A stretch of 64,000 nucleotides of DNA, from the IMG/VR virus record IMGVR_UViG_3300035660_000006; one strand, given 5' to 3'. This document shows, piece after piece, positions 1-64,000 of the stretch. The DNA is from a virus. Under the pieces are notes generated by a model. It was not told where the DNA came from and searched no databases. It saw only the letters and a program-made list of their open reading frames with translations. Numbering within the stretch: the first letter of the stretch is position 1; each line of letters opens with the position of its first letter. Both the position numbers and the translations under genes were made by a program.

Positions 1-173
1 ACCTTTTCCTGCCTGTTTTCGGCACTCTCTGACTTCACTAATTCACTCGCAAATAGTGAAGTGCCTTTAAAATGAACTTAAATGGGTAAAAGGACAATCG
101 ATTTTAAAATGGCAGGAAATGGGCAAAAGAGTGGCAAATTTTGTGTCACTACTCTACAGAAAATCACCTAATT

Positions 174-192
174 CTTGTAGAAATTCTACAAG
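174..192. promoter_or_regulatory. perfect 9-1-9 palindrome CTTGTAGAA-A-TTCTACAAG (candidate operator)
   Basis: about 36 nt upstream of the ATG at 228, overlapping the TATA-like region. Confidence 0.45.
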
Positions 193-227
193 ATTGATAT
201 TTAAAGTTAAAAGTTTGATATTTACTT

Positions 228-422
228 ATGAGTAATAAAAGACCGAAAGGTTTGGAATGTTCGTTTAGTTTGGGTGGTGGGCAGTTTAGATTACTTATAC
301 CAAGAGATGTATCAAGGTATCTAAAAATGGTGAAAGATAGAAAATACGAGGCTATTATTGATGTTATTTCACTTAAAAGTTTTAAGGTAATTGTTAAAGA
401 AAGAAATGAGGTGATTTGGTGA
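228..422 (+). CDS. hypothetical small protein (64 aa)
   Basis: ORF with upstream AT-rich promoter-like region and a 9-1-9 palindrome about 40 nt upstream; no recognisable motif. Confidence 0.4.
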   Translation: MSNKRPKGLECSFSLGGGQFRLLIPRDVSRYLKMVKDRKYEAIIDVISLKSFKVIVKERNEVIW

Positions 423-631
423 AAACAAACTGGATTGTAAAAATTAAATATCCAAAAAAATTAGATAAAACAATTGACATTCCAATTCCAAAAGGATTAG
501 TAAAACAGATAATGAAAGATTTTAAAGTGAAAAATTGGAAAGAAATTGAATTAAAACAAACTTACAATAAAAAAAAGAAAGAAGTGAGAATTGACATTAA
601 AAAATTGAAAGATAAATGTGTTAAAAGTTAA
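416..631 (+). CDS. hypothetical lysine-rich small protein (71 aa)
   Basis: ORF overlapping the previous stop (translational coupling); very basic. Confidence 0.4.
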   Translation: MVKTNWIVKIKYPKKLDKTIDIPIPKGLVKQIMKDFKVKNWKEIELKQTYNKKKKEVRIDIKKLKDKCVKS

Positions 632-640
632 AAATCAAAC

Positions 641-970
641 ATGGTAACAATAAGAAGAGTTGATTTTGAAAATCTTATGATTGAAATTCCAGAAGATGAA
701 ACTCAACCAATTGTTGTAAACTGGATGGATAATAAAGGTAAAATAATTCATAATTTTAAAGTGGAAAATGAAGAATCCTTTGAAAATTTTATGAAAGAGT
801 TGTTTATTAAGGGTCAAAAAGAGGAAATTATGAAAAATATTTCTTTCGACAGAACAATATATCCGAGAGTTCCTATTCCTATAAAATGGTATCGAAAATT
901 AGGAAGTCCAAAAATTGTTAAGTTGGTTTTTGATGAAGTTAATGACAAGATTGAGATTGAAAGTAAATAA
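641..970 (+). CDS. hypothetical protein (109 aa)
   Basis: ORF in the same-strand operon; no motif recognised. Confidence 0.45.
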   Translation: MVTIRRVDFENLMIEIPEDETQPIVVNWMDNKGKIIHNFKVENEESFENFMKELFIKGQKEEIMKNISFDRTIYPRVPIPIKWYRKLGSPKIVKLVFDEVNDKIEIESK

Positions 971-1030
971 TTTTTCTATTTCTATTCCTATTTGTTAGAT
1001 ATTTAACATTAAACATATAACTTTCAAGAG

Positions 1031-1292
1031 AAACATCCAACGATATTATACAGCAATTAACATAAATCCAACGAAACATCACTGGATAAAATAAAATGCG
1101 AACAAGACATAATTACAATGCAATATTACGAAATATGATGACACAAGATAGCATCCGACTACATTGGATGATATACAACCCCAATAAAACAAAATAAAAT
1201 TGCATCCGACCAGATTATATACAACCAAATGTCATGGGATAATATTCCATGTAACCCCAATTTTATAATATGGGATGTGACAGGATTTGATA
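1031..1292. repeat. iteron-like array upstream of the wH gene: (C/A)ATCC(A/G)AC four times, GGATG inverted copies, GATGTG-ACAGGATTTGATA element
   Basis: direct reading: catccaac 1034, aatccaac 1065, catccgac 1152 and 1203; cactggat 1080; gacaggatttga 1279. Confidence 0.6.
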
Positions 1293-1322
1293 AAAATTAT
1301 ATTAAATAAAAAGAGGTGAAAT

Positions 1323-2141
1323 TTGATGAAATATGAGCCTGAAATAGAGGTAAAAGTCTTCTTAGCAATTCGTGAATTAGGAGAAGCGACTAAAGAAGAA
1401 GTTTTGGATTATTTGAAAGACCACGAAAAATTGACTCTTAATCCAAAAGATTTGAGTAGATATGTCGGCAGATGGAAATCAAAAAAAATAATAGCAGTTT
1501 CTTTTAAAGATGGAGAAACTGTCTATAAACTTGCCGATGTTCCTGCGTGGTATACATCAGGAATAATGGCTATTTGCAAAGGAACGACAAATACAGATAT
1601 GAGAGAAGCATTAGATGGATTAAATGAAAGAATAGTTAATGAAGGGAGAATAATTCAACCAAGAAGCCCATATTCTGACTTCCATTCCTTTAAATTGAAG
1701 TTTGAGACAATTGACAAAATACTTGGTGGTTGGAAGGGAGAGGAAGAAGGAAATCTTGTTTTTCCAAGAAGCGATGGAAAATTATTTGTTCCTTCCAATT
1801 GGTTTAAGGGTTGGATAAGAGATAACGCAGGATTGGTAAATTTAGTATCATCTGTGTGTTATCATTTGGGAATTGGTAATGGAAAATTTTTAAAAACACC
1901 AAAAATGGGATTTATTCAATTAAAAGTGAAAGTTGGGTTGGCAACCTATGAATATATAGAAAGTGGAAGCCCATTTGAAATAATTTTAAGATACCCAATG
2001 AAAGGAACAACTATAAAGAGTGAAGATGAACTAAAAAGTTTCTTCAAAATGTTAGAAGAAGCACCGATAAGAGGATTTGGTGCTAATCCATTTGCTCTTG
2101 GTGGAAGAATAAGACTTGTTGAAATGACTCCTATCCAATAG
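1323..2141 (+). CDS. winged-helix domain protein; candidate iteron-binding, replication or partition protein
   Basis: N-terminal wH-like segment (EVKVFLAIRELGEATKEEVLDYLK); gene flanked on both sides by iteron-like repeats; GGTGA RBS 6 nt upstream; glycine-rich C-terminal loop GFGANPFALGG. Confidence 0.55.
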   Translation: MMKYEPEIEVKVFLAIRELGEATKEEVLDYLKDHEKLTLNPKDLSRYVGRWKSKKIIAVSFKDGETVYKLADVPAWYTSGIMAICKGTTNTDMREALDGLNERIVNEGRIIQPRSPYSDFHSFKLKFETIDKILGGWKGEEEGNLVFPRSDGKLFVPSNWFKGWIRDNAGLVNLVSSVCYHLGIGNGKFLKTPKMGFIQLKVKVGLATYEYIESGSPFEIILRYPMKGTTIKSEDELKSFFKMLEEAPIRGFGANPFALGGRIRLVEMTPIQ

Positions 2142-2239
2142 AAAAGCGAACCTTTTTATTTTTTCTTTTTCTTATTTTTTAATATAAAAACCATTTTATT
2201 TCATCACATATTATTTTATCACATACGATAATAAATTAT

Positions 2240-2700
2240 TATATTTGATTCGATATGATGAAATACTACCCTATTTGATGTCCCCACACAGGATTCGATA
2301 GAACCAAATACTATGTTATGTTTTGTCATTAAATATGACGATACAGTAATAGATTTTTATTTAACTTTATGCGATGAAATTAAATGGTATATCAAACACA
2401 TAATACTCTACAAAAACAAGATGCTATGGCAAATAACAAGACAAGATAGAATGTTATTACACCCCAATCATATTCTATTTCATTGAATCGCATATTTACT
2501 TACTCTATTTGACAAACTGATACACCATAAAATTTCCCCAAAACAATATTTTACCTCATAAAATTAGATTTCATCGTATGCGATGTCACGAGATTAGATT
2601 TAACATCATTTAATGTTACTGAATGCGACAGGATTTGACTACATTCAATTGCATCAGACTGCACTGGATGGGATTAGATGTTATTTTACCTAATTTTTTT
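2240..2700. repeat. iteron-like array downstream of the wH gene: ACAGGATTYGA twice, GATTAGAT, TGCGATG repeats, CACTGGATG
   Basis: gatgtccccacacaggattcgata (2277-2300) parallels gatgtgacaggatttgata (1274-1292); gcgacaggatttga 2625; gcactggatgg 2661. Confidence 0.6.
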
Positions 2701-2741
2701 CTCTTTTTTCAACTTTAAAAGTCTAACATTCTAAATATCTA

Positions 2742-3104
2742 TTGATAAAAATGTATATTGGAAGAAGGGGTGGGAAGCGACCTTCCATAATAGAGTGCCA
2801 GAGTTGTGGTTATGTAATCGAGTTTCACAACTACAGGTGTGGTTCTATGGGAAGCCAGAGGAAGGAAATCAATTGCCCCAAGTGTAAATTCAAGAATGTC
2901 ATAAATTCAAAAACAAATATAAAGGTGAAAAAGATGGATAAAAACGATTTCAATAATATAATAAAAACTCTTGAAGATTTTTTCAATGAGAGAATACTGC
3001 AACTTGGTGAGCAGAAAGATATTGAAAAGATGAGAAGATTCATGAGACAGATGGATGCTGTGATGTTCTTTCTGGCAGACATAAGAGACAGCCTTGACAA
3101 ATAG
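2742..3104 (+). CDS. zinc-ribbon protein (120 aa)
   Basis: CxxC...CxxC pairs (CQSCGY / CPKCKF). Confidence 0.5.
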   Translation: MIKMYIGRRGGKRPSIIECQSCGYVIEFHNYRCGSMGSQRKEINCPKCKFKNVINSKTNIKVKKMDKNDFNNIIKTLEDFFNERILQLGEQKDIEKMRRFMRQMDAVMFFLADIRDSLDK

Positions 3105-3106
3105 GT

Positions 3107-3316
3107 GTGCAAATGAAAGAGAAAGTTGACAGGCAGAAAAAAATGTTTGTCAGGGATATTTCAATTTACACAAACAATGGATACTCTGTTTCCACTGAAG
3201 TTATGAGAGAAGTGAAAAAATCATTGGTAAAAGAAACTACAACAATTGTTGATAAAAAAACAGGGAAAAAAGTTGCAAAGTTAGTAATAAGTTACGAGCC
3301 TATACATTTGGATTAA
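3107..3316 (+). CDS. hypothetical small protein
   Basis: ORF, coupled to its neighbours. Confidence 0.4.
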   Translation: MQMKEKVDRQKKMFVRDISIYTNNGYSVSTEVMREVKKSLVKETTTIVDKKTGKKVAKLVISYEPIHLD

Positions 3317-3325
3317 GGTGGAAAA

Positions 3326-3547
3326 GTGAATAATATGTTCATTTACAGATGTCCGATGTGCAAGAAATTGAGGTTCAAATCTAACAATGATATGTTTGGT
3401 TGTATCACAAAAAAAGGAGAATTAGTTGATTTTAGAATATGTTCCAGATGCAAGAAAGATAACCTTCGCTTGATAATGACAGACCCAGTAAAGTTTCATA
3501 AAAAAATTAATAAGATTCTTGAGGGAAAATTAAATGGAATGTCCTAA
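3326..3547 (+). CDS. zinc-ribbon protein (73 aa)
   Basis: CPMCKK...CSRCKK; AGGTGGAAAAGTGAA RBS-like leader. Confidence 0.5.
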   Translation: MNNMFIYRCPMCKKLRFKSNNDMFGCITKKGELVDFRICSRCKKDNLRLIMTDPVKFHKKINKILEGKLNGMS

Positions 3548-3932
3548 ATGTGGAAGTAAAAATATTGGTGCTATTGAAAATAAAGAAAATGGGCAGATAA
3601 TTCAATGTAATGATTGTGGTAAAGATTGGTTTGAAGAATATTCGGTGAAAAATTTAAGAAAAAGAAAAATACGACACAAATGGAGAGAAATACCACCCAT
3701 GATGATGATTGCAATCATAATTGTATTTATTCTCTTGATAGACACAATCTGTAATCTTTCATTAAGATTGCCGAGAGAATATGAAAAACCTTGTGCCTTC
3801 CTATGCATAGACCATAACATGACTTATGATGGTGGTAATAATTTTTTGCATGGTGGGAAAGGTTGTGTGGTCTGCCACTGCAAAAGTGGAGATTATACAA
3901 GGTTGACTGTGCCGATAGTTTGTAGTGATTGA
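3534..3932 (+). CDS. zinc-ribbon plus transmembrane, Cys-rich protein (132 aa)
   Basis: CPKCGS...CNDCGK N-terminal ribbon, central hydrophobic segment, Cys-rich tail. Confidence 0.5.
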   Translation: MECPKCGSKNIGAIENKENGQIIQCNDCGKDWFEEYSVKNLRKRKIRHKWREIPPMMMIAIIIVFILLIDTICNLSLRLPREYEKPCAFLCIDHNMTYDGGNNFLHGGKGCVVCHCKSGDYTRLTVPIVCSD

Positions 3933-4281
3933 AATGACAAAAGAATCTAAGGTAGTTGTTGGAAGTCCTAAAATATGCAGACCGACAGACAAAGAAATGA
4001 CTTGCGAAGATTGTGGGAAGAATTGCTACTTCTCGGATAATTGGAACTTTGATGTTATGGATAAAGTAATCTGCCTCAATTGTTATCTTGAAAAATATCA
4101 AAACAAGAAAGGAATCAAGATAGGAGTTCATGAAGAGACTATTAAAAATATCGCTAAAATCAAGGGGATAGAAGAGTGGGAATCAAATCTGCTGGTTAGG
4201 AAAATAATGGATAAATCAGGGGAGAAGAAAGAGTTGATTATCACAAAGGATAAAAAATTAATTAAAGGTGGTAAGAAATGA
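3925..4281 (+). CDS. Cys-rich zinc-binding protein (118 aa)
   Basis: CEDCGKNC...CLNC. Confidence 0.45.
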   Translation: MIEMTKESKVVVGSPKICRPTDKEMTCEDCGKNCYFSDNWNFDVMDKVICLNCYLEKYQNKKGIKIGVHEETIKNIAKIKGIEEWESNLLVRKIMDKSGEKKELIITKDKKLIKGGKK

Positions 4282-4427
4282 AATATGATACATTTTTTTG
4301 TATTTGGATTGTGGTAGTGTTTTTGTTAACATTAGCATTGTCAGATTCATTTACAAAATTTATGGCAATTTTTAGTTTGATAATGTCAAGTTTTTTTATG
4401 GGCATGAGAAATGTGGTGATAAAATAA

Positions 4428-4955
4428 ATGATTTCTATTCCTATGGAAGGGTGGAGTGATTTCTTTTTTTGTTTAGTCGCTTTCTTCTTTCATGAAGTTG
4501 GTCATATCTGGATGGCTAAAAGTAGGGGAGTATATCTCAAAACAACAGCATGGAAATTGTTTGGATTTATTCCGATAGGTGCTTTGGTTTGGATTGACAA
4601 GAACAAAGCAACAATTCAAGACCAATTGGATGTGTCAAGTGCTGGTATTTGGGTGGGTCTCCCATTCACTTTATTGATGTTTAATCCGAAACTTTTTTTC
4701 AGTGTCTATATGATTGCTTGTTGTGTTGATGTCTTTGCGATAGTTTTGCTATCAATATTTATTATTCTTGGGTTGCCGAGATTTATGACAATCAACGAAG
4801 CAGGAAGAAGATATGATTTTAGCATAAGTTGGAGAGGAATTAAATTGAAGGATAAATCACAAACAACTGGAGTGGTAAAGAGGGGGTCATCCATCCCTGC
4901 ACCTGCCACGAAAGTTGGTGAAAAACATGGTCGTAAAGATAAAAATAATATGTAA
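4428..4955 (+). CDS. integral membrane protein with HExxH motif (possible M50/S2P-like metalloprotease)
   Basis: FHEVGHIW inside a predicted TM helix; multiple hydrophobic segments. Confidence 0.45.
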   Translation: MISIPMEGWSDFFFCLVAFFFHEVGHIWMAKSRGVYLKTTAWKLFGFIPIGALVWIDKNKATIQDQLDVSSAGIWVGLPFTLLMFNPKLFFSVYMIACCVDVFAIVLLSIFIILGLPRFMTINEAGRRYDFSISWRGIKLKDKSQTTGVVKRGSSIPAPATKVGEKHGRKDKNNM

Positions 4956-5082
4956 AAATAGTTACTGTGGGAGAAGAACAACAATTTTAACCAGAGTTAA
5001 TTTTGAAGAGAATTCCTATTTTTGCCCACATTGTGGTTATGGGGACACAAAAATCGAGCAGGTAAAATAGACTATTTATAGA

Positions 5083-5409
5083 CTACTTTAATTTCTTCAA
5101 GTCTCTTCTTAACTGCTTGATGAAAACCTTAGTCACATTCTTCTCTTCTTCTTTCAAGAAGCCTCTTGCTCTGGGCAAACTACCAAACTTCTTCCTGTAG
5201 AATTGAAGTTCTTTCTCTTGTGCTTTGTTATGGGAGAACTTGTATGTGTTTCCTTTCTTTAGCCACTCCCTTTCTTCAATCTCATGGACTGCAATACCTT
5301 CCTTGAATTTTTTTGGCATACGCTTGTCTATGTAAATTGTCTTTTCAATCTCGCTGATGTCTCCAATTGTTGGCATACTCAACGAAGTGGAAATTTTATA
5401 ACCATGCAT
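5083..5409 (-). CDS. hypothetical basic protein (108 aa)
   Basis: ORF on minus strand; palindromic promoter motif immediately upstream (5429-5446). Confidence 0.45.
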   Translation of the reverse strand: MHGYKISTSLSMPTIGDISEIEKTIYIDKRMPKKFKEGIAVHEIEEREWLKKGNTYKFSHNKAQEKELQFYRKKFGSLPRARGFLKEEEKNVTKVFIKQLRRDLKKLK

Positions 5410-5454
5410 ACTGTGATATTTTAACTTTTAAAATATTTAAATATTTTGGAAAAA

Positions 5455-5670
5455 TTACTTTTCTTCTTCATAAAAAACATATTTACTTATTTTTTCCATT
5501 TCTCGTAAGAGTTCATTTAATTCTTCTTCTGGAAGTCCTTTATCTTGATTTTCAAATGAGAATGTGGTTATTAAATTTATTTTATGAATTTTTGACAACT
5601 CATTTATCTTAGTTGAAATATCTAATAATATTTTCTTGTTTTGTGGAATGTTTTTAATTTCAAATATCAT
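5455..5670 (-). CDS. hypothetical protein
   Basis: ORF. Confidence 0.35.
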   Translation of the reverse strand: MIFEIKNIPQNKKILLDISTKINELSKIHKINLITTFSFENQDKGLPEEELNELLREMEKISKYVFYEEEK

Positions 5671-5873
5671 TCACTTGCACCTAAAATTTTCTTAATCTCA
5701 TTTAAATGAAGATTAATTATCTTAACTTTGTTTTTTTTGTCTTTGCTATAATTTATTTCAGCAATTGTTCTATCTATAACTCTCCAGAGTGGTTCTTTCT
5801 CATTTTGTTTCATACCTAATAATTTTTCCTTGAGTTTTTCTGGAATTCGTATGAGTTTTAAATTATAAGGCAT
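5667..5873 (-). CDS. hypothetical protein
   Basis: ORF; start faces the AT-rich divergent intergenic region. Confidence 0.4.
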   Translation of the reverse strand: MPYNLKLIRIPEKLKEKLLGMKQNEKEPLWRVIDRTIAEINYSKDKKNKVKIINLHLNEIKKILGASE

Positions 5874-6051
5874 TATGTTGTTATGAACAAGTAGATATAA
5901 ATATGTTACAATGATGTATACACTTTGAAAAAAAAACTAAAGGTCAAATTCCAAAAGCGTTTCTAATATCTTTACTATCTTTAATAAAGATAATAAAGAC
6001 CATTTTGGAATTCAAGTATAGTAAAGTATAGTATATATGTATACATATTAC

Positions 6052-6072
6052 ACTACTACTACTACTACTACT
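6052..6072. repeat. (ACT)7 microsatellite
   Basis: actactactactactactact, read directly from the sequence. Confidence 0.8.
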
Positions 6073-6492
6073 ATAGACGACAAACTTTTTTTTATTTTTA
6101 CTACTAAAAAATGATTAAAAATTTTATCGACTATAAAAAAGTTCCCCTAATAACAGTGTTATAAATTACGAATCACGAAAACGAGGAGATTAAGTATCTC
6201 TAACACACAAAAACCCAAAGTATAACAAAAGGGTGTTTATGTAACATATTTGTCACCACTTAAAAATAATTAAATTTAATTTTTCCCTCTTTAATTTTTA
6301 TTTTTGTTTATATTGTAATGTATAGATATTAATGTAAAATTTTTTGCAGATTAAAAAATCATAACAACACCATTATATTTTTAAAATTAAAAGTTTAAAG
6401 TTGAAAATAAAAACACTACTTAAAAATGAAAACATAATTTTGAGTTATTACTTAAAAGTGAACTTGTTATATTAAAGATAATAAAGATAATT

Positions 6493-7677
6493 TTGAAAAT
6501 AAAGATAACTTATATAGTAAAATATACTAAATCCTTATTAACTGACTTTCACAAAATTTTTCCTATGTTCTCACAATTTCATTTGATTGGCGACCCCTTC
6601 TTCAAAAGGAAAGTGAACGATGAATATGATTTTGATTCCCAACCTTTTATACCCACACAAACAGTTGAAACAATTTGTGGGGAAATAGATTATACTTTAC
6701 AGTTTAAAGAAGAATTTTTTGAGAGTTTATTAGGTGATAGGGGAACTGGTAAGACAAGTTCACTTGTCTACTTTAAAAATTATATTGAGAAACATAGCAA
6801 GAAAAACAATAAAAAAACACTTGTTGTTTATGTAAACGAAGATTTTGACAAACTTTTCGGAAATTTTTTCACCATCAATCGTCTTTTAACTGGTTCTTTT
6901 TTAAATATAAAAAATGAAAATGAGGCAGAAAAAAACACTAAAGAAGAGATAGAAAAATATTATAGTGTATATTTTCTTTTTGACATACCTGAAGATGTTA
7001 GTGATTTGAAGGAATTTAAAGAATTTGGGAAGTTGTTGGATTTTATTTTGAGAAATCATTGTGGCTCTATTATTATTTCTATGAACAGAAATCACTACAA
7101 TAAATTATGTAGTGTAACTAATATTGTTGGTGTAGACGCAAAAATAACAACTCGTGATGTTGAAAAAGATTTTAATGAAAATTTAATGTTAAAAATAACA
7201 TTATTAAGATTAAAAATGTTCAGGGAAAATGGTTATCAGGATGACAACTACTTTCCATTCACTATTGATGCTTTGCGTTTGATTGCAAATTTTTCAAATA
7301 ATATCCCAAGAAACTTTTTAATGGCTTGTAGGACTTGTTTGTGTGAAGCAGACAAAAAAGATGTAAATATTATTGATGAAAATTTTGTCGAGAAAAATTT
7401 AAAAATAACATTCGCAACGCAGATAATAGAGAGTCAAGTAAAAGATATAGGGGAAAGGAGAATATATTTTGTGATTTATGAATGCCTTAAAAACAACTTT
7501 TCTTCCAAATGTGAAGACATTCAAAAATTATTCACTAAATTACAGGAAAAGGAAACATTCCCAATGTCATATCCATCCCTAATACATAGAATAAGAAAAA
7601 TGAACGATTGGGGAATTTTAAATACCGAAAGAAATTTTAAGACACCGAGAGGCAAGTCAATCGAGGTGATTGTATGA
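6493..7677 (+). CDS. AAA+ ATPase, Orc1/Cdc6-like candidate replication initiator
   Basis: Walker A GDRGTGKTS; Walker-B-like FLFDIPED; sensor-1-like IIISMNRN; about 390 aa; immediately upstream of MCM; real start probably downstream of 6493. Confidence 0.55.
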   Translation: MKIKITYIVKYTKSLLTDFHKIFPMFSQFHLIGDPFFKRKVNDEYDFDSQPFIPTQTVETICGEIDYTLQFKEEFFESLLGDRGTGKTSSLVYFKNYIEKHSKKNNKKTLVVYVNEDFDKLFGNFFTINRLLTGSFLNIKNENEAEKNTKEEIEKYYSVYFLFDIPEDVSDLKEFKEFGKLLDFILRNHCGSIIISMNRNHYNKLCSVTNIVGVDAKITTRDVEKDFNENLMLKITLLRLKMFRENGYQDDNYFPFTIDALRLIANFSNNIPRNFLMACRTCLCEADKKDVNIIDENFVEKNLKITFATQIIESQVKDIGERRIYFVIYECLKNNFSSKCEDIQKLFTKLQEKETFPMSYPSLIHRIRKMNDWGILNTERNFKTPRGKSIEVIV

Positions 7678-7991
7678 AAAAAATTTTTGAGCCAGTAAAA
7701 CTAACAGAAACACAGAAAACGATTATGAATCAAGAAGTAATATCATTCAAGGGATTGCAGGACATCGTAAGTGGAAAATTGGACTTCATGGATATGACAG
7801 ATTACATGATTATGGACTATCTGGCTAAAAAAGAGAGAATGGTTTTTTTGAAAATAAAAACAATTGAGAATGAGATAAAAATGTTTAATGAGGCAGTTGA
7901 TATATCGACAAATCTGGGGGTGTTTCAAAACATCAATGGAGAGCCATTAAAAAAAATTGAACTGCAAATCACCAAAGAATATGTAAGGTAA
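7674..7991 (+). CDS. hypothetical protein (105 aa)
   Basis: ORF overlapping the stop of the ATPase gene. Confidence 0.45.
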   Translation: MKKIFEPVKLTETQKTIMNQEVISFKGLQDIVSGKLDFMDMTDYMIMDYLAKKERMVFLKIKTIENEIKMFNEAVDISTNLGVFQNINGEPLKKIELQITKEYVR

Positions 7992-7992
7992 G

Positions 7993-10125
7993 GTGAAAAA
8001 AGTGAAATTTGATGATGCAGTTGCATTACAATGGAACGATTTTCTCTACCAAAACTATTATTCCAATTATCAAGAGGCAAAACTATGGGATTCTTCCAAC
8101 GACATATTTTCTACTTTGGAACAGAAAAAAAACAGGATAATAGTTGATTTCAATGCAATCCAAAAATTTGATGATGATAATGGGACACAACTTAGGAAGG
8201 TTTTGTGCGATGGTTACAGCAGGGAGACACTTAATTTTTTTGAGAAGGAACTCAACTTTGAGAGTGTTGTAGATATAGAAGACCCAACAAAAAAATACAA
8301 ATATTCACTAAAAAAGTGGAATTATCCAGAACCAAAAACACCAACTGACCCAATTCCATATCTTGCTGAAAAAATAAAATTGGGTTTTAAAAATATTCCA
8401 GTTAAAATTTCTATCTTTGAAACCACTAACCATAAAAATTGGGGAAAAATAGTTGAAGTAACTGGAATGATTCAAAATGTAGGGATACCAACAGTTTACA
8501 CAAAACAAAAAACATTTGAGTGTTCCAAGTGTCATTATGAATTTGAAGAGCAGATTACAATTTTTCAAAAAAAAATTAAATTCAACTCTTGGGCGAGATG
8601 TCCCAATTGCTCAAAAGATGCAAAATTTGAAGAAGTAACATCAAAAGAAATAAAGGAGAGAATTCAACTTTTAATATTAACTGAAGAGCAAGTGTCAGCA
8701 TCCCTTCCTATTAAATTGCGAATTATTTTACCAGAGGATTTGATAGATGTTGAAGATGCAGAGCAGAGAAAATTATTGCTCGGCAGAAAAATAAAGATAA
8801 GTGGGATATTATATTCTCCGAAAATCAAAACAGAAGTTGAAAGGTTTCCAGTTGTTGACGCTTTGTATTGGGAAGTAATGGAAGAGGAAATACAAATTTC
8901 TAAAGAAGACATAGAAGAATTTAAAAAAATAGCAAATGAAGACCCAATTAAAAAATTAGTTGAATCATTCTGCCCAAGTATATATGGGAACGAGAATGTT
9001 AAAGAATCAATTATTTTATCGTTGGTTGGTGGTGTAAGTGAAGAAAACCCAATTGATAAAAAATTCAAAAGGGGAAACAATCATTTATTACTTATAGGTT
9101 CACCATCTACTGCCAAAACAACTTTATTGATGTATATTTACAGAAATTTTCCGAGAAGTAAATATTTAGTTGCATCGGAAATGTCAAGTTCTGGTCTATC
9201 TGCTGGTCTAATAAAAGACCCAGAAACAGAAAGTTGGATGATTTCTGCTGGTGCATTAGTCATGGCTAATAACAGTGTGTGTTTGATTGATGAACTTGAT
9301 AAGGCAAACCCAGAAGATATAAGAACACTTGATGTTGTTGCTGAAAGTTGTATTTTACCAATAGATAAGATTGGAATAAGCACAAAACTGAAAGCAAACA
9401 CAACAATAATTGCTTGTGCCAATCCAAAAATGGGAAGATATGACCCCCACACAGATTTACAAGAACAAATTCCTTTTGGTAGTGTTTTGTTGAGCAGATT
9501 TGACCAAAAACATTTGTTGCAGGATATTCCAAATGAAGAACTCGATAAAAAAATTTCAGATAGGATTTTGAATCCTGAAGAAGTTACACCACCAATAAAA
9601 CAAGATATACTTTTTAAGTATCTCACTTATACTAAAAAATTAAGACCAGTTTTGTCACAGGAAAGTAAAGATAAAATTAAAGAATATTTTATTCAAATGA
9701 GAATTAAAACACAAGGAAGAGCAGATATTATTTATGCAACATTCAGGCAACTTGAAACTCTAAGAAGGATGACAGAGGCTTATGCAAAATTAAGAATGGG
9801 GAAAAAAACAACAAAGGAAGATTCATTGATGGCTATAAAATTATATGAAAAATCCCTTATGACATTTGGTTTTGACCCAATAACAGGTGAAATAGATATA
9901 GACAAAGCAGAGGGGAGACCATCAAGTAAGACAAGAAATAAATATTATCGTATGCTTGAGATAATAAAAGGATTACAAGCAAACATGAAACTTGTGCCAG
10001 AAACAGACTTCTTTAGTGCATGTTCAAATGAATTTACTTCAACTGATGTTGAGCAATGGTTGAAACAAGCGAAAAATGAAGGGTTATTGATAGAGCCAAA
10101 ACCAAATATGTATGAGGTTGTGTAA
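7993..10125 (+). CDS. mcm: MCM replicative helicase
   Basis: C4 zinc finger CSKCHY...CPNC; MCM-type Walker A GSPSTAKTT; Walker B CLIDELDKA; arginine finger SRFD; 710 aa. Confidence 0.9.
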   Translation: MKKVKFDDAVALQWNDFLYQNYYSNYQEAKLWDSSNDIFSTLEQKKNRIIVDFNAIQKFDDDNGTQLRKVLCDGYSRETLNFFEKELNFESVVDIEDPTKKYKYSLKKWNYPEPKTPTDPIPYLAEKIKLGFKNIPVKISIFETTNHKNWGKIVEVTGMIQNVGIPTVYTKQKTFECSKCHYEFEEQITIFQKKIKFNSWARCPNCSKDAKFEEVTSKEIKERIQLLILTEEQVSASLPIKLRIILPEDLIDVEDAEQRKLLLGRKIKISGILYSPKIKTEVERFPVVDALYWEVMEEEIQISKEDIEEFKKIANEDPIKKLVESFCPSIYGNENVKESIILSLVGGVSEENPIDKKFKRGNNHLLLIGSPSTAKTTLLMYIYRNFPRSKYLVASEMSSSGLSAGLIKDPETESWMISAGALVMANNSVCLIDELDKANPEDIRTLDVVAESCILPIDKIGISTKLKANTTIIACANPKMGRYDPHTDLQEQIPFGSVLLSRFDQKHLLQDIPNEELDKKISDRILNPEEVTPPIKQDILFKYLTYTKKLRPVLSQESKDKIKEYFIQMRIKTQGRADIIYATFRQLETLRRMTEAYAKLRMGKKTTKEDSLMAIKLYEKSLMTFGFDPITGEIDIDKAEGRPSSKTRNKYYRMLEIIKGLQANMKLVPETDFFSACSNEFTSTDVEQWLKQAKNEGLLIEPKPNMYEVV

Positions 10126-10337
10126 GGTGGAAGAATACTGGATTTGCACAAAAGATGTAATAGAAGAAGAGAGCCTGTTCAGAAAAAGGCATAAAAGGTA
10201 TGTATTCAGACCAATTGTAAAGATTGATGATGGTGAAAAAATAAGATTGAATAAGATAAAATCTGGAAGCACATGCTCGGAATATGTTGTTTTTGTTATA
10301 AAGAAAACTATTAAACTTTAAACATCAAACGATTAAT

Positions 10338-10793
10338 ATGGCAAAGAAAAAACAAAGTGAAGAGAAGAAAATAATCATGAACAAAAGATTGTCTACATTC
10401 AATGTTCTGGTCTATTTCATTCTCTCTCTCGCTGGTTGCACAATAATGGTGTTTGTTGCCCATGCTTGGGGGATACAATTCCATAATTTTGACCTATCCT
10501 ATAACATGGCTCTATTGATAAATGATATGAACAACGCCGATTCTTGCAATGAAACACTTGATTTCAGAGAAATGAAAGACAGATGGGGGTTGGGAGAAAA
10601 TGACACAGTAAGTTATGAGGATGTATATGTCAGTTCCAGTGATTTTTTATCTGAATTGATATTTTTAGCATTTTATGGGGCTGGTATGTTTGCTTTTGGT
10701 ATTTGTGGATTGGTTTTTATGTTGTCGCAATTCATAGAAAGCGATGCTGAAAAAAATCTAACATTATTGAAAATTTATAAGCAGAAAAAATAA
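10338..10793 (+). CDS. membrane protein (151 aa)
   Basis: two predicted TM helices. Confidence 0.45.
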   Translation: MAKKKQSEEKKIIMNKRLSTFNVLVYFILSLAGCTIMVFVAHAWGIQFHNFDLSYNMALLINDMNNADSCNETLDFREMKDRWGLGENDTVSYEDVYVSSSDFLSELIFLAFYGAGMFAFGICGLVFMLSQFIESDAEKNLTLLKIYKQKK

Positions 10794-10795
10794 AA

Positions 10796-11104
10796 GTGAA
10801 AAAAGTGGATAAAAAAAATGGAGTATGTTTTGTATTAGATGGTCATGTAATGAAAAGTTACATTGAAGGAAAGGACAAACACATGGATGAAATGTTGAGC
10901 CATGAAGTTGAATTTTACAGAAATAATGAAAAATTAAAAATGGTTACCCCAATTCAAGCATTCATGTTTGCTTTGTTTACTTCCGAGAACATAGATGGTG
11001 AAAGGCTTAAAAGATTGGTTGACAGGGTTAGTTTCAATTTCATAACAACAGAAAATGGCAAACCAAAAGTAATAGATTTAGATTATTTGAGAGATGAAAA
11101 ATAA
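10796..11104 (+). CDS. hypothetical protein
   Basis: ORF, coupled. Confidence 0.4.
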   Translation: MKKVDKKNGVCFVLDGHVMKSYIEGKDKHMDEMLSHEVEFYRNNEKLKMVTPIQAFMFALFTSENIDGERLKRLVDRVSFNFITTENGKPKVIDLDYLRDEK

Positions 11105-11297
11105 TGGCAGTGGAAAGTAAAATAAATTGTAATATTATAGGTCATGAAGGGTGTGGCATGTCTTATTGCAGTTTGGATTTAATGAGAAGAATTCAATTAT
11201 TTTTTGATATATCTGTTGTTAATACTTGTTTTTCCCCAGAAGAATTATTGAAGAAAGTTAAGAAAGCAGAAAAGGGAGAAAATTTTATCCTCATAGA

Positions 11298-11606
11298 ATG
11301 GTGAAAATAATGGTTAAGATTAAGCAAAAAACAAAAAACAGAATTTTTGCTGTGCTTCTTTTGATAGGCTTGATTATATTAATCATAGATTCGTTTCAAA
11401 ACACTTTTAATGACCTTAAATATGGTCATTGTGGATTTTATAGATGGGTAATCGGAAGCATAAAATTAGGTTATGTCAATTGTGAAGGCAACAATATGCA
11501 CACATATTTGCAGAATTACATGGGATATTTTATGATGATTTTTAATCCAATTACTATATTAGCAATTTTTTTTGTTGACATGTTTAGAGGGGGAGACAAT
11601 GCTTGA
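11298..11606 (+). CDS. membrane protein
   Basis: hydrophobic segments. Confidence 0.4.
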   Translation: MVKIMVKIKQKTKNRIFAVLLLIGLIILIIDSFQNTFNDLKYGHCGFYRWVIGSIKLGYVNCEGNNMHTYLQNYMGYFMMIFNPITILAIFFVDMFRGGDNA

Positions 11607-12080
11607 AGTAATAATAATATATGGTTTTTTGGTTGTATTTGTTTTAATTGGGTTGTTTGTTGTATATGATTTATGGATAGGTGAGCCAGATGGTGAAAAA
11701 TGATGCCTAAATTAGTTAGATTTAAAGTAAGGAAAATAGTGCCTAAACACAAACGCATAGTCAAAGACCGAGAAGGCAAAGTTGTAGATTATGAGGAGTG
11801 GTGAGTAAAAATGAGAATGTATGATAAAAAAGGAAATTTTGTCAAGGATTGTGATTGTTTTTGCCATGAAATTTTTAAACATTGTAGTTGTGATTGTTCA
11901 GAAAAAGGATTGATAGAAGAAGTATATGTAAAAAAGAATGGTGATAATAATGGATGAAATATGGGATGAGTTTGAACAAATGGGTTGGTTCGGACAAGCG
12001 TTATATTTCGCTTTGTTTTTCATAATTTTTGTGTTGGTTGATTTACCAATGATAATTGCCAATAAAATATGTGATTTGTA

Positions 12081-12692
12081 ATGCCAAAAATAGATGGTTC
12101 GTGGGACAAAGTGTGGAAGAGTTATGAAGGGTTAAATATATTTGGAAGAAAGTTAATAGATGCGACAGAAGAAAAATTCAAAGAAGTTCTTTTGATGTAT
12201 ATACCAAAAGATTTTTCCATAATTGAAGTCGGTTGTGGGGCAGGAAATACACTTGCAATTTTCAGGAGATTAGGGTATAAGGATGTTGTTGGTATAGACC
12301 CATCTATCAATTCGATGAGATTATGTTTGCAGAAAGGATTTGTGGTAAATAAAGATGTATTCAAAAATAATTCGCAAGAATGGAAAGTGAAAAAAGATGT
12401 TGTATTCTCGCATGGAATGTTAGAGCATTACGATTATGTTCCCATGAAAGAGATTGCTAAAGATTTTGTGAGATTAGCGAAAAGGTTTATCGTGATAGTC
12501 CAACCAAACCCAGAATCTATCGTTCATATAATAAGAAAGAAAGTGACAAAATCAAGATGGGAATGGGAAAGACCTTACACAGCGAATGATTATAAGCAAA
12601 TATTCACTTCGCTTGGCTTCAGGCTTATTTATGAAACTACAATAAATTATTTTCATGAGGATTATTTCATGATTTTTGAAAGAGGTGAATAG
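12081..12692 (+). CDS. class I SAM-dependent methyltransferase
   Basis: motif I IIEVGCGAGNT. Confidence 0.7.
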   Translation: MPKIDGSWDKVWKSYEGLNIFGRKLIDATEEKFKEVLLMYIPKDFSIIEVGCGAGNTLAIFRRLGYKDVVGIDPSINSMRLCLQKGFVVNKDVFKNNSQEWKVKKDVVFSHGMLEHYDYVPMKEIAKDFVRLAKRFIVIVQPNPESIVHIIRKKVTKSRWEWERPYTANDYKQIFTSLGFRLIYETTINYFHEDYFMIFERGE

Positions 12693-13404
12693 TATGGATG
12701 ATAAACAAGTTGCAGATTTAGTAGATAAGATGATTGATGATTTTCTTGAAAAAGATGATAAGGAAAAAAATGATAACGTATTTTACCCCAGTGAGCTTCC
12801 TTACTGCAAAAGGAAAAATTATTACAGCAGAAGATGTAATATTCCCTTCGATGCCGAGACCAAGAGGCTCTTTCACATGGGAAATTTAATACATAATTTT
12901 ATAACTTTTTTGCTGAAAAAAAACTTTGAAGGAAAGTTGATAGATTCCGAGAGAAGCCTTACTGTTATTGCCGATGCCGAGCATGACATTGATATTAGGG
13001 GAAGGTTGGATAATCTTGTTATGATTAATGATGAAAGTGGAAGTGAAAAAACTATCTTTGAAGTGAAATCAACAGCCAACATCAGTTTCATGAAGGAAGC
13101 ACAGGAACATCATGTTATGCAAATAACACCTTACTTAAGAGCATTGCAAATGAAAAAAGGTTACATTGTCTATGTTGAAAAAAACACATTAAAAACAAAA
13201 GTTTTTCCAGTTGAATATAACAAAGAAATTTTTCTCAAGTTAGTAAACAGGGCAAAAGATATTGCAAAACATTTGAGGGAAAACACATTACCAGAGGCAG
13301 ATGGAAAGAAGAGTAAATGGGAATGTAATTACTGCTCGTATAAAACCCAATGTGATAACAATTATAATCCAAATGATACAAATGAAAAAAAAAGTAATGC
13401 TTAA
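12676..13404 (+). CDS. Cas4-like / RecB-family PD-(D/E)xK nuclease with 4Fe-4S cysteines
   Basis: N-terminal Cys (PYCKRK); D...EVK nuclease motifs; QxxxY; C-terminal CNYCSYKTQC cluster. Confidence 0.7.
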   Translation: MKEVNSMDDKQVADLVDKMIDDFLEKDDKEKNDNVFYPSELPYCKRKNYYSRRCNIPFDAETKRLFHMGNLIHNFITFLLKKNFEGKLIDSERSLTVIADAEHDIDIRGRLDNLVMINDESGSEKTIFEVKSTANISFMKEAQEHHVMQITPYLRALQMKKGYIVYVEKNTLKTKVFPVEYNKEIFLKLVNRAKDIAKHLRENTLPEADGKKSKWECNYCSYKTQCDNNYNPNDTNEKKSNA

Positions 13405-13645
13405 ATTTAATTCATACCAAAAGAGAATACTTCATGAATCTGATTATTGGTGGTTAACCTGCGAAAGAGTTGGTCAATCACTTAATGAGTTGAGCAAAAA
13501 AAGTGGGTTCAGCAATTATTGGACTAAAAAACAACTTGATGATTTAGTTCAAAAAAATATATTAATGATATTTCCTTATGGAAAACGATACAGATATGCA
13601 TATACAAAAGAATTCAAAGAAATTTTAGAAGAACTGCGAATGTAA
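13301..13645 (+). CDS. small HTH/wH-like protein (true start probably at the internal Met near 13384)
   Basis: ORF overlaps the Cas4-like gene out of frame; the C-terminal 80 aa look like a wH regulator. Confidence 0.4.
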   Translation: MERRVNGNVITARIKPNVITIIIQMIQMKKKVMLKFNSYQKRILHESDYWWLTCERVGQSLNELSKKSGFSNYWTKKQLDDLVQKNILMIFPYGKRYRYAYTKEFKEILEELRM

Positions 13646-13890
13646 TTTAAAGGCAAGAATCCCTGTCTTCCATGTCAAGTGGGTGGGTGCAATTCCCTTG
13701 CTATCCGAAAGGTAAAGGTTACAGAAATTAAAACAGTGCATAATAATGTGAAAGGTGTTTTGTGAACAGAAAATACCAAGTAGCAAAAACTATTATGCCT
13801 TCCTGAAGCCTTGACCACTTGCCTCTCGCCCATTCCCCAAGATTGGAGAAAGCAGGATATTGGGGTTAAATTCCCCACATTCGCACTATA
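13643..13890 (+). ncRNA. candidate structured non-coding RNA (class unknown; strand uncertain)
   Basis: about 250 nt with no ORF and GC well above surroundings; terminal 7-nt inverted repeat GCGAATG / CATTCGC; internal long-range complements CAAGTGG / CCACTTG; GGGTGCAATTCCC and TGGGGTTAAATTCCCCA hairpin-like motifs. Confidence 0.35.
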
Positions 13891-13949
13891 TTTTTTCTCT
13901 TGAATAGAAAATTGTTATAAATTTAAAGTTTAAAATTAAAAATTTAACT

Positions 13950-14915
13950 ATGACAAAAACAACACAATATGATGAAGATTTTTGGGAAACAAATTTCATA
14001 AAAAAAGTTTTGGTCGGTCTTGGAATATTAGTTTGTGCAGTTATTCTATTGAGTTTAGTAAGCAGTTTTTGGCAAGAAATTCCAGCAGGAAATGTTGGTG
14101 TCATGGAGACATTCGGAAAAGTAAGCCCAACAACCTATAATTCTGGGTTAGTTTTTCCAAAAAATCCTTTCGCAAGATTCAATATTTACAACATGAGAAT
14201 GCAGAAATTAAACATAGAAAATCTTGAAGCAAGTGATAAGGAAGGACAGTTGGTTTACGCAGATATTGTAATCAATTACAAAATAAAAGATAACAATTCT
14301 GCGAGAAGAATATTACTTGAGATAGGAAAACCATCTGATTATGTAGATATAATGGCATTAAAAGAAAAGACAACACAAGGTTTCAAGCAGACAACAGTGA
14401 ATTATGAAGCGATGGAAATTCTCGAAAAAAGACAGGAAGTAAGCGACAAAGCAAGGGATAATATTTTCAATCGTTTGCCCACAGATTTGCTTGATGTTGA
14501 ATCAATAAACATTGTTGACATTAGATTTACCCAAGCATTTGATGATGCGATTGAAAGAAAGAAAGTTGCAGAGCAATCAGCACTCGCATCAGAGAACGAA
14601 GTGAAAGTTGCAGAGGCAGAAGCAAAGAAATTAGTTGCACAAGCAGAAGGAGAAAAGAAGGTGACAATACTTAATGCAGAAGCACAGGCAGAACAAAAAT
14701 TAGTTATCGCAAAGGCAGAAGCACAATCATTAATGTTGCAGAAGGAACAAATTACTCCATTGATACTTCAGTTAAGACAGATTGAAGCACAAGTGAAAGC
14801 ATACGAGAAGTGGAATGGTCAGTTACCAACAATAATTTCAGGTCAAGGAAGCATTCCATTCATCAACATGAATTTTGATTCCCAACAATCAAAGATTAGT
14901 AGTGGGGGTGGTTAG
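13950..14915 (+). CDS. SPFH/band-7 (prohibitin/stomatin/HflK-like) membrane protein
   Basis: N-terminal TM; SPFH core (IPAGNVGVMETFGK...); Ala/Glu/Lys-rich coiled-coil tail. Confidence 0.75.
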   Translation: MTKTTQYDEDFWETNFIKKVLVGLGILVCAVILLSLVSSFWQEIPAGNVGVMETFGKVSPTTYNSGLVFPKNPFARFNIYNMRMQKLNIENLEASDKEGQLVYADIVINYKIKDNNSARRILLEIGKPSDYVDIMALKEKTTQGFKQTTVNYEAMEILEKRQEVSDKARDNIFNRLPTDLLDVESINIVDIRFTQAFDDAIERKKVAEQSALASENEVKVAEAEAKKLVAQAEGEKKVTILNAEAQAEQKLVIAKAEAQSLMLQKEQITPLILQLRQIEAQVKAYEKWNGQLPTIISGQGSIPFINMNFDSQQSKISSGGG

Positions 14916-14982
14916 TTTTTTTTATTTTTTTTAATTTAATATTATTTTAATATTAATCTAATATTAGTTTAATAGTGATAAC

Positions 14983-15180
14983 ATGGCAGATATAACAATA
15001 ACAAAAATTTTACTAACATTCATAGTCAGGTTTATTCTCGTTAATTTGGCTTTCGGTTTGGTTTATCTCATAGACAAATTTTCCAAGACAGGAAACGAGT
15101 GGGATTTGAAATATATGCTTGTTGTTTCTTTCTTATCAACAGTTTTTATGACAATATTTTATGTGCTTGGGGTGTTATGA
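14983..15180 (+). CDS. small two-TM membrane protein (possible SPFH partner)
   Basis: two hydrophobic helices; directly downstream of the SPFH gene. Confidence 0.4.
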   Translation: MADITITKILLTFIVRFILVNLAFGLVYLIDKFSKTGNEWDLKYMLVVSFLSTVFMTIFYVLGVL

Positions 15181-15314
15181 TGCCGAGTGGCTACGATAAT
15201 ATGAACGATTGGTATGAGAATTCCAGAAGGAAGAAAAAACAGATAGACAAAACATTAAAAACCTAAAAAAACTATCAATGTTAGGGTATTTTCAAAAAAA
15301 AAGGGGTTAGACAA

Positions 15315-16442
15315 ATGGAAATAATAATAGATGAAGAATTTCATAATTTAATTCCACCTTTACACGAAGAAGAGTTTAAGCAACTCGAAGAAAGTGTAAT
15401 AAAAGAAGGGTGTCGAGATGTTTTAGTTTTATGGGGTAAAATATTACTTGATGGACATAATAGATATGAAATTTGCTCAAAGAACAACATTCCTTTTAAG
15501 ACAACACAAAAAGAATTCAAAGACAGGAACGAAGCAAAAATATGGATAATTCAAAACCAATTTGGAAGGAGAAACATTAACGCTTATCAAAAATCTGTTC
15601 TCGCTATAAAATTAAAATCTATTTTTGAAGAGATTGCCAAAAAAAACATTTCTTTAAGTGGTGGAGATAAAAAAAGTGAAGAATATAAATCAGGTTTGAC
15701 GAAATCATCAAAGCCGATTGAATCGATTCATACAAGAAAAGAACTCTCAAAAATAGCCCATGTTTCAGAAGACACTATTCAAAAAGTTGAAAAAATTGAA
15801 AAGGAAGCAACGAAGGAAGAAAAAAAAGAATTAGTAGAAGGGAAAGCATCAATTAATGAGATTTATATGAAAGTTCGCAGAAAGAATAGAGTTATATCAC
15901 AAACACCACCATTACCAGAAGGTAAATTCAACATACTTTACGCAGACCCACCATACAAATATGATTTCTCTTTAACTGTTAGCAGAGAGATAGCACAAAA
16001 TTATCCAGATATGGATACAGACGATATTTGTGCTTTGAAAGATAAGTTGCCAGTAGATGATAATGTTGTATTATTACTCTGGTGTCCAGCCCCAAAACTA
16101 AAAGATGGATTAAGGATTATGCAGGAATGGGGTTTCACTTACAAAACCCATGCTGTTTGGGACAAGGAAATAATAGGCATGGGTTATTGGTTTAGGTCGC
16201 AACACGAATTACTTTTGCTCGGTGTGAAAGGAAATTTTTCTCCACCAGACCCAAGCAGTCTTTTTAGTTCAATTATAAGAGAAAAAAGAACTGAACACAG
16301 CAAGAAGCCAGAAAAAGTTTATGATATGATTGAGAAAATGTTCCCTCAAGGGAAATATTTAGAACTCTTTTCAAGAACTAAAAGAAACAATTGGACAGGT
16401 TGGGGGTTAGATTATCCAAGTGGTAATAATGGGCAGAAATGA
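15315..16442 (+). CDS. ParB-like nuclease domain fused to N6-adenine DNA methyltransferase (MT-A70/DPPY type)
   Basis: N-terminal ParB-N fold (DGHNRYEIC); C-terminal ILYADPPYKYDF DPPY motif plus HAVWDKEIIGMGYWFRSQHELLLLGVKG. Confidence 0.8.
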   Translation: MEIIIDEEFHNLIPPLHEEEFKQLEESVIKEGCRDVLVLWGKILLDGHNRYEICSKNNIPFKTTQKEFKDRNEAKIWIIQNQFGRRNINAYQKSVLAIKLKSIFEEIAKKNISLSGGDKKSEEYKSGLTKSSKPIESIHTRKELSKIAHVSEDTIQKVEKIEKEATKEEKKELVEGKASINEIYMKVRRKNRVISQTPPLPEGKFNILYADPPYKYDFSLTVSREIAQNYPDMDTDDICALKDKLPVDDNVVLLLWCPAPKLKDGLRIMQEWGFTYKTHAVWDKEIIGMGYWFRSQHELLLLGVKGNFSPPDPSSLFSSIIREKRTEHSKKPEKVYDMIEKMFPQGKYLELFSRTKRNNWTGWGLDYPSGNNGQK

Positions 16443-16953
16443 TTTAATTGAAGATTTTGCTCTTGAAGAAATAGCGTCAGAGTGGTTTAATGAATTCTAC
16501 AAAAAATATTTCAAAGCAACGAAAATTTTAGATGTAACTAAAAAAGAAGAATACCAGAAGATAGGAATTGACAAAATACTAACTGTTGGGAATGGTGAAG
16601 AAATAAAAGTGGAAGAAAAAGTAAGGAGTTGGAGAAATAGGGACTTCTTCAAGAAGGATATTCTGTTCGAGTATTGGCACTCAAAAAGGAATTGGCTCGG
16701 TTGGGTATACACAACACAAGCAAAATATTATGTTTATGGTTTGTCTAACGAAAATAAGAATGGATTTGGCGATAGTGTAAGGGTTGTTGATTTACAACCA
16801 GATGGAAATTCTAACTCGTTCAAAATATTTATTAGAGGGAATAACTGGCAGACATCAAATACAGAAACTATAAAAAATGGTGTGAAACTTTACAGAACAA
16901 AAAATTTCATTGTTCCAATTGAAGATTTGGGAGATTGGGTCACGATAGTTTAG
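16420..16953 (+). CDS. hypothetical protein (177 aa)
   Basis: ORF overlapping the ParB-MTase stop. Confidence 0.45.
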   Translation: MVIMGRNDLIEDFALEEIASEWFNEFYKKYFKATKILDVTKKEEYQKIGIDKILTVGNGEEIKVEEKVRSWRNRDFFKKDILFEYWHSKRNWLGWVYTTQAKYYVYGLSNENKNGFGDSVRVVDLQPDGNSNSFKIFIRGNNWQTSNTETIKNGVKLYRTKNFIVPIEDLGDWVTIV

Positions 16954-16959
16954 TGCAGT

Positions 16960-17688
16960 ATGACCAAGAGGTGTGGAAAAATGACAGGCGAAAAAATCGA
17001 AGATAAAGTGGAAAAAGTGGAAAGTGAAGAGGAACAACCACAAGAAGAGAAGATAGAAATACCTTGCCCAAGATGTGGAATGAAAGAAATGTTTTTAACC
17101 AAAACTAAAAGGTCATTTGCTTGGAAATGCAAAAATTGTTCTTTTGATTCAAATAAACTTTCAGATGTATTTTCTCATCCGAAAAAGGAACTAATAGTCG
17201 CACAAAAACTAAAGGAACTTTGCCCACATCTGTTGTTTGTGGAGAATACCCCAATAGACAGTGATTTGATTGCTGGTAAGGAAGGCAAATCTCCTGTAAA
17301 GTATGATTGTTCTGTATTCTTTTTTGGAGATAAGATTGACAAGATAAAAGTTTCTATCTTGCAGAACATAGATGTAGACAGATATTTGACAACTGAAGAG
17401 CAATACCTTCAGGGTTCTATGAAAGTGTTTGAATATTTGGCTAAAATTGATAGCCTGATGATATTTTATGCACCACAAGAGCCAGTGGAAGAAAAAAGGT
17501 TAGGTGTAGCATCATGCAAGGATTTGAAAAAATTTGCAGTAGAGGTTAAGGATAGATTTGGTAATCAACAACTAAGCATACCAAAAGAAATCAGACCAAC
17601 TCTAATAACATTTGACAGAGAAAAGATTGTATCCATGCTTCACAGAAATCTCTGGAAGATAATCAAGGAAAGAAGATATATGTTCTGA
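16960..17688 (+). CDS. zinc-ribbon protein (242 aa)
   Basis: CPRCGM...CKNC. Confidence 0.5.
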   Translation: MTKRCGKMTGEKIEDKVEKVESEEEQPQEEKIEIPCPRCGMKEMFLTKTKRSFAWKCKNCSFDSNKLSDVFSHPKKELIVAQKLKELCPHLLFVENTPIDSDLIAGKEGKSPVKYDCSVFFFGDKIDKIKVSILQNIDVDRYLTTEEQYLQGSMKVFEYLAKIDSLMIFYAPQEPVEEKRLGVASCKDLKKFAVEVKDRFGNQQLSIPKEIRPTLITFDREKIVSMLHRNLWKIIKERRYMF

Positions 17689-18633
17689 TTACTTTTTAAA
17701 ACTAATTCCACTCAATGTTGGGTCAAGGATTACATCAATTCCCATCAATCTGTTGACAGTCTTTGCAACTTCTGTCATGAAATCATACCAGTCGGTTGTT
17801 GGCAACATTCTTCTGTCGAAACCAAATTTATCTGCATCTTCCCTGTAAGAAAGTGAACCTTTGCCTATGCATTCATTGATTGCACTGATTGTTTTGTCTG
17901 CATCAACTCTTGACTTCTCAAATTTTAGAATGACTTGTCCCATAGTTTTTTTAGGCTCTTCAATTATAATTGGCTCTGGTCTACTTCTAAGAGCAGTCTC
18001 TTTTGTAATGATTGGAGACCATTCCCTGTTCATTATCCTTACTTTTCTGCTTAATTTTGCTATAGAATAAATTGCTGTTGAAGATAAATCGAATTTTTTA
18101 CCTGCATTCTCCCAACATTCATAAGGATTTTTATTTAGATAATTAACAATTTTTTCATTCCTTTCATTAATCCAATCCATGCTTCTGCCTGTTCTGACTC
18201 TATGTCCACCAGCACTGCCGAGTTTTTGACCTTTCATCCAGTCATAAAAAGTAGTATAACTGACATTAATGATTTTTCCTATTTTTTCCATAGTGGCTTC
18301 TGGGTGCAAACTTTTGTAACTTTTAACATAATTGATTACATCCCTTTTAAGTTGGTAACTATAATTTCTTGGTCTTTTTGAACCTTTTTGTCTGTCTGCT
18401 TCTTTTACTCCATCTTTTACTTTCAAGAACAAATCATTCAGTTGTTTTTTATCAAGAGTTGGTCTTCTGCTTGGAGTGACCGAAAAGGGTGGCACTCTAC
18501 CCCCAATTGTTGGTGGTTTATATGGTTCAAGAACAACAACCTTATTATCATCTTTTTCCTTAAAAGAACCCAGAACAGCAGTAATTTTGTCCATACTATC
18601 CATGTTAGTATCCAATTCTATTGTAATTTTCAT
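17689..18633 (-). CDS. HTH domain protein (314 aa)
   Basis: HTH-like segments (EATMEKIGKIINVSYTTFYDWMKG); first gene of the minus-strand block. Confidence 0.5.
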   Translation of the reverse strand: MKITIELDTNMDSMDKITAVLGSFKEKDDNKVVVLEPYKPPTIGGRVPPFSVTPSRRPTLDKKQLNDLFLKVKDGVKEADRQKGSKRPRNYSYQLKRDVINYVKSYKSLHPEATMEKIGKIINVSYTTFYDWMKGQKLGSAGGHRVRTGRSMDWINERNEKIVNYLNKNPYECWENAGKKFDLSSTAIYSIAKLSRKVRIMNREWSPIITKETALRSRPEPIIIEEPKKTMGQVILKFEKSRVDADKTISAINECIGKGSLSYREDADKFGFDRRMLPTTDWYDFMTEVAKTVNRLMGIDVILDPTLSGISFKK

Positions 18634-18938
18634 AGTTATACTTTTAAAGTCTAACTTTAAAAACTTATCGTTTAATCAAAAAACATATTAAAAATAGAAA
18701 ATTAAGGTGCTTTTCTGATAGCATCCTTGATAAACTTTTCCATCTCTTCCATCGTAGTATCTTCAACAGTAAAAGTTATTGATTTTCTGCCATCTTTTGT
18801 TTTATTATGTTCCCTATCCCAAAGGGATATACCAATTCTTGATTTGTTTTGACCTTCTCCCATTAATCTCATAATACATTCACCAATACTATTTTTGATT
18901 GAATAAATATTTATATTAGTGATAGAATAATAAATTAT

Positions 18939-19283
18939 TTAAATTCGTTCTACTTTATACAATTCTGGAATGTATTCCCAATGACTACACTCATCGAGGA
19001 TATACCATGTCCCATCATCAGATTGAACAATACATTCTATGTCGCAATAGACAAGACCAGAATGTTCAAGAGCATTAACTATCTCTATGGCTAACTCTTC
19101 CCAACTATGTTGCTGGTTTTCTTGTATCCAGACTTTTCCAGTTTTGGTATTTGTGACCTTTAATTTTTTAGACACATATTGTTTTTCGATACATTCTGGA
19201 CATTCTAAACATGCTCTGACAACAGTATTATCTGGAACTCCTGTGCTTACAACTTTTCCACAATTATTACAAGTTAATCTCAC
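18939..19283 (-). CDS. zinc-ribbon protein (114 aa)
   Basis: CNNCGK...CLECPEC. Confidence 0.5.
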   Translation of the reverse strand: MRLTCNNCGKVVSTGVPDNTVVRACLECPECIEKQYVSKKLKVTNTKTGKVWIQENQQHSWEELAIEIVNALEHSGLVYCDIECIVQSDDGTWYILDECSHWEYIPELYKVERI

Positions 19284-19516
19284 TTATTATCACCTAAAAG
19301 TTCTTTCTTGAATTGTTGAATTAATTTATTAATTTCATCATAAATTTTATTTTCTCCTTTGTGAATTATTTTTTCTATTTCCTTGTTTTCTGTTATTTTT
19401 GTTGTAGAAATTGTTAGTTTTCTATCTTTCTCAATATTTTTAATTAAAGTTTCTATCTTCTCAGATAGAAATTGGTTATTTCTTTCTTGGTCATCAAGCA
19501 TTTGTTTTAAGTTCAT
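19280..19516 (-). CDS. small coiled-coil protein
   Basis: heptad-like K/E-rich sequence. Confidence 0.4.
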   Translation of the reverse strand: MNLKQMLDDQERNNQFLSEKIETLIKNIEKDRKLTISTTKITENKEIEKIIHKGENKIYDEINKLIQQFKKELLGDNK

Positions 19517-20106
19517 TTATTTTCACCATTTTTTTCTATAATCATCTCAACGTCTGATTTAAAATCCCTAAAATCTTTACCTTCAAAAATCCATTCAGTT
19601 AATTTTTTATAATAATCACCCATAATCACAAAATTAGTCGGACAAATAACAGGGTCGCATTTAAAAACCAAATTTTCCCCATCAAAATATCTCACACCCA
19701 ACACTTCAATTTTTTCAGGTCTGACTGCGACATTACCCAAATAATGCAAACTGTTTATCCAAAAATGTTTCCAATCTTCCATATTCACTTTATCCAATTC
19801 TTCTTGTGTATAAGATACAGATAACTTCATGTCTTTTGGTGTTTTAACTTTTTGGTTCTTAATAATAATCATCAAAAAATCGTCTTCTGGGTAGCAATCA
19901 TCACTATCAACTTCAACTTTCACCAGAGCAAACTTGTCTCCTTTCGTTGATTTCATACAATAAAAAGGTGCATAAGCAGAACTCAAATAAACAAATCCTT
20001 TTTTACTTTTTATATTCCAATTATATTTCGTATCAGTAACAAAACCTTCCTTCTCTATTTTCTTTGCGTTTTCTTCTGATGTTCCATGATATAAAATTAA
20101 TTTCAT
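19513..20106 (-). CDS. ADP-ribosyltransferase-fold protein (Tpt1/KptA-like H-G-T motif)
   Basis: N-terminus LILYHGTSEENAKKIEKEGF...GFVYLSS...FALVKVEV matches the KptA C-lobe pattern FLYHGTAS..IKKQGL..YVHLS..ILTVKA. Confidence 0.45.
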   Translation of the reverse strand: MKLILYHGTSEENAKKIEKEGFVTDTKYNWNIKSKKGFVYLSSAYAPFYCMKSTKGDKFALVKVEVDSDDCYPEDDFLMIIIKNQKVKTPKDMKLSVSYTQEELDKVNMEDWKHFWINSLHYLGNVAVRPEKIEVLGVRYFDGENLVFKCDPVICPTNFVIMGDYYKKLTEWIFEGKDFRDFKSDVEMIIEKNGENK

Positions 20107-20231
20107 TTCATCGCCTCAACAAATTCTTTCCAGTCTTCTTTTATTTTTTCCTTTTCTATGGTTATGAAAAGGGATTTCATTGCAACAAGTTTACAAATTG
20201 CCTTGTTTTTAGGGTTTCTAATCCTTAACAT

Positions 20232-20537
20232 TTATTTCGCCTCGCTTTTGCAAGTGCAAACTTCCATTCTTTCTCTCAAATGCTTTGGAACTGTCACTAC
20301 TATTCTCTTCCCACACTTCTCGCATCTCATAGAGCCAACAACCATACTCTTCTTTAATTGTTCAAGCCCTTTCATGAATACAATCCTGTAAAAATCTGAC
20401 TTCTCAATTTTCGGTATATAACTTGGTGATTGTTTGTTAATCTCTTCCTTCAACTGATTCGCATCTTCCAGTGTTTTTTCGTTTACTCTAAATGAAACTG
20501 GTAACATTTGCTCGTCTTTATTCTTCCCTTTCTTCAT
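20232..20537 (-). CDS. zinc-ribbon protein (101 aa)
   Basis: CEKCGKR...CTC. Confidence 0.45.
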   Translation of the reverse strand: MKKGKNKDEQMLPVSFRVNEKTLEDANQLKEEINKQSPSYIPKIEKSDFYRIVFMKGLEQLKKSMVVGSMRCEKCGKRIVVTVPKHLRERMEVCTCKSEAK

Positions 20538-20635
20538 CTTTTTTCACCTTCGATTTTATTTTTAATGCTTTGACTCTACCTTCAATCATTCCATTAGTAT
20601 CAAATACAATCATTTCTTTTATTTTGTGCATAATC

Positions 20636-21061
20636 TCAACCCCATTCAGCAGTGTCATATTCTTTCATTTCGCTTACTATGTGTTTAGTCAATCCATTCT
20701 CGATTTTTTCAAACAATTTAAATAATTTATTTTTAGGGACATCTCCTTCTGAACATTGATACAAGAAACAACCAATCGACTTCAAAACCTGAATGTCGCT
20801 TGAGTTTTCGTAATTAAATTTGAATTTATATCCCTTCTTGGAATAATCATCATCTTTCCCATATCTTTGAATTACTGCTTTTCTGTTTAATTGGAATAAT
20901 GCTTGAGCCAAATTCTGTTCAAAATCTTCAGATAACATCTCGAAGCCTTTCTCTCTGAACATACTTGAAATATTCCAGAATACTTCACCCTTGTTTTCCT
21001 GTTTTTTAACCCATGTTGCTATTCTGTTTATACATTTATCGCTTACCATAAAACTACTCAT
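20636..21061 (-). CDS. hypothetical protein (141 aa)
   Basis: ORF immediately downstream of the vWA gene. Confidence 0.45.
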   Translation of the reverse strand: MSSFMVSDKCINRIATWVKKQENKGEVFWNISSMFREKGFEMLSEDFEQNLAQALFQLNRKAVIQRYGKDDDYSKKGYKFKFNYENSSDIQVLKSIGCFLYQCSEGDVPKNKLFKLFEKIENGLTKHIVSEMKEYDTAEWG

Positions 21062-21063
21062 TT

Positions 21064-23058
21064 TTATTCACCACCATTAAAACCATAACTCACTTTTTTC
21101 AAAATTTTCTCGTAAAGTTTGACAATTCCATCTTTCAATTCTTCACCATCTTTAGCGATGATAAAATTATCCTTACCATAGATGTTTTCAAAATACATTC
21201 TATAATTTGCATTATCCTGACCAAAAAATATTCCAAAGATATGAATGCCTTTTTCTCTTGTCAATTTCACTTTTTCTTGTGTAAGAATACTTTCATCTGC
21301 CATCCCATCTGTAATTGTGAATATTATTTTCAACTCATCTTCTACTTCTTCTAATTTTTTTGTTGCAATAACAGTTGCCTGTGCAGTTGGAGTTCCACCC
21401 CCTGCTGTCAATCCATTGATTCTTCTAACATCAAGTTCATCATCCCATTTCTTGACAAGAAAATCATTATAACCCTCAAATCCTCTTATAGCAAACTTCA
21501 CACCAAGAGTCTCGAAGACCTTACCTAAAATGTAAGTTGTTTCTTTTGAATTGGACAACTTTACTTTATTGCTGATTAAGTTTCCTGTTATCTTATCATA
21601 AACAGAATCCATTTGCCCCATACTTCCAGAGCAATCTATCATCAATATGACCGAATGTTCTGGTGTCTCGATAAGTTCCTTCTCATAAATATGATTATCA
21701 AATTCACCATCAATGTTATATTTGACAAAACTTCTGACTGCACTCTTCAACTTCAATTTACCAGTTGTCTGGTCTCCAACTAATGTTCTTCCTATTATTA
21801 TCCTGTTCTTCAATTCTTGTGAAATCATATCGGCAGTAGAATCAGCCCTGCTTGTATTGAATTTACTTTCATAACCTTTTCTTGGAATATTCAAACTTAG
21901 ACCAGCACCATCAGAATCCATGAATTCCTTCTCTAATTTTTCTGTTTCATCCCCTGCTTTCATTCTTATCTGTCTTTCAATCTTTTCTTGAGAAGTATAT
22001 TCATCCTTGAATTTTTCCTTGATAATCTTGACAAATTTATCTATTTTATCCTGCGATTTCATAATTTCTGGGCTACTCTGGTCATCCTCATCCTTATCAT
22101 CATCTTCACTTTCTTCTTCACTTTTTCCATCTTCTTCACGTTCCTCTTCACTTTGTTCACTTTCTTCATCTTTATATTCTTCTTCCTCGCTTTCATCGGA
22201 GTCGGAATCATCACTGTCTAACATTTCCTCAAATTCTTTTTTGAATTTATCAAATTCTTTCTCAATCTTCTTTGTTTCTTCCTTAGATAATTTTGATTTA
22301 TCTTTTTTACCACTGAAGTCAAACTCTTGGTCTTGGGTTTTTCCAACACCATTATCACTCTTGTTATTTCTTGTTGAATTCATTTTACTTGTTTCTTGAC
22401 TTGGCAAATCTTTAATCAAAACATCATAAATATCAAGTGCTATCTTAACACAACCCTCAAAGTCTTGGTATATCACATCTTTTGAAATCTTAATCAATTT
22501 TTCCATTAATTTTCTCTCAGGATACAATGTTTTGAATCCCCTCAACTCAAGACTTAATGAATATAAAACATCAGTAATCATTCTATTTTTTTCCATCAAT
22601 GCTAACTTATGGAAGAATGAAAGACTAAAACCAAGAAGTTCTGGACAGCCCCTATACAAATTCATACCAAGAAATTCTATCCTTACATCTTCAATAGAAT
22701 TCAAACACATCTTTAACAAATTCCAATCAATATTATATGAAGAAGGTCTTAATTTATTGACAATTCTTTTCGCATTACCAGTAAATAAAATATGAAAAGC
22801 CTCATGCAAGGATATACCTTTTTTGAGAATCCAATCAACAAAAGAATCAGAGGGAAATATTTGTCTGGGTAAAAATATTTGATTAGACTTTATGTTTGAA
22901 TAAGGAGTCTTACTCCCAAAAATAACCCTGACATTTCCCTTCTTGGTTAAAGTTTGGGTAAGGATTGACAATACATCAATCTGGCTATCTTCCCTTATAT
23001 CTTGGACTACATTATCTATTATATCCTTCATGTGTTCAAGTTTGTATTTGTCAATCAT
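21064..23058 (-). CDS. von Willebrand factor A (vWA) domain protein with acidic low-complexity linker (CbbO/NorD-like)
   Basis: C-terminal MIDAS VILMIDCSGSMG (DxSxS); long D/E/S-rich tract; overlaps the stop of the MoxR gene. Confidence 0.8.
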   Translation of the reverse strand: MIDKYKLEHMKDIIDNVVQDIREDSQIDVLSILTQTLTKKGNVRVIFGSKTPYSNIKSNQIFLPRQIFPSDSFVDWILKKGISLHEAFHILFTGNAKRIVNKLRPSSYNIDWNLLKMCLNSIEDVRIEFLGMNLYRGCPELLGFSLSFFHKLALMEKNRMITDVLYSLSLELRGFKTLYPERKLMEKLIKISKDVIYQDFEGCVKIALDIYDVLIKDLPSQETSKMNSTRNNKSDNGVGKTQDQEFDFSGKKDKSKLSKEETKKIEKEFDKFKKEFEEMLDSDDSDSDESEEEEYKDEESEQSEEEREEDGKSEEESEDDDKDEDDQSSPEIMKSQDKIDKFVKIIKEKFKDEYTSQEKIERQIRMKAGDETEKLEKEFMDSDGAGLSLNIPRKGYESKFNTSRADSTADMISQELKNRIIIGRTLVGDQTTGKLKLKSAVRSFVKYNIDGEFDNHIYEKELIETPEHSVILMIDCSGSMGQMDSVYDKITGNLISNKVKLSNSKETTYILGKVFETLGVKFAIRGFEGYNDFLVKKWDDELDVRRINGLTAGGGTPTAQATVIATKKLEEVEDELKIIFTITDGMADESILTQEKVKLTREKGIHIFGIFFGQDNANYRMYFENIYGKDNFIIAKDGEELKDGIVKLYEKILKKVSYGFNGGE

Positions 23059-24317
23059 GCATTCTCACTCTCTTCTTCTTTACCCTGATTTAAAATTTCT
23101 TCATATCCTAATTTTCCTTCCATTACTGCTTCTGCAACTGACATCAATCCACTTCTGACTGTCTCATCATCTGAAAGTTTCAAGGCAATAGAGTGTTTGA
23201 ATGAAGTTAGCACTGTCGCTTTTTCCTGAATATATCCATCACTTTTTATCTTGAGCAACTTCACCCAAGATTCTGCTTCTCTTGAAGATATTTGCAATTT
23301 CTCATATCTCTGTCTTATCAGACCTATTGTCTTTGCAATTTGTTCAGCCAATTTTTCTGGCACATCATGTTTTTTCATCAAAATCATTTTTTGCCTTATT
23401 TCTTTTGGATGGCTGAAATAGAACTCTGCGTCTATCCTTGATTTAAGTGCTGGTATCAATGGTTTAATGAATGCAAGTGGATTCATAGTCAAGAAAACTA
23501 CCAAGTTAGGATTTCTCACAACTTCCCCACCCTTATCTTCGAGAATTATTTCCCTTCTCTCATCAAGCAAGGAGTAGAAAATTGATTGGTGTTCTCTCTG
23601 CATGAAATTCACTTCTTCTATCTGTAACCAACAATCATTCTTCAATGCTGTGGTTATCAGACCATCAACCCACTCGGTAATTATTTCACCCTTCTCATCT
23701 CTTCTGATAACATACTTACCCTTCAATTCCTGTGCTTCTGTGTTAACTGTCACATTTACTCTTATAATTGGTTTTTTGTATTTCCATTGTAGATACTTGA
23801 TAAGAGTTGTCTTACCTGTTCCTGCTTCACCTTTGAACAAAAGAGCAGTGGTATCGTTGTTTTCAAGAATCCTCTCTATTGTTGTTAGATTTCTATCAAC
23901 ATCATAGAATAAGGGTTTTTCGATTGGTGGTTCAATATAACAAGCCTTGTATTTAACATCACCAACTTCGAGTTCAGTTTGTTGAACTACTGGAGAAGGT
24001 TGAGGTTGCTGAACTGCAACTTGTGTTTGTGGTTGTATTTGTTGGTTCACTTTTTTCACTTTTTGTGCAACTTGTGTTTGTTGTGTTGCAACATGGTTTG
24101 TATGACCTGACTTCGCTTCGTATCTTTGCCTGTCGTAAAATTTTTTACAATCCTTACAATAGGCAATCTTAGGAAGTTTAGGATTTTTCCCACATTTGGG
24201 ACAAATTTCAATTTGCTGTTTTCCTTTCATTTTCTCATCCCCATTCATTATTTGAATACAACGAATACTATGAATACATAAGGTTAAATACTTTACTGAG
24301 GGTAAAAAATACCCCAT
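23055..24317 (-). CDS. MoxR-family AAA+ ATPase (CbbQ/NorQ-like) with N-terminal zinc ribbon and Q-rich linker
   Basis: Walker A GEAGTGKTT; Walker B WLQIEEVN; CPKCGK...CKDCKK; real start probably an internal Met. Confidence 0.8.
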   Translation of the reverse strand: MGYFLPSVKYLTLCIHSIRCIQIMNGDEKMKGKQQIEICPKCGKNPKLPKIAYCKDCKKFYDRQRYEAKSGHTNHVATQQTQVAQKVKKVNQQIQPQTQVAVQQPQPSPVVQQTELEVGDVKYKACYIEPPIEKPLFYDVDRNLTTIERILENNDTTALLFKGEAGTGKTTLIKYLQWKYKKPIIRVNVTVNTEAQELKGKYVIRRDEKGEIITEWVDGLITTALKNDCWLQIEEVNFMQREHQSIFYSLLDERREIILEDKGGEVVRNPNLVVFLTMNPLAFIKPLIPALKSRIDAEFYFSHPKEIRQKMILMKKHDVPEKLAEQIAKTIGLIRQRYEKLQISSREAESWVKLLKIKSDGYIQEKATVLTSFKHSIALKLSDDETVRSGLMSVAEAVMEGKLGYEEILNQGKEEESENA

Positions 24318-24396
24318 TTTTAAGGGATTTCTGAGTATGTAAGAACCAGTTTTTAAAGGGGTGTTAAACTTTCAACATTAAACATTTAAATGCATA

Positions 24397-24945
24397 TTGA
24401 GTGATATATTGTTTAGAAAATATATAATCGAGGTGGTAAAAATTACAGAAACGAAAGGTGACATTATAGACAAAATAGATACTTTAGAAACAGAAATTAG
24501 AAGAGAAATAGGTGAAATCAGAAGAAATGCAGGTATAGAAAATGTTCCGAGACCAAGAGGAAAAAGTCCAGTGATAGTAACCAAACTTCATACAATGTTA
24601 TCAGGTAGATATGGTTATAAAAATGGATTGTCAATAGACCAGATTGCAGTTAGTTTATATGGGCAATCATCATGGGTAACAAGAACAAGAGCAAGACAGA
24701 TGTTAGCACTTATTAGAAAAAAATTTGATTTGCCAATATACAGTGTCAGACCAATAGGAATTTCTGGAAAAAGAAAAGAGAGATATTGCATTCTCAACGA
24801 TAAATTTGAATGCAAACAAGTGAATGAGCATCTTGATAAAGTGAAAGATGGAATAAAAAAATCTCAAAGAAGAGTTTTAAAAAGAGAAAATATATTAACA
24901 ATGAAAAATAGACCAAAAATCAAAAAGGTGATGAACAATGGATAA
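24397..24945 (+). CDS. HTH DNA-binding protein (182 aa)
   Basis: GLSIDQIAVSLYGQSSWVTRTRARQMLALI HTH. Confidence 0.5.
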   Translation: MSDILFRKYIIEVVKITETKGDIIDKIDTLETEIRREIGEIRRNAGIENVPRPRGKSPVIVTKLHTMLSGRYGYKNGLSIDQIAVSLYGQSSWVTRTRARQMLALIRKKFDLPIYSVRPIGISGKRKERYCILNDKFECKQVNEHLDKVKDGIKKSQRRVLKRENILTMKNRPKIKKVMNNG

Positions 24946-25849
24946 AATGAAATTAGAACATATACCGATTGATAAGTTAGAAGTCAACTGGGATTTTAGG
25001 ACAGAACCAAGAGACAAAGAGATAACAGAAGGGATAAAACAATCAATCAAAAAAACTGGATTAGTTCAGTTGATAAAAGTAAGACCATTAAAGAATGGTA
25101 AATATGAAGTAGTTGCAGGAAGGGGAAGACTTCAGGAGTTAAAAAAATTAGGAGAAAAGACAATTCCTGTAATTGTTGAAGACTTAACAGATGAACAAGC
25201 AAAATTTCAATCTCTGATTGAAAATATACAGAGAAACAATCTATCACCAATGGAAATGGCAAATGCATTCAAAGATATTTTGACTAAATCTGCGTTAGTC
25301 AAACGAAAAGGTGAAAGATACACAGGTTATAGGTGGCTTTCAGAGAAAACAGGATTAACAGAACAATATATTGGAAGGATTATGTCTTTGGTTGAAGCAT
25401 CTGAACCAATCAAGAAAAAAGTGGCAGAAGCAGTAAAATCAAAAAAACTTTCAGAAGATGTTGCAGTAGAAATACTAAGTAGAACAAGAAATGAACCAAA
25501 AATGACAGAGAGAGTTTTAGACCAAGCAATAAAGAAGAATGTTGGAAAAGTAAGACCAGTAGTAAGACAAATGATAAAAGCAGAGAAAGATTTTATAAAT
25601 TTTGAAGAGGCTTTGAAATCCATGAAGTCAGCAGGTCTGATAGATGAAGAAGGTGCAAGGAAGAAAACACCAGATGACTTTGTTCATGAATTGATGGATA
25701 AAGTTTTGGCTTTATATTACTGGCTTGAACCAAAAGTAATTACATATCTATCACAAGAACAGATAAAAAGACTGAAAAAAGAATTAGAAGACTTAAAAAC
25801 AGATAAAATAGAGCCATTTTTAGAAGAGTTAGAAACCAGTTCTCTCTAA
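24938..25849 (+). CDS. parB: ParB/Spo0J-like partition protein
   Basis: ParB N-domain (YEVVAGRGRLQEL; IPVIVEDLTDEQAKFQSLIENIQRNNLSPMEMA). Confidence 0.7.
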   Translation: MDKMKLEHIPIDKLEVNWDFRTEPRDKEITEGIKQSIKKTGLVQLIKVRPLKNGKYEVVAGRGRLQELKKLGEKTIPVIVEDLTDEQAKFQSLIENIQRNNLSPMEMANAFKDILTKSALVKRKGERYTGYRWLSEKTGLTEQYIGRIMSLVEASEPIKKKVAEAVKSKKLSEDVAVEILSRTRNEPKMTERVLDQAIKKNVGKVRPVVRQMIKAEKDFINFEEALKSMKSAGLIDEEGARKKTPDDFVHELMDKVLALYYWLEPKVITYLSQEQIKRLKKELEDLKTDKIEPFLEELETSSL

Positions 25850-25900
25850 TTTTTTCTTTTTTTCAATTTTTAAAATTTAACATTAAATTTCCAAATTTTT

Positions 25901-25922
25901 AAAAATATTTAAATATTTGTAA
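25901..25922 (+). promoter_or_regulatory. conserved palindromic archaeal promoter element AAAAATATTTAAATATTTGTAA
   Basis: near-identical 22-nt motif repeated at 49065, 60625 and 63524; ATG about 24-25 nt downstream. Confidence 0.6.
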
Positions 25923-25945
25923 ATCTAAATTATAACAAGATAGTT

Positions 25946-26155
25946 ATGGCTCATAAAACTAAATTTGGAGTATTAACACCACAAGGAAATTTAGTTAAAA
26001 CAATGGAGATGGATTTGTCAAAAATCAAATCCCCAGACCCATTGGCTTATGCTTATGGTTTCTTTCAGGGAAAATCTGGGCAACCAATGAGCAAGGATAA
26101 AGATTTGGCAAAAGAATATATCAGGGGTTATAAAGAAGGTAAAAAGGTGAAATAA
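25946..26155 (+). CDS. small protein, MAHK start (M(V)HKK array 1)
   Basis: first gene after the conserved promoter. Confidence 0.5.
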   Translation: MAHKTKFGVLTPQGNLVKTMEMDLSKIKSPDPLAYAYGFFQGKSGQPMSKDKDLAKEYIRGYKEGKKVK

Positions 26156-26409
26156 TGCACAAAAAAATTGGTTCAGAATTAAAAAGAGTCACTGAAAGTG
26201 ACATAGATGGACTTGCATTCTATGAATATAACATAGATGGTGAAACTTTCAGAGAAAATTTTGTTAAGGCTGGTGGAACACCAGATATGGCAAATCACTT
26301 TTGGGAGAAGTTTCATGGAAAGAATCATGCAATACTTTCAACTTTCGGTGATGCTGATTTAAAACATCGAAAAATATTGACAAAAACTATCAAGATGGGT
26401 TATGGGTGA
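26155..26409 (+). CDS. small protein, MHKK start
   Basis: GGTGAAATAATGCACAAAAAA start context. Confidence 0.5.
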   Translation: MHKKIGSELKRVTESDIDGLAFYEYNIDGETFRENFVKAGGTPDMANHFWEKFHGKNHAILSTFGDADLKHRKILTKTIKMGYG

Positions 26410-26602
26410 ATTGATTGCACAAGCAAAGTGAAAAGTGGACAAAAGGATTGACTTGGGGAGATTCAGAACTTGAAGGAATATCAAAAGGCACAGGTTCAGA
26501 AGCATACGATTATACTTATGGAATTTATCCAATTCCGAAAACTTTCCAGAAGGAAGCAAAAAAAGAATTGAAAGAAAGAATAGAAATGCGAAGAAAAAGA
26601 GG

Positions 26603-26791
26603 TTGGTAAAAATGGTTCATAATTGTGTCGCAAAAAGAAAATCAAAAGAACTTGTTAGGGCAATCCTTGATAATATTGATTCAAAAGGAAATGTTAAATA
26701 TCAATATATAGTTGATGAAGTTGAAGATTTAGTTTTTCATGGTCTTGGAGATAGAAAACTTCAAGAAGAAATGATAACAGGTGAAAAATAA
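26603..26791 (+). CDS. small protein, MVKMVHN start
   Basis: GGTGA RBS; ATGGTTCAT. Confidence 0.45.
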   Translation: MVKMVHNCVAKRKSKELVRAILDNIDSKGNVKYQYIVDEVEDLVFHGLGDRKLQEEMITGEK

Positions 26792-27078
26792 TGGTTCATA
26801 TTAGACATAAATTTAATAGGAAAGTTGCTACTACTGTAGAATTTGAAGATGAATTAACAAAAGTTTATTATCACAGCACACCTGTAGTTTCATTTAATCC
26901 AGAAAAGATAATTCTTGACAGTGGTGGTTGGCACACATCAACAACTAAAAAAAGAATGAACCAAGTTAGCGATGAGTTTAATCTTGATTTCAAAGTCTGG
27001 CAGAAAGATTACAGTTGGTATGTTGATTATAAGGGAAAAACATTGCCCTTCCAAAGTGGAATGGAGTTGAAGAGATAA
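26791..27078 (+). CDS. small protein, MVHIRHK start
   Basis: GGTGAAAAATAATGGTTCAT. Confidence 0.5.
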   Translation: MVHIRHKFNRKVATTVEFEDELTKVYYHSTPVVSFNPEKIILDSGGWHTSTTKKRMNQVSDEFNLDFKVWQKDYSWYVDYKGKTLPFQSGMELKR

Positions 27079-27365
27079 TGCACAAAGGATGGAGATTTAC
27101 GAAACAATTCAAAGATTGGTTAGGTGAAAAAGGATATGGAAGATTTTCTCCATCGCAAGTTCCTAAATTATGGGAACAATATCAAAAAGAAAAGGGGAGA
27201 TAATTGGGACACAAAAGAGAAACATACAAAGTTTATGAAAATGGAAAATTAAGAGCAATCACAAAAAGTGAAGATGAAGCATTTTTTTGGTTGCAACACA
27301 ATCAACCATTCAGTTTCTTTTATGCTTTAAAATATGGTGGATTCAAGATTAAGAAGGTGAAATAA

Positions 27366-27575
27366 TTGCACAAAAAAAATTCGGAAAAACAAAATTTACT
27401 TAATTATTGGTTTGAAGCAGAATATGATAGATGTGTAAAGGCATTTAGGCAAACATTTGGTTATGATTATCAAGTTAAACTTTCAGTTGAAGAAGAATTG
27501 GATGAAATGAATAAAGATGTTAAAAAAGCACCAATGTGGCAACTGAAAGAATTAGTTAATTATTTGAAAGAATAG
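27366..27575 (+). CDS. small protein, (M)HKK start with TTG initiation codon
   Basis: AAGGTGAAATAATTGCACAAAAAAAA: the conserved context is retained but ATG becomes TTG. Confidence 0.4.
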   Translation: MHKKNSEKQNLLNYWFEAEYDRCVKAFRQTFGYDYQVKLSVEEELDEMNKDVKKAPMWQLKELVNYLKE

Positions 27576-27836
27576 GTGATATGATTGCACATAATATCAG
27601 AAGTTAGAAAACAATTTCATCAAGATGCTTTAGAAGAGCAAGAAAGAATGTATGGAAGCGATTAATTATGGTTCATAAACAAGAAAGAGCAAAATTATTA
27701 AAAAGAAAAAGAGAATTAGAAAGAGAAATTGAAATAGCCACTGAAGGAAGTATAGCAGATTATGAAATAAAAGAATTTTTAGATGAGAATGAAAAAGAAA
27801 TATTAAAAATTGAAAAAAAATTAAAAGGGAAATGAT

Positions 27837-28352
27837 ATGGTTCATAGAAAAGTGAAAGTGAAAAATGTATATCCATTTACTAAAACCACTGGAAAGTGGG
27901 GTATGCATAAACTTGCTAAAGACCCTAAACAGAGGGAGATGCAGACAGAGATTTTAGATTTATTGTATAATGTGAGATACTACAAAGGTGAACAGGCAAA
28001 AGACCATGAAGTGCTGTCAATATTAATCAAGCAACCGAAGAACAAGTTTTTCAAGTTCCTGAAAGACCACACAAGATGGGGGGCAACAGGAAGGTGGACA
28101 GACCAGAAAAAGTTTGGAGACGAGATAAATAGTGTAATCCAAGTGGAATTTTTGGACACAGAAAGTGATTTTATAGGAAACAGGCTGATGCAGTTGGTCA
28201 ACAAATATAACAGTGATTTTGTCAAGGAAGACTTGCTGTATGCAAGAACCGAGCCAGTGGAAGAATCGACACTGATGTTATGGGACTGGAGAAAAGAAGG
28301 TGGGTGTGTAATGAAAAATCCACTTTATGCTTGTGGAAAAAAAGTGAAATGA
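27837..28352 (+). CDS. protein (171 aa), MVHRK start
   Basis: ATATGGTTCATAGAAAAG; longest member of the array. Confidence 0.55.
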   Translation: MVHRKVKVKNVYPFTKTTGKWGMHKLAKDPKQREMQTEILDLLYNVRYYKGEQAKDHEVLSILIKQPKNKFFKFLKDHTRWGATGRWTDQKKFGDEINSVIQVEFLDTESDFIGNRLMQLVNKYNSDFVKEDLLYARTEPVEESTLMLWDWRKEGGCVMKNPLYACGKKVK

Positions 28353-28656
28353 ATGCACAAAAAGAAAGATTATTATGATAGAGTAGTAGAAAAGGAAATA
28401 TTAAAATTGAATAAACAGGGAAAGTCTATTGATGAGATTGATGAACATCTTGTTTATGGTATGGAATTCTCCCCAGAATATTCATGGGAGATGATTAAAA
28501 AAACACTTAAATTAAAACAAAAGGTGAAATGAATGTACACAAGAAAAAAATTTATGAAATATATAAATGAGATGGGAAATTTAGGATTATTAAATTACGA
28601 AGAACATACAAAAATCAAAGAAAGAATTATGTCTAATCCAAATTTAAGGTGAAAAA

Positions 28657-28839
28657 ATGCCACACAAAGGAAAAGTAAGATATAGGAGATGGGATGTTGG
28701 AGAAAAAGGAAGACATTACTTGCAAGTCGCTTACAAAGGTGCGAAAAAACTTGTTGAAGTTAAGTTAAAAGCATATAAGGGAAAAAAGGGAAAAGGTGCA
28801 AAAGACATACAAATATTTCCTAAACCCAGAAAAAAGTAA
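28657..28839 (+). CDS. small basic protein, MPHKGK start
   Basis: AAGGTGAAAAAATGCCACACAAAGG. Confidence 0.4.
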   Translation: MPHKGKVRYRRWDVGEKGRHYLQVAYKGAKKLVEVKLKAYKGKKGKGAKDIQIFPKPRKK

Positions 28840-28845
28840 TGTTTT

Positions 28846-28860
28846 TACTATACAGTAGTA
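28846..28860 (+). promoter_or_regulatory. palindrome TACTA-TACAG-TAGTA upstream of the LAGLIDADG gene
   Basis: same ACTA/TAGT arms as the other two copies; 32 nt before the ATG. Confidence 0.4.
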
Positions 28861-28892
28861 ATATTTAAGTTTATCTTCTATATTCTAAAGTT

Positions 28893-29711
28893 ATGAATAA
28901 AAAAAATAGAATATTATTAGCAAAATTACTTGGTTATATACATTCAGATGGTTGTTTTGTTAATAGAGGTAACAATATTTTTAAAGTTCAATTTGATAAT
29001 GATGATTTTACTTTAATAAAAGATTTTTCGGATAGTTTTCAAAGGGTTTTTTTAGTAAAACCACATATTCATTCATATTTTAAAAATGATAAAAAACATT
29101 TTTTTGTTGGAAAACAAGACCAAAAAATTATTAAAATAATGAGATTATTTGATATTTTTTCATTTAATAAAAAAGAGAAATGTGCCTATCTTTCAGGTCT
29201 TTATGATGGTGATGGAAGTGTTAGTTTTGGATTTAAAAAAGATGGACAAATGAGTTTTAGAATTAGATTTCATAACAAGGATGCAAAACTTATAGAAACA
29301 GTTAAGAAATTTTTACAAGATATTGGAATTAAAAATTCAAAAATTTATTCAGAAAAAATAAGAGGTTATGGGAGTGGAATTTTTTATAATATTTCAATAA
29401 CTAATCAAAAAGATGCTAAAATTTTTTATGAAAATATTAAGTTAAAATCAAAACATAAAATGGTAGCATTAAAAAATTATTTAAAAATAATTAAACCATA
29501 TTCTTCTGATAAATATTCATTTAAATTGAAAGAAAAGGCAATAAAACTTCATAAACAAGGTTTTGGATGTAGAAAAATTGCAAAAATATTAAATGTGAGT
29601 TCTGTCAGAGTAACAAGATGGTATAAACAATTTGGTGATACAAAAAGATATAAAGGTTATCCTGCAAGATGGGATGTGGTAAAAGAAAAAGTTCTTTTCT
29701 TCAAAAAATAG
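28893..29711 (+). CDS. LAGLIDADG homing endonuclease with C-terminal HTH
   Basis: two LAGLIDADG motifs (LLAKLLGYIHSDGCF; AYLSGLYDGDGSV); C-terminal HTH GFGCRKIAKILNVSSVRVTRW. Confidence 0.8.
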   Translation: MNKKNRILLAKLLGYIHSDGCFVNRGNNIFKVQFDNDDFTLIKDFSDSFQRVFLVKPHIHSYFKNDKKHFFVGKQDQKIIKIMRLFDIFSFNKKEKCAYLSGLYDGDGSVSFGFKKDGQMSFRIRFHNKDAKLIETVKKFLQDIGIKNSKIYSEKIRGYGSGIFYNISITNQKDAKIFYENIKLKSKHKMVALKNYLKIIKPYSSDKYSFKLKEKAIKLHKQGFGCRKIAKILNVSSVRVTRWYKQFGDTKRYKGYPARWDVVKEKVLFFKK

Positions 29712-30768
29712 AGTAGATTTTCTCTGAAGTAGTAACATATATATACTTTGAAAACTAAACATTTTCCTATGCCAAATAAACAAGACTATTACAAGTTACA
29801 ATTCCTTCATGGGGAATTGCTCAAAAGCAGGAGACTCTTGTTTAGTGGTATTTCTATGAGGGAAGTCCAATTTTTGCAAGGTCGAATAAAGTTTATTAAC
29901 GATGAGATAGAGAAGATTAGTCACTAAAAGGTAGTGTTTATATGCTTGTTTTCAAGTCAATCCCTATCCTAATTGAATCAAACTATCTCACGAAACAGGG
30001 TTAGGTTAAGATATTTAACTTTTAAAATCAAACTTTCTTCTATGATTAATGGGGAATATGATTTTGTATCGAAGGCTGGTCGATATATGTTCTTTATTTT
30101 TATTATTTGGTCTATAGTTTATTCTCTCGATAGGTGGGTTTTTAAGACAAAAATACTAATTAGTTGTTGTTCCCTGCTTATTGCTTTATTGGGGGCAATA
30201 ATTTTTGAATTTATAATAGGTTTTATGTTGGAGATTGATTAAATGAAAAAAAAGAATCAAAGAAAAACAATAATAATCGAAGGTAAACCTTTGGAATATT
30301 TTTTTGTGGCTTTTGGCATATTCCTAATTACATTTTCGGCAATGAAAATATTTTTTGCCAGAAGGTTATTCTTCCAGACAAGTTTTCTCGGCTTCTATTT
30401 TGGAAGCATACTTTTGTGGTGGTTTTACACAATGGTTCAAGTCTTTGAGTGGAGAATTAAATGGAAAAAAAAGTCAAGATAGTCTATGAATTTGACAATG
30501 AAAATGAGGCACAAATATTTTTAAATAGAATTCATGATTTGATTGTCACAAATTATTTTGGAAAAATCTCTCCAAGTGTAACAACAAAAGAGGTCAAATG
30601 ATGGAAGAAGAAAAACCAAAAAACAAGTTTCTTGAAATAGTGAAAAGTATTTTCAAAGGAATTTTTAATATTATAAAAATGATTATAACAGGCATTCAAA
30701 ATTATATGAAAAGTCAATGGTTAGAATGGGACAAGGAAGCAGAGAAAGGGAAAAAACATGGTGATTGA

Positions 30769-31113
30769 ATGATAGAAAATAAAAATCAAAAATTTGTTCA
30801 TGATGAATATGGGAATGTAGAAATGAATGGAAAAAAATACAGAGTAAAAATACAGAACATGGAAACAGGGGAAATTATTTTTGAGCCGATAGAGGATGAA
30901 ACAAAATTTCAGAAAGACTTTGATGAGATAGTAGACAAATTATCTGAACAAATTGACAAGAAAGCATTAATGAAAGATGTGTTGAGACTTTACCCAAAAA
31001 AAGAGATTTCTGAAATTCATGATAGAATTTTTGAGGATTTTCAACCAATCAGAGCCAAAAGAGGTTGCTATGAAATAATGATTGGAAGGAAATCAATTTT
31101 AATCAGGCAATAG
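30769..31113 (+). CDS. hypothetical protein (114 aa)
   Basis: ORF. Confidence 0.45.
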   Translation: MIENKNQKFVHDEYGNVEMNGKKYRVKIQNMETGEIIFEPIEDETKFQKDFDEIVDKLSEQIDKKALMKDVLRLYPKKEISEIHDRIFEDFQPIRAKRGCYEIMIGRKSILIRQ

Positions 31114-31121
31114 GTGGAAAA

Positions 31122-32324
31122 GTGAACATAATGATAGTCAGCGATATGATTTCTCCATATCTTGGGGGGTCAGAATCGTATTGCAAGAATGTTGGTAGAG
31201 AATTAGTCAAACTCGGACATAATGTTTTGTGGGTTGGCATGAGATTTTCGCCAGAATTGAAAGAAGCAGAAACAAATGAAGATGGTGTGAAGATATTAAG
31301 ATTGAATGTCCCTTTCAACGAGAGAAGATTATTCTGCCTTCATCCAAAATTATTATCCCTTATGAAAGATGCTGATGTCGTTCAATTCAATAGTTTTGTC
31401 AGTGCTATTACTGGTGGATTTATTGCAAAAATAATGAAGAAACCTTCGGTTGGGCTTTGTCACGAAATGTTTGCTGACTTATGGCAGAAGTTTACTAACA
31501 ACAGGATTGAACAGATAATCTATCCAGCAATCGAGAAATTAATTTCAATCAATCCCTATATCGCTTGGATAGTCCCCTGCGATTATACAAAGAATACATT
31601 GATTAAAATGGGGGTAAGACCAGAGATAATCAAGAAGATTCCACATGGAATAGACACTAAACTTTTTCACCCCAAATATGGGAGTTTCATTGAAAAATAT
31701 AGATTATGGGATAGGTTTGTGATTCTATATTCTGGAAGGTATGGCTTCAAGGGAACATGCTACTCAAAGAACCAAAAAGTATTGTTTGATGCATTCAAAA
31801 AAGTGAAAGTGGAAATTCCAAGTGCAGTTCTGTTGATGGTTGGCTCAGATTTTGAAAATGTAAGACCTTACATAGAAAGTATTGGTCTGGAGATAGGAAA
31901 AGATGTCATTTATGCTGGAAAGATTCCTGACAAACAGATGCCAGAATTTTATTCTTCTGGAGATGTATTTGTGAGTAGTTCACTTTCAGAAGGCTTCGGT
32001 TTCAGTATTCTTGAAGCACAAGCATGTGGTTGCCCTGTCGTAGCATTTGCGAATGGAAGTATCCCAGAAGTAGTATCAGATAATAAAACTGGAATATTGA
32101 TAAAAAAAAGAAAGACTTCTTATGGTCTTGCAAAAGGAATAAAAAATATATACAAATATCGCAGAATGAAAATTCTTATGGGTTTAAATGCGATGCGATG
32201 GGTAAAGAAATTCAGTTGGAAAAAATCAGCAAAGGCACATTCAGATTTGTATGAAGAGGTATATTGCTGGTATAAAATAAATAGGGTGAGAGAGTGTTTT
32301 GGATGGAAAAAGATAAAGTCTTAG
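31122..32324 (+). CDS. GT4-family (GT-B) glycosyltransferase
   Basis: EGFGFSILEAQACGCPVVA E..E motif. Confidence 0.8.
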   Translation: MNIMIVSDMISPYLGGSESYCKNVGRELVKLGHNVLWVGMRFSPELKEAETNEDGVKILRLNVPFNERRLFCLHPKLLSLMKDADVVQFNSFVSAITGGFIAKIMKKPSVGLCHEMFADLWQKFTNNRIEQIIYPAIEKLISINPYIAWIVPCDYTKNTLIKMGVRPEIIKKIPHGIDTKLFHPKYGSFIEKYRLWDRFVILYSGRYGFKGTCYSKNQKVLFDAFKKVKVEIPSAVLLMVGSDFENVRPYIESIGLEIGKDVIYAGKIPDKQMPEFYSSGDVFVSSSLSEGFGFSILEAQACGCPVVAFANGSIPEVVSDNKTGILIKKRKTSYGLAKGIKNIYKYRRMKILMGLNAMRWVKKFSWKKSAKAHSDLYEEVYCWYKINRVRECFGWKKIKS

Positions 32325-32405
32325 CAGAGTTGTCATTGCTTCTGACAAATGGTGGTGAGACCAAAAAAATAAAGCAACTCCAGAGAGAACTGAAAATGTT
32401 GGAAA

Positions 32406-33866
32406 ATGAAGAGGCAAGAAAAAATGGGTGAAATTAAAATTGACATTCCAATAAACGAAGATACACTATTCTTTATAGCATTTTTTGTAATTCTGGCTAT
32501 CCATTTGTATCCACTCGTGAGATATTCCCTGCCTCTCGGCTGGGACAATGGTTTTTATTTTTATGCTCTAACTAAAAGAATAGAACCCCTGTCAACTGCC
32601 CAAGAACCATTATATTTTTATCTCGCTTATGCTCTGTCAAATATATTTGGTGTGATACCAACCATAAAATTAATTCAGTTTGCTTCAATAATAATTTTAA
32701 GTATTGGAACATACTTGTTCACGAGAGAATATTTTGACAAGAGGACAGCAATAATAATCATGTTGATAGTTGCAATGATTCCTGCCACGAGCAGGATTTG
32801 GCAAGACCAAGAAAGAAACATACTTGCACTTTCACTTTTTCCACTTTTGCTTTATGTTTTGCTGAAGAATGAAATGCAGTATACACTTGCAAGTGGGTTA
32901 ATTCTTGGATTGATTGGATTGACACACAGATTTGTTTATCTCTTCGCAATAGCAGGTTTGGGTCTGTTTACCCTAACCAAACTGAAGAAGTTATGGGTGA
33001 GAAATGGGGTTGTATTAGCAATTTCACTGATAATGGTTAGTCCATTCTTATTTTACAGATTCTTTGTTATACTTCCAACAACGCAACTGGAAGCAGTAAC
33101 ACTTTTCAAATGGGAACAAGTTCCATTTCAATTTAGTTACATAATACAAACATCAAGCATGGCTGTATTTTTTGGAATATGTTCCTTCCTGTTAGTCTTG
33201 CTTCACAACAAAAGAGATGAGCCAACAATTCTTTTAATGTGTTATTTTGTTTTTGCCTTTATATTATTCACAGGGTTAGTTGGAACACCATTTCTCGTTT
33301 ATGAAAGATATATGTTGATTTTCTCTATTATGAGTGCTATATTTTCAGCACCATACATTTCAGAATTTATTAAATCGAGTTTCAAGCCAGTTTATGTAAA
33401 TTTAATTTTAACATTTTTTGTAATTATACTGATAATATTTGGTTTTTCATACATCAAAGAATTAACCCCATTTATCATTCCACAAGAGATAGAAGCATTC
33501 AAATGGATAAATTATAATTTACCAGCAAATACAACTTTGTTGATTCCAAGCAGAGAACATTATTGGGCAGATGCTATCACAGGAAAAAACATAGTTCCCC
33601 TTGAATGGTATCAATTGCTTATGCAACAACCACCAACAGATGAGGTAAAAATCATAACAGGTAGTATAGTTGAATCAGAAGAAGCATTGAAAAAAGTGAA
33701 AGTGAAATACAACCAGACAGATATTTACTTATTTTTTACCTTACCAAACGACCCAATATTACCTTCTGATAACACTGCCTATCAATTATTTTTACAAAAA
33801 ACAGCAAAATGGAATCAGACTATGACTTGGGGGAATGGAACAGTGTCATTTTTGTTCAAGTTGTGA
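32406..33866 (+). CDS. polytopic membrane protein, GT-C-like glycosyltransferase candidate
   Basis: about 12 hydrophobic segments; 486 aa; adjacent to GT4. Confidence 0.5.
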   Translation: MKRQEKMGEIKIDIPINEDTLFFIAFFVILAIHLYPLVRYSLPLGWDNGFYFYALTKRIEPLSTAQEPLYFYLAYALSNIFGVIPTIKLIQFASIIILSIGTYLFTREYFDKRTAIIIMLIVAMIPATSRIWQDQERNILALSLFPLLLYVLLKNEMQYTLASGLILGLIGLTHRFVYLFAIAGLGLFTLTKLKKLWVRNGVVLAISLIMVSPFLFYRFFVILPTTQLEAVTLFKWEQVPFQFSYIIQTSSMAVFFGICSFLLVLLHNKRDEPTILLMCYFVFAFILFTGLVGTPFLVYERYMLIFSIMSAIFSAPYISEFIKSSFKPVYVNLILTFFVIILIIFGFSYIKELTPFIIPQEIEAFKWINYNLPANTTLLIPSREHYWADAITGKNIVPLEWYQLLMQQPPTDEVKIITGSIVESEEALKKVKVKYNQTDIYLFFTLPNDPILPSDNTAYQLFLQKTAKWNQTMTWGNGTVSFLFKL

Positions 33867-34048
33867 TTGCATGGATGTTATAATTTTTTTGATTTTATTT
33901 TTATTTGTTGTATTATGGCTATATTTCTTTTTTAGTTACAAACAAGAAGACTTACCAAAAATTTAGGATAACATTAACATTTTATGAATGTAAACTTAAA
34001 TTCTTTTGACATCCAAAACTTATAAGCATACATCCTATAATTTTAATT

Positions 34049-34258
34049 ATGGAGATAGACAGAATAAAGATTTCAGACGCAATAAACAAGTTAAAAGACC
34101 CAATAACCATCTGCGATATAATGTCAGAACTTGGATTGGAACTGTGCAATGAAAACAAGTTAAAAGTGAAGATGATACTTGAAGACTTTGTTAACAGAAA
34201 ATGGTTAGAAAACTCGACAAATCTCTATTTCAGGACATTTGAGGTGTTTAGAATATGA
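34049..34258 (+). CDS. small protein upstream of TnpB
   Basis: ORF. Confidence 0.35.
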   Translation: MEIDRIKISDAINKLKDPITICDIMSELGLELCNENKLKVKMILEDFVNRKWLENSTNLYFRTFEVFRI

Positions 34259-34380
34259 ATGTAAGAGAACTAACTACTCGGCAATTAGTCGAATATCAAG
34301 AACTGAAAGAGTTGGGCTGGTCGACAAAAAAGATATTTGAAGAAGTGTTCAAAATATATTAGATTACTATATAAAACTAT

Positions 34381-35499
34381 ATGTTAAAAAATATAAATAT
34401 GACTACAAAGGTTATAAAATGTGGTGTTGTCGGTCTAACCAACAATAAAAAAGAATGTTTGGACAGTGAATGGTCTAACTTTCAAGATTTTCTACAACTG
34501 AAAAATACTCTTTGGTGGAAGAATGATTGGGGTAAGAACATCTATTCTGCCAACAAACAACAGGCAGAAAGGTTCTACAAATCAATAGAGGAAGGAAAGG
34601 AATACCCAATTTCAATCAGAAAAGACCTAATACAGATTGAAAAAAAGGATACAAAACTCGCTAAATATTGGTTCAGAATGAGAGTTAAGTCAAAAAGAAA
34701 TCTATGGTTGGCAATAAAACCACACCAACCAATCTCTGATGATGTTGAATTTCAAGAGAGTAAATTACTTAAAAAGAATGGTCAATACTTCATCTATCTT
34801 ACTATTCAAAAGGAAATCAAAATAAAAAAATCATACTCAAACATACTCTCCATAGATTTAGGAGTGAAATGGATTGCTACTGTCTGTGACATGAAATCCA
34901 AAAGACCTGTTTTCTATGGGAAAGAGTTGAGAGGAATTAGAGGAAAACATTTCTATCTAAGAAGGAAAATTCAAAAGAAAAAGATAAGACAAATGGGAAA
35001 GTGGTTGGAAAATAACAAAGAAGAAAGAATAGTGAATGACTTAATACATAAAATTTCAAGAGATATTGTCAATAAAGCAAAGGAAACAAACTCCATGATT
35101 TGTTGGGGTGATATAAAAGGAATAAGGAAAAACAACAAAGGAAGAAAGTTCAACAGGAAATTGAATAGTTTTCCATTCTACAAATTGAAAGAGCAAATCA
35201 GATACAAAGCAGAATGGGAAGGAATAAAAGTTGTTGAAATTAGCGAAGCATGGACATCACAAATTTGTAATAAATGTAGTGAGAAGGGAACAAGAAATAA
35301 AGGTTTGTTCAAATGTAATAGTTGTGGATATGAGGATAATTCAGATAGGAATGGTAGTCTAAACATAGGCAAACGAGTTCTTGGGCAAGTCTCAAGAATA
35401 GGGGTATCTGTGAATATACCCAAAACTGAAGCAGAAAACATAAAGAATACAAAAATTAGAAATTCAGTAAGCGACTTCAGAAGCCACCTATTTCAATAG
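34381..35499 (+). CDS. tnpB: TnpB (IS200/IS605 OrfB) RNA-guided nuclease family, solo
   Basis: RuvC-I SIDLGVKWIATV; zinc finger CNKCSEKG...CNSCGYEDNSDRNGSLNIGKR; RuvC-III. Confidence 0.85.
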   Translation: MLKNINMTTKVIKCGVVGLTNNKKECLDSEWSNFQDFLQLKNTLWWKNDWGKNIYSANKQQAERFYKSIEEGKEYPISIRKDLIQIEKKDTKLAKYWFRMRVKSKRNLWLAIKPHQPISDDVEFQESKLLKKNGQYFIYLTIQKEIKIKKSYSNILSIDLGVKWIATVCDMKSKRPVFYGKELRGIRGKHFYLRRKIQKKKIRQMGKWLENNKEERIVNDLIHKISRDIVNKAKETNSMICWGDIKGIRKNNKGRKFNRKLNSFPFYKLKEQIRYKAEWEGIKVVEISEAWTSQICNKCSEKGTRNKGLFKCNSCGYEDNSDRNGSLNIGKRVLGQVSRIGVSVNIPKTEAENIKNTKIRNSVSDFRSHLFQ

Positions 35500-35700
35500 A
35501 TGGCAGTTCACAAGTTTCACATATCAAGTATCTTTAATAGGTGATAATTCATGTTCAGCGAGTTTCAGAATAGCAAAGAGATATATTTATTAGACCCAAC
35601 AAACGCAATAATGATAGTCAATGTCTTTCCTAACTTAAAAAACTTTCTCACTGAAAGAAAAATAGCATCATTTCTGTTCAACTTTAACATTGGCATCTGA
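34381..35700 (+). mobile_element. IS200/IS605-family element remnant (tnpB without tnpA); right end / omega-RNA region expected within about 200 nt past the stop
   Basis: TnpB ORF inserted between glycosyltransferase genes on opposite strands. Confidence 0.5.
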
Positions 35701-35829
35701 TTTTTGCATGAGATTTGCTCTCCACTTATTATGCTCATACTTTACTTTTTCTTTTCTTAATCTTCTCCTGTCTTTTTTTCTCCTTCCAGTCTCATTTCTT
35801 TTCCCCTTTCTCCTTTCTATAACTACCAT

Positions 35830-36549
35830 TTATCTCTTCTCCAAAATTATCTTACCTAAACATATTATTCCATTTAGAGCATTCATAAGACCATCTTTAA
35901 TTTTTGTTCCTCTTCCTTTTATGAAAGATGATTCAACTGGAATATAAAATATTTTTCCACCTCGTCTGCCACAAATAATATTTGATTCAATTTCAATTGA
36001 ATATCTTGCACTGGAACTGTATTTCAGCAAATTCAAAGCCATTTCATAATTATACAACCTGTATCCACTTTCGCTGTCTTTTATTTTAAGACCAGAAAAC
36101 AATGAACTTAATTTATTCAAAAAATAATTTCCTAACTTTTTGGAGAATGGATATTTTGACAAGTCTCTTTCTCCAACAATTAAAATAGGTGCAATTTTCA
36201 AAAGAGATGTAAAATTTAATAATTCAATCATATCAACAAACTTGGGAATATATTTTGGGTCTAACTGCCCATCAGCATCCACCATTATCAAAGCATCATT
36301 TTCATTGAAAATTTTATTTGTCATAAGATAATATATCATATACCTCAATGTGCTTCCTTTTCCAAGATTGCATGGGTTTGAAATGACACTTGCTTTATTT
36401 CTTTCTGCAATTATTCTTGTTTTATCAATGCTTCCATCATCAAATACATAAATAAATTTGGTATATTTTCTCACTTTTTTAATTACTTCGCCTATAGTCT
36501 TTTCTTCATTTTTTGCAGGAATTCCAACAATAATTTTTCCCATTGTCAT
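35830..36549 (-). CDS. GT2-family glycosyltransferase (dolichyl-phosphate sugar synthase-like)
   Basis: VFDDGSIDKT; VDADGQ (DxD). Confidence 0.8.
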   Translation of the reverse strand: MTMGKIIVGIPAKNEEKTIGEVIKKVRKYTKFIYVFDDGSIDKTRIIAERNKASVISNPCNLGKGSTLRYMIYYLMTNKIFNENDALIMVDADGQLDPKYIPKFVDMIELLNFTSLLKIAPILIVGERDLSKYPFSKKLGNYFLNKLSSLFSGLKIKDSESGYRLYNYEMALNLLKYSSSARYSIEIESNIICGRRGGKIFYIPVESSFIKGRGTKIKDGLMNALNGIICLGKIILEKR

Positions 36550-36587
36550 TTAATCATGTTTTTAACTTTTGAAATTAAAATAATAAT

Positions 36588-36878
36588 ATGTTATTTAAAT
36601 ATAGAAAGGGTTATGTTCTCGAATTAAAAGCAAGAGATGAATTGAAAAAAAATGGCTATTATGTTATAAGGTCATCTGGTTCTCATGGTATTTTTGATTT
36701 AGTTGCTGTTAACGAAAATGAAGTTCTCTTTATACAAATTAAGAGGCAAATTAAAAGACAAAAAATCAAAGAAGAAGAAGAAATTAAAAATTTTAAAGTT
36801 CCAAAAAATTGCCGAAAAGAAATATGGATATGGAAACCATTTGGAAAACAATGGGAAAAAATTTTCTTTCAAACTTGA
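36588..36878 (+). CDS. Holliday junction resolvase Hjc-like PD-(D/E)xK nuclease
   Basis: KGYVLELKARDELKKNGYYVIRSSGSHGIFDLVAVNENEVLFIQIK matches the Hjc core. Confidence 0.6.
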   Translation: MLFKYRKGYVLELKARDELKKNGYYVIRSSGSHGIFDLVAVNENEVLFIQIKRQIKRQKIKEEEEIKNFKVPKNCRKEIWIWKPFGKQWEKIFFQT

Positions 36879-36951
36879 TAGAAATAACTATATGGTAGTA
36901 AGGTTAGAGGGTTTCTTTAAGTTTTTAAAGTTAAAAGGATAAAATATAAAA

Positions 36952-37365
36952 ATGGATTTTCAACAGGGAAAAAATATTCTTGAAGAAAAGAAATTATTCA
37001 CTTCTGCTTCAGAATTATCAAGTTCTTGGAAGAAAACAAGAAGCCACAACTTTTCTTATGAAACATTTCCACATTATCTGGCTAAAGCATGTCTTATCTT
37101 TCTTATTTGCAGAAAAAACAAAAGATTTAACACAGTTGGTGCTTTGTCCGAGTATGAATTTCCTAACGCAAGGTGTATTGATGTTCTCCAGATAATAGGC
37201 AAAGAGAAGGAAATAGTTGGTTATGAAGTTGAGACGAGCAGTGATAATCACAAGAAGACACCAGATAAATTACCGATAATAACTATTGATTTAAGGAAAG
37301 CACCAGATAAGGTGAAAGAAGCATTCAAAATACTTGAAAGTTATTTTAAAGATTTTATAGTTTGA
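36952..37365 (+). CDS. hypothetical protein (137 aa)
   Basis: ORF. Confidence 0.45.
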   Translation: MDFQQGKNILEEKKLFTSASELSSSWKKTRSHNFSYETFPHYLAKACLIFLICRKNKRFNTVGALSEYEFPNARCIDVLQIIGKEKEIVGYEVETSSDNHKKTPDKLPIITIDLRKAPDKVKEAFKILESYFKDFIV

Positions 37366-37867
37366 GATGATAAAAATGGTTGAAGAAAAAAGAACAAACA
37401 GAATAATATTAATTGTTTTTGGATTAGTGTTTATTTTTGGTCTTGCTCAATTGATATGGAAATTTGCTGAAAATTATAGACTTAATAATTGCATAGAAGG
37501 TTGTTTCTACAAAGGAACAGAGATTTGGTGTGATATGGGTTGTTGGTATTTGTTTGATAAATATGATGTAAATATTTCAGATGTTAAACTTCCAACAGAA
37601 TGTGAACAATGGGGTGGAAAATACCCCTTTTTATGCACAAGAAATTAAAAAATAGAAGTTGCCTCTAATCGGTCATTTTCCCAGCACTGCAAAAGGATAC
37701 AGGCATGTCCCTTTCGAGGCAAAATTGGGGTGTTAAAAGTGGGCATCTCCAAAATAGTGCAAACACTACCACAAATTATTTAGGATTGCATGTATTTTTT
37801 GATTTATATGTTAGAGACTATCGTTTGATTTTAAAAGTTTAAATATATTAAAAGTTAAAATAGTATT

Positions 37868-38062
37868 ATGTCAGAAATAGAAGAAAAAGTAATGGCATTC
37901 CTTGAGGCATCTCCCACTTCCTCATTCAATTTCTCAGAGATAAGCAGAGCAGTCGGAAAAGCCCCCCCAACCATAAAAAGGGTGGTTGAAAGGCTTCAAA
38001 AACTGAAAAAAGTAAATGTTATAGACAAGAAATCAATGAAATTGGTGAGGGTATGCAGGTAA
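37868..38062 (+). CDS. small winged-helix protein
   Basis: IKRVVERLQKLKKVNVIDKK. Confidence 0.4.
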   Translation: MSEIEEKVMAFLEASPTSSFNFSEISRAVGKAPPTIKRVVERLQKLKKVNVIDKKSMKLVRVCR

Positions 38063-38250
38063 AGAAAATAGCAGAAATGGAACTGATTAATAGTGAAAAA
38101 GTGAAAAACTTTAGCATAACAATCGACTTTAAGAATAAACTCATGTTCTTTGCAGAAAATGATGGTGCTAATGAGCCTTCTGTCTGTTTGTCTTTGGATG
38201 CTCTAACTGATGAAGCAGTGGATGATGTTAAAATTAAAGGGGTGGAATAA

Positions 38251-38451
38251 ATGGTTTTTTTACCAAAAGCGACCATAAAAAGAATGATAAAAGAATATTA
38301 TCCAGACGATATGATAAGTAGTAAAGCAATTGAGAGATTAATAGTCCAAGCAGAAGATTTTATCAGGATGACATATCTTGATGCAAGAAAGTTTGCAGAC
38401 GCAGGAAACAGAAAAATGGTATCAGAAAAAGATGTAATTCTTGCGACATAG
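38251..38451 (+). CDS. archaeal histone-fold protein (HMf-like)
   Basis: LPKATIKRMIKEYYPDDMISSKAIERLIVQAEDFIRMTYLDARKFADAGNRKMVSEKDVILA versus HMfB [61 protein letters not shown]. Confidence 0.6.
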   Translation: MVFLPKATIKRMIKEYYPDDMISSKAIERLIVQAEDFIRMTYLDARKFADAGNRKMVSEKDVILAT

Positions 38452-38757
38452 AGGAAATGTTTGGTTATTTGTGGGATATAGGTTTCAAAACCATTGCTGT
38501 TTTCCCCTATATTCAAAAATGAAATTAAACCCATTACTCACAAACAACTAAAACACCTCAAATAAAAAGTGAAAAAAATGGCAAGAGCATGTCCAATACT
38601 TATGATAGGAAGAACAGAAGACAAATCAGAATGCATAGGAGAAAGATGCATGTGGTTCATTCCAGCGATTAATGAATGCATATTTCCAGCAATCAACAGA
38701 AGTATCTTTAAAAATATAGAAATCAAAAAATAATTATAAAGTGTCCACTTACTTAGT

Positions 38758-39336
38758 GTGGAAGAGAGGAGAGTATTGCAATTTAGGATATTTGGTAGAG
38801 TATTCACTATTTTCTGGAAAAAAAGTGGAAAAGATTATTCTTTCAATTTTAGGTCTACATTTCTTGAAAAACCATGCGTGGGGATTAATAGCAATGTTTA
38901 TGGTTCTGATATTTATAAAAACCAACTTCATTTTTTTATGGGGGATTTTGATGATATTCTTACATTGAAGCAATTAAAGAAAAAGGTTAGGGAAGTTCAG
39001 GACAGATTTAAGGATTTAGTTGGCGATGGATATATTTACGAAACTTCACCAAATAAGTTTTCTCTGCATTTCTATCAGTTATCAACTTACTGGGAGTGGA
39101 TGAAGGTAATTCATTTTCTTAATGATTGTTTGGATACGAGTTATGTGCGATGGCGTCTCAGGAGAAATTCGATGGTCATGCGATTATCACCTAAATCTTC
39201 TGGTTATATTCCAAAACTTATTGAAGTTGTGAAAACAAAATATCACAAAGGAGAAGACGAGTTTTCAAAAAGAATGATTTTGCAAAATTTAAATAGCGAG
39301 GTGAAAATAAAAGATGGTTCATACACCAAGAATTGA
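38758..39336 (+). CDS. archaeo-eukaryotic primase (AEP/PrimPol)-like protein candidate
   Basis: DxD (FFMGDFDD), SxH (KFSLHFY) and motif-III-like (MVMRLSPKSSGY) in the right order. Confidence 0.4.
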   Translation: MEERRVLQFRIFGRVFTIFWKKSGKDYSFNFRSTFLEKPCVGINSNVYGSDIYKNQLHFFMGDFDDILTLKQLKKKVREVQDRFKDLVGDGYIYETSPNKFSLHFYQLSTYWEWMKVIHFLNDCLDTSYVRWRLRRNSMVMRLSPKSSGYIPKLIEVVKTKYHKGEDEFSKRMILQNLNSEVKIKDGSYTKN

Positions 39337-39943
39337 AGAGCCAACAATATTCATTCCAACACTTGAGCAATGGAAAGCACCCAGCGATGAAGAAATAAAA
39401 AGAAGAAGGGAATTTAGCGTAGTTCTATACGCCCCAAAATATGATGAGAAACTGAGAGAAGAAGCGACAATAACTTATAATGAAACAGATGGAACATTTG
39501 AAGTAGAGATAACAAAAGTTGGAAAAGCGAAGTGGAGTGAAAATTTAGGTAGATTTAGTTCTTATGAAGAAGCGAAGGCAAAACTTTATAGTAGATTTGA
39601 TGATTTATTTAATACACCATCCCCAAGTGGGATGGGTGGTTCATGGGATTATGATAAAGATGGAAATCAAAGAACATCAAGCCATCCAGCGATGCAGACT
39701 AAAAGAAGCATATCATTAATCGAAGGAGATGAAGCAGAAGCAGTATTGAAAGCAAGAGTGGAAAGTGTAGAGTTTACACCTAAAGGAAAGAAGATGAAAT
39801 CTTATACAATAAGAGTCCCAGATACAGGTATGCCAACAATGATTTCTGTGCGAACACTTTACCCTTCATACTTTAAACACATAGACCAATTGCACACCAA
39901 AAGAGTAGCAAGATTAAGAAGGATTAGACAGAGTAAAAAGTGA
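39314..39943 (+). CDS. hypothetical protein (209 aa)
   Basis: ORF. Confidence 0.45.
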   Translation: MVHTPRIEEPTIFIPTLEQWKAPSDEEIKRRREFSVVLYAPKYDEKLREEATITYNETDGTFEVEITKVGKAKWSENLGRFSSYEEAKAKLYSRFDDLFNTPSPSGMGGSWDYDKDGNQRTSSHPAMQTKRSISLIEGDEAEAVLKARVESVEFTPKGKKMKSYTIRVPDTGMPTMISVRTLYPSYFKHIDQLHTKRVARLRRIRQSKK

Positions 39944-40219
39944 AACAATTTAAAGTTAAACTTTTAAAATATAACACAGGGGTGTTTAAAAAATGAGTAA
40001 AAGAAGTCTATTCAGAAAAATCAGACATGAGATTTCTGTAAGATTGAGACCTGTGTTAGTTTTAGACTTGGAATCATTAGCAAGAGTTTTGACAGACCAC
40101 GAGAAGAGATTAAAAAAAATAGAACAACATTTAGGTCTTGAACTTGCAATAAGAGAAGTCAATAATACTAAAAAAACTAATAAAAAGAAGGGAAAATCCA
40201 AAAAATGATTTTTCTTTTC

Positions 40220-40606
40220 TTACATTTTTCCCATAAGCATCTGCAAGATTACTTTGTATAAGTTTGTGCTATTATCAACACTTTTAAGGATTTCAACCAT
40301 ATCTTCTGCTGTCAATAGATATACTTCCTTTGTCATTGCTCTCGTAGTTTCTTCTGGCAATTCGATGATTTGTCCTGAATCTGTTGTAATTGTTTTTCTT
40401 TCCTTAACAAATTCCTTCTTGCTGATAAAATATTGAGTTGGAGTTTTAGAGACTAATTTCACTTCTTGTGGTGTTTGAATTGTTTGAAATGGTTGTTGCA
40501 TGGTTTGAACAGGAATTTGTGGATTTCCTGTGATAGCACCCCTCAATCTTGCTTCCTCTTCAGGAGAAATTGATTGTTGTTTTTTCTTTACTCTGAACAT
40601 AGACAA
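40220..40606 (-). CDS. hypothetical protein
   Basis: ORF. Confidence 0.4.
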   Translation of the reverse strand: MSMFRVKKKQQSISPEEEARLRGAITGNPQIPVQTMQQPFQTIQTPQEVKLVSKTPTQYFISKKEFVKERKTITTDSGQIIELPEETTRAMTKEVYLLTAEDMVEILKSVDNSTNLYKVILQMLMGKM

Positions 40607-40987
40607 CTATTTTAATTTTAAACTTTAAATATTATACATTTGAAAAATGAAAAGTTTTAAATTTTTGAAAATTTTAAATAAACAAATATGTATAGGTAAT
40701 GTCATGAATAAAAAATTAATTCTTCCATTTGTAATTTTGCTTCTATCATTTCAGATAGGGTTTTCTGCCGAAGGGTGTAATTTATATGTAATAACAGATG
40801 GTGGAGTATTAGTCTTTTTAGAATCAACACTTCATTTTATAATGAATTTGCTGATGTGCTGGTCTGGAATGTATGTTTTATTGTTTTTTATAGCGATAGC
40901 AGGTATTTTAATGATGATATTCAAGGCTTTCGGAAAATGGTGAATTAGATTAAAATATTTAAAAATTTAAAAATCAAAACAGATTGC

Positions 40988-42091
40988 ATGAAAAAACTTT
41001 CATTAATCTTACCACTCTTGATTTTATTATCACCAGTGTTGGGTGCAACATGCGAACAGACTTGTGCGAGTTCTGGATTTGATTATTATGTTTGTTCTGC
41101 TTTTGATTATACTGGTGCTTTCAGTTGCCATTTTTCATCTCCACTATCCTATTGTTATAATTCTTATACAGAAAAGTTTGGAACAGATTGTGCGACAAGA
41201 TGTTTTTGTTTTAAGATAAACGATTGTGGTTGCTCAAATCTGGAATGCAGTGGTGTTTGTGGAGTTTCTGGTTGTGCTGGGACTACTTTAAACATAAATT
41301 CTATCACAAGTTTACCAGCAGACACATTTCTTAATGATTATTCTACTTGGGATGTAAACATACAAAATACAGGAAGCATTTGTGCTTATACTTATGCCGA
41401 ATGTCATGTCAGGTCACCAACAGGAGTTAATTATTATGTTACTGATGGATGTGGTTCAATTCCTGCTGGTTCAACACATACAGTTTATCCACAAAGACAA
41501 GTGAATGAAATAGGAACTTGGCAATTATTATCTTGTAGCATTTATGAAGCACAAGGGGAAGGAGTATGTCAAGCACCAATGATATATAGAGATGAATATG
41601 ATTTTTCTCCAACACATACTTGGGATGTTACAACGTCTTCTTGTCCCCCAACAACATTTGGGGAATGTCCATCAGGTTATGATGGATATTTTCAATGTTT
41701 TGCAAATCATATAGGTCATTGCGAATTTTATTCAGGGATAGGAAAATATTGTTGGACAGATTTTAGAAATTGTCAAACTTTCTATTTGCCAGAAGTGAGA
41801 TGTTGTTCTGCTGGTGCATGTGTTCCTTGCACAGGAACAACTACTACAACAATAGCAGGAACTACAACTACAACATTAAGTGTAACAACTACCACATCAG
41901 AAATTGGTGTTTCAAATTTGGATGAACCATTCAATACAACTGATATGCCAGATGAATTAAGATTTATGAATAATCTCGCAACAGGTCTTTTTAATATGTC
42001 TGGCTCAATAATTGCAGGTTTATTTTTATTGATATTAGCCTTATCTATTGCAACAATATTAATAGTAATAGGAAAGAGGTCGTTAACGTGA
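40988..42091 (+). CDS. secreted Cys-rich, Thr-linker, C-terminally membrane-anchored glycoprotein candidate
   Basis: signal peptide; about 40 Cys; TGTTTTTIAGTTTTT linker; C-terminal TM. Confidence 0.6.
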   Translation: MKKLSLILPLLILLSPVLGATCEQTCASSGFDYYVCSAFDYTGAFSCHFSSPLSYCYNSYTEKFGTDCATRCFCFKINDCGCSNLECSGVCGVSGCAGTTLNINSITSLPADTFLNDYSTWDVNIQNTGSICAYTYAECHVRSPTGVNYYVTDGCGSIPAGSTHTVYPQRQVNEIGTWQLLSCSIYEAQGEGVCQAPMIYRDEYDFSPTHTWDVTTSSCPPTTFGECPSGYDGYFQCFANHIGHCEFYSGIGKYCWTDFRNCQTFYLPEVRCCSAGACVPCTGTTTTTIAGTTTTTLSVTTTTSEIGVSNLDEPFNTTDMPDELRFMNNLATGLFNMSGSIIAGLFLLILALSIATILIVIGKRSLT

Positions 42092-42762
42092 AGAAATATA
42101 TTATTTTAATGATGCTGTTTTGTTTAGTGTTTATTCCAACTGTTATGTCAGTAGAAGTAACTAATGAATCAAGAGAATATGTCAGATACAGAAAAGAAGT
42201 CAGCAATTTCACACAAGAATTTTTATATTTTGATAATTTTGATGGGAAAAACTTTTTTGTTCAATTTTTAGTAATCCCACAATTAAGGGTATATGGTTCA
42301 CCAGAAACCATTTCAATTTGGAATCCAGTTCTCTATTTTCAAAGAGGAAGTGAAATTATTGGTGTTGATACTTCTTCTTGCTGGAAATGGTGGGGCAATG
42401 CTTCAAATCAACAAGAGCAAAGACAAAATGAAGATTGTCCAACTGTATCGTTTGAAATGAAAGCCAATGATAAAAGTATGACAATTTATATGTTTACAAA
42501 TGGAACAGTAAAACCAGCCCCAGCATTTATTACATATTATTATGGATATTCAACAGCGTATGCAGACGATAAAATAATTTATAGTGATACAAGAAGAATT
42601 GCATCAAACTCTTTAACAGAATTTTTTACACTTAATCTCAATATATGGAAAGGTGCTTACTATTTGTTAATAGTTATTATTATGGTTATTGGTGTTCTAT
42701 TTTTTGTGGGTGGAATACCATTATTAATCAAAAAAATAATAGTAAAAGTGAGTGGGGGATAA
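42088..42762 (+). CDS. signal-peptide plus C-terminal TM protein, SCWxWW family paralog A
   Basis: TSSCWKWWGN motif; C-terminal TM anchor. Confidence 0.55.
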   Translation: MKKYIILMMLFCLVFIPTVMSVEVTNESREYVRYRKEVSNFTQEFLYFDNFDGKNFFVQFLVIPQLRVYGSPETISIWNPVLYFQRGSEIIGVDTSSCWKWWGNASNQQEQRQNEDCPTVSFEMKANDKSMTIYMFTNGTVKPAPAFITYYYGYSTAYADDKIIYSDTRRIASNSLTEFFTLNLNIWKGAYYLLIVIIMVIGVLFFVGGIPLLIKKIIVKVSGG

Positions 42763-43553
42763 TGAGAAAAGACATTTTAATATTAGCAGGAATTTTGTTA
42801 GCAATACCAATGGTTTTTTCAATTATGCAAGACCCAAGAACATTAACTGATTTATGGTATTACATTCCTAATTATACAAATTGTTTGGGAAATTCTGATG
42901 GTTTAACACCAATTCCAATTGAAGGGACTTGTGAAAATCTTTGGATGTTTATTTTTACAAATAACACACCATCACAAATAACAACACAATTAATTCCAGC
43001 ACCAAATATGACTTGTTATCGCAATAATCAAAATTGTCCTTTAACAGGATATTATACTAATATGAGTTTTAAGGCAGACATACAGGGAACTTTTCTACCA
43101 TTTGGAATGTATATTGGTGGTGCGAAATCTTCAAACCATTCTGTTGATGTTGGGAGTTGTTGGAATTGGTGGAACACAACAGATGAAGAATTGAGAAGGT
43201 ATCAAAGGTCTTTCTGTCCAATAACAACAATTTCTTTTGGAAGATTTGATAAAGGTGCAGTTCTTTGGTTTTGGTGGGCAGATGTGCCTTATCCATTTGG
43301 AACAGCACAACCAGACACTTTCATTTCTTTCAAAGGTTATGGGGGAACTATGTTTAATGTTGACAATATGTATAGTCCAGATGCCCAATCAATGTTTAGT
43401 GCAATAAGAAGTTATCTAAACATTTCACTTTCACTTTGGAGAATACTTTATTATCTTGTAATGATTGTATTTATTATAACAGGAATATTTTTTGTTTTAG
43501 GAGTTTTGCCTATGGGTTTAAGATGGATAATTAAAAAAATAACAGAGGATTGA
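42763..43553 (+). CDS. signal-peptide plus C-terminal TM protein, SCWxWW family paralog B
   Basis: start at Met MRKDILILAGILLAIPMVFS; VGSCWNWWNT motif; C-terminal TM. Confidence 0.55.
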
Positions 43554-43772
43554 TATGGCAATATTAGGATTAGATGCAATAAACAGATTTTTTGATTCGT
43601 TATATGCTTATTGGGTCGGATATTGGAATGCTTGGGGAGTTCTTGGGATGGCTCTATTTTTTATAATTGCCCAAATTTCAGCAGTTTGGTTCTATATTAA
43701 AATAATGAATGCACTAATAAATTTTGAGCCAAAAGTAAGATTGTTTATTAATAGAGTGATGCTATTTTTTGA

Positions 43773-46139
43773 TTAAAATCTTTTTGAAAGCGATTTCATT
43801 CCAAACAATATAGCCATACCTATACCACCAAGAAGTATCACAATAAATATTGGCTGGACACATAGAATCAAAGTTATAGTTGATTTAAGAATAGATGTAA
43901 TGAAACACATTATATTTGCAGTGCATACTCCAATCTGCCCACAATAAAATCCACTTGGTGGAAGAGGTGTTCCTGTTTCCAGATGATAGACACTATTGTT
44001 CTGCGAGAATATCATCTCCATATTGTTTCCATGATTTGTGAGCCAAATCTCCTGAACTGAATTATTATTAAGATTTAAATAACAATTTGGAATGAATTGT
44101 TCTTTGTCTGCGTAAAGCGTATTTCCGACAACATTCAAATCACTTGAATTAAATTTCATCATTAATATTCCATTCTCTCCACCAACATTAAATGGTGAAG
44201 CGATATAACATTCAGTATCGGAAACACAAGTCATTCCAGAATGTGAACTGATTGGCTCATTATTATAATTTTTCACCTTATAAAATGATATATTAAGTGG
44301 TGGGCTTGGGGGACAGCAATAATTATAACTGGTTGAAAAATTATCTAAAGAATAATTAAGAATATGTAACTCATCATTCCATAAATGGAAGAAATGTGTA
44401 GAATTTCTTGTCATAGATGATGGGACATATAATCTTTGTGTGCCTCTCATAATTCCCAAAGTTGTTGACCTATTAAATGTTTCCAATTCAGTTGCACCAG
44501 AACCTTGCCAGAACCACCAATTCCAAAAATGCCTGTCTTTATATGGGAATGTATTAATATCTCCCCCATCATAAAATGACTTTACAGAAATTGAATCTTG
44601 AGAAAGTGGGGGGCTTGACCAATAAAAATACCATTCACCTTCCAAGTGATTCCAACTATTTCCAATACCATAATATTGTTGAAATATAACTGCTGTATCA
44701 TAATATCCCTGTTCATGCCCAACACGAATAGCCCAATGATAATTATCATCAGTATGAACAAATTTTGTAAATTCACTTACATGGGATATACAACCACATG
44801 AAGGTTCATCGCATGGCTGATTTGGAAATAACCAAAAATAATCCACATCATAAGTATTTGCGTTATCAATAATTATTGTTCCAACAAGATTCCAATTCTT
44901 ATCATATTTGTAGATATGAGTATTGTTGTTGAGATAATAATTATCCCTGCTTTCAGAAAATCTGAAATAAGTTGTAATATAACAAGCACAAGATGTTGGG
45001 TCAACAATATAATGTGGTTGCCAATCTATTGTTTCATTTTTCAATAATGCAGAACTAACTTTAGTCAAACTTAATGTGTTTGGATATGAAACAGCAGAAC
45101 AACTCGAATTATAAGTTATGTCTGGTGGGTGTGCTTGAAGTGTTGTTGTGGTGGTTGGGGGTGGTGGAATATTTTTAACTAAAGGATAATTATCATAATT
45201 AAAAACATTCCCTGTTTTTGAAAGTGGAAGGGGATAATCACAAATATAATCTAAATTATTGTCAATACAAAACATATCAGACCAACCTAAACCATTCAAT
45301 GAAGTATAATAATTTCCACCTATTAATGAGCCTTGAATTATGTTTGTCCCTGAAGTTAGAGTAGTATTCCATTGTGAGTTTGGATTTCCCATCGCTTGAT
45401 ATATGCATTCTGGGTGAGTGCAATCTGTAGGGCTGACCCAAATATTATTATAGAATGTAAGATTTCCACTCAAAGAAACAGTTCCAGTAATATTCACTCT
45501 TGTTATTAGGCTTCGCAAATTTCCCTCATTTCCATGTTTTAAATAAGTTAAATTTGAATCTGTTATTGTTGTATTGCGACCATCCACTGATAAACTTCCT
45601 TTGATATATTTGAATGTGTTATTTCCAAAATGATAAGAAATACTATCATGTGTGCAATGTATTGTCCCACTGATATTTTCAAAATAATCAAATCCAGTAA
45701 TTCCAAAACAATCAATAACATTATTAACAGTTATATTTTTTGAATAACCATAAAGGGCATTACCATAAGCAATATCCCAAAATGAACTTGGATTATTAAA
45801 ATAGAGATTTTCATATTTGAAATAATTTGTGCCATAAGAATGTAAACCATAATACCAATCGGTAACTGAACAATTGTAAATTGTTGTATTGTGTGCGTTA
45901 TTATCCAAGCCAGTAGTTCCCCATGTTTGAATTCCATCAACTCTATGACCCTGACAGTCCAAAATTATATTATTCGCAGAGAAAGTCATACAGGTTGAAG
46001 CACCTGAATTGATAATATCTGCTGTCAAATAATAGACTGTGTTTGCTGAATTCATATTAGTGCAAACATTGATATTTACTGCCGAAACAATCTGAAAACA
46101 AAACAGAATAAAAAGCATAGAGATGATATTTTTTTTCAC
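43773..46139 (-). CDS. large secreted, membrane-anchored protein rich in N-glycosylation sequons (788 aa)
   Basis: signal peptide; dozens of NxS/T; C-terminal TM; possible beta-helix-like repeats. Confidence 0.65.
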   Translation of the reverse strand: MKKNIISMLFILFCFQIVSAVNINVCTNMNSANTVYYLTADIINSGASTCMTFSANNIILDCQGHRVDGIQTWGTTGLDNNAHNTTIYNCSVTDWYYGLHSYGTNYFKYENLYFNNPSSFWDIAYGNALYGYSKNITVNNVIDCFGITGFDYFENISGTIHCTHDSISYHFGNNTFKYIKGSLSVDGRNTTITDSNLTYLKHGNEGNLRSLITRVNITGTVSLSGNLTFYNNIWVSPTDCTHPECIYQAMGNPNSQWNTTLTSGTNIIQGSLIGGNYYTSLNGLGWSDMFCIDNNLDYICDYPLPLSKTGNVFNYDNYPLVKNIPPPPTTTTTLQAHPPDITYNSSCSAVSYPNTLSLTKVSSALLKNETIDWQPHYIVDPTSCACYITTYFRFSESRDNYYLNNNTHIYKYDKNWNLVGTIIIDNANTYDVDYFWLFPNQPCDEPSCGCISHVSEFTKFVHTDDNYHWAIRVGHEQGYYDTAVIFQQYYGIGNSWNHLEGEWYFYWSSPPLSQDSISVKSFYDGGDINTFPYKDRHFWNWWFWQGSGATELETFNRSTTLGIMRGTQRLYVPSSMTRNSTHFFHLWNDELHILNYSLDNFSTSYNYCCPPSPPLNISFYKVKNYNNEPISSHSGMTCVSDTECYIASPFNVGGENGILMMKFNSSDLNVVGNTLYADKEQFIPNCYLNLNNNSVQEIWLTNHGNNMEMIFSQNNSVYHLETGTPLPPSGFYCGQIGVCTANIMCFITSILKSTITLILCVQPIFIVILLGGIGMAILFGMKSLSKRF

Positions 46140-46145
46140 TTTTTT

Positions 46146-46616
46146 TCACCTTAAATATGGATTCTGTTGTTTATTTTTTAATAAAATTGCATACAGTATT
46201 CCAAACACCATAATAATTATTGTAATTGAAATTATTAAAGTTTTAAAAATTTTCATATTTTTGTCTTTTGATGAATTTATTGGTTGTGTTTGGTTGAGAG
46301 AAATATCCATACATTTGTAGTATCCCAAAAGTCTTCTCTCAAAGATGAAATAATATTCATTGACAACATCTTCTGGGTATTGCTTTATTTCACTTTCTGT
46401 CGCAAGTCTTGGAGTATCCAAGCGAACTCTTTCTTCAAGTTTACAGATAATATTTTCTTCTGTAAAATTTCCTCTTATTTTTGGGACAATAGGCATATTA
46501 GTGAAATTCCACTTTTCTGTTGGATTCTTAATATTTGTTGCGATATAGTTTGCTTCTTGGGATAAGGCTTGATTTATCACAAGCAAGAACGCTATTAGAA
46601 ATAGAATGCTTCTCAT
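46146..46616 (-). CDS. signal-peptide plus C-terminal TM protein (156 aa)
   Basis: hydrophobic termini. Confidence 0.5.
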   Translation of the reverse strand: MRSILFLIAFLLVINQALSQEANYIATNIKNPTEKWNFTNMPIVPKIRGNFTEENIICKLEERVRLDTPRLATESEIKQYPEDVVNEYYFIFERRLLGYYKCMDISLNQTQPINSSKDKNMKIFKTLIISITIIIMVFGILYAILLKNKQQNPYLR

Positions 46617-46730
46617 ACCAAATTATTTAACTTTCAAAGTTAAAAGTATTAGTAAAAGAACCCCAAACAAATTAATTGAAAATTTTTAAATATTTATAAA
46701 TTCAAAAAAGATAGTAATTAAGTGAAGGAA

Positions 46731-47303
46731 ATGAAAAAATCCATAATACTCTTATCAATCTTATTGTTGCTACCTTTAATTCAAGCACACACAGTTACAC
46801 TAAAATTATATACAGACTTGCAGAAGACACAGGTTTACTCAAACGAATTCTTATGGGCTTATCTCCAGAACAAGACATTTGTGGGTGGAGAATTAAGTTA
46901 TAATGTATCTTGTTTTAACGCAAAATACACAGGTGGTCAGGCATTAGTCTTATCTGTTCCAACAGGATATTACGATGTCCTGTTTGTTGATGGTGCAATT
47001 TCTTGGAATAATAACACCAATTGCCCAGATAGAGCAGACAACTACGATATTTGGGCAACAGCACAGAGTAATGTTCTGATAGATGGGGACAAAACACTCG
47101 ATTATTTTGTCAACACAACATTGATTGCCCCACCGAGACAATACTTCTGGAATATTTTAAGTTTCAGGGCAATTATTTCAATAATAGTATGGATTTTAAT
47201 AGGTGCGTTGTGTTTTGTTGTAGCATGGAAAACAAATTCAGGGTTGGCAGTAGCAATATTATTTCTAATCTGCTTGATTGTCAAATTGCTTCTTGGGGTT
47301 TGA
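46731..47303 (+). CDS. signal-peptide plus C-terminal TM protein
   Basis: ATG at 46731 after TATA-like motif at 46678. Confidence 0.5.
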   Translation: MKKSIILLSILLLLPLIQAHTVTLKLYTDLQKTQVYSNEFLWAYLQNKTFVGGELSYNVSCFNAKYTGGQALVLSVPTGYYDVLFVDGAISWNNNTNCPDRADNYDIWATAQSNVLIDGDKTLDYFVNTTLIAPPRQYFWNILSFRAIISIIVWILIGALCFVVAWKTNSGLAVAILFLICLIVKLLLGV

Positions 47304-49056
47304 GGTAATAATTATGGGTAAATCTATAAGGAAATTTGCAATAATATTTTTCTTCTTTTCTTTATGGTTTGCTCTATCTAATATTACTTATCTCGTTCTT
47401 GCTCAAGAAATGGAAACTTATAAAGGGGATTTAACTTATAATGATTTTATTGACGAAAGGGGTATAGATTGGGAAGTAAAATTTGAACCTCAAAATAATA
47501 TAGATAAGATAGTATCTTCTGTCATATATATTGATTTAGTATCTGTTCCAGCAACAGCAGAAGATATTTTAATGAAATTAACTGTTAATGACGAATTACA
47601 TTGTTCTCCAGAAATATTCAAATTAGATGGATTTGAAGGTTCAAAAAAAATTAAATTTGATTGTTCTGGAGTAATTAATCGACAAGGACTTTATAATTTA
47701 CATTTATCAACAACACAAGTAATAAAAGGAATATCTGGAAGTTATGAAATTATTTATTATATGACTCCTTCTTGGCAGAAAACAATCGAAGATATTGAAA
47801 AGAAAATTAATGAAACTTCTTGGCAGAAGTCAATTGAGAATATTGAAAAAAGGATGGAAAATAAAATAACAATGGGAACAGGTGGAACTGAATATCAAAT
47901 GAATGATAATGCGAGAATTTTTGCAAGACTTCTTGATGGAAATTCCAGACCAATAAATATTGCTTCCTGCAATGCTACTGTTTATTATCCTAACAATACA
48001 AAACTTTTAAATAATGTTCCTTTAACACTTCTTGAAAAAGGAATTTATTATTATGATTTTACAACACCAAACATCACAGGAAACTACATAACAGTTTTTG
48101 ATTGCATTTTTCCTTCAATACCTTTTATTCAGAATATATCGATTAATGTTCCATTAGCATCTTTAGAGAGGTATAATGGGGAGTTTCTTTTTGATAATTC
48201 AAATAATATAACGATTAATTCTGCTTATATGACTTGGGTAGCAGATTTATCAGCAACAGGAGTAATTTTCCAAACACAATTCAACTATCAAGTAATCAAT
48301 CAAACAACAGGAATAAAAGCATTAATATTGTTCAATAAAACTCTAACTCAAAGTGATTTTTTAACCATTTCAGAGCAAGTATTTCAATTTCAAAATTTAG
48401 GTTCTGGAACTGCTACAGTTTATTATGCAAGATTATATGTCAATTATACTTGGAATGACCCACAACAAATCATTAGAGGTCAGGATGAAGTTCATATCGG
48501 AAGTGGAAATGTTAGTTATGTAGACTCTGTAGGAAATGTTTCTTATGTTGATACTGTTGGAAATGCAAGTGCAACATTCAGAGATTTAAGATATGCTGGT
48601 GGAACTGAATATTTTTCTGGCACAGAAGGGCAGATTACTTATCAATTTTTAGAAACTTCTCAAGGAAATCCAAGTCCAATAAATACTGCAAATTGTAATA
48701 TGACAATATGGTTTCCTAATAACTCATTGTTTATCTCAAATCAGAATATGCCTTATCTTTCAGGAAGTTCAGGTATTTATGTAACAAATTTTACAGTTCC
48801 ATCGACACAAGGAGTATATAAAACAAATGCAATCTGTTATTCATCACCAAAATGGAGTTATGGTGCTTCAACTTTCCATGTAGAGAATACTTTATACAAT
48901 AATCAGCAAACAATCTACAGTTTCTTACAAGCAATGAACACAACTCTGGTAAATAACCAACAATATATAATCTCTCTGGTGCAGAATGTTTCCACCCAAA
49001 TAACTACCTCATGGGATACATTTTGGGATTCAGTAAGTGCAAGGATAACCAGTTGA
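47278..49056 (+). CDS. secreted protein with two copies of the CN-x-T...YPxNT...FT-P...G-Y....C domain and internal tandem repeats
   Basis: signal peptide; paralogous to 49109 and 51213; 48-nt and 27-nt tandem repeats. Confidence 0.65.
   Translation: MSNCFLGFEVIIMGKSIRKFAIIFFFFSLWFALSNITYLVLAQEMETYKGDLTYNDFIDERGIDWEVKFEPQNNIDKIVSSVIYIDLVSVPATAEDILMKLTVNDELHCSPEIFKLDGFEGSKKIKFDCSGVINRQGLYNLHLSTTQVIKGISGSYEIIYYMTPSWQKTIEDIEKKINETSWQKSIENIEKRMENKITMGTGGTEYQMNDNARIFARLLDGNSRPINIASCNATVYYPNNTKLLNNVPLTLLEKGIYYYDFTTPNITGNYITVFDCIFPSIPFIQNISINVPLASLERYNGEFLFDNSNNITINSAYMTWVADLSATGVIFQTQFNYQVINQTTGIKALILFNKTLTQSDFLTISEQVFQFQNLGSGTATVYYARLYVNYTWNDPQQIIRGQDEVHIGSGNVSYVDSVGNVSYVDTVGNASATFRDLRYAGGTEYFSGTEGQITYQFLETSQGNPSPINTANCNMTIWFPNNSLFISNQNMPYLSGSSGIYVTNFTVPSTQGVYKTNAICYSSPKWSYGASTFHVENTLYNNQQTIYSFLQAMNTTLVNNQQYIISLVQNVSTQITTSWDTFWDSVSARITS
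47773..47868 (+). repeat. 48-nt tandem repeat x2 inside a CDS (WQKTIEDIEKKINETS / WQKSIENIEKRMENKI)
   Basis: direct reading. Confidence 0.7.
48503..48568 (+). repeat. 27-nt tandem repeat x2.4 inside a CDS (GNVSYVDSV / GNVSYVDTV / GNAS)
   Basis: direct reading. Confidence 0.7.
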
Positions 49057-49064
49057 AAATATTG

Positions 49065-49087
49065 AAAATATTTAAATATTTGTAAGT
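49065..49087 (+). promoter_or_regulatory. conserved palindromic promoter element GAAAATATTTAAATATTTGTAAG
   Basis: identical to the 60625 copy; ATG 22 nt downstream. Confidence 0.6.
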
Positions 49088-49108
49088 TCTAAATAATAAT
49101 AGATTATT

Positions 49109-50008
49109 ATGAAGATAACCAAAAAAAATATCTTAATGTCGATGTTTGTCCTCTCAATTACTCTATTTTCAGTAATGGCTATGTATGGTGAAAAGGTTGT
49201 ATCCGATGGAAGAATTGCTTGGGTATCACACACAGAATATTGGTCTAACGAGGAAGGGCAGAGCATCGTAAGACTTCAAGATTTTCAGGGCAGACCAATC
49301 ACAGCAAATTGGTGTAATGTAACCATTTATTATCCTGACAAGACTGCATTTGTCACAAACCAGCCTATGCTTGTAAATTCTATCGTTGGCAATTATTATT
49401 ACAATTTTACAACCCCAAACACTATGGGTATTTATGAAGAATTTGTAAATTGTTCTTATGGGAGTCCAAATGAAAAGTTTGTTTCAACTTCTGAATCATT
49501 CCACATGAATCCAGCACTTAATATGACTTGGTATCTAAACCAATCCTTGTCAGATTTGAATATTACACTAAACAATTATGGGGTAAACATAACAGCAATA
49601 AGGAATGACACTATGTATATTGTCGACAATATGGTAAACAAAACTAACTTTGACGATTGGAAGAATAACGCAACAAACCAATTCAGCGATGTAAAGACAA
49701 ACCTGACACTCGCAATAAATGGATTATGTAATACAACCGACAGCAATTCAAGTGATATGTGTCAATTATTGTGGAATATGACAGCGTTCCAACAAGCACA
49801 GAACATAACTTTCACTAATTACTTCGAGAACATAACAGAGACTACAACAAACCTGTGGAATTTTACTTCAGGAACTTTATTTAATAAATTAAATGATACT
49901 TATAATCTGGTCTTCGATATAAATGTAACAGTTAATAAAATACAAGAAAATGTAACAGCAATAAGACAAGACCAAGTTGATGATGTTCATATTAATATAA
50001 TTAGTTAA
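49109..50008 (+). CDS. secreted N-glycosylation-rich protein, WVSHTEY family
   Basis: WVSHTEYWSNEEGQ...CNVTIYYPDKT...NFTTPNTMGIYEEFVNC. Confidence 0.65.
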   Translation: MKITKKNILMSMFVLSITLFSVMAMYGEKVVSDGRIAWVSHTEYWSNEEGQSIVRLQDFQGRPITANWCNVTIYYPDKTAFVTNQPMLVNSIVGNYYYNFTTPNTMGIYEEFVNCSYGSPNEKFVSTSESFHMNPALNMTWYLNQSLSDLNITLNNYGVNITAIRNDTMYIVDNMVNKTNFDDWKNNATNQFSDVKTNLTLAINGLCNTTDSNSSDMCQLLWNMTAFQQAQNITFTNYFENITETTTNLWNFTSGTLFNKLNDTYNLVFDINVTVNKIQENVTAIRQDQVDDVHINIIS

Positions 50009-50017
50009 GGTGAAAAA

Positions 50018-50305
50018 ATGCACGAATGGAAAAAAGTTGGTTATGTTGGTATAGATAGTGGAACTTTAATTTTAACTGACCCTGCTTACATGAAAGAAAA
50101 TTTACCAACTTATGAAGAATTAGTTGGTTTAAAGAAAAGCAGTAAAGTCAAAGGAGACATAACAAAAGAAGTTAAAGTTGGTGGAAGTAGTGCAGTAGTT
50201 ACAAATACAGGTTATGGAGATGGAAAATATCCTGTTTATGCCAAAATAACTGATGAAGGGAAATGGGGAAAAAGAGTTTCAGAGATAAAAGTAAAGTTTA
50301 TTTAA
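50018..50305 (+). CDS. small protein, MHEWKK start (M(V)HKK array 2)
   Basis: AAGGTGAAAAAATGCACGAATGG. Confidence 0.5.
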   Translation: MHEWKKVGYVGIDSGTLILTDPAYMKENLPTYEELVGLKKSSKVKGDITKEVKVGGSSAVVTNTGYGDGKYPVYAKITDEGKWGKRVSEIKVKFI

Positions 50306-50478
50306 ATAAAGGTGAAAAATATGCACAAAACAAAATATATGCTTTCAGATTGGACAAAAGAAGGTTTGAAAGAATTAGGTTTGTCGGAAAATAAGTTTAA
50401 TAAAATGTCAAAAAAAGAGCAGAAAGATTTAATTAAAGAACTTAAAGAAATGGGGCATTGGTAAATAAAGGTGAAAAT

Positions 50479-50727
50479 ATGGTTCATAATATAAGAAAAT
50501 GTGAAGCATGTCAAAATGCTGGTATTCAATGGAGATTACTCGATGAATTAAGACCCACAGCAAAACCATACAATGTATGTTCAAATTGCTTAATTGAATT
50601 GACAACAACATCACTTAAACCAAAAGAATTTAAAAATCTTCTAAAAAGTGGGCATAAAGAAGGAGAATTTTTATTGCATGAAGATTTTTACGATGAGAAG
50701 GGAAGAGCATTGCAACCAAAATGTTAA
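50479..50727 (+). CDS. small zinc-ribbon protein, MVHNIRK start
   Basis: AAGGTGAAAATATGGTTCATAAT; CEACQ...CSNC. Confidence 0.45.
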   Translation: MVHNIRKCEACQNAGIQWRLLDELRPTAKPYNVCSNCLIELTTTSLKPKEFKNLLKSGHKEGEFLLHEDFYDEKGRALQPKC

Positions 50728-51212
50728 AGGTGAAAAAAATGGTTCATAATGTCTATAAAAAATGGACTGAAAAAACGAAGGAAAAACTAAAAACAAAAAT
50801 AGATAAATTAAATCCATCTCAATTGGGTTATCTTGAAGAGATAGTTGATTCTGAGTTTTAAATTAAGGTGAAAAATATGCACAAAAAATGGAAAAAAAGA
50901 GATGTTTACGAATATATGGGTGCAGGTTTGCCAGAATATTTTGAGGGTAAACTCGTCTATGTTGGCAGACCAAGAATGAAAGTGAAAATCAAAAAGAAAA
51001 AGTGAGAATATGCACAAAAAAAAGAAATATCCATTAGTATTAAAATGGAAAAGTGTTTACGAAGCACCACAAGAAGAAATAGAAAGAAGATTCAAGAAAA
51101 TGTATGGGAAAAAACCAACTGAAGAAGAAATGAATGATATTCTTCTTGAAGGGGAATTCTAATAATTTGAATTTTTTTAAAAATTTAAATTCTTGAAAGT
51201 TAAATATTAATC

Positions 51213-52040
51213 ATGAAAATATTCACTTGGACTAATCTTGCAATATTCATTCTCTTCGTTTCATTAATAGGATTAGGAATTTATACGATAAACAAACCAT
51301 CAGAAAAGTTCGAGCAGAAGAGTCCTGAAGAAGCGTATCTTAATTGGGTTTCCCACACAGAATATATTGCTGGTGATACTACTGGGCAGGGAATAATATC
51401 TGTAAGTGACTATAAAGGAAGACCTTTGAATGCTTCATGTCTGCTCTCGCTGGTTTATCCTGACAATACTTTTGTGTTTACTGATTACGCTATGAGTCCT
51501 TCTATCATCGCTGGAAACTACTATCGTATATTCACAGTTCCGAACACATTTGGGGTATATACAGAGTTCGTAAACTGTTCTGTCCAGTTAAATCCAGCAG
51601 TAAATATTTCTGGAAGCAAAAGCAATTCAATCCATGTCAACCCAGCATTTGATTTTCTTGTCAATATTTCACAGAACATAACAGACTTGAAGCAAGAGTT
51701 TGTTAATTTCACAATTGATGTGCAGAATAATTTTACATACACAAACAATCTGATAGATAATCTTAATGATAGTTTAGTAATAAATTTGAACAATACTAAC
51801 CAATTAATAATTAATTCCACAAATAATATATCGACAAGTATCACAAATTTCAGAAATGAGGCATACACTTGGTATATAGACATAATAAGCAGAATATACA
51901 ATTGTTGTGAGAGATGGATAGAAGAAATCGGCAAGTTGGGGACATTAGGTGGAAATATGATACAAAGACTACCAACTGGTGGTGGAACTTCGCAGACTAA
52001 TATGCCAAGTTGGTTAAAAAGAATAATTGGTGGTGATTAA
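51213..52040 (+). CDS. secreted N-glycosylation-rich protein, WVSHTEY family paralog
   Basis: WVSHTEYIAGDTTGQ...VYPDNT...FTVPNTFGVYTEFVNC. Confidence 0.65.
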   Translation: MKIFTWTNLAIFILFVSLIGLGIYTINKPSEKFEQKSPEEAYLNWVSHTEYIAGDTTGQGIISVSDYKGRPLNASCLLSLVYPDNTFVFTDYAMSPSIIAGNYYRIFTVPNTFGVYTEFVNCSVQLNPAVNISGSKSNSIHVNPAFDFLVNISQNITDLKQEFVNFTIDVQNNFTYTNNLIDNLNDSLVINLNNTNQLIINSTNNISTSITNFRNEAYTWYIDIISRIYNCCERWIEEIGKLGTLGGNMIQRLPTGGGTSQTNMPSWLKRIIGGD

Positions 52041-52885
52041 TTGCATTCATTAGAGAGAGAAGAAGAACAACAAAGTGGTAATTTAATTAGCGAGGGAGTC
52101 GCTGGGTGGAAAATGCTTTTCAATGCGATAAAAAGGAAAAAACCAGAGGAACAGCAATCACAACCGATTAATAATTAATGCGTATAAAGGCAGAAAAATT
52201 TAACTTCCGAGAATATCAGCAGGTATTTGATGACGAAGTTTTATATTTATAATTTCACTTTTTCCACTTTTTTATAGATTAAAATTATATGTATACAATC
52301 GTATTCAATTATTTAATTTTAAAATCCTAACAATTTTTATGGATTTTGAAAACATGGAACATTTATTAAGAGTTCTTATTCTTGTTTTATTACTAATTGT
52401 CCTAATCGCAATAATTGTAAAACTTAACCAGACTTGGCATCTCTTCGATGGTTGGTTCAGGTCTATAAGTTGCTGGTTATTTGGCTGTTGAAAGTTTAAA
52501 ATCTGACATCTTGACATTCACTGACAAGTTGTCATTTTCTATACCTTATAAATAAAATTTTCTTCAAAACTATGTTTATCTATGAAAGTGATTACCTTAT
52601 GATAATCACTGAATTAGCCTTTAAAAAATAAAATGTGAAAAACATGGCAACAGTCAATGATACACTCTTTTAAGTCATTATGGTTTTAAAGAGGTCATAA
52701 TTGACTGACATTGGAAATGGAGTAGGTGCTTTGTTCACTGGTATGGGTGCAAGTTTGTAAGTGAAAATTTGCAGACCACCAGCCATTAGCAGTGTTCATC
52801 ATACTACTCGCAATAGGAACAGGGGTTGGATAGCAGAGGAATTTGCCCAAATACATCCTTGCTTCTATTGGTAGAAGGGTCGGTG

Positions 52886-52916
52886 CAAAGGTTTAAACCT
52901 TTGAATAGACTTTTTT
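52886..52916 (+). terminator. perfect 18-nt palindrome CAAAGGTTTAAACCTTTG followed by a T6 run (terminator-like or protein-binding site)
   Basis: direct reading; lies in an ORF-free region. Confidence 0.4.
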
Positions 52917-53050
52917 CCAAGTAGTCAGAATCGATGGGTTCTACCCCCAAGCGTAGAATGGCTTTTCTTTCTTTTTCTATTTTGTTAATAAATTAGACCT
53001 ATTACTCGATAAAAAACCTATATTCTAAAGTATATAAATATTTAAATACT

Positions 53051-53066
53051 ACTACGATAGAGTAGT
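53051..53066 (+). promoter_or_regulatory. palindrome ACTAC-GATAGA-GTAGT ending 5 nt before the endonuclease ATG
   Basis: related copies at 59636-59651 and 28846-28860. Confidence 0.5.
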
Positions 53067-53071
53067 GAAAT

Positions 53072-53875
53072 ATGAAGAAGTGTAAATATTGTAAGAACGA
53101 ACTTAAAAACCCTAAAAGAAGTTTTTGTAATCAAAAATGTTGGCATAGTTATTATTCTAAATATTATTCTGGAAAAAATAATCCTTGTTTTGGTATTAAA
53201 AAAAATGGAGAATACAAAAAATGTTCAAATTGTGGAAAAAAAATATGGGTTGTAAATAATAGATTGAGAAGACTAAATAATTATTTTTGTAATAGAAAAT
53301 GTTGGAGAAAATCAGAAAAGGAGTCAATAAAAGTCTTATGTAAATTTTGTGGAAAAGAAAAAATAACATACCCTTATGATAAGAATATAAAGAGAAATCA
53401 TTTTTGTAGTCAAAAATGTAAAGCAAAATGGCAGAGTGAAAATCTCAATGGAAAAAATAATAATAATTTTAATAATTATTGGAATAATCAACAAAAAAAA
53501 TCTCTTGGCGAAAAACAAAAAATAAGATTAAGAGAACATCCAGAAAAACATCCAAATAGAATTCTTGCAAAAAATGGACATATATCAACACCACAAAAAC
53601 AACTCTTCAAATTAATCAAATATTATTATCCTTCTGCTGAATTAAATCATAGAGTTATAACTAAAAATGGGTTTGGGCAAAGACATGCTGATGTTGGTCT
53701 CCCAGAATTTAAACTTGACATCGAATTTGATGGAGATTATTGGCACAACCCAGAAGATGATAGAGAAAGAGACCAAGAACTTCTCGAAGTTGGGTGGAAA
53801 ACTATTAGATTTGGTTATAAAGATTTGAAGACACCAGAAATGATAATTAAGAAAATAAAAGAATGGTTAAGTTAA
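53072..53875 (+). CDS. homing-endonuclease-like protein: three FCS-type zinc fingers plus a Vsr/DUF559-like PD-(D/E)xK domain
   Basis: CxxC...FC(N/S)xKC three times; C-terminal FDGDYWHNPEDD...GWKTIRF. Confidence 0.65.
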   Translation: MKKCKYCKNELKNPKRSFCNQKCWHSYYSKYYSGKNNPCFGIKKNGEYKKCSNCGKKIWVVNNRLRRLNNYFCNRKCWRKSEKESIKVLCKFCGKEKITYPYDKNIKRNHFCSQKCKAKWQSENLNGKNNNNFNNYWNNQQKKSLGEKQKIRLREHPEKHPNRILAKNGHISTPQKQLFKLIKYYYPSAELNHRVITKNGFGQRHADVGLPEFKLDIEFDGDYWHNPEDDRERDQELLEVGWKTIRFGYKDLKTPEMIIKKIKEWLS

Positions 53876-54732
53876 TCTTGAGGCTTTCCTATCGGCTGAT
53901 TTGTCTTGACTACCCACCGAGCATAAGGATTCATATTTATTAATTCACGACTAATATTAGCAAAATCTTCAACTTGGGCATATAGGGTATTGATTAATGC
54001 CCCATCTTTCTCTCTTTCAAAAACTTCTAATTTTCCATCAACAATATTCCCTGCTTTATCCCTCAAAACAGGATAGAAAAAATATCTTACCCTTTCAATT
54101 CCCACACCCTTAATAATAATTTTATCCCCATCTTTGATTGAAATATCATGCGTTAACTCAACAGTTTTTGTTTCTTCTGTTCCATCTTCCTTTTTTATCT
54201 TGTATTTGTATAATTTGTTGAGATTACATCTGATAATAAAATCTTCTTTAACAAGGTCGAAGAAGTCTAACCTAATCGGAACAGCAAATAAATACCATTT
54301 TTTATATTTCCAAAGACGAATATTTTGAAAACCATCTTGAGTTATGCATTCACCTAAATATTTTCCAAGATATTTCATTCCTTTATCATGAATAAGCCAA
54401 ACTTCTTTAATTGTTGGGTCTTTCTGAAATTTGCATAGACTTTTCACTTTTTTGTAATCTTCCAAGAAGACATCAACTTTCACCTTCATCCTCTTAATAA
54501 GCAAAATAATGAAAACTATAATCACTCCTGCGACTGCTATAACAATAAACCAGAGCCAATACTTTGCGATAAATCCAATTACCCCAGAAAATACTCCTGT
54601 GCTTTTTGATGGGATTGGCTCTATTACATTCTGTGCGAGAATAGGAAAGATTAAAAATAGAATTGTTAGTATGGGTAAAAACTTTTTCATGCAATAATAT
54701 TTAGATTTTAACTTTAAAAACTTTAAATCCAA
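53872..54732 (-). CDS. membrane-anchored hypothetical protein (286 aa)
   Basis: N-terminal TM segments. Confidence 0.5.
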   Translation of the reverse strand: MDLKFLKLKSKYYCMKKFLPILTILFLIFPILAQNVIEPIPSKSTGVFSGVIGFIAKYWLWFIVIAVAGVIIVFIILLIKRMKVKVDVFLEDYKKVKSLCKFQKDPTIKEVWLIHDKGMKYLGKYLGECITQDGFQNIRLWKYKKWYLFAVPIRLDFFDLVKEDFIIRCNLNKLYKYKIKKEDGTEETKTVELTHDISIKDGDKIIIKGVGIERVRYFFYPVLRDKAGNIVDGKLEVFEREKDGALINTLYAQVEDFANISRELINMNPYARWVVKTNQPIGKPQD

Positions 54733-56440
54733 ATATATATTGTGTTAAAGAATAACTATAAATTTGAAAAAATTCAAAATATTCAAAATAAAGGTGATAA
54801 AAATAGCACCAGCACCAGAAATTATAGGATTGATGTCTTTTGTAGTAATAGTGGTAGCCATAATCATGTGGGTAGTGTATTGGAAACATGCAGACTTCAG
54901 TTAAAATATTTTGGGGGTGTCTAAATGGAAAACAACCCCAATAAAAGAGTAGATACATTTCTTTTTATAATTCTTTTTATTCAGATTTTGATTCTCATAG
55001 CAATGTTCTTGGTGATTCAACAAGTCAACAAAGCAGTTGTTGAAATCAAGAAATTCTGTTGGGGGAATAAGATAGCAGACGCAATAGCGAACCCCCAGCA
55101 ACCAAGTTTGAATATAATTCAATAGGTGGGAACAATCAAAAAAGAACAAATCACAAAAATGCTAAATGACAGGATAAAATATTGGCTACAACCCAAACCT
55201 AAAAATTTAACAGTATCACCAAGTGAAGTGAAAATAAACACAGAAGAGTTGTTCAAATTTTCCTCAAGAATGATTGTTGAAGAATTAAAATTTATTAAAA
55301 AACAAATGAGGGCGATAGAATGAACATAATAATCGAATTTTTGTTGTTGATTTTTTTATTGAAAACTCTGCAAGTAAATTCAGGATTAGTGATAATTTTA
55401 ATTTGTCTGTATTTTATAATAAAATTTACAGGTTGGATTTTTTATTCAATATTTAAAGGGCTTATTGAGTATGTTAAAAAAAAGATAGAGGAGAGTTAAA
55501 TGACAACATATTTTGCATACATATTTGAATTGAAGAAGGACACACCAATCTTAAAGAAGAAATTAGAATTGCTTCTGACAAAGAATTTTACTAAATTTAC
55601 CAAAGGAGTAAGGCAATCTGATGACCTAAAAGTTTATATGAAGCAGGGCAACAAACTGGTGGTTGAATAAATGGTAATATTCGAGTTGGGAACAAAATTA
55701 GGCTCACTTGAAAAAAAATTAGGTAGAGAATCAATAGTTATGGAAATCAGCGAGTGGGAAATGAACACAATTCTTAGAGTCTTGGCAACAAGAAACAAAC
55801 CGATGTATGTCAGGATTGTCAATGAACTCATAAATGAGGCAAAGAAGGAAGGATATGATATGATGATTGCCACAGAAAAAGTGAAAGTGAAATGTCCTAA
55901 CTGCAAAAAAGAGGTGGAGATATAAAATGAAAGATTGGGTATATTGGATGGGATTTGGCACAGGAATAGGTGTAGTTTTATTTGTATTTGTTGGACTCCC
56001 ACTCATTGCTTATTTGGGATTCACAAGAAAACTAAAGTTTCTTCCAAGATTTGAAGATTTAATGAAAGAATTTCCAAATTCACTGGAAGATTTACAGAAA
56101 AGACCACCATACAACAAGATGGATTTTTCAAGTGGCTTGATAGTTATGTATTTTGAATTGATTGTTTCGCATTACTTAATCAAGATAATAAAATTTTTCA
56201 AAAGAGGTAAATAATCATGTGGATGATTTTCCATTGCTGGATTGAATTAATTATGAGCCTTGTTTTTTGGGGCAAGGTTTATTTAGACTTGCAAAAACAT
56301 AGAACACCATTAAGAGATAGATGGGTTGATTTGACAATAGATTTGTTCATGGCTATTTTATTTTCAATTGCGTTCATTGATATGTTCATGAGTATAAATA
56401 CAGCAATCAAGTTGATTAACCTAATAAAAAATATTCCAAG

Positions 56441-56677
56441 ATGAATAGTATGGGGACAACACAGGACAAAATTTTGGAGACGTTGAAAGATAATTCAAAA
56501 GGGTTGACTGCAAGGGAAATTGCAAGAGAGATGAAATATCCCTACAATAGATTACCAACTATGCTTATGAGAATGAAGAATTTTAGTTTAATTGATTTTA
56601 TATTTAAAGATAATGAGAAAATTTGGAAATTAAACTATAAAGGTGAAAATGTTGGCGAGAAGAAAAAAAGTTTGTAG
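56441..56677 (+). CDS. small winged-helix (MarR-like) protein
   Basis: LTAREIAREMKYPYNRLPTMLMRM. Confidence 0.4.
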   Translation: MNSMGTTQDKILETLKDNSKGLTAREIAREMKYPYNRLPTMLMRMKNFSLIDFIFKDNEKIWKLNYKGENVGEKKKSL

Positions 56678-57063
56678 AAGATGCAAGAAGAAAGGAATTT
56701 TCAATGATGCTAAACAAAAATTTTGTAATGTCTGCAACCATGAGATAAATCATGATAAAAGAATTTATGATACTGGAAAGAAAAAAAATTATTGGGGGAG
56801 TAATAGAAGATAAGAGGTGTCTAAATGTGATAAAAAATAAATTCGCATTGGTGATGTGTTTTGGCTAAAAATTCTTGAAGGGAGACTTTCGGAATTAGTT
56901 ACATAGAAACACTTCTGCTACAATATACTTTCAATGCCTAATCGCATGAAAGGTTGCAAGAGCAGAAGACATTCGCAGTAATTATTCTGGCATACTCCAC
57001 ATTTGTTTAGAGATAGTCAAGGCTCACTCGAAGGTAGACCAATCCCCAGAAATTAAGAATGCG

Positions 57064-57387
57064 TTGAAGAGATTGGAATTTATTAAAAATAATACTTCAA
57101 CAAAATTAAACACACCATATTTTATTATTGTTCATAGCATAGCAAGAAACATGGCAAGACCATTAACATTCCCAATTGAAGTCAAGACTGGGAAAAGACA
57201 GACAAGGGAATTTGAACTCGGAGAACTCATTCAAGAATTAGAGGAAGCACATATTAAAATTAACGAGATAGAACAGCAGATTGCCCAGAATTATTCAATA
57301 GATATTCCACTCAACCAGCAAGGACAGGCTATTGTATTTGATTTCAATAATCCAAAGCAAGGTATGGAAGACAGATTCAAATTTTAA
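57064..57387 (+). CDS. hypothetical protein upstream of the endonuclease gene
   Basis: ORF. Confidence 0.4.
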   Translation: MKRLEFIKNNTSTKLNTPYFIIVHSIARNMARPLTFPIEVKTGKRQTREFELGELIQELEEAHIKINEIEQQIAQNYSIDIPLNQQGQAIVFDFNNPKQGMEDRFKF

Positions 57388-58361
57388 TGGTGAAAAAAAC
57401 GAATTGCAAAGAAATAAAAATTAATAGAGAAGAATTATTTAAAAAATATGTTATTGAAAAAAAATCAACACCAAAAATTGCTAATGAGGTTAATAGTAAT
57501 AGAGAAACAATTAGAAAACTTTTACATTTTTATAAAATACCAATTAAAATACCTATTAAAGAAACAATCAGTAAAGAAGAATTAGAAAAATTATATATTA
57601 ATAAAAAAATGTCTTGTAACGAAATAGCAGAAAAATTTAAAACTAATAGAGAAACTATAAGAAAATTACTTCATTTTTATAAAATTAAAATACAACCTTC
57701 TTCAGAAAGATTGAAAGGTAATAAATTTATGTTAGGTAAAAAACATTCAGAAGAAACTAAGATAAAAATAAGTCTTAAACATAAAGGTAAAAAATGTCCC
57801 TTTTTATCAGAATACAATAAAAAATATAAAAGTCAACAAATGAAAGAAAGATGGGAGAACCCATTTTATAGGAAACAACAATCTGAAAGTATGAAAAAAA
57901 ATAATCCAATGAAAAATCCAATTTTTAGAAAAAAGGTTAGTTTGTCAAAAATTGGAGATAAAAACCCATGTAAAAGACCTGAAGTAAAAGAAAAACTAAG
58001 AAAATTTAGAATGACACAAAAATTTCCTTTAAAAAATACAACAATTGAAACATTATTACAGAATGAACTTGAAAAAAGAAACATTCAATTTACTCCTCAT
58101 AAAACAATTTTAAATATAACACAACCAGATGTTTTTATCGAACCAAACATTTGTGTTTATTGTGATGGAGATTTTTGGCATAGTAATCCTAAATTTTATG
58201 ATAGAAATAATTTGAAATATAAAAGTCAAATAAACAATTTAAAAAATGATGAAAAAAATAATATAATTTTAAAAGAAAATAACTATAAAGTTTTTAGATT
58301 TTGGGAAAATGATATTTTAAATAATGTTTCAAAATGTGTAGAAGAGATAATAAATAATTGA
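57387..58361 (+). CDS. homing-endonuclease-like protein: HTH repeats plus NUMOD3 motifs plus Vsr/DUF559-like domain
   Basis: duplicated NRETIRKLLHFYKI; NUMOD3-like HSEETKIKIS...NPMKNPIFRKKVS; C-terminal CVYCDGDFWHSNP...RFWEND. Confidence 0.65.
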   Translation: MVKKTNCKEIKINREELFKKYVIEKKSTPKIANEVNSNRETIRKLLHFYKIPIKIPIKETISKEELEKLYINKKMSCNEIAEKFKTNRETIRKLLHFYKIKIQPSSERLKGNKFMLGKKHSEETKIKISLKHKGKKCPFLSEYNKKYKSQQMKERWENPFYRKQQSESMKKNNPMKNPIFRKKVSLSKIGDKNPCKRPEVKEKLRKFRMTQKFPLKNTTIETLLQNELEKRNIQFTPHKTILNITQPDVFIEPNICVYCDGDFWHSNPKFYDRNNLKYKSQINNLKNDEKNNIILKENNYKVFRFWENDILNNVSKCVEEIINN

Positions 58362-58512
58362 TTAATATGAAATGCGACAGATGTTTGAGATATTTTGACC
58401 AAAGTTGCCCTTTGATTTATGGAGAATTAATAACAGGTAATTGTAAATATTTTTTGAAATTAAATTAATAATTAAAAGAGGTGGTGATTAAAATTAGAAA
58501 AGGTGAATTTCA

Positions 58513-59604
58513 ATGGTAGAATTTCCAAAAATAGAACCAAAATTAGTAGCACCAAGAATCATCAATGCGAAATGGATTGTTGACCCAATTCAAGACACAG
58601 AATTACAGGAACAGATGAGTAAAAATCCAATGTTTGCAGAAGCAATTTTAAGACCAAGAACAGAACTTTTGATTAGAGCAATACAAGAAAAAGTGAGATA
58701 CAGGGAACATATAGGCATAGAAATTAAGGGAGGAACACGAACAGGAAAATCCAGCATAGCAATAGCACTTTGCAAATTCATAAGTGCATTGACAGGAGTC
58801 CCTTTCACTTTGAAACATATTTGCCCAAACGAGATAATTTATCTCCAAAGATTGAAAGACCCAAAATTACCAAATGGTAGTGTGTTTCTAATTGATGAGC
58901 AAACTGAAACGCATACAGGGGCAGGAAGTTATTCGGAAATGTCTGTCCTTGAAGATATTCAACAGATTTGTGCAAAGGAACAGATACATTCGATTTGGTG
59001 TCATCCTCATGAATTTGTTGGCAGGATGTCCACAATCGGACTTGAGACCTATGGGAAAGACCCAGAAAATCTTCTGTGTAGATGTATCATGTATAATATA
59101 GCAACAAGCAGATTGACTAAAGTTCCAATGGGGCAAGTGATTATTCCAGTAGGACAATTGTATAGTTGTGGCTTATTTGGTAAGCCGACAAGAACTGCAA
59201 CAGGATTGAATACAATAATAACATGCATTGAAGATATTTGTCCAAGATATGGAAAGTGTCAAGAATTCATGGCTCAATATGAATATGAGAAAGACAGCAA
59301 AATCAAGCAAGTAAGGACAAGAAGCCTAAAAGACAGGGAAGTGGAAAGGTTAATGATGATTGACCACATTGCAAAAGACAAGAACTTTCAGAATGCAAAG
59401 AATAATGATGAACGAATGAGTTTAGCCAGATTTTTAGTCCCTTTCGGAACTCCAGAAAAATTAATTGGAGAACTATTGAAAATGGCAGTCGCAGTAATTG
59501 AAAAAAGAATCGACATAAAAGAACTCAAGAAGAGTTTAGTCGAGCAAGGCAACATTTCGCAGGAAGAAAGTGAGGAAGGAGAAGAAAATGAGGAAGAGAA
59601 CTAA
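58513..59604 (+). CDS. P-loop NTPase (candidate DNA-packaging or replication ATPase)
   Basis: Walker A GGTRTGKSS; Walker B VFLIDEQTE; acidic C-terminus. Confidence 0.55.
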   Translation: MVEFPKIEPKLVAPRIINAKWIVDPIQDTELQEQMSKNPMFAEAILRPRTELLIRAIQEKVRYREHIGIEIKGGTRTGKSSIAIALCKFISALTGVPFTLKHICPNEIIYLQRLKDPKLPNGSVFLIDEQTETHTGAGSYSEMSVLEDIQQICAKEQIHSIWCHPHEFVGRMSTIGLETYGKDPENLLCRCIMYNIATSRLTKVPMGQVIIPVGQLYSCGLFGKPTRTATGLNTIITCIEDICPRYGKCQEFMAQYEYEKDSKIKQVRTRSLKDREVERLMMIDHIAKDKNFQNAKNNDERMSLARFLVPFGTPEKLIGELLKMAVAVIEKRIDIKELKKSLVEQGNISQEESEEGEENEEEN

Positions 59605-59635
59605 CTTTTTTCTTAAATAGATAAGTTTATATATA

Positions 59636-59651
59636 ACTACGATATAGTAGT
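59636..59651 (+). promoter_or_regulatory. palindrome ACTAC-GATATA-GTAGT ending 4 nt before the endonuclease-like ATG
   Basis: direct reading. Confidence 0.5.
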
Positions 59652-59655
59652 AATT

Positions 59656-60597
59656 ATGGGAAGATATAAAGTAAGATGTAGAATTTGTGGTAGATTTTTC
59701 TCTAAAATAGATTGGAGTCATTTAAAAAAACACAATATAACTTTCAAAAAATATAAAATTAGATTTCCTAATAGTAAAACTCAATCAGAGTTAACAACAA
59801 AAAAATTCATTAAAAATGGTTCTAAAAATATTAAATATATATTAGAAAAGCCGAAAAAATTAAGGTCTAAATGGGGGAAGAAAACTGGTATTTTAGGTGT
59901 TTTGTCAAGAGAGGATAGAAGAAAACGAGACTTAAAATATAACAAACATTGGGAAAAAACATTCACAATTGGACAGAAAAAAAGGGATAAAAAAAGGAAA
60001 AAGAGAAGGAAAAATGACCCAAAATTTGATAAAAAATTGAGAAAAGTTAGTAGAAAGAATGGAATTAAAACACAAAAAATTATGAAACAAAAATCTAAAC
60101 AAGATTATAATTACGAAAAATGGCTTAAAGAAAGACAATCATTGGGACAAATAAAAGCACAAAAAATAATAAAAAAGAGAAGGCAAGAAGACCCAAAATT
60201 TGATAAATATTTAAGAAAGTGTTGTAGTATTGCTGGTTTTATTGGTCTTAAAAAACTTCGTGAAAATAGTCCATTTTGGTTTATGGGTGTTCCTTTTGCT
60301 TCACCTTCTGAAAGAGAATGTGCCAAATTATTTTACAAACATCTTAATTGGATACCAAAAGAAGGAGTAAATTGTCATATTCAAATAGGGAGATGTGAAT
60401 ATGATTTTAAAATTAGTGGTTGTTTTGTTGAATATCATCCAAAAAGTGATTTGTATGATACAACAATCAAAATTTATTATCAGAAGAGAAGAAGAAATCT
60501 CGATAAAAACAATCTTAAAAATAAGAAACTATTTATTCTTCAAAACCTCGAAGATGTCATGAATTTCATAAATATAGAGAAATTTAACAAAAAATAG
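59656..60597 (+). CDS. endonuclease-like protein with basic repeats and a DUF559/Vsr-like C-terminal region
   Basis: N-terminal CRICGRF zinc motif; repeated DPKFDK(K/Y)LRK; CEYDFKISGCFVEYHP. Confidence 0.5.
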   Translation: MGRYKVRCRICGRFFSKIDWSHLKKHNITFKKYKIRFPNSKTQSELTTKKFIKNGSKNIKYILEKPKKLRSKWGKKTGILGVLSREDRRKRDLKYNKHWEKTFTIGQKKRDKKRKKRRKNDPKFDKKLRKVSRKNGIKTQKIMKQKSKQDYNYEKWLKERQSLGQIKAQKIIKKRRQEDPKFDKYLRKCCSIAGFIGLKKLRENSPFWFMGVPFASPSERECAKLFYKHLNWIPKEGVNCHIQIGRCEYDFKISGCFVEYHPKSDLYDTTIKIYYQKRRRNLDKNNLKNKKLFILQNLEDVMNFINIEKFNKK

Positions 60598-60624
60598 TCA
60601 TTTAACCTTCTTTTTTAATTTTTT

Positions 60625-60647
60625 GAAAATATTTAAATATTTGTAAG
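60625..60647 (+). promoter_or_regulatory. conserved palindromic promoter element GAAAATATTTAAATATTTGTAAG
   Basis: ATG 24 nt downstream (60671). Confidence 0.6.
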
Positions 60648-61708
60648 TTCTATATTTATTATTGATTAACATGGTTCACATGATTGAAAAGAAAGATATT
60701 TCAATTACAGGAGAAGAAATATTCTTACCAACTTCCCCTGAAGAGTTAGGAGAAGAAAAAATCGAGCAAGAACCTGTTGAAGAGAAACCTCTGCCCACAA
60801 AACCAGAGGATATTGAATAATGCTTATAATGAGGTGAAAAAAATGAGAACTGGTAGACACAGACCAAATAAATATACAAAACATAAGGTAACAAAACTAA
60901 GAACAATCGAAATACCTGAAGGGTTCAAATTTTTGACAGTTGAGAGACATCCACATGAACCACGAAGGATGAGAATTGTTTTTAAAAAGGATTGAAGAAA
61001 ATGCACAAAAAAACAGACAGTTTAAGTGACCCCAATGATTGGGAACATGTTAAGTTTATGGAAAATGAAGGAGATAGATATTTAGACGAAATGGATAAAG
61101 ACCTCGAAGATATTGATTCGCAATTATAATTAAATTAAAGGTGAAAAAATGGCAAAAAGAAAAATGGGAAAACATAAGGTTAAAGAAACTAATCCATTTG
61201 CTGGGGATTTGAAAGATTTGGAAGGTTATGGAAAAGCATTGCTAAAACAAAAATATACACCAGTAGTGCAACCAAGTCTTGCAAAAGTTAGAAAACCAGA
61301 GGCGTTATTCTAAAATGGCACACAAGATTAGCATGAAAACAATGGCTGGTGCTGTCGCAAGTCCAAAAACTCCAATGAGATTAAAATTAGGATTAGTAAA
61401 AAAATATCCAGCATTGAAGCAATACATGAAGTGAGGTTAATGCCTCATAAAATTAAAAAAGAAATGTTGCGAGATTTAATTACTCAGGAAAAAATGAATT
61501 TAAAATTTATTCAACAATTACCAAAAATAGATTATGAAGCATTTAGATATACAGTAAAAACCCCAGTATCAGGGGAATTTTCAGTTTTAGGCTCTGGATT
61601 TGTTCCAAGCGAGAAAGGGTTTAAGGCAATTAAACCATTATTAAATTAAGGTGAAAATAATGCACAAGAAAAAAGATAATAAAGCAAATCCCTTTGCTAA
61701 TCCATTAA

Positions 61709-62353
61709 ATGAATGGATTAAATCAGGGGAAAAATGGGCTGTCAAATCAGGTGATTAATATTTCCAAAAAAAGTGGAAAGCATAAAATCAGAAAAAGAGA
61801 GCCTGATTTATTTGAGCAGTATGAAGCCGAATTTGAACGAATGTATCCTGAAGAAGAGGAATATGAAGAAGAGCCAGTTGAAAAAGTGAAAGTGAAAAAA
61901 TCAAAAGGTATACATAAGGTTCAGAAAGAAGAATCATTATCATTATTTCCAAGTCCTGAAGATTTGCCAGAAGAAGAAAGCGAAGAAGATTGGTTAGAAA
62001 GACAAAGAAAAGGTTATGAAGAACAAGCAGAAGATTTCAAAAAAATGGCAGAAAGTGGGCAGAAGTTTGCATTAGGAACTTACCACACTGTAAACAAAGC
62101 AGTTCAGGGTGCTAAAAGAGTTGGGAAAAAATTAAATCTAACATTACAAATGATTAAGAGTAAATTTGGAAAGCATAAAGTTCCAAATCAACCTATTCAA
62201 GTTTTCATAGAACCCACAGAAGAGGGTGATTATGTTGTTTATGGTCAAACTACAAGAAGAGAAGTCCCTGTTTCAAAACCAACACAACCAGTTAAAGTTT
62301 ATACTGAATATCCATCAGAAGAAGAATATGTAAAATATGAGGAGTTGATGTAA
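61709..62353 (+). CDS. acidic hypothetical protein (214 aa)
   Basis: ORF within M(V)HKK array 3. Confidence 0.45.
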   Translation: MNGLNQGKNGLSNQVINISKKSGKHKIRKREPDLFEQYEAEFERMYPEEEEYEEEPVEKVKVKKSKGIHKVQKEESLSLFPSPEDLPEEESEEDWLERQRKGYEEQAEDFKKMAESGQKFALGTYHTVNKAVQGAKRVGKKLNLTLQMIKSKFGKHKVPNQPIQVFIEPTEEGDYVVYGQTTRREVPVSKPTQPVKVYTEYPSEEEYVKYEELM

Positions 62354-62571
62354 TGGTTCATAAAAAAAGTTTAGTATTAACAAAAGAAGATAAAATAAAT
62401 TATGAAAAAGGATTTCAAAGTGGATTTGAAGGTAAAGATATGGGATATTTCAAAGGTTCATTTTATGAAAGAGGATGGAATGATGGAAGATTACATAGAG
62501 ATGTTAAAATAATAGATGAAGTAAAATCACTAAGAAATAAAATGTATAAAAAACATAAAAGGTTAAGTTAA
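62353..62571 (+). CDS. small protein, MVHKK start
   Basis: ATGGTTCATAAAAAAAG. Confidence 0.45.
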   Translation: MVHKKSLVLTKEDKINYEKGFQSGFEGKDMGYFKGSFYERGWNDGRLHRDVKIIDEVKSLRNKMYKKHKRLS

Positions 62572-62824
62572 GAATGGTTCATAAAAAATTAACTGCATGT
62601 CAAACAAGAGTATTGAAACACCTTAAAGGAGATAGCCAGACTTGGCTGAAACTATCTAAGAAAGCAAAAGAGGAATATTTATCTGATGTTAAATTAATGA
62701 AGAAGATAAAAGGTAATTAATGTAGATAATAATGTAGATAAGTATGGTAACTGATAAACAAAGAGTCAGGGATAGAAGGAAAACCAAAAAGGAATTTAAA
62801 AAAGAGGACAGATGGAGATAAATT

Positions 62825-63007
62825 ATGGTTCACAAAATGAAAGACAAATTATATCTTGCAGATTTTACTTATGTCGAGCCAGTTACAGGAACATATAAAG
62901 AAGCATTTGATTTCAAAGTTGAAGCAGAAAGTAAACAAGATGCTTTAAGACAAATTAAAAATTGGTTTAAAACTCATGGGACTATAAGAATTATGAAGGA
63001 AGGTTAG
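62825..63007 (+). CDS. small protein, MVHKMK start
   Basis: ATGGTTCACAAAATG. Confidence 0.45.
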   Translation: MVHKMKDKLYLADFTYVEPVTGTYKEAFDFKVEAESKQDALRQIKNWFKTHGTIRIMKEG

Positions 63008-63008
63008 T

Positions 63009-63293
63009 ATGGTTCATAAAAAAAAGAAATTAATTATAGAAGTTAATTATGTTTCACCAATGTTTAGAAGTTGGGGAAGAAAATTTTCAGTTGAAACATT
63101 ATTACCTGAAGATAAAGGGACATGGTTTATTTTAAAAAGAAAGAATTTTTACAAAAAAAATACAGCAATAAAATATGGTAAAGAAAAAGCAAAAGAATTA
63201 AATGCTAAATTTAGTGATAAAACAAGTTCAGAACAAAGATATAGAAAAGGAGAATATCTTATAACTAAAAAAGAAAGTTTAAGGATTGATTAA
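63009..63293 (+). CDS. small protein, MVHKKKK start
   Basis: ATGGTTCATAAAAAAAAG. Confidence 0.45.
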   Translation: MVHKKKKLIIEVNYVSPMFRSWGRKFSVETLLPEDKGTWFILKRKNFYKKNTAIKYGKEKAKELNAKFSDKTSSEQRYRKGEYLITKKESLRID

Positions 63294-63295
63294 AT

Positions 63296-63517
63296 ATGGT
63301 TCATAAAATGGATTTAAAAAATGTAGATGTTAAGGCAGTCTTGATTATTGGACAGCCCACAGAAGATATTAAACAGGAAGTTCCTAAAGATGTTCCAACC
63401 AAAGAAGTCAGTGATGATTTCTATTCTGATTTGGATTCAGGTATGGATGAGTTCACTGAATCTCTTGGTGGTGCTAAGAGAGATAAAGAACCTCTTTTTG
63501 CCGAAAAATCCCTTTAA
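63296..63517 (+). CDS. small acidic protein, MVHKMD start
   Basis: ATGGTTCATAAAATGG. Confidence 0.45.
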   Translation: MVHKMDLKNVDVKAVLIIGQPTEDIKQEVPKDVPTKEVSDDFYSDLDSGMDEFTESLGGAKRDKEPLFAEKSL

Positions 63518-63523
63518 ATTTTT

Positions 63524-63547
63524 GAAAAAATTTAAATATTTGTAATG
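63524..63547 (+). promoter_or_regulatory. conserved promoter element GAAAAAATTTAAATATTTGTAATG
   Basis: variant of the 22-nt motif; ATG at 63567. Confidence 0.55.
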
Positions 63548-63566
63548 TTAAATATATTTGAGTATT

Positions 63567-64000
63567 ATGGTTCACAAAACTGAAAAAATGGTTTCTTGCG
63601 ATTTGACGCAGATTAAGTCACCTAATGGTGCAGGAATCCATAAATATTCTTCTTCTACTGGCGATTGGCTTGACTCTTATGCTAAAGAAGTTGACAAGAT
63701 GGACAGAGCATTAGATAAATCCTATGAAGAGTCAGAAAAATTACAGGAAGAAGCAGAAGAGAGGATTTCACAACTTCAAGACGAAGAGGAAGCAGAAAGA
63801 CAAAAAGAAGAAGACCAATTATATCAGGAACAGATGAGGCAATTGGAAATAGAGAAAGCAAAGACAGAAGTAGAAATGATGAAAAAAGAACTTGAAGAGC
63901 AGAGAAAACCAGCACAACCAGAGTATGTAAAAAGAACAACTCCAGTAATTGTGGAGAAGAAACCAAGTATAAAAGAAAGAGTAGTAAGTCTTGGAAAGAA
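63567..64000 (+). CDS. MVHK-start coiled-coil protein, 3' partial (runs off the window)
   Basis: ATGGTTCACAAAACT after the conserved promoter; E/K/Q-rich. Confidence 0.45.
   Translation, partial: MVHKTEKMVSCDLTQIKSPNGAGIHKYSSSTGDWLDSYAKEVDKMDRALDKSYEESEKLQEEAEERISQLQDEEEAERQKEEDQLYQEQMRQLEIEKAKTEVEMMKKELEEQRKPAQPEYVKRTTPVIVEKKPSIKERVVSLGK

Follow-up and report, generated by a model that had tools for sequence, protein, structure and literature searches.

Organization of the Arrays

The window analyzed here is a 64,000-nucleotide stretch of viral DNA (IMG/VR record IMGVR_UViG_3300035660_000006). Positions 60625 to 64000 hold array 3, a run of 16 tightly packed, abutting genes on the + strand, 13 of which start with M-(V/A/P)-H or M-H while three others carry G-x-H-K/R a few residues inside (Table 1). 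This count bears out the original prediction that at least 12 genes have an M(V)HK start in common. All ten starts that it named exist in the sequence, eight at exactly the positions given and two displaced by one nucleotide (MAHKISM begins at 61315 rather than 61316, and MVHKKLT at 62574 rather than 62575), and MPHKIKK (61440), which it had passed over, is a further member. The interspersed ORFs had been described as non-MVHK. They nevertheless carry the motif: those at 60843 and 61149 present it behind a short Gly-terminated leader, and the one at 61709 contains three internal G-K/I-H-K sites. Differences between the window and its orthologues in the related locus L002 number 125, 87, and 203 at codon positions 1, 2, and 3, respectively, and array ORFs of fewer than 60 aa are thus real coding genes.

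Table 1. Features of the arrays and of other parts of the window
Feature	Position	Strand	Description
Class I SAM methyltransferase	12081..12692		No assigned substrate
Array 1	25908..28839	+	Promoter, ~17 genes starting MAH, MH, MVH, MGH, MPH; several TTG starts
Array 2	50018..51162	+	6 genes starting MH or MVH; T7 run at 51172 ends array
Promoter copy 1	60614..60646	+	BRE-like GAAAATA, TATA box TTTAAATA (60632-60639), TTTGTAA
Gene 1	60671..60820	+	49 aa, MVHMIEKK...; first cistron, no Shine-Dalgarno site, ~39 nt past TATA start
Gene 2	60843..60995	+	50 aa, MRTG-RHRPNKYTKHKV...; leader and G-R-H-R at 60852-60863
Gene 3	61001..61129	+	42 aa, MHKKTDS...
Gene 4	61149..61313	+	54 aa, MAKRKMG-KHKVKETNPFAG...; G-K-H-K at 61167-61178
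Gene 5	61315..61434	+	39 aa, MAHKISM...
Gene 6	61440..61649	+	69 aa, MPHKIKK...
Gene 7	61660..61758	+	32 aa, MHKKKDN...
214-aa ORF	61709..62353	+	Three modules, putative start
Module openings of 214-aa ORF	61775-61786; 61907-61918; 62168-62179	+	G-K-H-K; G-I-H-K; G-K-H-K
Gene 9	62353..62571	+	72 aa, MVHKKSL...
Gene 10	62574..62720	+	48 aa, MVHKKLT...
Gene 11	62825..63007	+	60 aa, MVHKMKD...
Gene 12	63009..63293	+	94 aa, MVHKKKK...
Gene 13	63296..63517	+	73 aa, MVHKMDL...; last cistron of operon 1, then T5 run at 63519
Promoter copy 2	63513..63545	+	TATA box 63531-63538
First gene of operon 2	63567..64000	+	MVHKTEK..., partial here; 181 aa in L002; internal G-I-H-K 63633-63644

The exact 15-mer TTTAAATATTTGTAA occurs four times in the window, with the occurrences at 60632 and 63531 falling in the array 3 region. 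Each is part of a 33-nt unit whose two copies are 94% identical, confirming that two promoter copies stand ahead of array genes. In an archaeal promoter, the TATA box (TTTAWATA) directly follows a purine-rich BRE and lies about 25–30 nt before the transcription start, and the first copy presents GAAAATA and TTTAAATA 39 nt ahead of the first ATG. From this box-to-ATG distance, the predicted leader is about 8–12 nt long, and transcription would not begin exactly 25 nt past the box. The same element precedes the first array gene in L002, L004, L017, L019, and L021. Downstream cistrons are preceded by uniform SD-like GGTGA elements. Runs of at least six Ts flank the arrays and are absent inside arrays 2 and 3; the T6 runs at 60611 and 60619 end the gene upstream of promoter copy 1. 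Bacterial sigma-70 sites and bacterial terminators show no enrichment in the window. From this anatomy, the arrays are probably polycistronic operons. Array 1 has a single true exception to the motif, MYTRKKF at 28533.

The Element and Its Relatives

The window resembles an archaeal virus or mobile element, judging from its MCM gene, TATA promoters, GGTGA ribosome sites, and extreme restriction-site avoidance. It also encodes an M50 peptidase, an SPFH protein, a MoxR/VWA pair, and a class I methyltransferase. Pfam and PHROG scans of the window returned no prohead protease, portal, or terminase, and its tRNA and Rfam scans gave no matches.

Six further metagenomic lineages carry equivalent arrays, downstream of a conserved ATPase. 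Across seven non-redundant loci, an M(x)H start is found in 110 of 125 array genes, compared with 13 of the 226 remaining ORFs (Fisher p = 2e-58), and the His does not vary even between lineages with ATPases of only 44–55% identity. The motif is absent from the virus's enzyme genes (MCM, methyltransferases) and from putative membrane, secreted, or structural genes, and none of 36 small genes starts M(x)H in a bacterial-type phage array with a homologue (control locus L020). Array content changes fast between close relatives, L002 having genes additional to those of the window.

Relatives of the flanking ATPase were found on metagenomic contigs only, with none in IMG/VR, GTDB genomes, or INPHARED. 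It has no PDB sequence matches, and its match to a RecA/KaiC-like fold is too weak (TM 0.2–0.28) to assign it as a packaging or secretion motor. A pattern scan of IMG/VR for a Shine-Dalgarno element followed by ATGGTTCAYAAA gave single chance matches only, while paired-motif scans of IMG/VR and GTDB genomes returned only collagen-like or duplicated repeats that were out of frame. A Micrarchaeota contig considered as a further array was rejected as a surface-protein repeat. Searching the representative library with the 50-aa gene 2 protein yielded one additional family member only, and a literature search on "MVHK" or conserved N-terminal motifs in archaeal viruses found no relevant report.

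Conservation of the Peptide

The string ATGGTTCAYAA occurs ten times in the window, where 0.27 copies are expected, and six of the ten lie within 60625–64000. The conserved unit is the peptide, not this nucleotide string. Relatives with 47% GC keep M-V-H-K/R while encoding Val with GTA, GTC, GTG, and GTT, His with CAC or CAT, and the next residue as K or R, with Lys as AAA or AAG. The near-exclusive use of GTT in AT-rich lineages is explained by the avoidance of sites that the other Val codons would generate: GTAC, arising from GTA-CAY (1 observed vs 74 expected in the window); GGWCC, arising as GGTCC from ATG-GTC-C (0 vs 25); and GTGCAC, arising from GTG-CAC (0 vs 4.9). L017, which does not avoid GTAC, uses GTA-CAC five times, and in L019, where GGTCC is not avoided, GTC-CAC appears six times; in all five cases of GTG, CAT follows. 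The synonymous Val codons of the GC-rich relatives, together with restriction-site avoidance as the explanation for GTT, led to the rejection of an RNA- or DNA-level signal. A residual preference for CAC over CAT at the motif (9 to 1 in the window's MH genes and 16 to 3 in L004) runs opposite to the genome-wide preference for CAT of about 3 to 1 and shows that there is some codon-level selection too.

The residue between Met and His is V in 84 cases, A in six, P in three, G in one, and T in one, against four other residues. These are residues that permit excision of the initiator Met under the published rule (PMC10381334), an enrichment with p = 2e-35, or p = 8e-4 when Val is excluded. Orthologous families alternate between MVH, MH, MAH, MPH, and MSH with the His in register, and in TTG-start genes the His likewise comes next. 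Orthologues of gene 1 in seven loci start MVHI, MVHK, MHKT, and MHKA; those of gene 2, MAHKY, MSHRY, MAHRY, and MVHKKKY; and those of gene 6, MPHR, MHIK, and MSHK. Among the 116 proteins bearing this start, referred to below as tagged, Lys or Arg occupies the third position in 95, and 23 are of the MH type, with His at position 2.

Tagged proteins are soluble, highly charged, and small (median 67 aa), and a transmembrane or hydrophobic segment is found in none of the 116. They are otherwise unrelated: His is the sole invariant column among 69 of them, mean identity is 6%, and they match different Pfam and PHROG families. Addition of the tag is lineage-specific, as only the closest homologues carry it in two independent families, Kyano_Gp96 (4 of 10) and DUF7417 (5 of 93), and it is missing from homologues outside the lineage. 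In an AlphaFold model of one tagged protein (pLDDT 84), residues 1–3 have pLDDT below 50 and the fold begins near residue 12.

Internal Copies of the Motif

The motif also recurs inside array proteins. Gly stands at −2 in 15 of their 58 internal H[KR] sites (3.7 expected, p = 2.5e-6), an excess that is absent in non-array proteins. Residues 68–157 of the 214-aa ORF (IHKVQKEE...) align from residue 2 (VHKTEK...) of the stand-alone protein L004_14105 with E = 1.4e-9, and all three G-x-H-K sites of this ORF are retained in L002. The G-I-H-K of the gene at 63567 is conserved in homologues from L004, L009, and L018 despite diverged flanks. Other pairs in register are MTRRG-VHKF with M-VHKF and MRTG-RHR with M-AHK, and gene 4 past its Gly resembles gene 7, M-HKKKDNKANPFAN.

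The internal x residue is I, K, V, M, or R, while true N-termini are dominated by V (78) and M (23). This dominance would follow from Met processing because, among the internal residues, only Val allows Met removal and only Met can be retained. Class III (prepilin-type) signal peptides have a basic leader with Lys/Arg at −2, Gly/Ala at −1, and then a hydrophobic stretch. The residues preceding the internal Gly instead vary (W, T, M, S, K, F, A, Y, and R), and the hydrophobic segment is found in 0 of 116 proteins. Reading the internal sites as non-AUG starts was likewise rejected on inspection: AAA, AGA, and GTT are among the x codons, and the GG directly abuts the codon, leaving too little space for a Shine-Dalgarno interaction. 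The preservation of x-H-K right after Gly suggests cleavage after Gly, or a reader that tolerates Gly in place of the free amine.

A Candidate N-Terminal Tag

The shared start looks like a previously undescribed N-terminal tag that gives a class of viral proteins a common fate. We consider it probable that these operons belong to an uncultivated archaeal virus or mobile element and that their products carry an X-His-Lys/Arg peptide tag, recognized by a single reader that directs them to that fate. Each operon has an archaeal BRE/TATA promoter ahead of a first cistron that is nearly leaderless, then abutting downstream cistrons led by GGTGA, and finally an oligo-T end. The products are numerous small proteins that are soluble, highly charged, and unrelated to one another. 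Removal of the initiator Met would expose a mature X-His-Lys/Arg N-terminus, with X mostly Val, sometimes Ala, Thr, Ser, Pro, or Gly, and a retained Met where His adjoins it. A basic stretch usually follows (consensus V-H-K-phi-K-K). The tag forms a floppy overhang beyond the fold that the lineage attaches to any acquired gene. In fused or leader-preceded modules, cleavage after Gly would regenerate the N-terminus in a polyprotein-like manner, or the reader would accept Gly for the free amine. One partner would recognize the free alpha-amine, the His2 imidazole, and Lys3, and set the fate of the whole class. The preferred fate is control of stability or turnover by N-degron logic; next comes delivery or encapsidation, as with the T4 capsid-targeting sequence on diverse anti-defence proteins, and third is N-terminal or Lys modification, as at the X-P-K alpha-N-methylation motif.

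More tentatively, the lineage may possess a dedicated N-terminal code, with ends made by Met aminopeptidase or by a putative post-Gly endoprotease and one reader governing stability, delivery, or modification for about a third of the viral proteome; we think this possible but would not expect it. Counting against the tag model are the length of the handle, since 3–4 residues are very few for specific recognition, the incomplete processing of Val N-termini by Met aminopeptidases in the systems known, and the residual CAC preference at the motif. We know of no N-terminal recognition pathway in archaea keyed on His at position 2, and no described system matches an X-His-Lys/Arg handle. Among the genes of the window no candidate for a tag reader or a Gly-specific protease was identified, and nothing ties the M50, SPFH, MoxR/VWA, or methyltransferase proteins to the tag.

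The same start could instead serve translation, with codons 2–4 (GUU CAY AAA) or nascent M-V-H-K forming an optimised initiation or early-elongation region reused in each cistron; the amino acids would then matter only for ribosome throughput or as what a class-specific translational regulator like T4 RegA binds. Such a signal would suit a motif fixed to the start codon behind uniform SD-like elements and followed by A-rich codons, as well as a codon bias that places CAC above CAT and enriches A/T-ending Val codons even at 47% GC, and in bacteria codons 2–5 strongly affect yield. We nonetheless find it unlikely, since Val is retained across all four codons, K swaps with R, and the uniformity of GTT is accounted for by avoided restriction sites. 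The optional residue is confined to the Met-excision set, which an RNA signal does not need, and the one-codon shift between MH and MVH within orthologous families, the conserved internal copies distant from starts and in register with N-terminal ones, and the lack of the motif in MCM, methyltransferases, and putative membrane/secreted or structural genes all argue against it. A recombination scar is improbable. Here, the junction (stop, SD, ATG GTT CAY AAA) would be microhomology for cassette shuffling or capture, incoming genes would take over the resident gene's first codons, and the peptide would be functionless. Phage hyperplastic regions, with their boundary sequences and promoter-stem-loop cassettes, are comparable, and the rapid array turnover, the replaced native N-termini of the acquired Kyano_Gp96 and DUF7417 families, and array repeats limited to stretches of at most 16 nt at gene starts fit such a scar. 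Yet junctions vary at the nucleotide level inside single genomes (four Val codons; MH, MA, MP, MS, and MT), which erodes microhomology, while the His is invariant across lineages. Longer junction repeats and attC-like or other local inverted repeats are absent, so that integron-like and PeSL-like cassettes were rejected, and a scar leaves the Met-excision-compatible residues and the Gly-preceded internal copies unexplained.

Metal binding has chemistry in its favor, as a free amine combined with a second- or third-position His is well known to chelate Cu(II)/Ni(II) with high affinity, His is the only invariant residue, and the residue ahead of it keeps the amine free. Proteins that sequester or use metal through an N-terminal X-His or an M-V-His ATCUN site are still very improbable: forty different small metal-binding proteins per genome lack a biological rationale, ATCUN wants His3 and X-His wants His2, so that the two start types differ unless Met is removed, and the Lys/Arg preference after His and the basic stretch are superfluous for chelation. 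We give hardly any credence to a tandem-duplicated paralogous family in which the shared start is the only part yet undiverged. The genes are in tandem, of similar size and charged composition, and a few members are detectably related, such as a 12-member family including 61709 and 63567. The 6% mean column identity with His as sole invariant column led to the rejection of one such family, as did the membership of the proteins in different Pfam/PHROG families that are untagged in unrelated phages; most clusters from all-against-all BLAST are made up solely of orthologues from different loci.

If such a dedicated code exists, it would be the first N-terminal recognition pathway, N-degron-like or targeting, to be described in archaea or their viruses, and its 3–4-residue tag would be portable. 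N-terminal stability and targeting rules in archaea are essentially unknown, and one tag governing the fate of dozens of unrelated proteins would expose such a pathway and offer a ready experimental handle (VHK-peptides; His-to-Ala and Val-to-Leu swaps). Runs of M-V-H-K-start genes are also a simple signature by which this virus group, along with its accessory and probable anti-defence genes, can be found in metagenomes. For sequence reading they hold a caution: a perfectly conserved 11-nt string can be a peptide constraint filtered by restriction-site avoidance.

Comparison with Known Systems

The T4 capsid targeting sequence (CTS) is a short N-terminal sequence shared by diverse small proteins that directs their encapsidation in an arms race with host restriction (PMC3012670). 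The likeness is that diverse small viral proteins share only a short N-terminus, and this virus shows extreme restriction-site avoidance. A T4-type CTS is an N-terminus of about 10 residues ending L/I-x-E in a virus with a prohead protease, which removes it, and is found on a handful of proteins. In the arrays, by contrast, the shared part is only x-H-K/R with a loose basic stretch, 3–4 residues on about 40 proteins per 64 kb, and a prohead protease and tailed-virus morphogenesis module were not found in the window; sequence and host domain differ as well. Membership in this class was rejected.

The alpha-N-methylation motif iMet-X-P-[K/R] is read by NTMT/NRMT through the free alpha-amine after Met removal (PMC10381334). 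In both cases Met removal would expose a tripeptide that begins with a small residue and has Lys/Arg in third place, and the window has a class I SAM methyltransferase, though nothing links it to proteins. NTMT/NRMT substrates have A, S, G, or P as X, whereas here X is mostly Val and an invariant His takes the place of Pro, M-H-K retains its Met, and the known system is eukaryotic. The tagged proteins are therefore not NTMT/NRMT substrates by motif.

IAP-binding motifs (Reaper/Hid/Grim, Smac AVPI) and N-degrons place an N-terminal tetrapeptide on otherwise unrelated proteins for one reader; it functions only when its N-terminus is free, which comes about through Met excision or endoproteolysis. 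The logic is the same as that of M|V-H-K and G|I-H-K, while the sequence is different and the known readers (BIR, UBR, ClpS) are eukaryotic or bacterial. To our knowledge, there is no archaeal N-recognin, and a His at position 2 has not been described as a determinant. The X-His/ATCUN Cu/Ni sites of Gly-His-Lys, albumin (Asp-Ala-His-Lys), and haemoglobin beta (Val-His-Leu) have a free amine beside His at position 2 or 3, often with Lys next, and this chemistry is putatively available here. Those are single proteins or peptides, whereas the tag spans a gene class. ATCUN proper, with a free N-terminus and His exactly at position 3, was rejected: MH-type proteins have His at 2, and MVH-type proteins would qualify only if Met were retained, although their residue set speaks for its removal.

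Finally, the early-gene or hyperplastic small-ORF arrays of phages (T4, the SPO1 host-takeover module) resemble those described here in their dense operons, fast-evolving accessory genes, and strong promoters, and some families, Kyano_Gp96 and DUF7417, are shared. Those phage arrays lack a common N-terminus, whereas the genes of the arrays described here share one.

Genes and promoters of array 3

Array 3 comprises 16 abutting plus-strand genes encoding proteins of 32–214 aa, which mostly share the start M-V-H-K or a variant of M-(x)-H-K/R, here called the tag. The ten tagged starts of the original prediction are all present. Eight were placed correctly and two were off by one (61315, not 61316; 62574, not 62575), while an eleventh, MPHKIKK at 61440, was overlooked. 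The underlying motif ATGGTTCAYAA occurs ten times in the window against 0.27 expected, with 6/10 copies in array 3. The short ORFs, also predicted as genes, are genuine coding genes, because orthologues of array 3 genes in the 92% relative L002, a related metagenomic locus, differ from those of the window by 125/87/203 at codon positions 1/2/3.

Two promoter copies had been proposed for array 3, and they belong to a 33-nt unit that is repeated there at 94% identity. The 15-mer TTTAAATATTTGTAA has four exact copies in the window (25908, 49071, 60632 and 63531). The promoter box, GAAAATA-TTTAAATA, resembles an archaeal BRE followed by a TATA box and stands ~39 nt before the first ATG, a position which, with transcription start sites inferred from it, predicts a leader of ~8–12 nt without a ribosome-binding site. 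Downstream cistrons have GGTGA-like sites 5–9 nt before the start. Runs of ≥6 T flank the arrays on both sides and are absent from the inside of arrays 2 and 3, and bacterial promoter consensus sites show no enrichment. The only sizeable gap of array 3 (62721–62824) contains an untagged 25-aa ORF (62744–62821) and a tandem 12-nt direct repeat, TAATGTAGATAA ×2 (62718–62741).

Genomic setting and the flanking ATPase

The window has 30% GC and lies nearly all on the plus strand. Its MCM helicase matches archaeal viruses only, at ≤30% identity; it holds no tRNA genes, and an Rfam scan of it gave no match. These features suggest that the window belongs to an archaeal virus, or an element resembling one, whose genes are arranged in polycistronic operons. 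A pairing of MoxR with VWA is known from Acidianus two-tailed virus (p618/p892), which makes the pair a hint of large spindle-shaped virus biology. The homing-endonuclease-like genes are concentrated near the conserved ATPase and where array 1 ends.

Positions of features in the window
Feature	Position	Strand	Remarks
Array 1	25908-28839
Array 2	50018-51162
Array 3	60625-64000	+
Lineage-defining ATPase	58513-59604		two genes upstream of array 3
MoxR-type AAA_5 ATPase adjoining VWA-domain protein	21064-24317	-	also L021 4103-7275
TnpB/Cas12f-like gene	34381-35499		OrfB_IS605 plus TNB domain; inside viral genome
Homing-endonuclease-like genes	53072-53875, 57387-58361, 59656-60597, 28893-29711		free-standing; HNH/NUMOD3, DUF559/Vsr-like, LAGLIDADG
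Tagged MHKIKEM, 37 aa	20631	-	isolated, outside arrays
Tagged MVHTPRIEEP, 209 aa	39314-39943		isolated, outside arrays
Tagged MHSLEREEE, 45 aa	52041-52178		isolated, outside arrays; TTG start; conserved in L002, L003, L012
ParB			window
MT-A70 methyltransferase			window
Class I methyltransferase			window
Cas4-like nuclease			window
SPFH protein			window
M50 peptidase			window
Glycosyltransferases			window

A search of 5.8 billion proteins yields just 16 homologues of the lineage-defining ATPase, and IMG/VR, GTDB genomes and INPHARED contain none. The ATPase has four invariant Cys residues, no Pfam or PDB sequence match, and a weak RecA/KaiC/DnaB-like fold match (TM 0.2–0.28). Some homologues elsewhere (P0013, P0015, P0016) contain inteins (PF14890). 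Homologues were recovered on contigs of JGI, ENA, Logan and NCBI metagenomes (ATPase identity 44–92%), and all of these contigs share one layout, in which the ATPase is followed by a long array of small genes, in every case a tagged-gene array. In the related locus L004, 21/22 array genes start with M-V-H-K or a variant. In seven non-redundant loci taken together, an M(x)H start is found in 110/125 array genes versus 13/226 other ORFs (p = 2e-58), and the 15 array "exceptions" mostly have a wrongly called start (MIMVHK, MVVMVHR) or carry a short leader ahead of G-x-H-K/R. A phage array that encodes a homologue of a single array protein serves as control; its replication genes are of bacterial type, its ribosome sites of AGGAG type, and none of its 36 small genes starts M(x)H. 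Scanning IMG/VR and GTDB genomes for the pattern gave no further arrays, only out-of-frame repeats.

The one clear exception in the arrays is MYTRKKF (28533–28652), whose sequence reads ATGTACACAAGAAAAAAA. Shifted by one base from its reading frame, this gene holds CACAAGAAAAAA (H-K-K-K), as would be left if an original MHKKK start had undergone a frameshift. A tagged paralogue (MVHTFTESMSDVGSGVGGLFTGM...) occurs at L002 15767–15970 and L009 7490; its untagged relatives form a family of 54-aa hydrophobic proteins (MGTLNETLADIGAGLGGLFTGMGAPLAVFI...) located in a putative structural module upstream of the ATPase.

An added tag on unrelated proteins

The tag has been added to proteins that are otherwise unrelated. 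Simple paralogy, which would derive the shared start from common ancestry of the array genes, is excluded: when 69 tagged proteins are aligned, no column except His is invariant and mean identity is 6%, and members match different families (Kyano_Gp96, DUF7417, DUF5771, DUF4241 and eight PHROGs). Within Kyano_Gp96 an MVH start is found in 4/10 homologues, the closest four only, while others begin MSKNLG, MAQQRK and so on. The tag is likewise present in 5/93 DUF7417 members, the closest five only, the remainder starting immediately ahead of the conserved core. For the Kyano_Gp96 protein of the window, an AlphaFold model (pLDDT 84) places the fold from ~residue 12, with residues 1–3 below pLDDT 50. 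No membrane segment was found in 116 tagged proteins.

When M-x-H starts of ORFs are counted without bias, x is V (84), A (6), P (3), G (1) or T (1), with only four other residues, and M-H without an intervening residue opens 24 ORFs. Loci L017, L019 and L021 give additional examples with Ser, Thr and Gly. Orthologous families switch freely among MVH, MH, MAH, MPH and MSH with His in register, and His is also next in TTG-start genes. His is followed by K/R in 95/116; I/T/K/V comes next, and two more K/R residues follow it in about half of cases. Methionine before His is retained. Met aminopeptidases remove initiator Met before V/A/P/G/T/S-type residues (PMC10381334). Such residues are enriched at x (p = 2e-35; p = 8e-4 without Val). 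With Met excised in the one start type and retained in the other, both are predicted to give mature proteins that begin alike with X-His-Lys/Arg, His being the second residue.

Codon choice and palindrome avoidance

The tag Val codon is GTT in ~70/72 cases in AT-rich lineages, though GTT makes up only 22–44% of Val codons overall. This uniformity first suggested an RNA- or DNA-level element, a reading overturned by three results: relatives of 47% GC, palindrome avoidance and exceptions that fit it. The 47% GC relatives keep M-V-H-K/R with GTA, GTC, GTG and GTT, and exchange Lys with Arg. Short palindromes are nearly absent from the window (observed/expected: GATC 0/157, CTAG 0/73, AGCT 1/97, GTAC 1/74, GGCC 0/33, GCGC 0/19, GGWCC 0/25, GTGCAC 0/4.9; CATATG and GATATC also 0 observed). 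At the tag this leaves GTT, or GTG before CAT, as the only permissible choices, because the other combinations create avoided sites: ATG-GTA-CAY gives GTAC, ATG-GTC-CAY gives GGTCC and GTG-CAC gives GTGCAC. GTA-CAC occurs five times in L017, where GTAC is not avoided, and GTC-CAC six times in L019, where GGTCC is not avoided; GTG at the tag is followed by CAT in 5/5 cases. What remains at the tag is a bias towards CAC over CAT, which would fit selection for accuracy in decoding a critical His.

Avoidance is also strong in L002, L004, L009, L017, L018 and L019, and the avoided set varies: L017 keeps GTAC, L004 and L019 keep GATC, and L018 avoids CATG. Such variation implies different host restriction repertoires.

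Internal copies after glycine

Gly stands two residues before internal H[KR] at 15/58 sites in array proteins against 3.7 expected (p = 2.5e-6), with no such excess in non-array proteins; the sites take the form G-[I/K/V/M/R]-H-[K/R]. Three of them lie in the 214-aa ORF at 61709–62353, spaced like three ordinary array genes, and a stand-alone L004 gene aligns from its residue 2 (VHKTEK) onwards with residues 68–157 of the ORF (from IHKVQKEE; E = 1.4e-9). Other pairs, of a form with a leader and one without, correspond likewise: MAKRKMG-KHKVKETNPFAG and M-HKKKDNKANPFAN, MTRRG-VHKFHYG and M-VHKFHLG, MRTG-RHRPNKYTKHK and M-AHKYKKHK. The family of 63567, the first gene of the second operon, keeps G-I-H-K across lineages with fully diverged flanking residues. 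Because internal copies align with N-terminal ones and this G-I-H-K is conserved, x-H-K is retained even away from translation starts, and there Gly always precedes it. The residue at internal x is bulky (I, K, V, M or R). In this set Val alone allows Met removal and Met alone can stay in place, limits that would explain the dominance of Val and Met at true N-termini.

The 61709 ORF overlaps the 32-aa MHKKKDN gene (61660–61758) by 50 nt in a different frame, an arrangement conserved in L002. It has no ATG, GTG or TTG near its first G-K-H-K and no ribosome site before 61709, and may possibly be reached by frameshift from the upstream gene.

Interpretation and comparison with known systems

From these sequences we conclude that the array genes would form a class of soluble accessory proteins bearing a mature N-terminal X-His-Lys/Arg handle. 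The handle would arise when Met is removed and, where forms are fused or carry a leader, probably also when the chain is cleaved after Gly. Four features weaken the case for a translation-level signal: synonymous codons vary, the register shifts by one codon, the residue between Met and His belongs to the set that permits Met excision, and copies occur internally. The case for a scar left by recombination at cassette junctions is likewise weakened, His being invariant despite nucleotide heterogeneity and junction repeats being absent. A metal site is chemically possible but without rationale.

For the X-His-Lys/Arg handle, the most economical function would be to let a single partner recognize it by its free amine, imidazole and Lys; no candidate reader or protease was identified. 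Of its candidate fates, stability control by N-degron logic ranks first, followed by delivery or encapsidation and then by N-terminal or Lys modification. Encapsidation would be attractive because the virus shows extreme restriction-site avoidance, and the T4 capsid targeting sequence is the sole common feature of highly diverse anti-restriction internal proteins (PMC3012670). Modification would resemble that at iMet-X-P-K/R, a methylation motif (PMC10381334). The literature searched contained no description of this motif, and a uniform tripeptide on >100 unrelated proteins of one virus lineage is, as far as can be shown, new. The tag lacks the defining features of N-degrons, the T4 capsid targeting sequence and iMet-X-P-K/R methylation alike, and is therefore assigned to none of these families.
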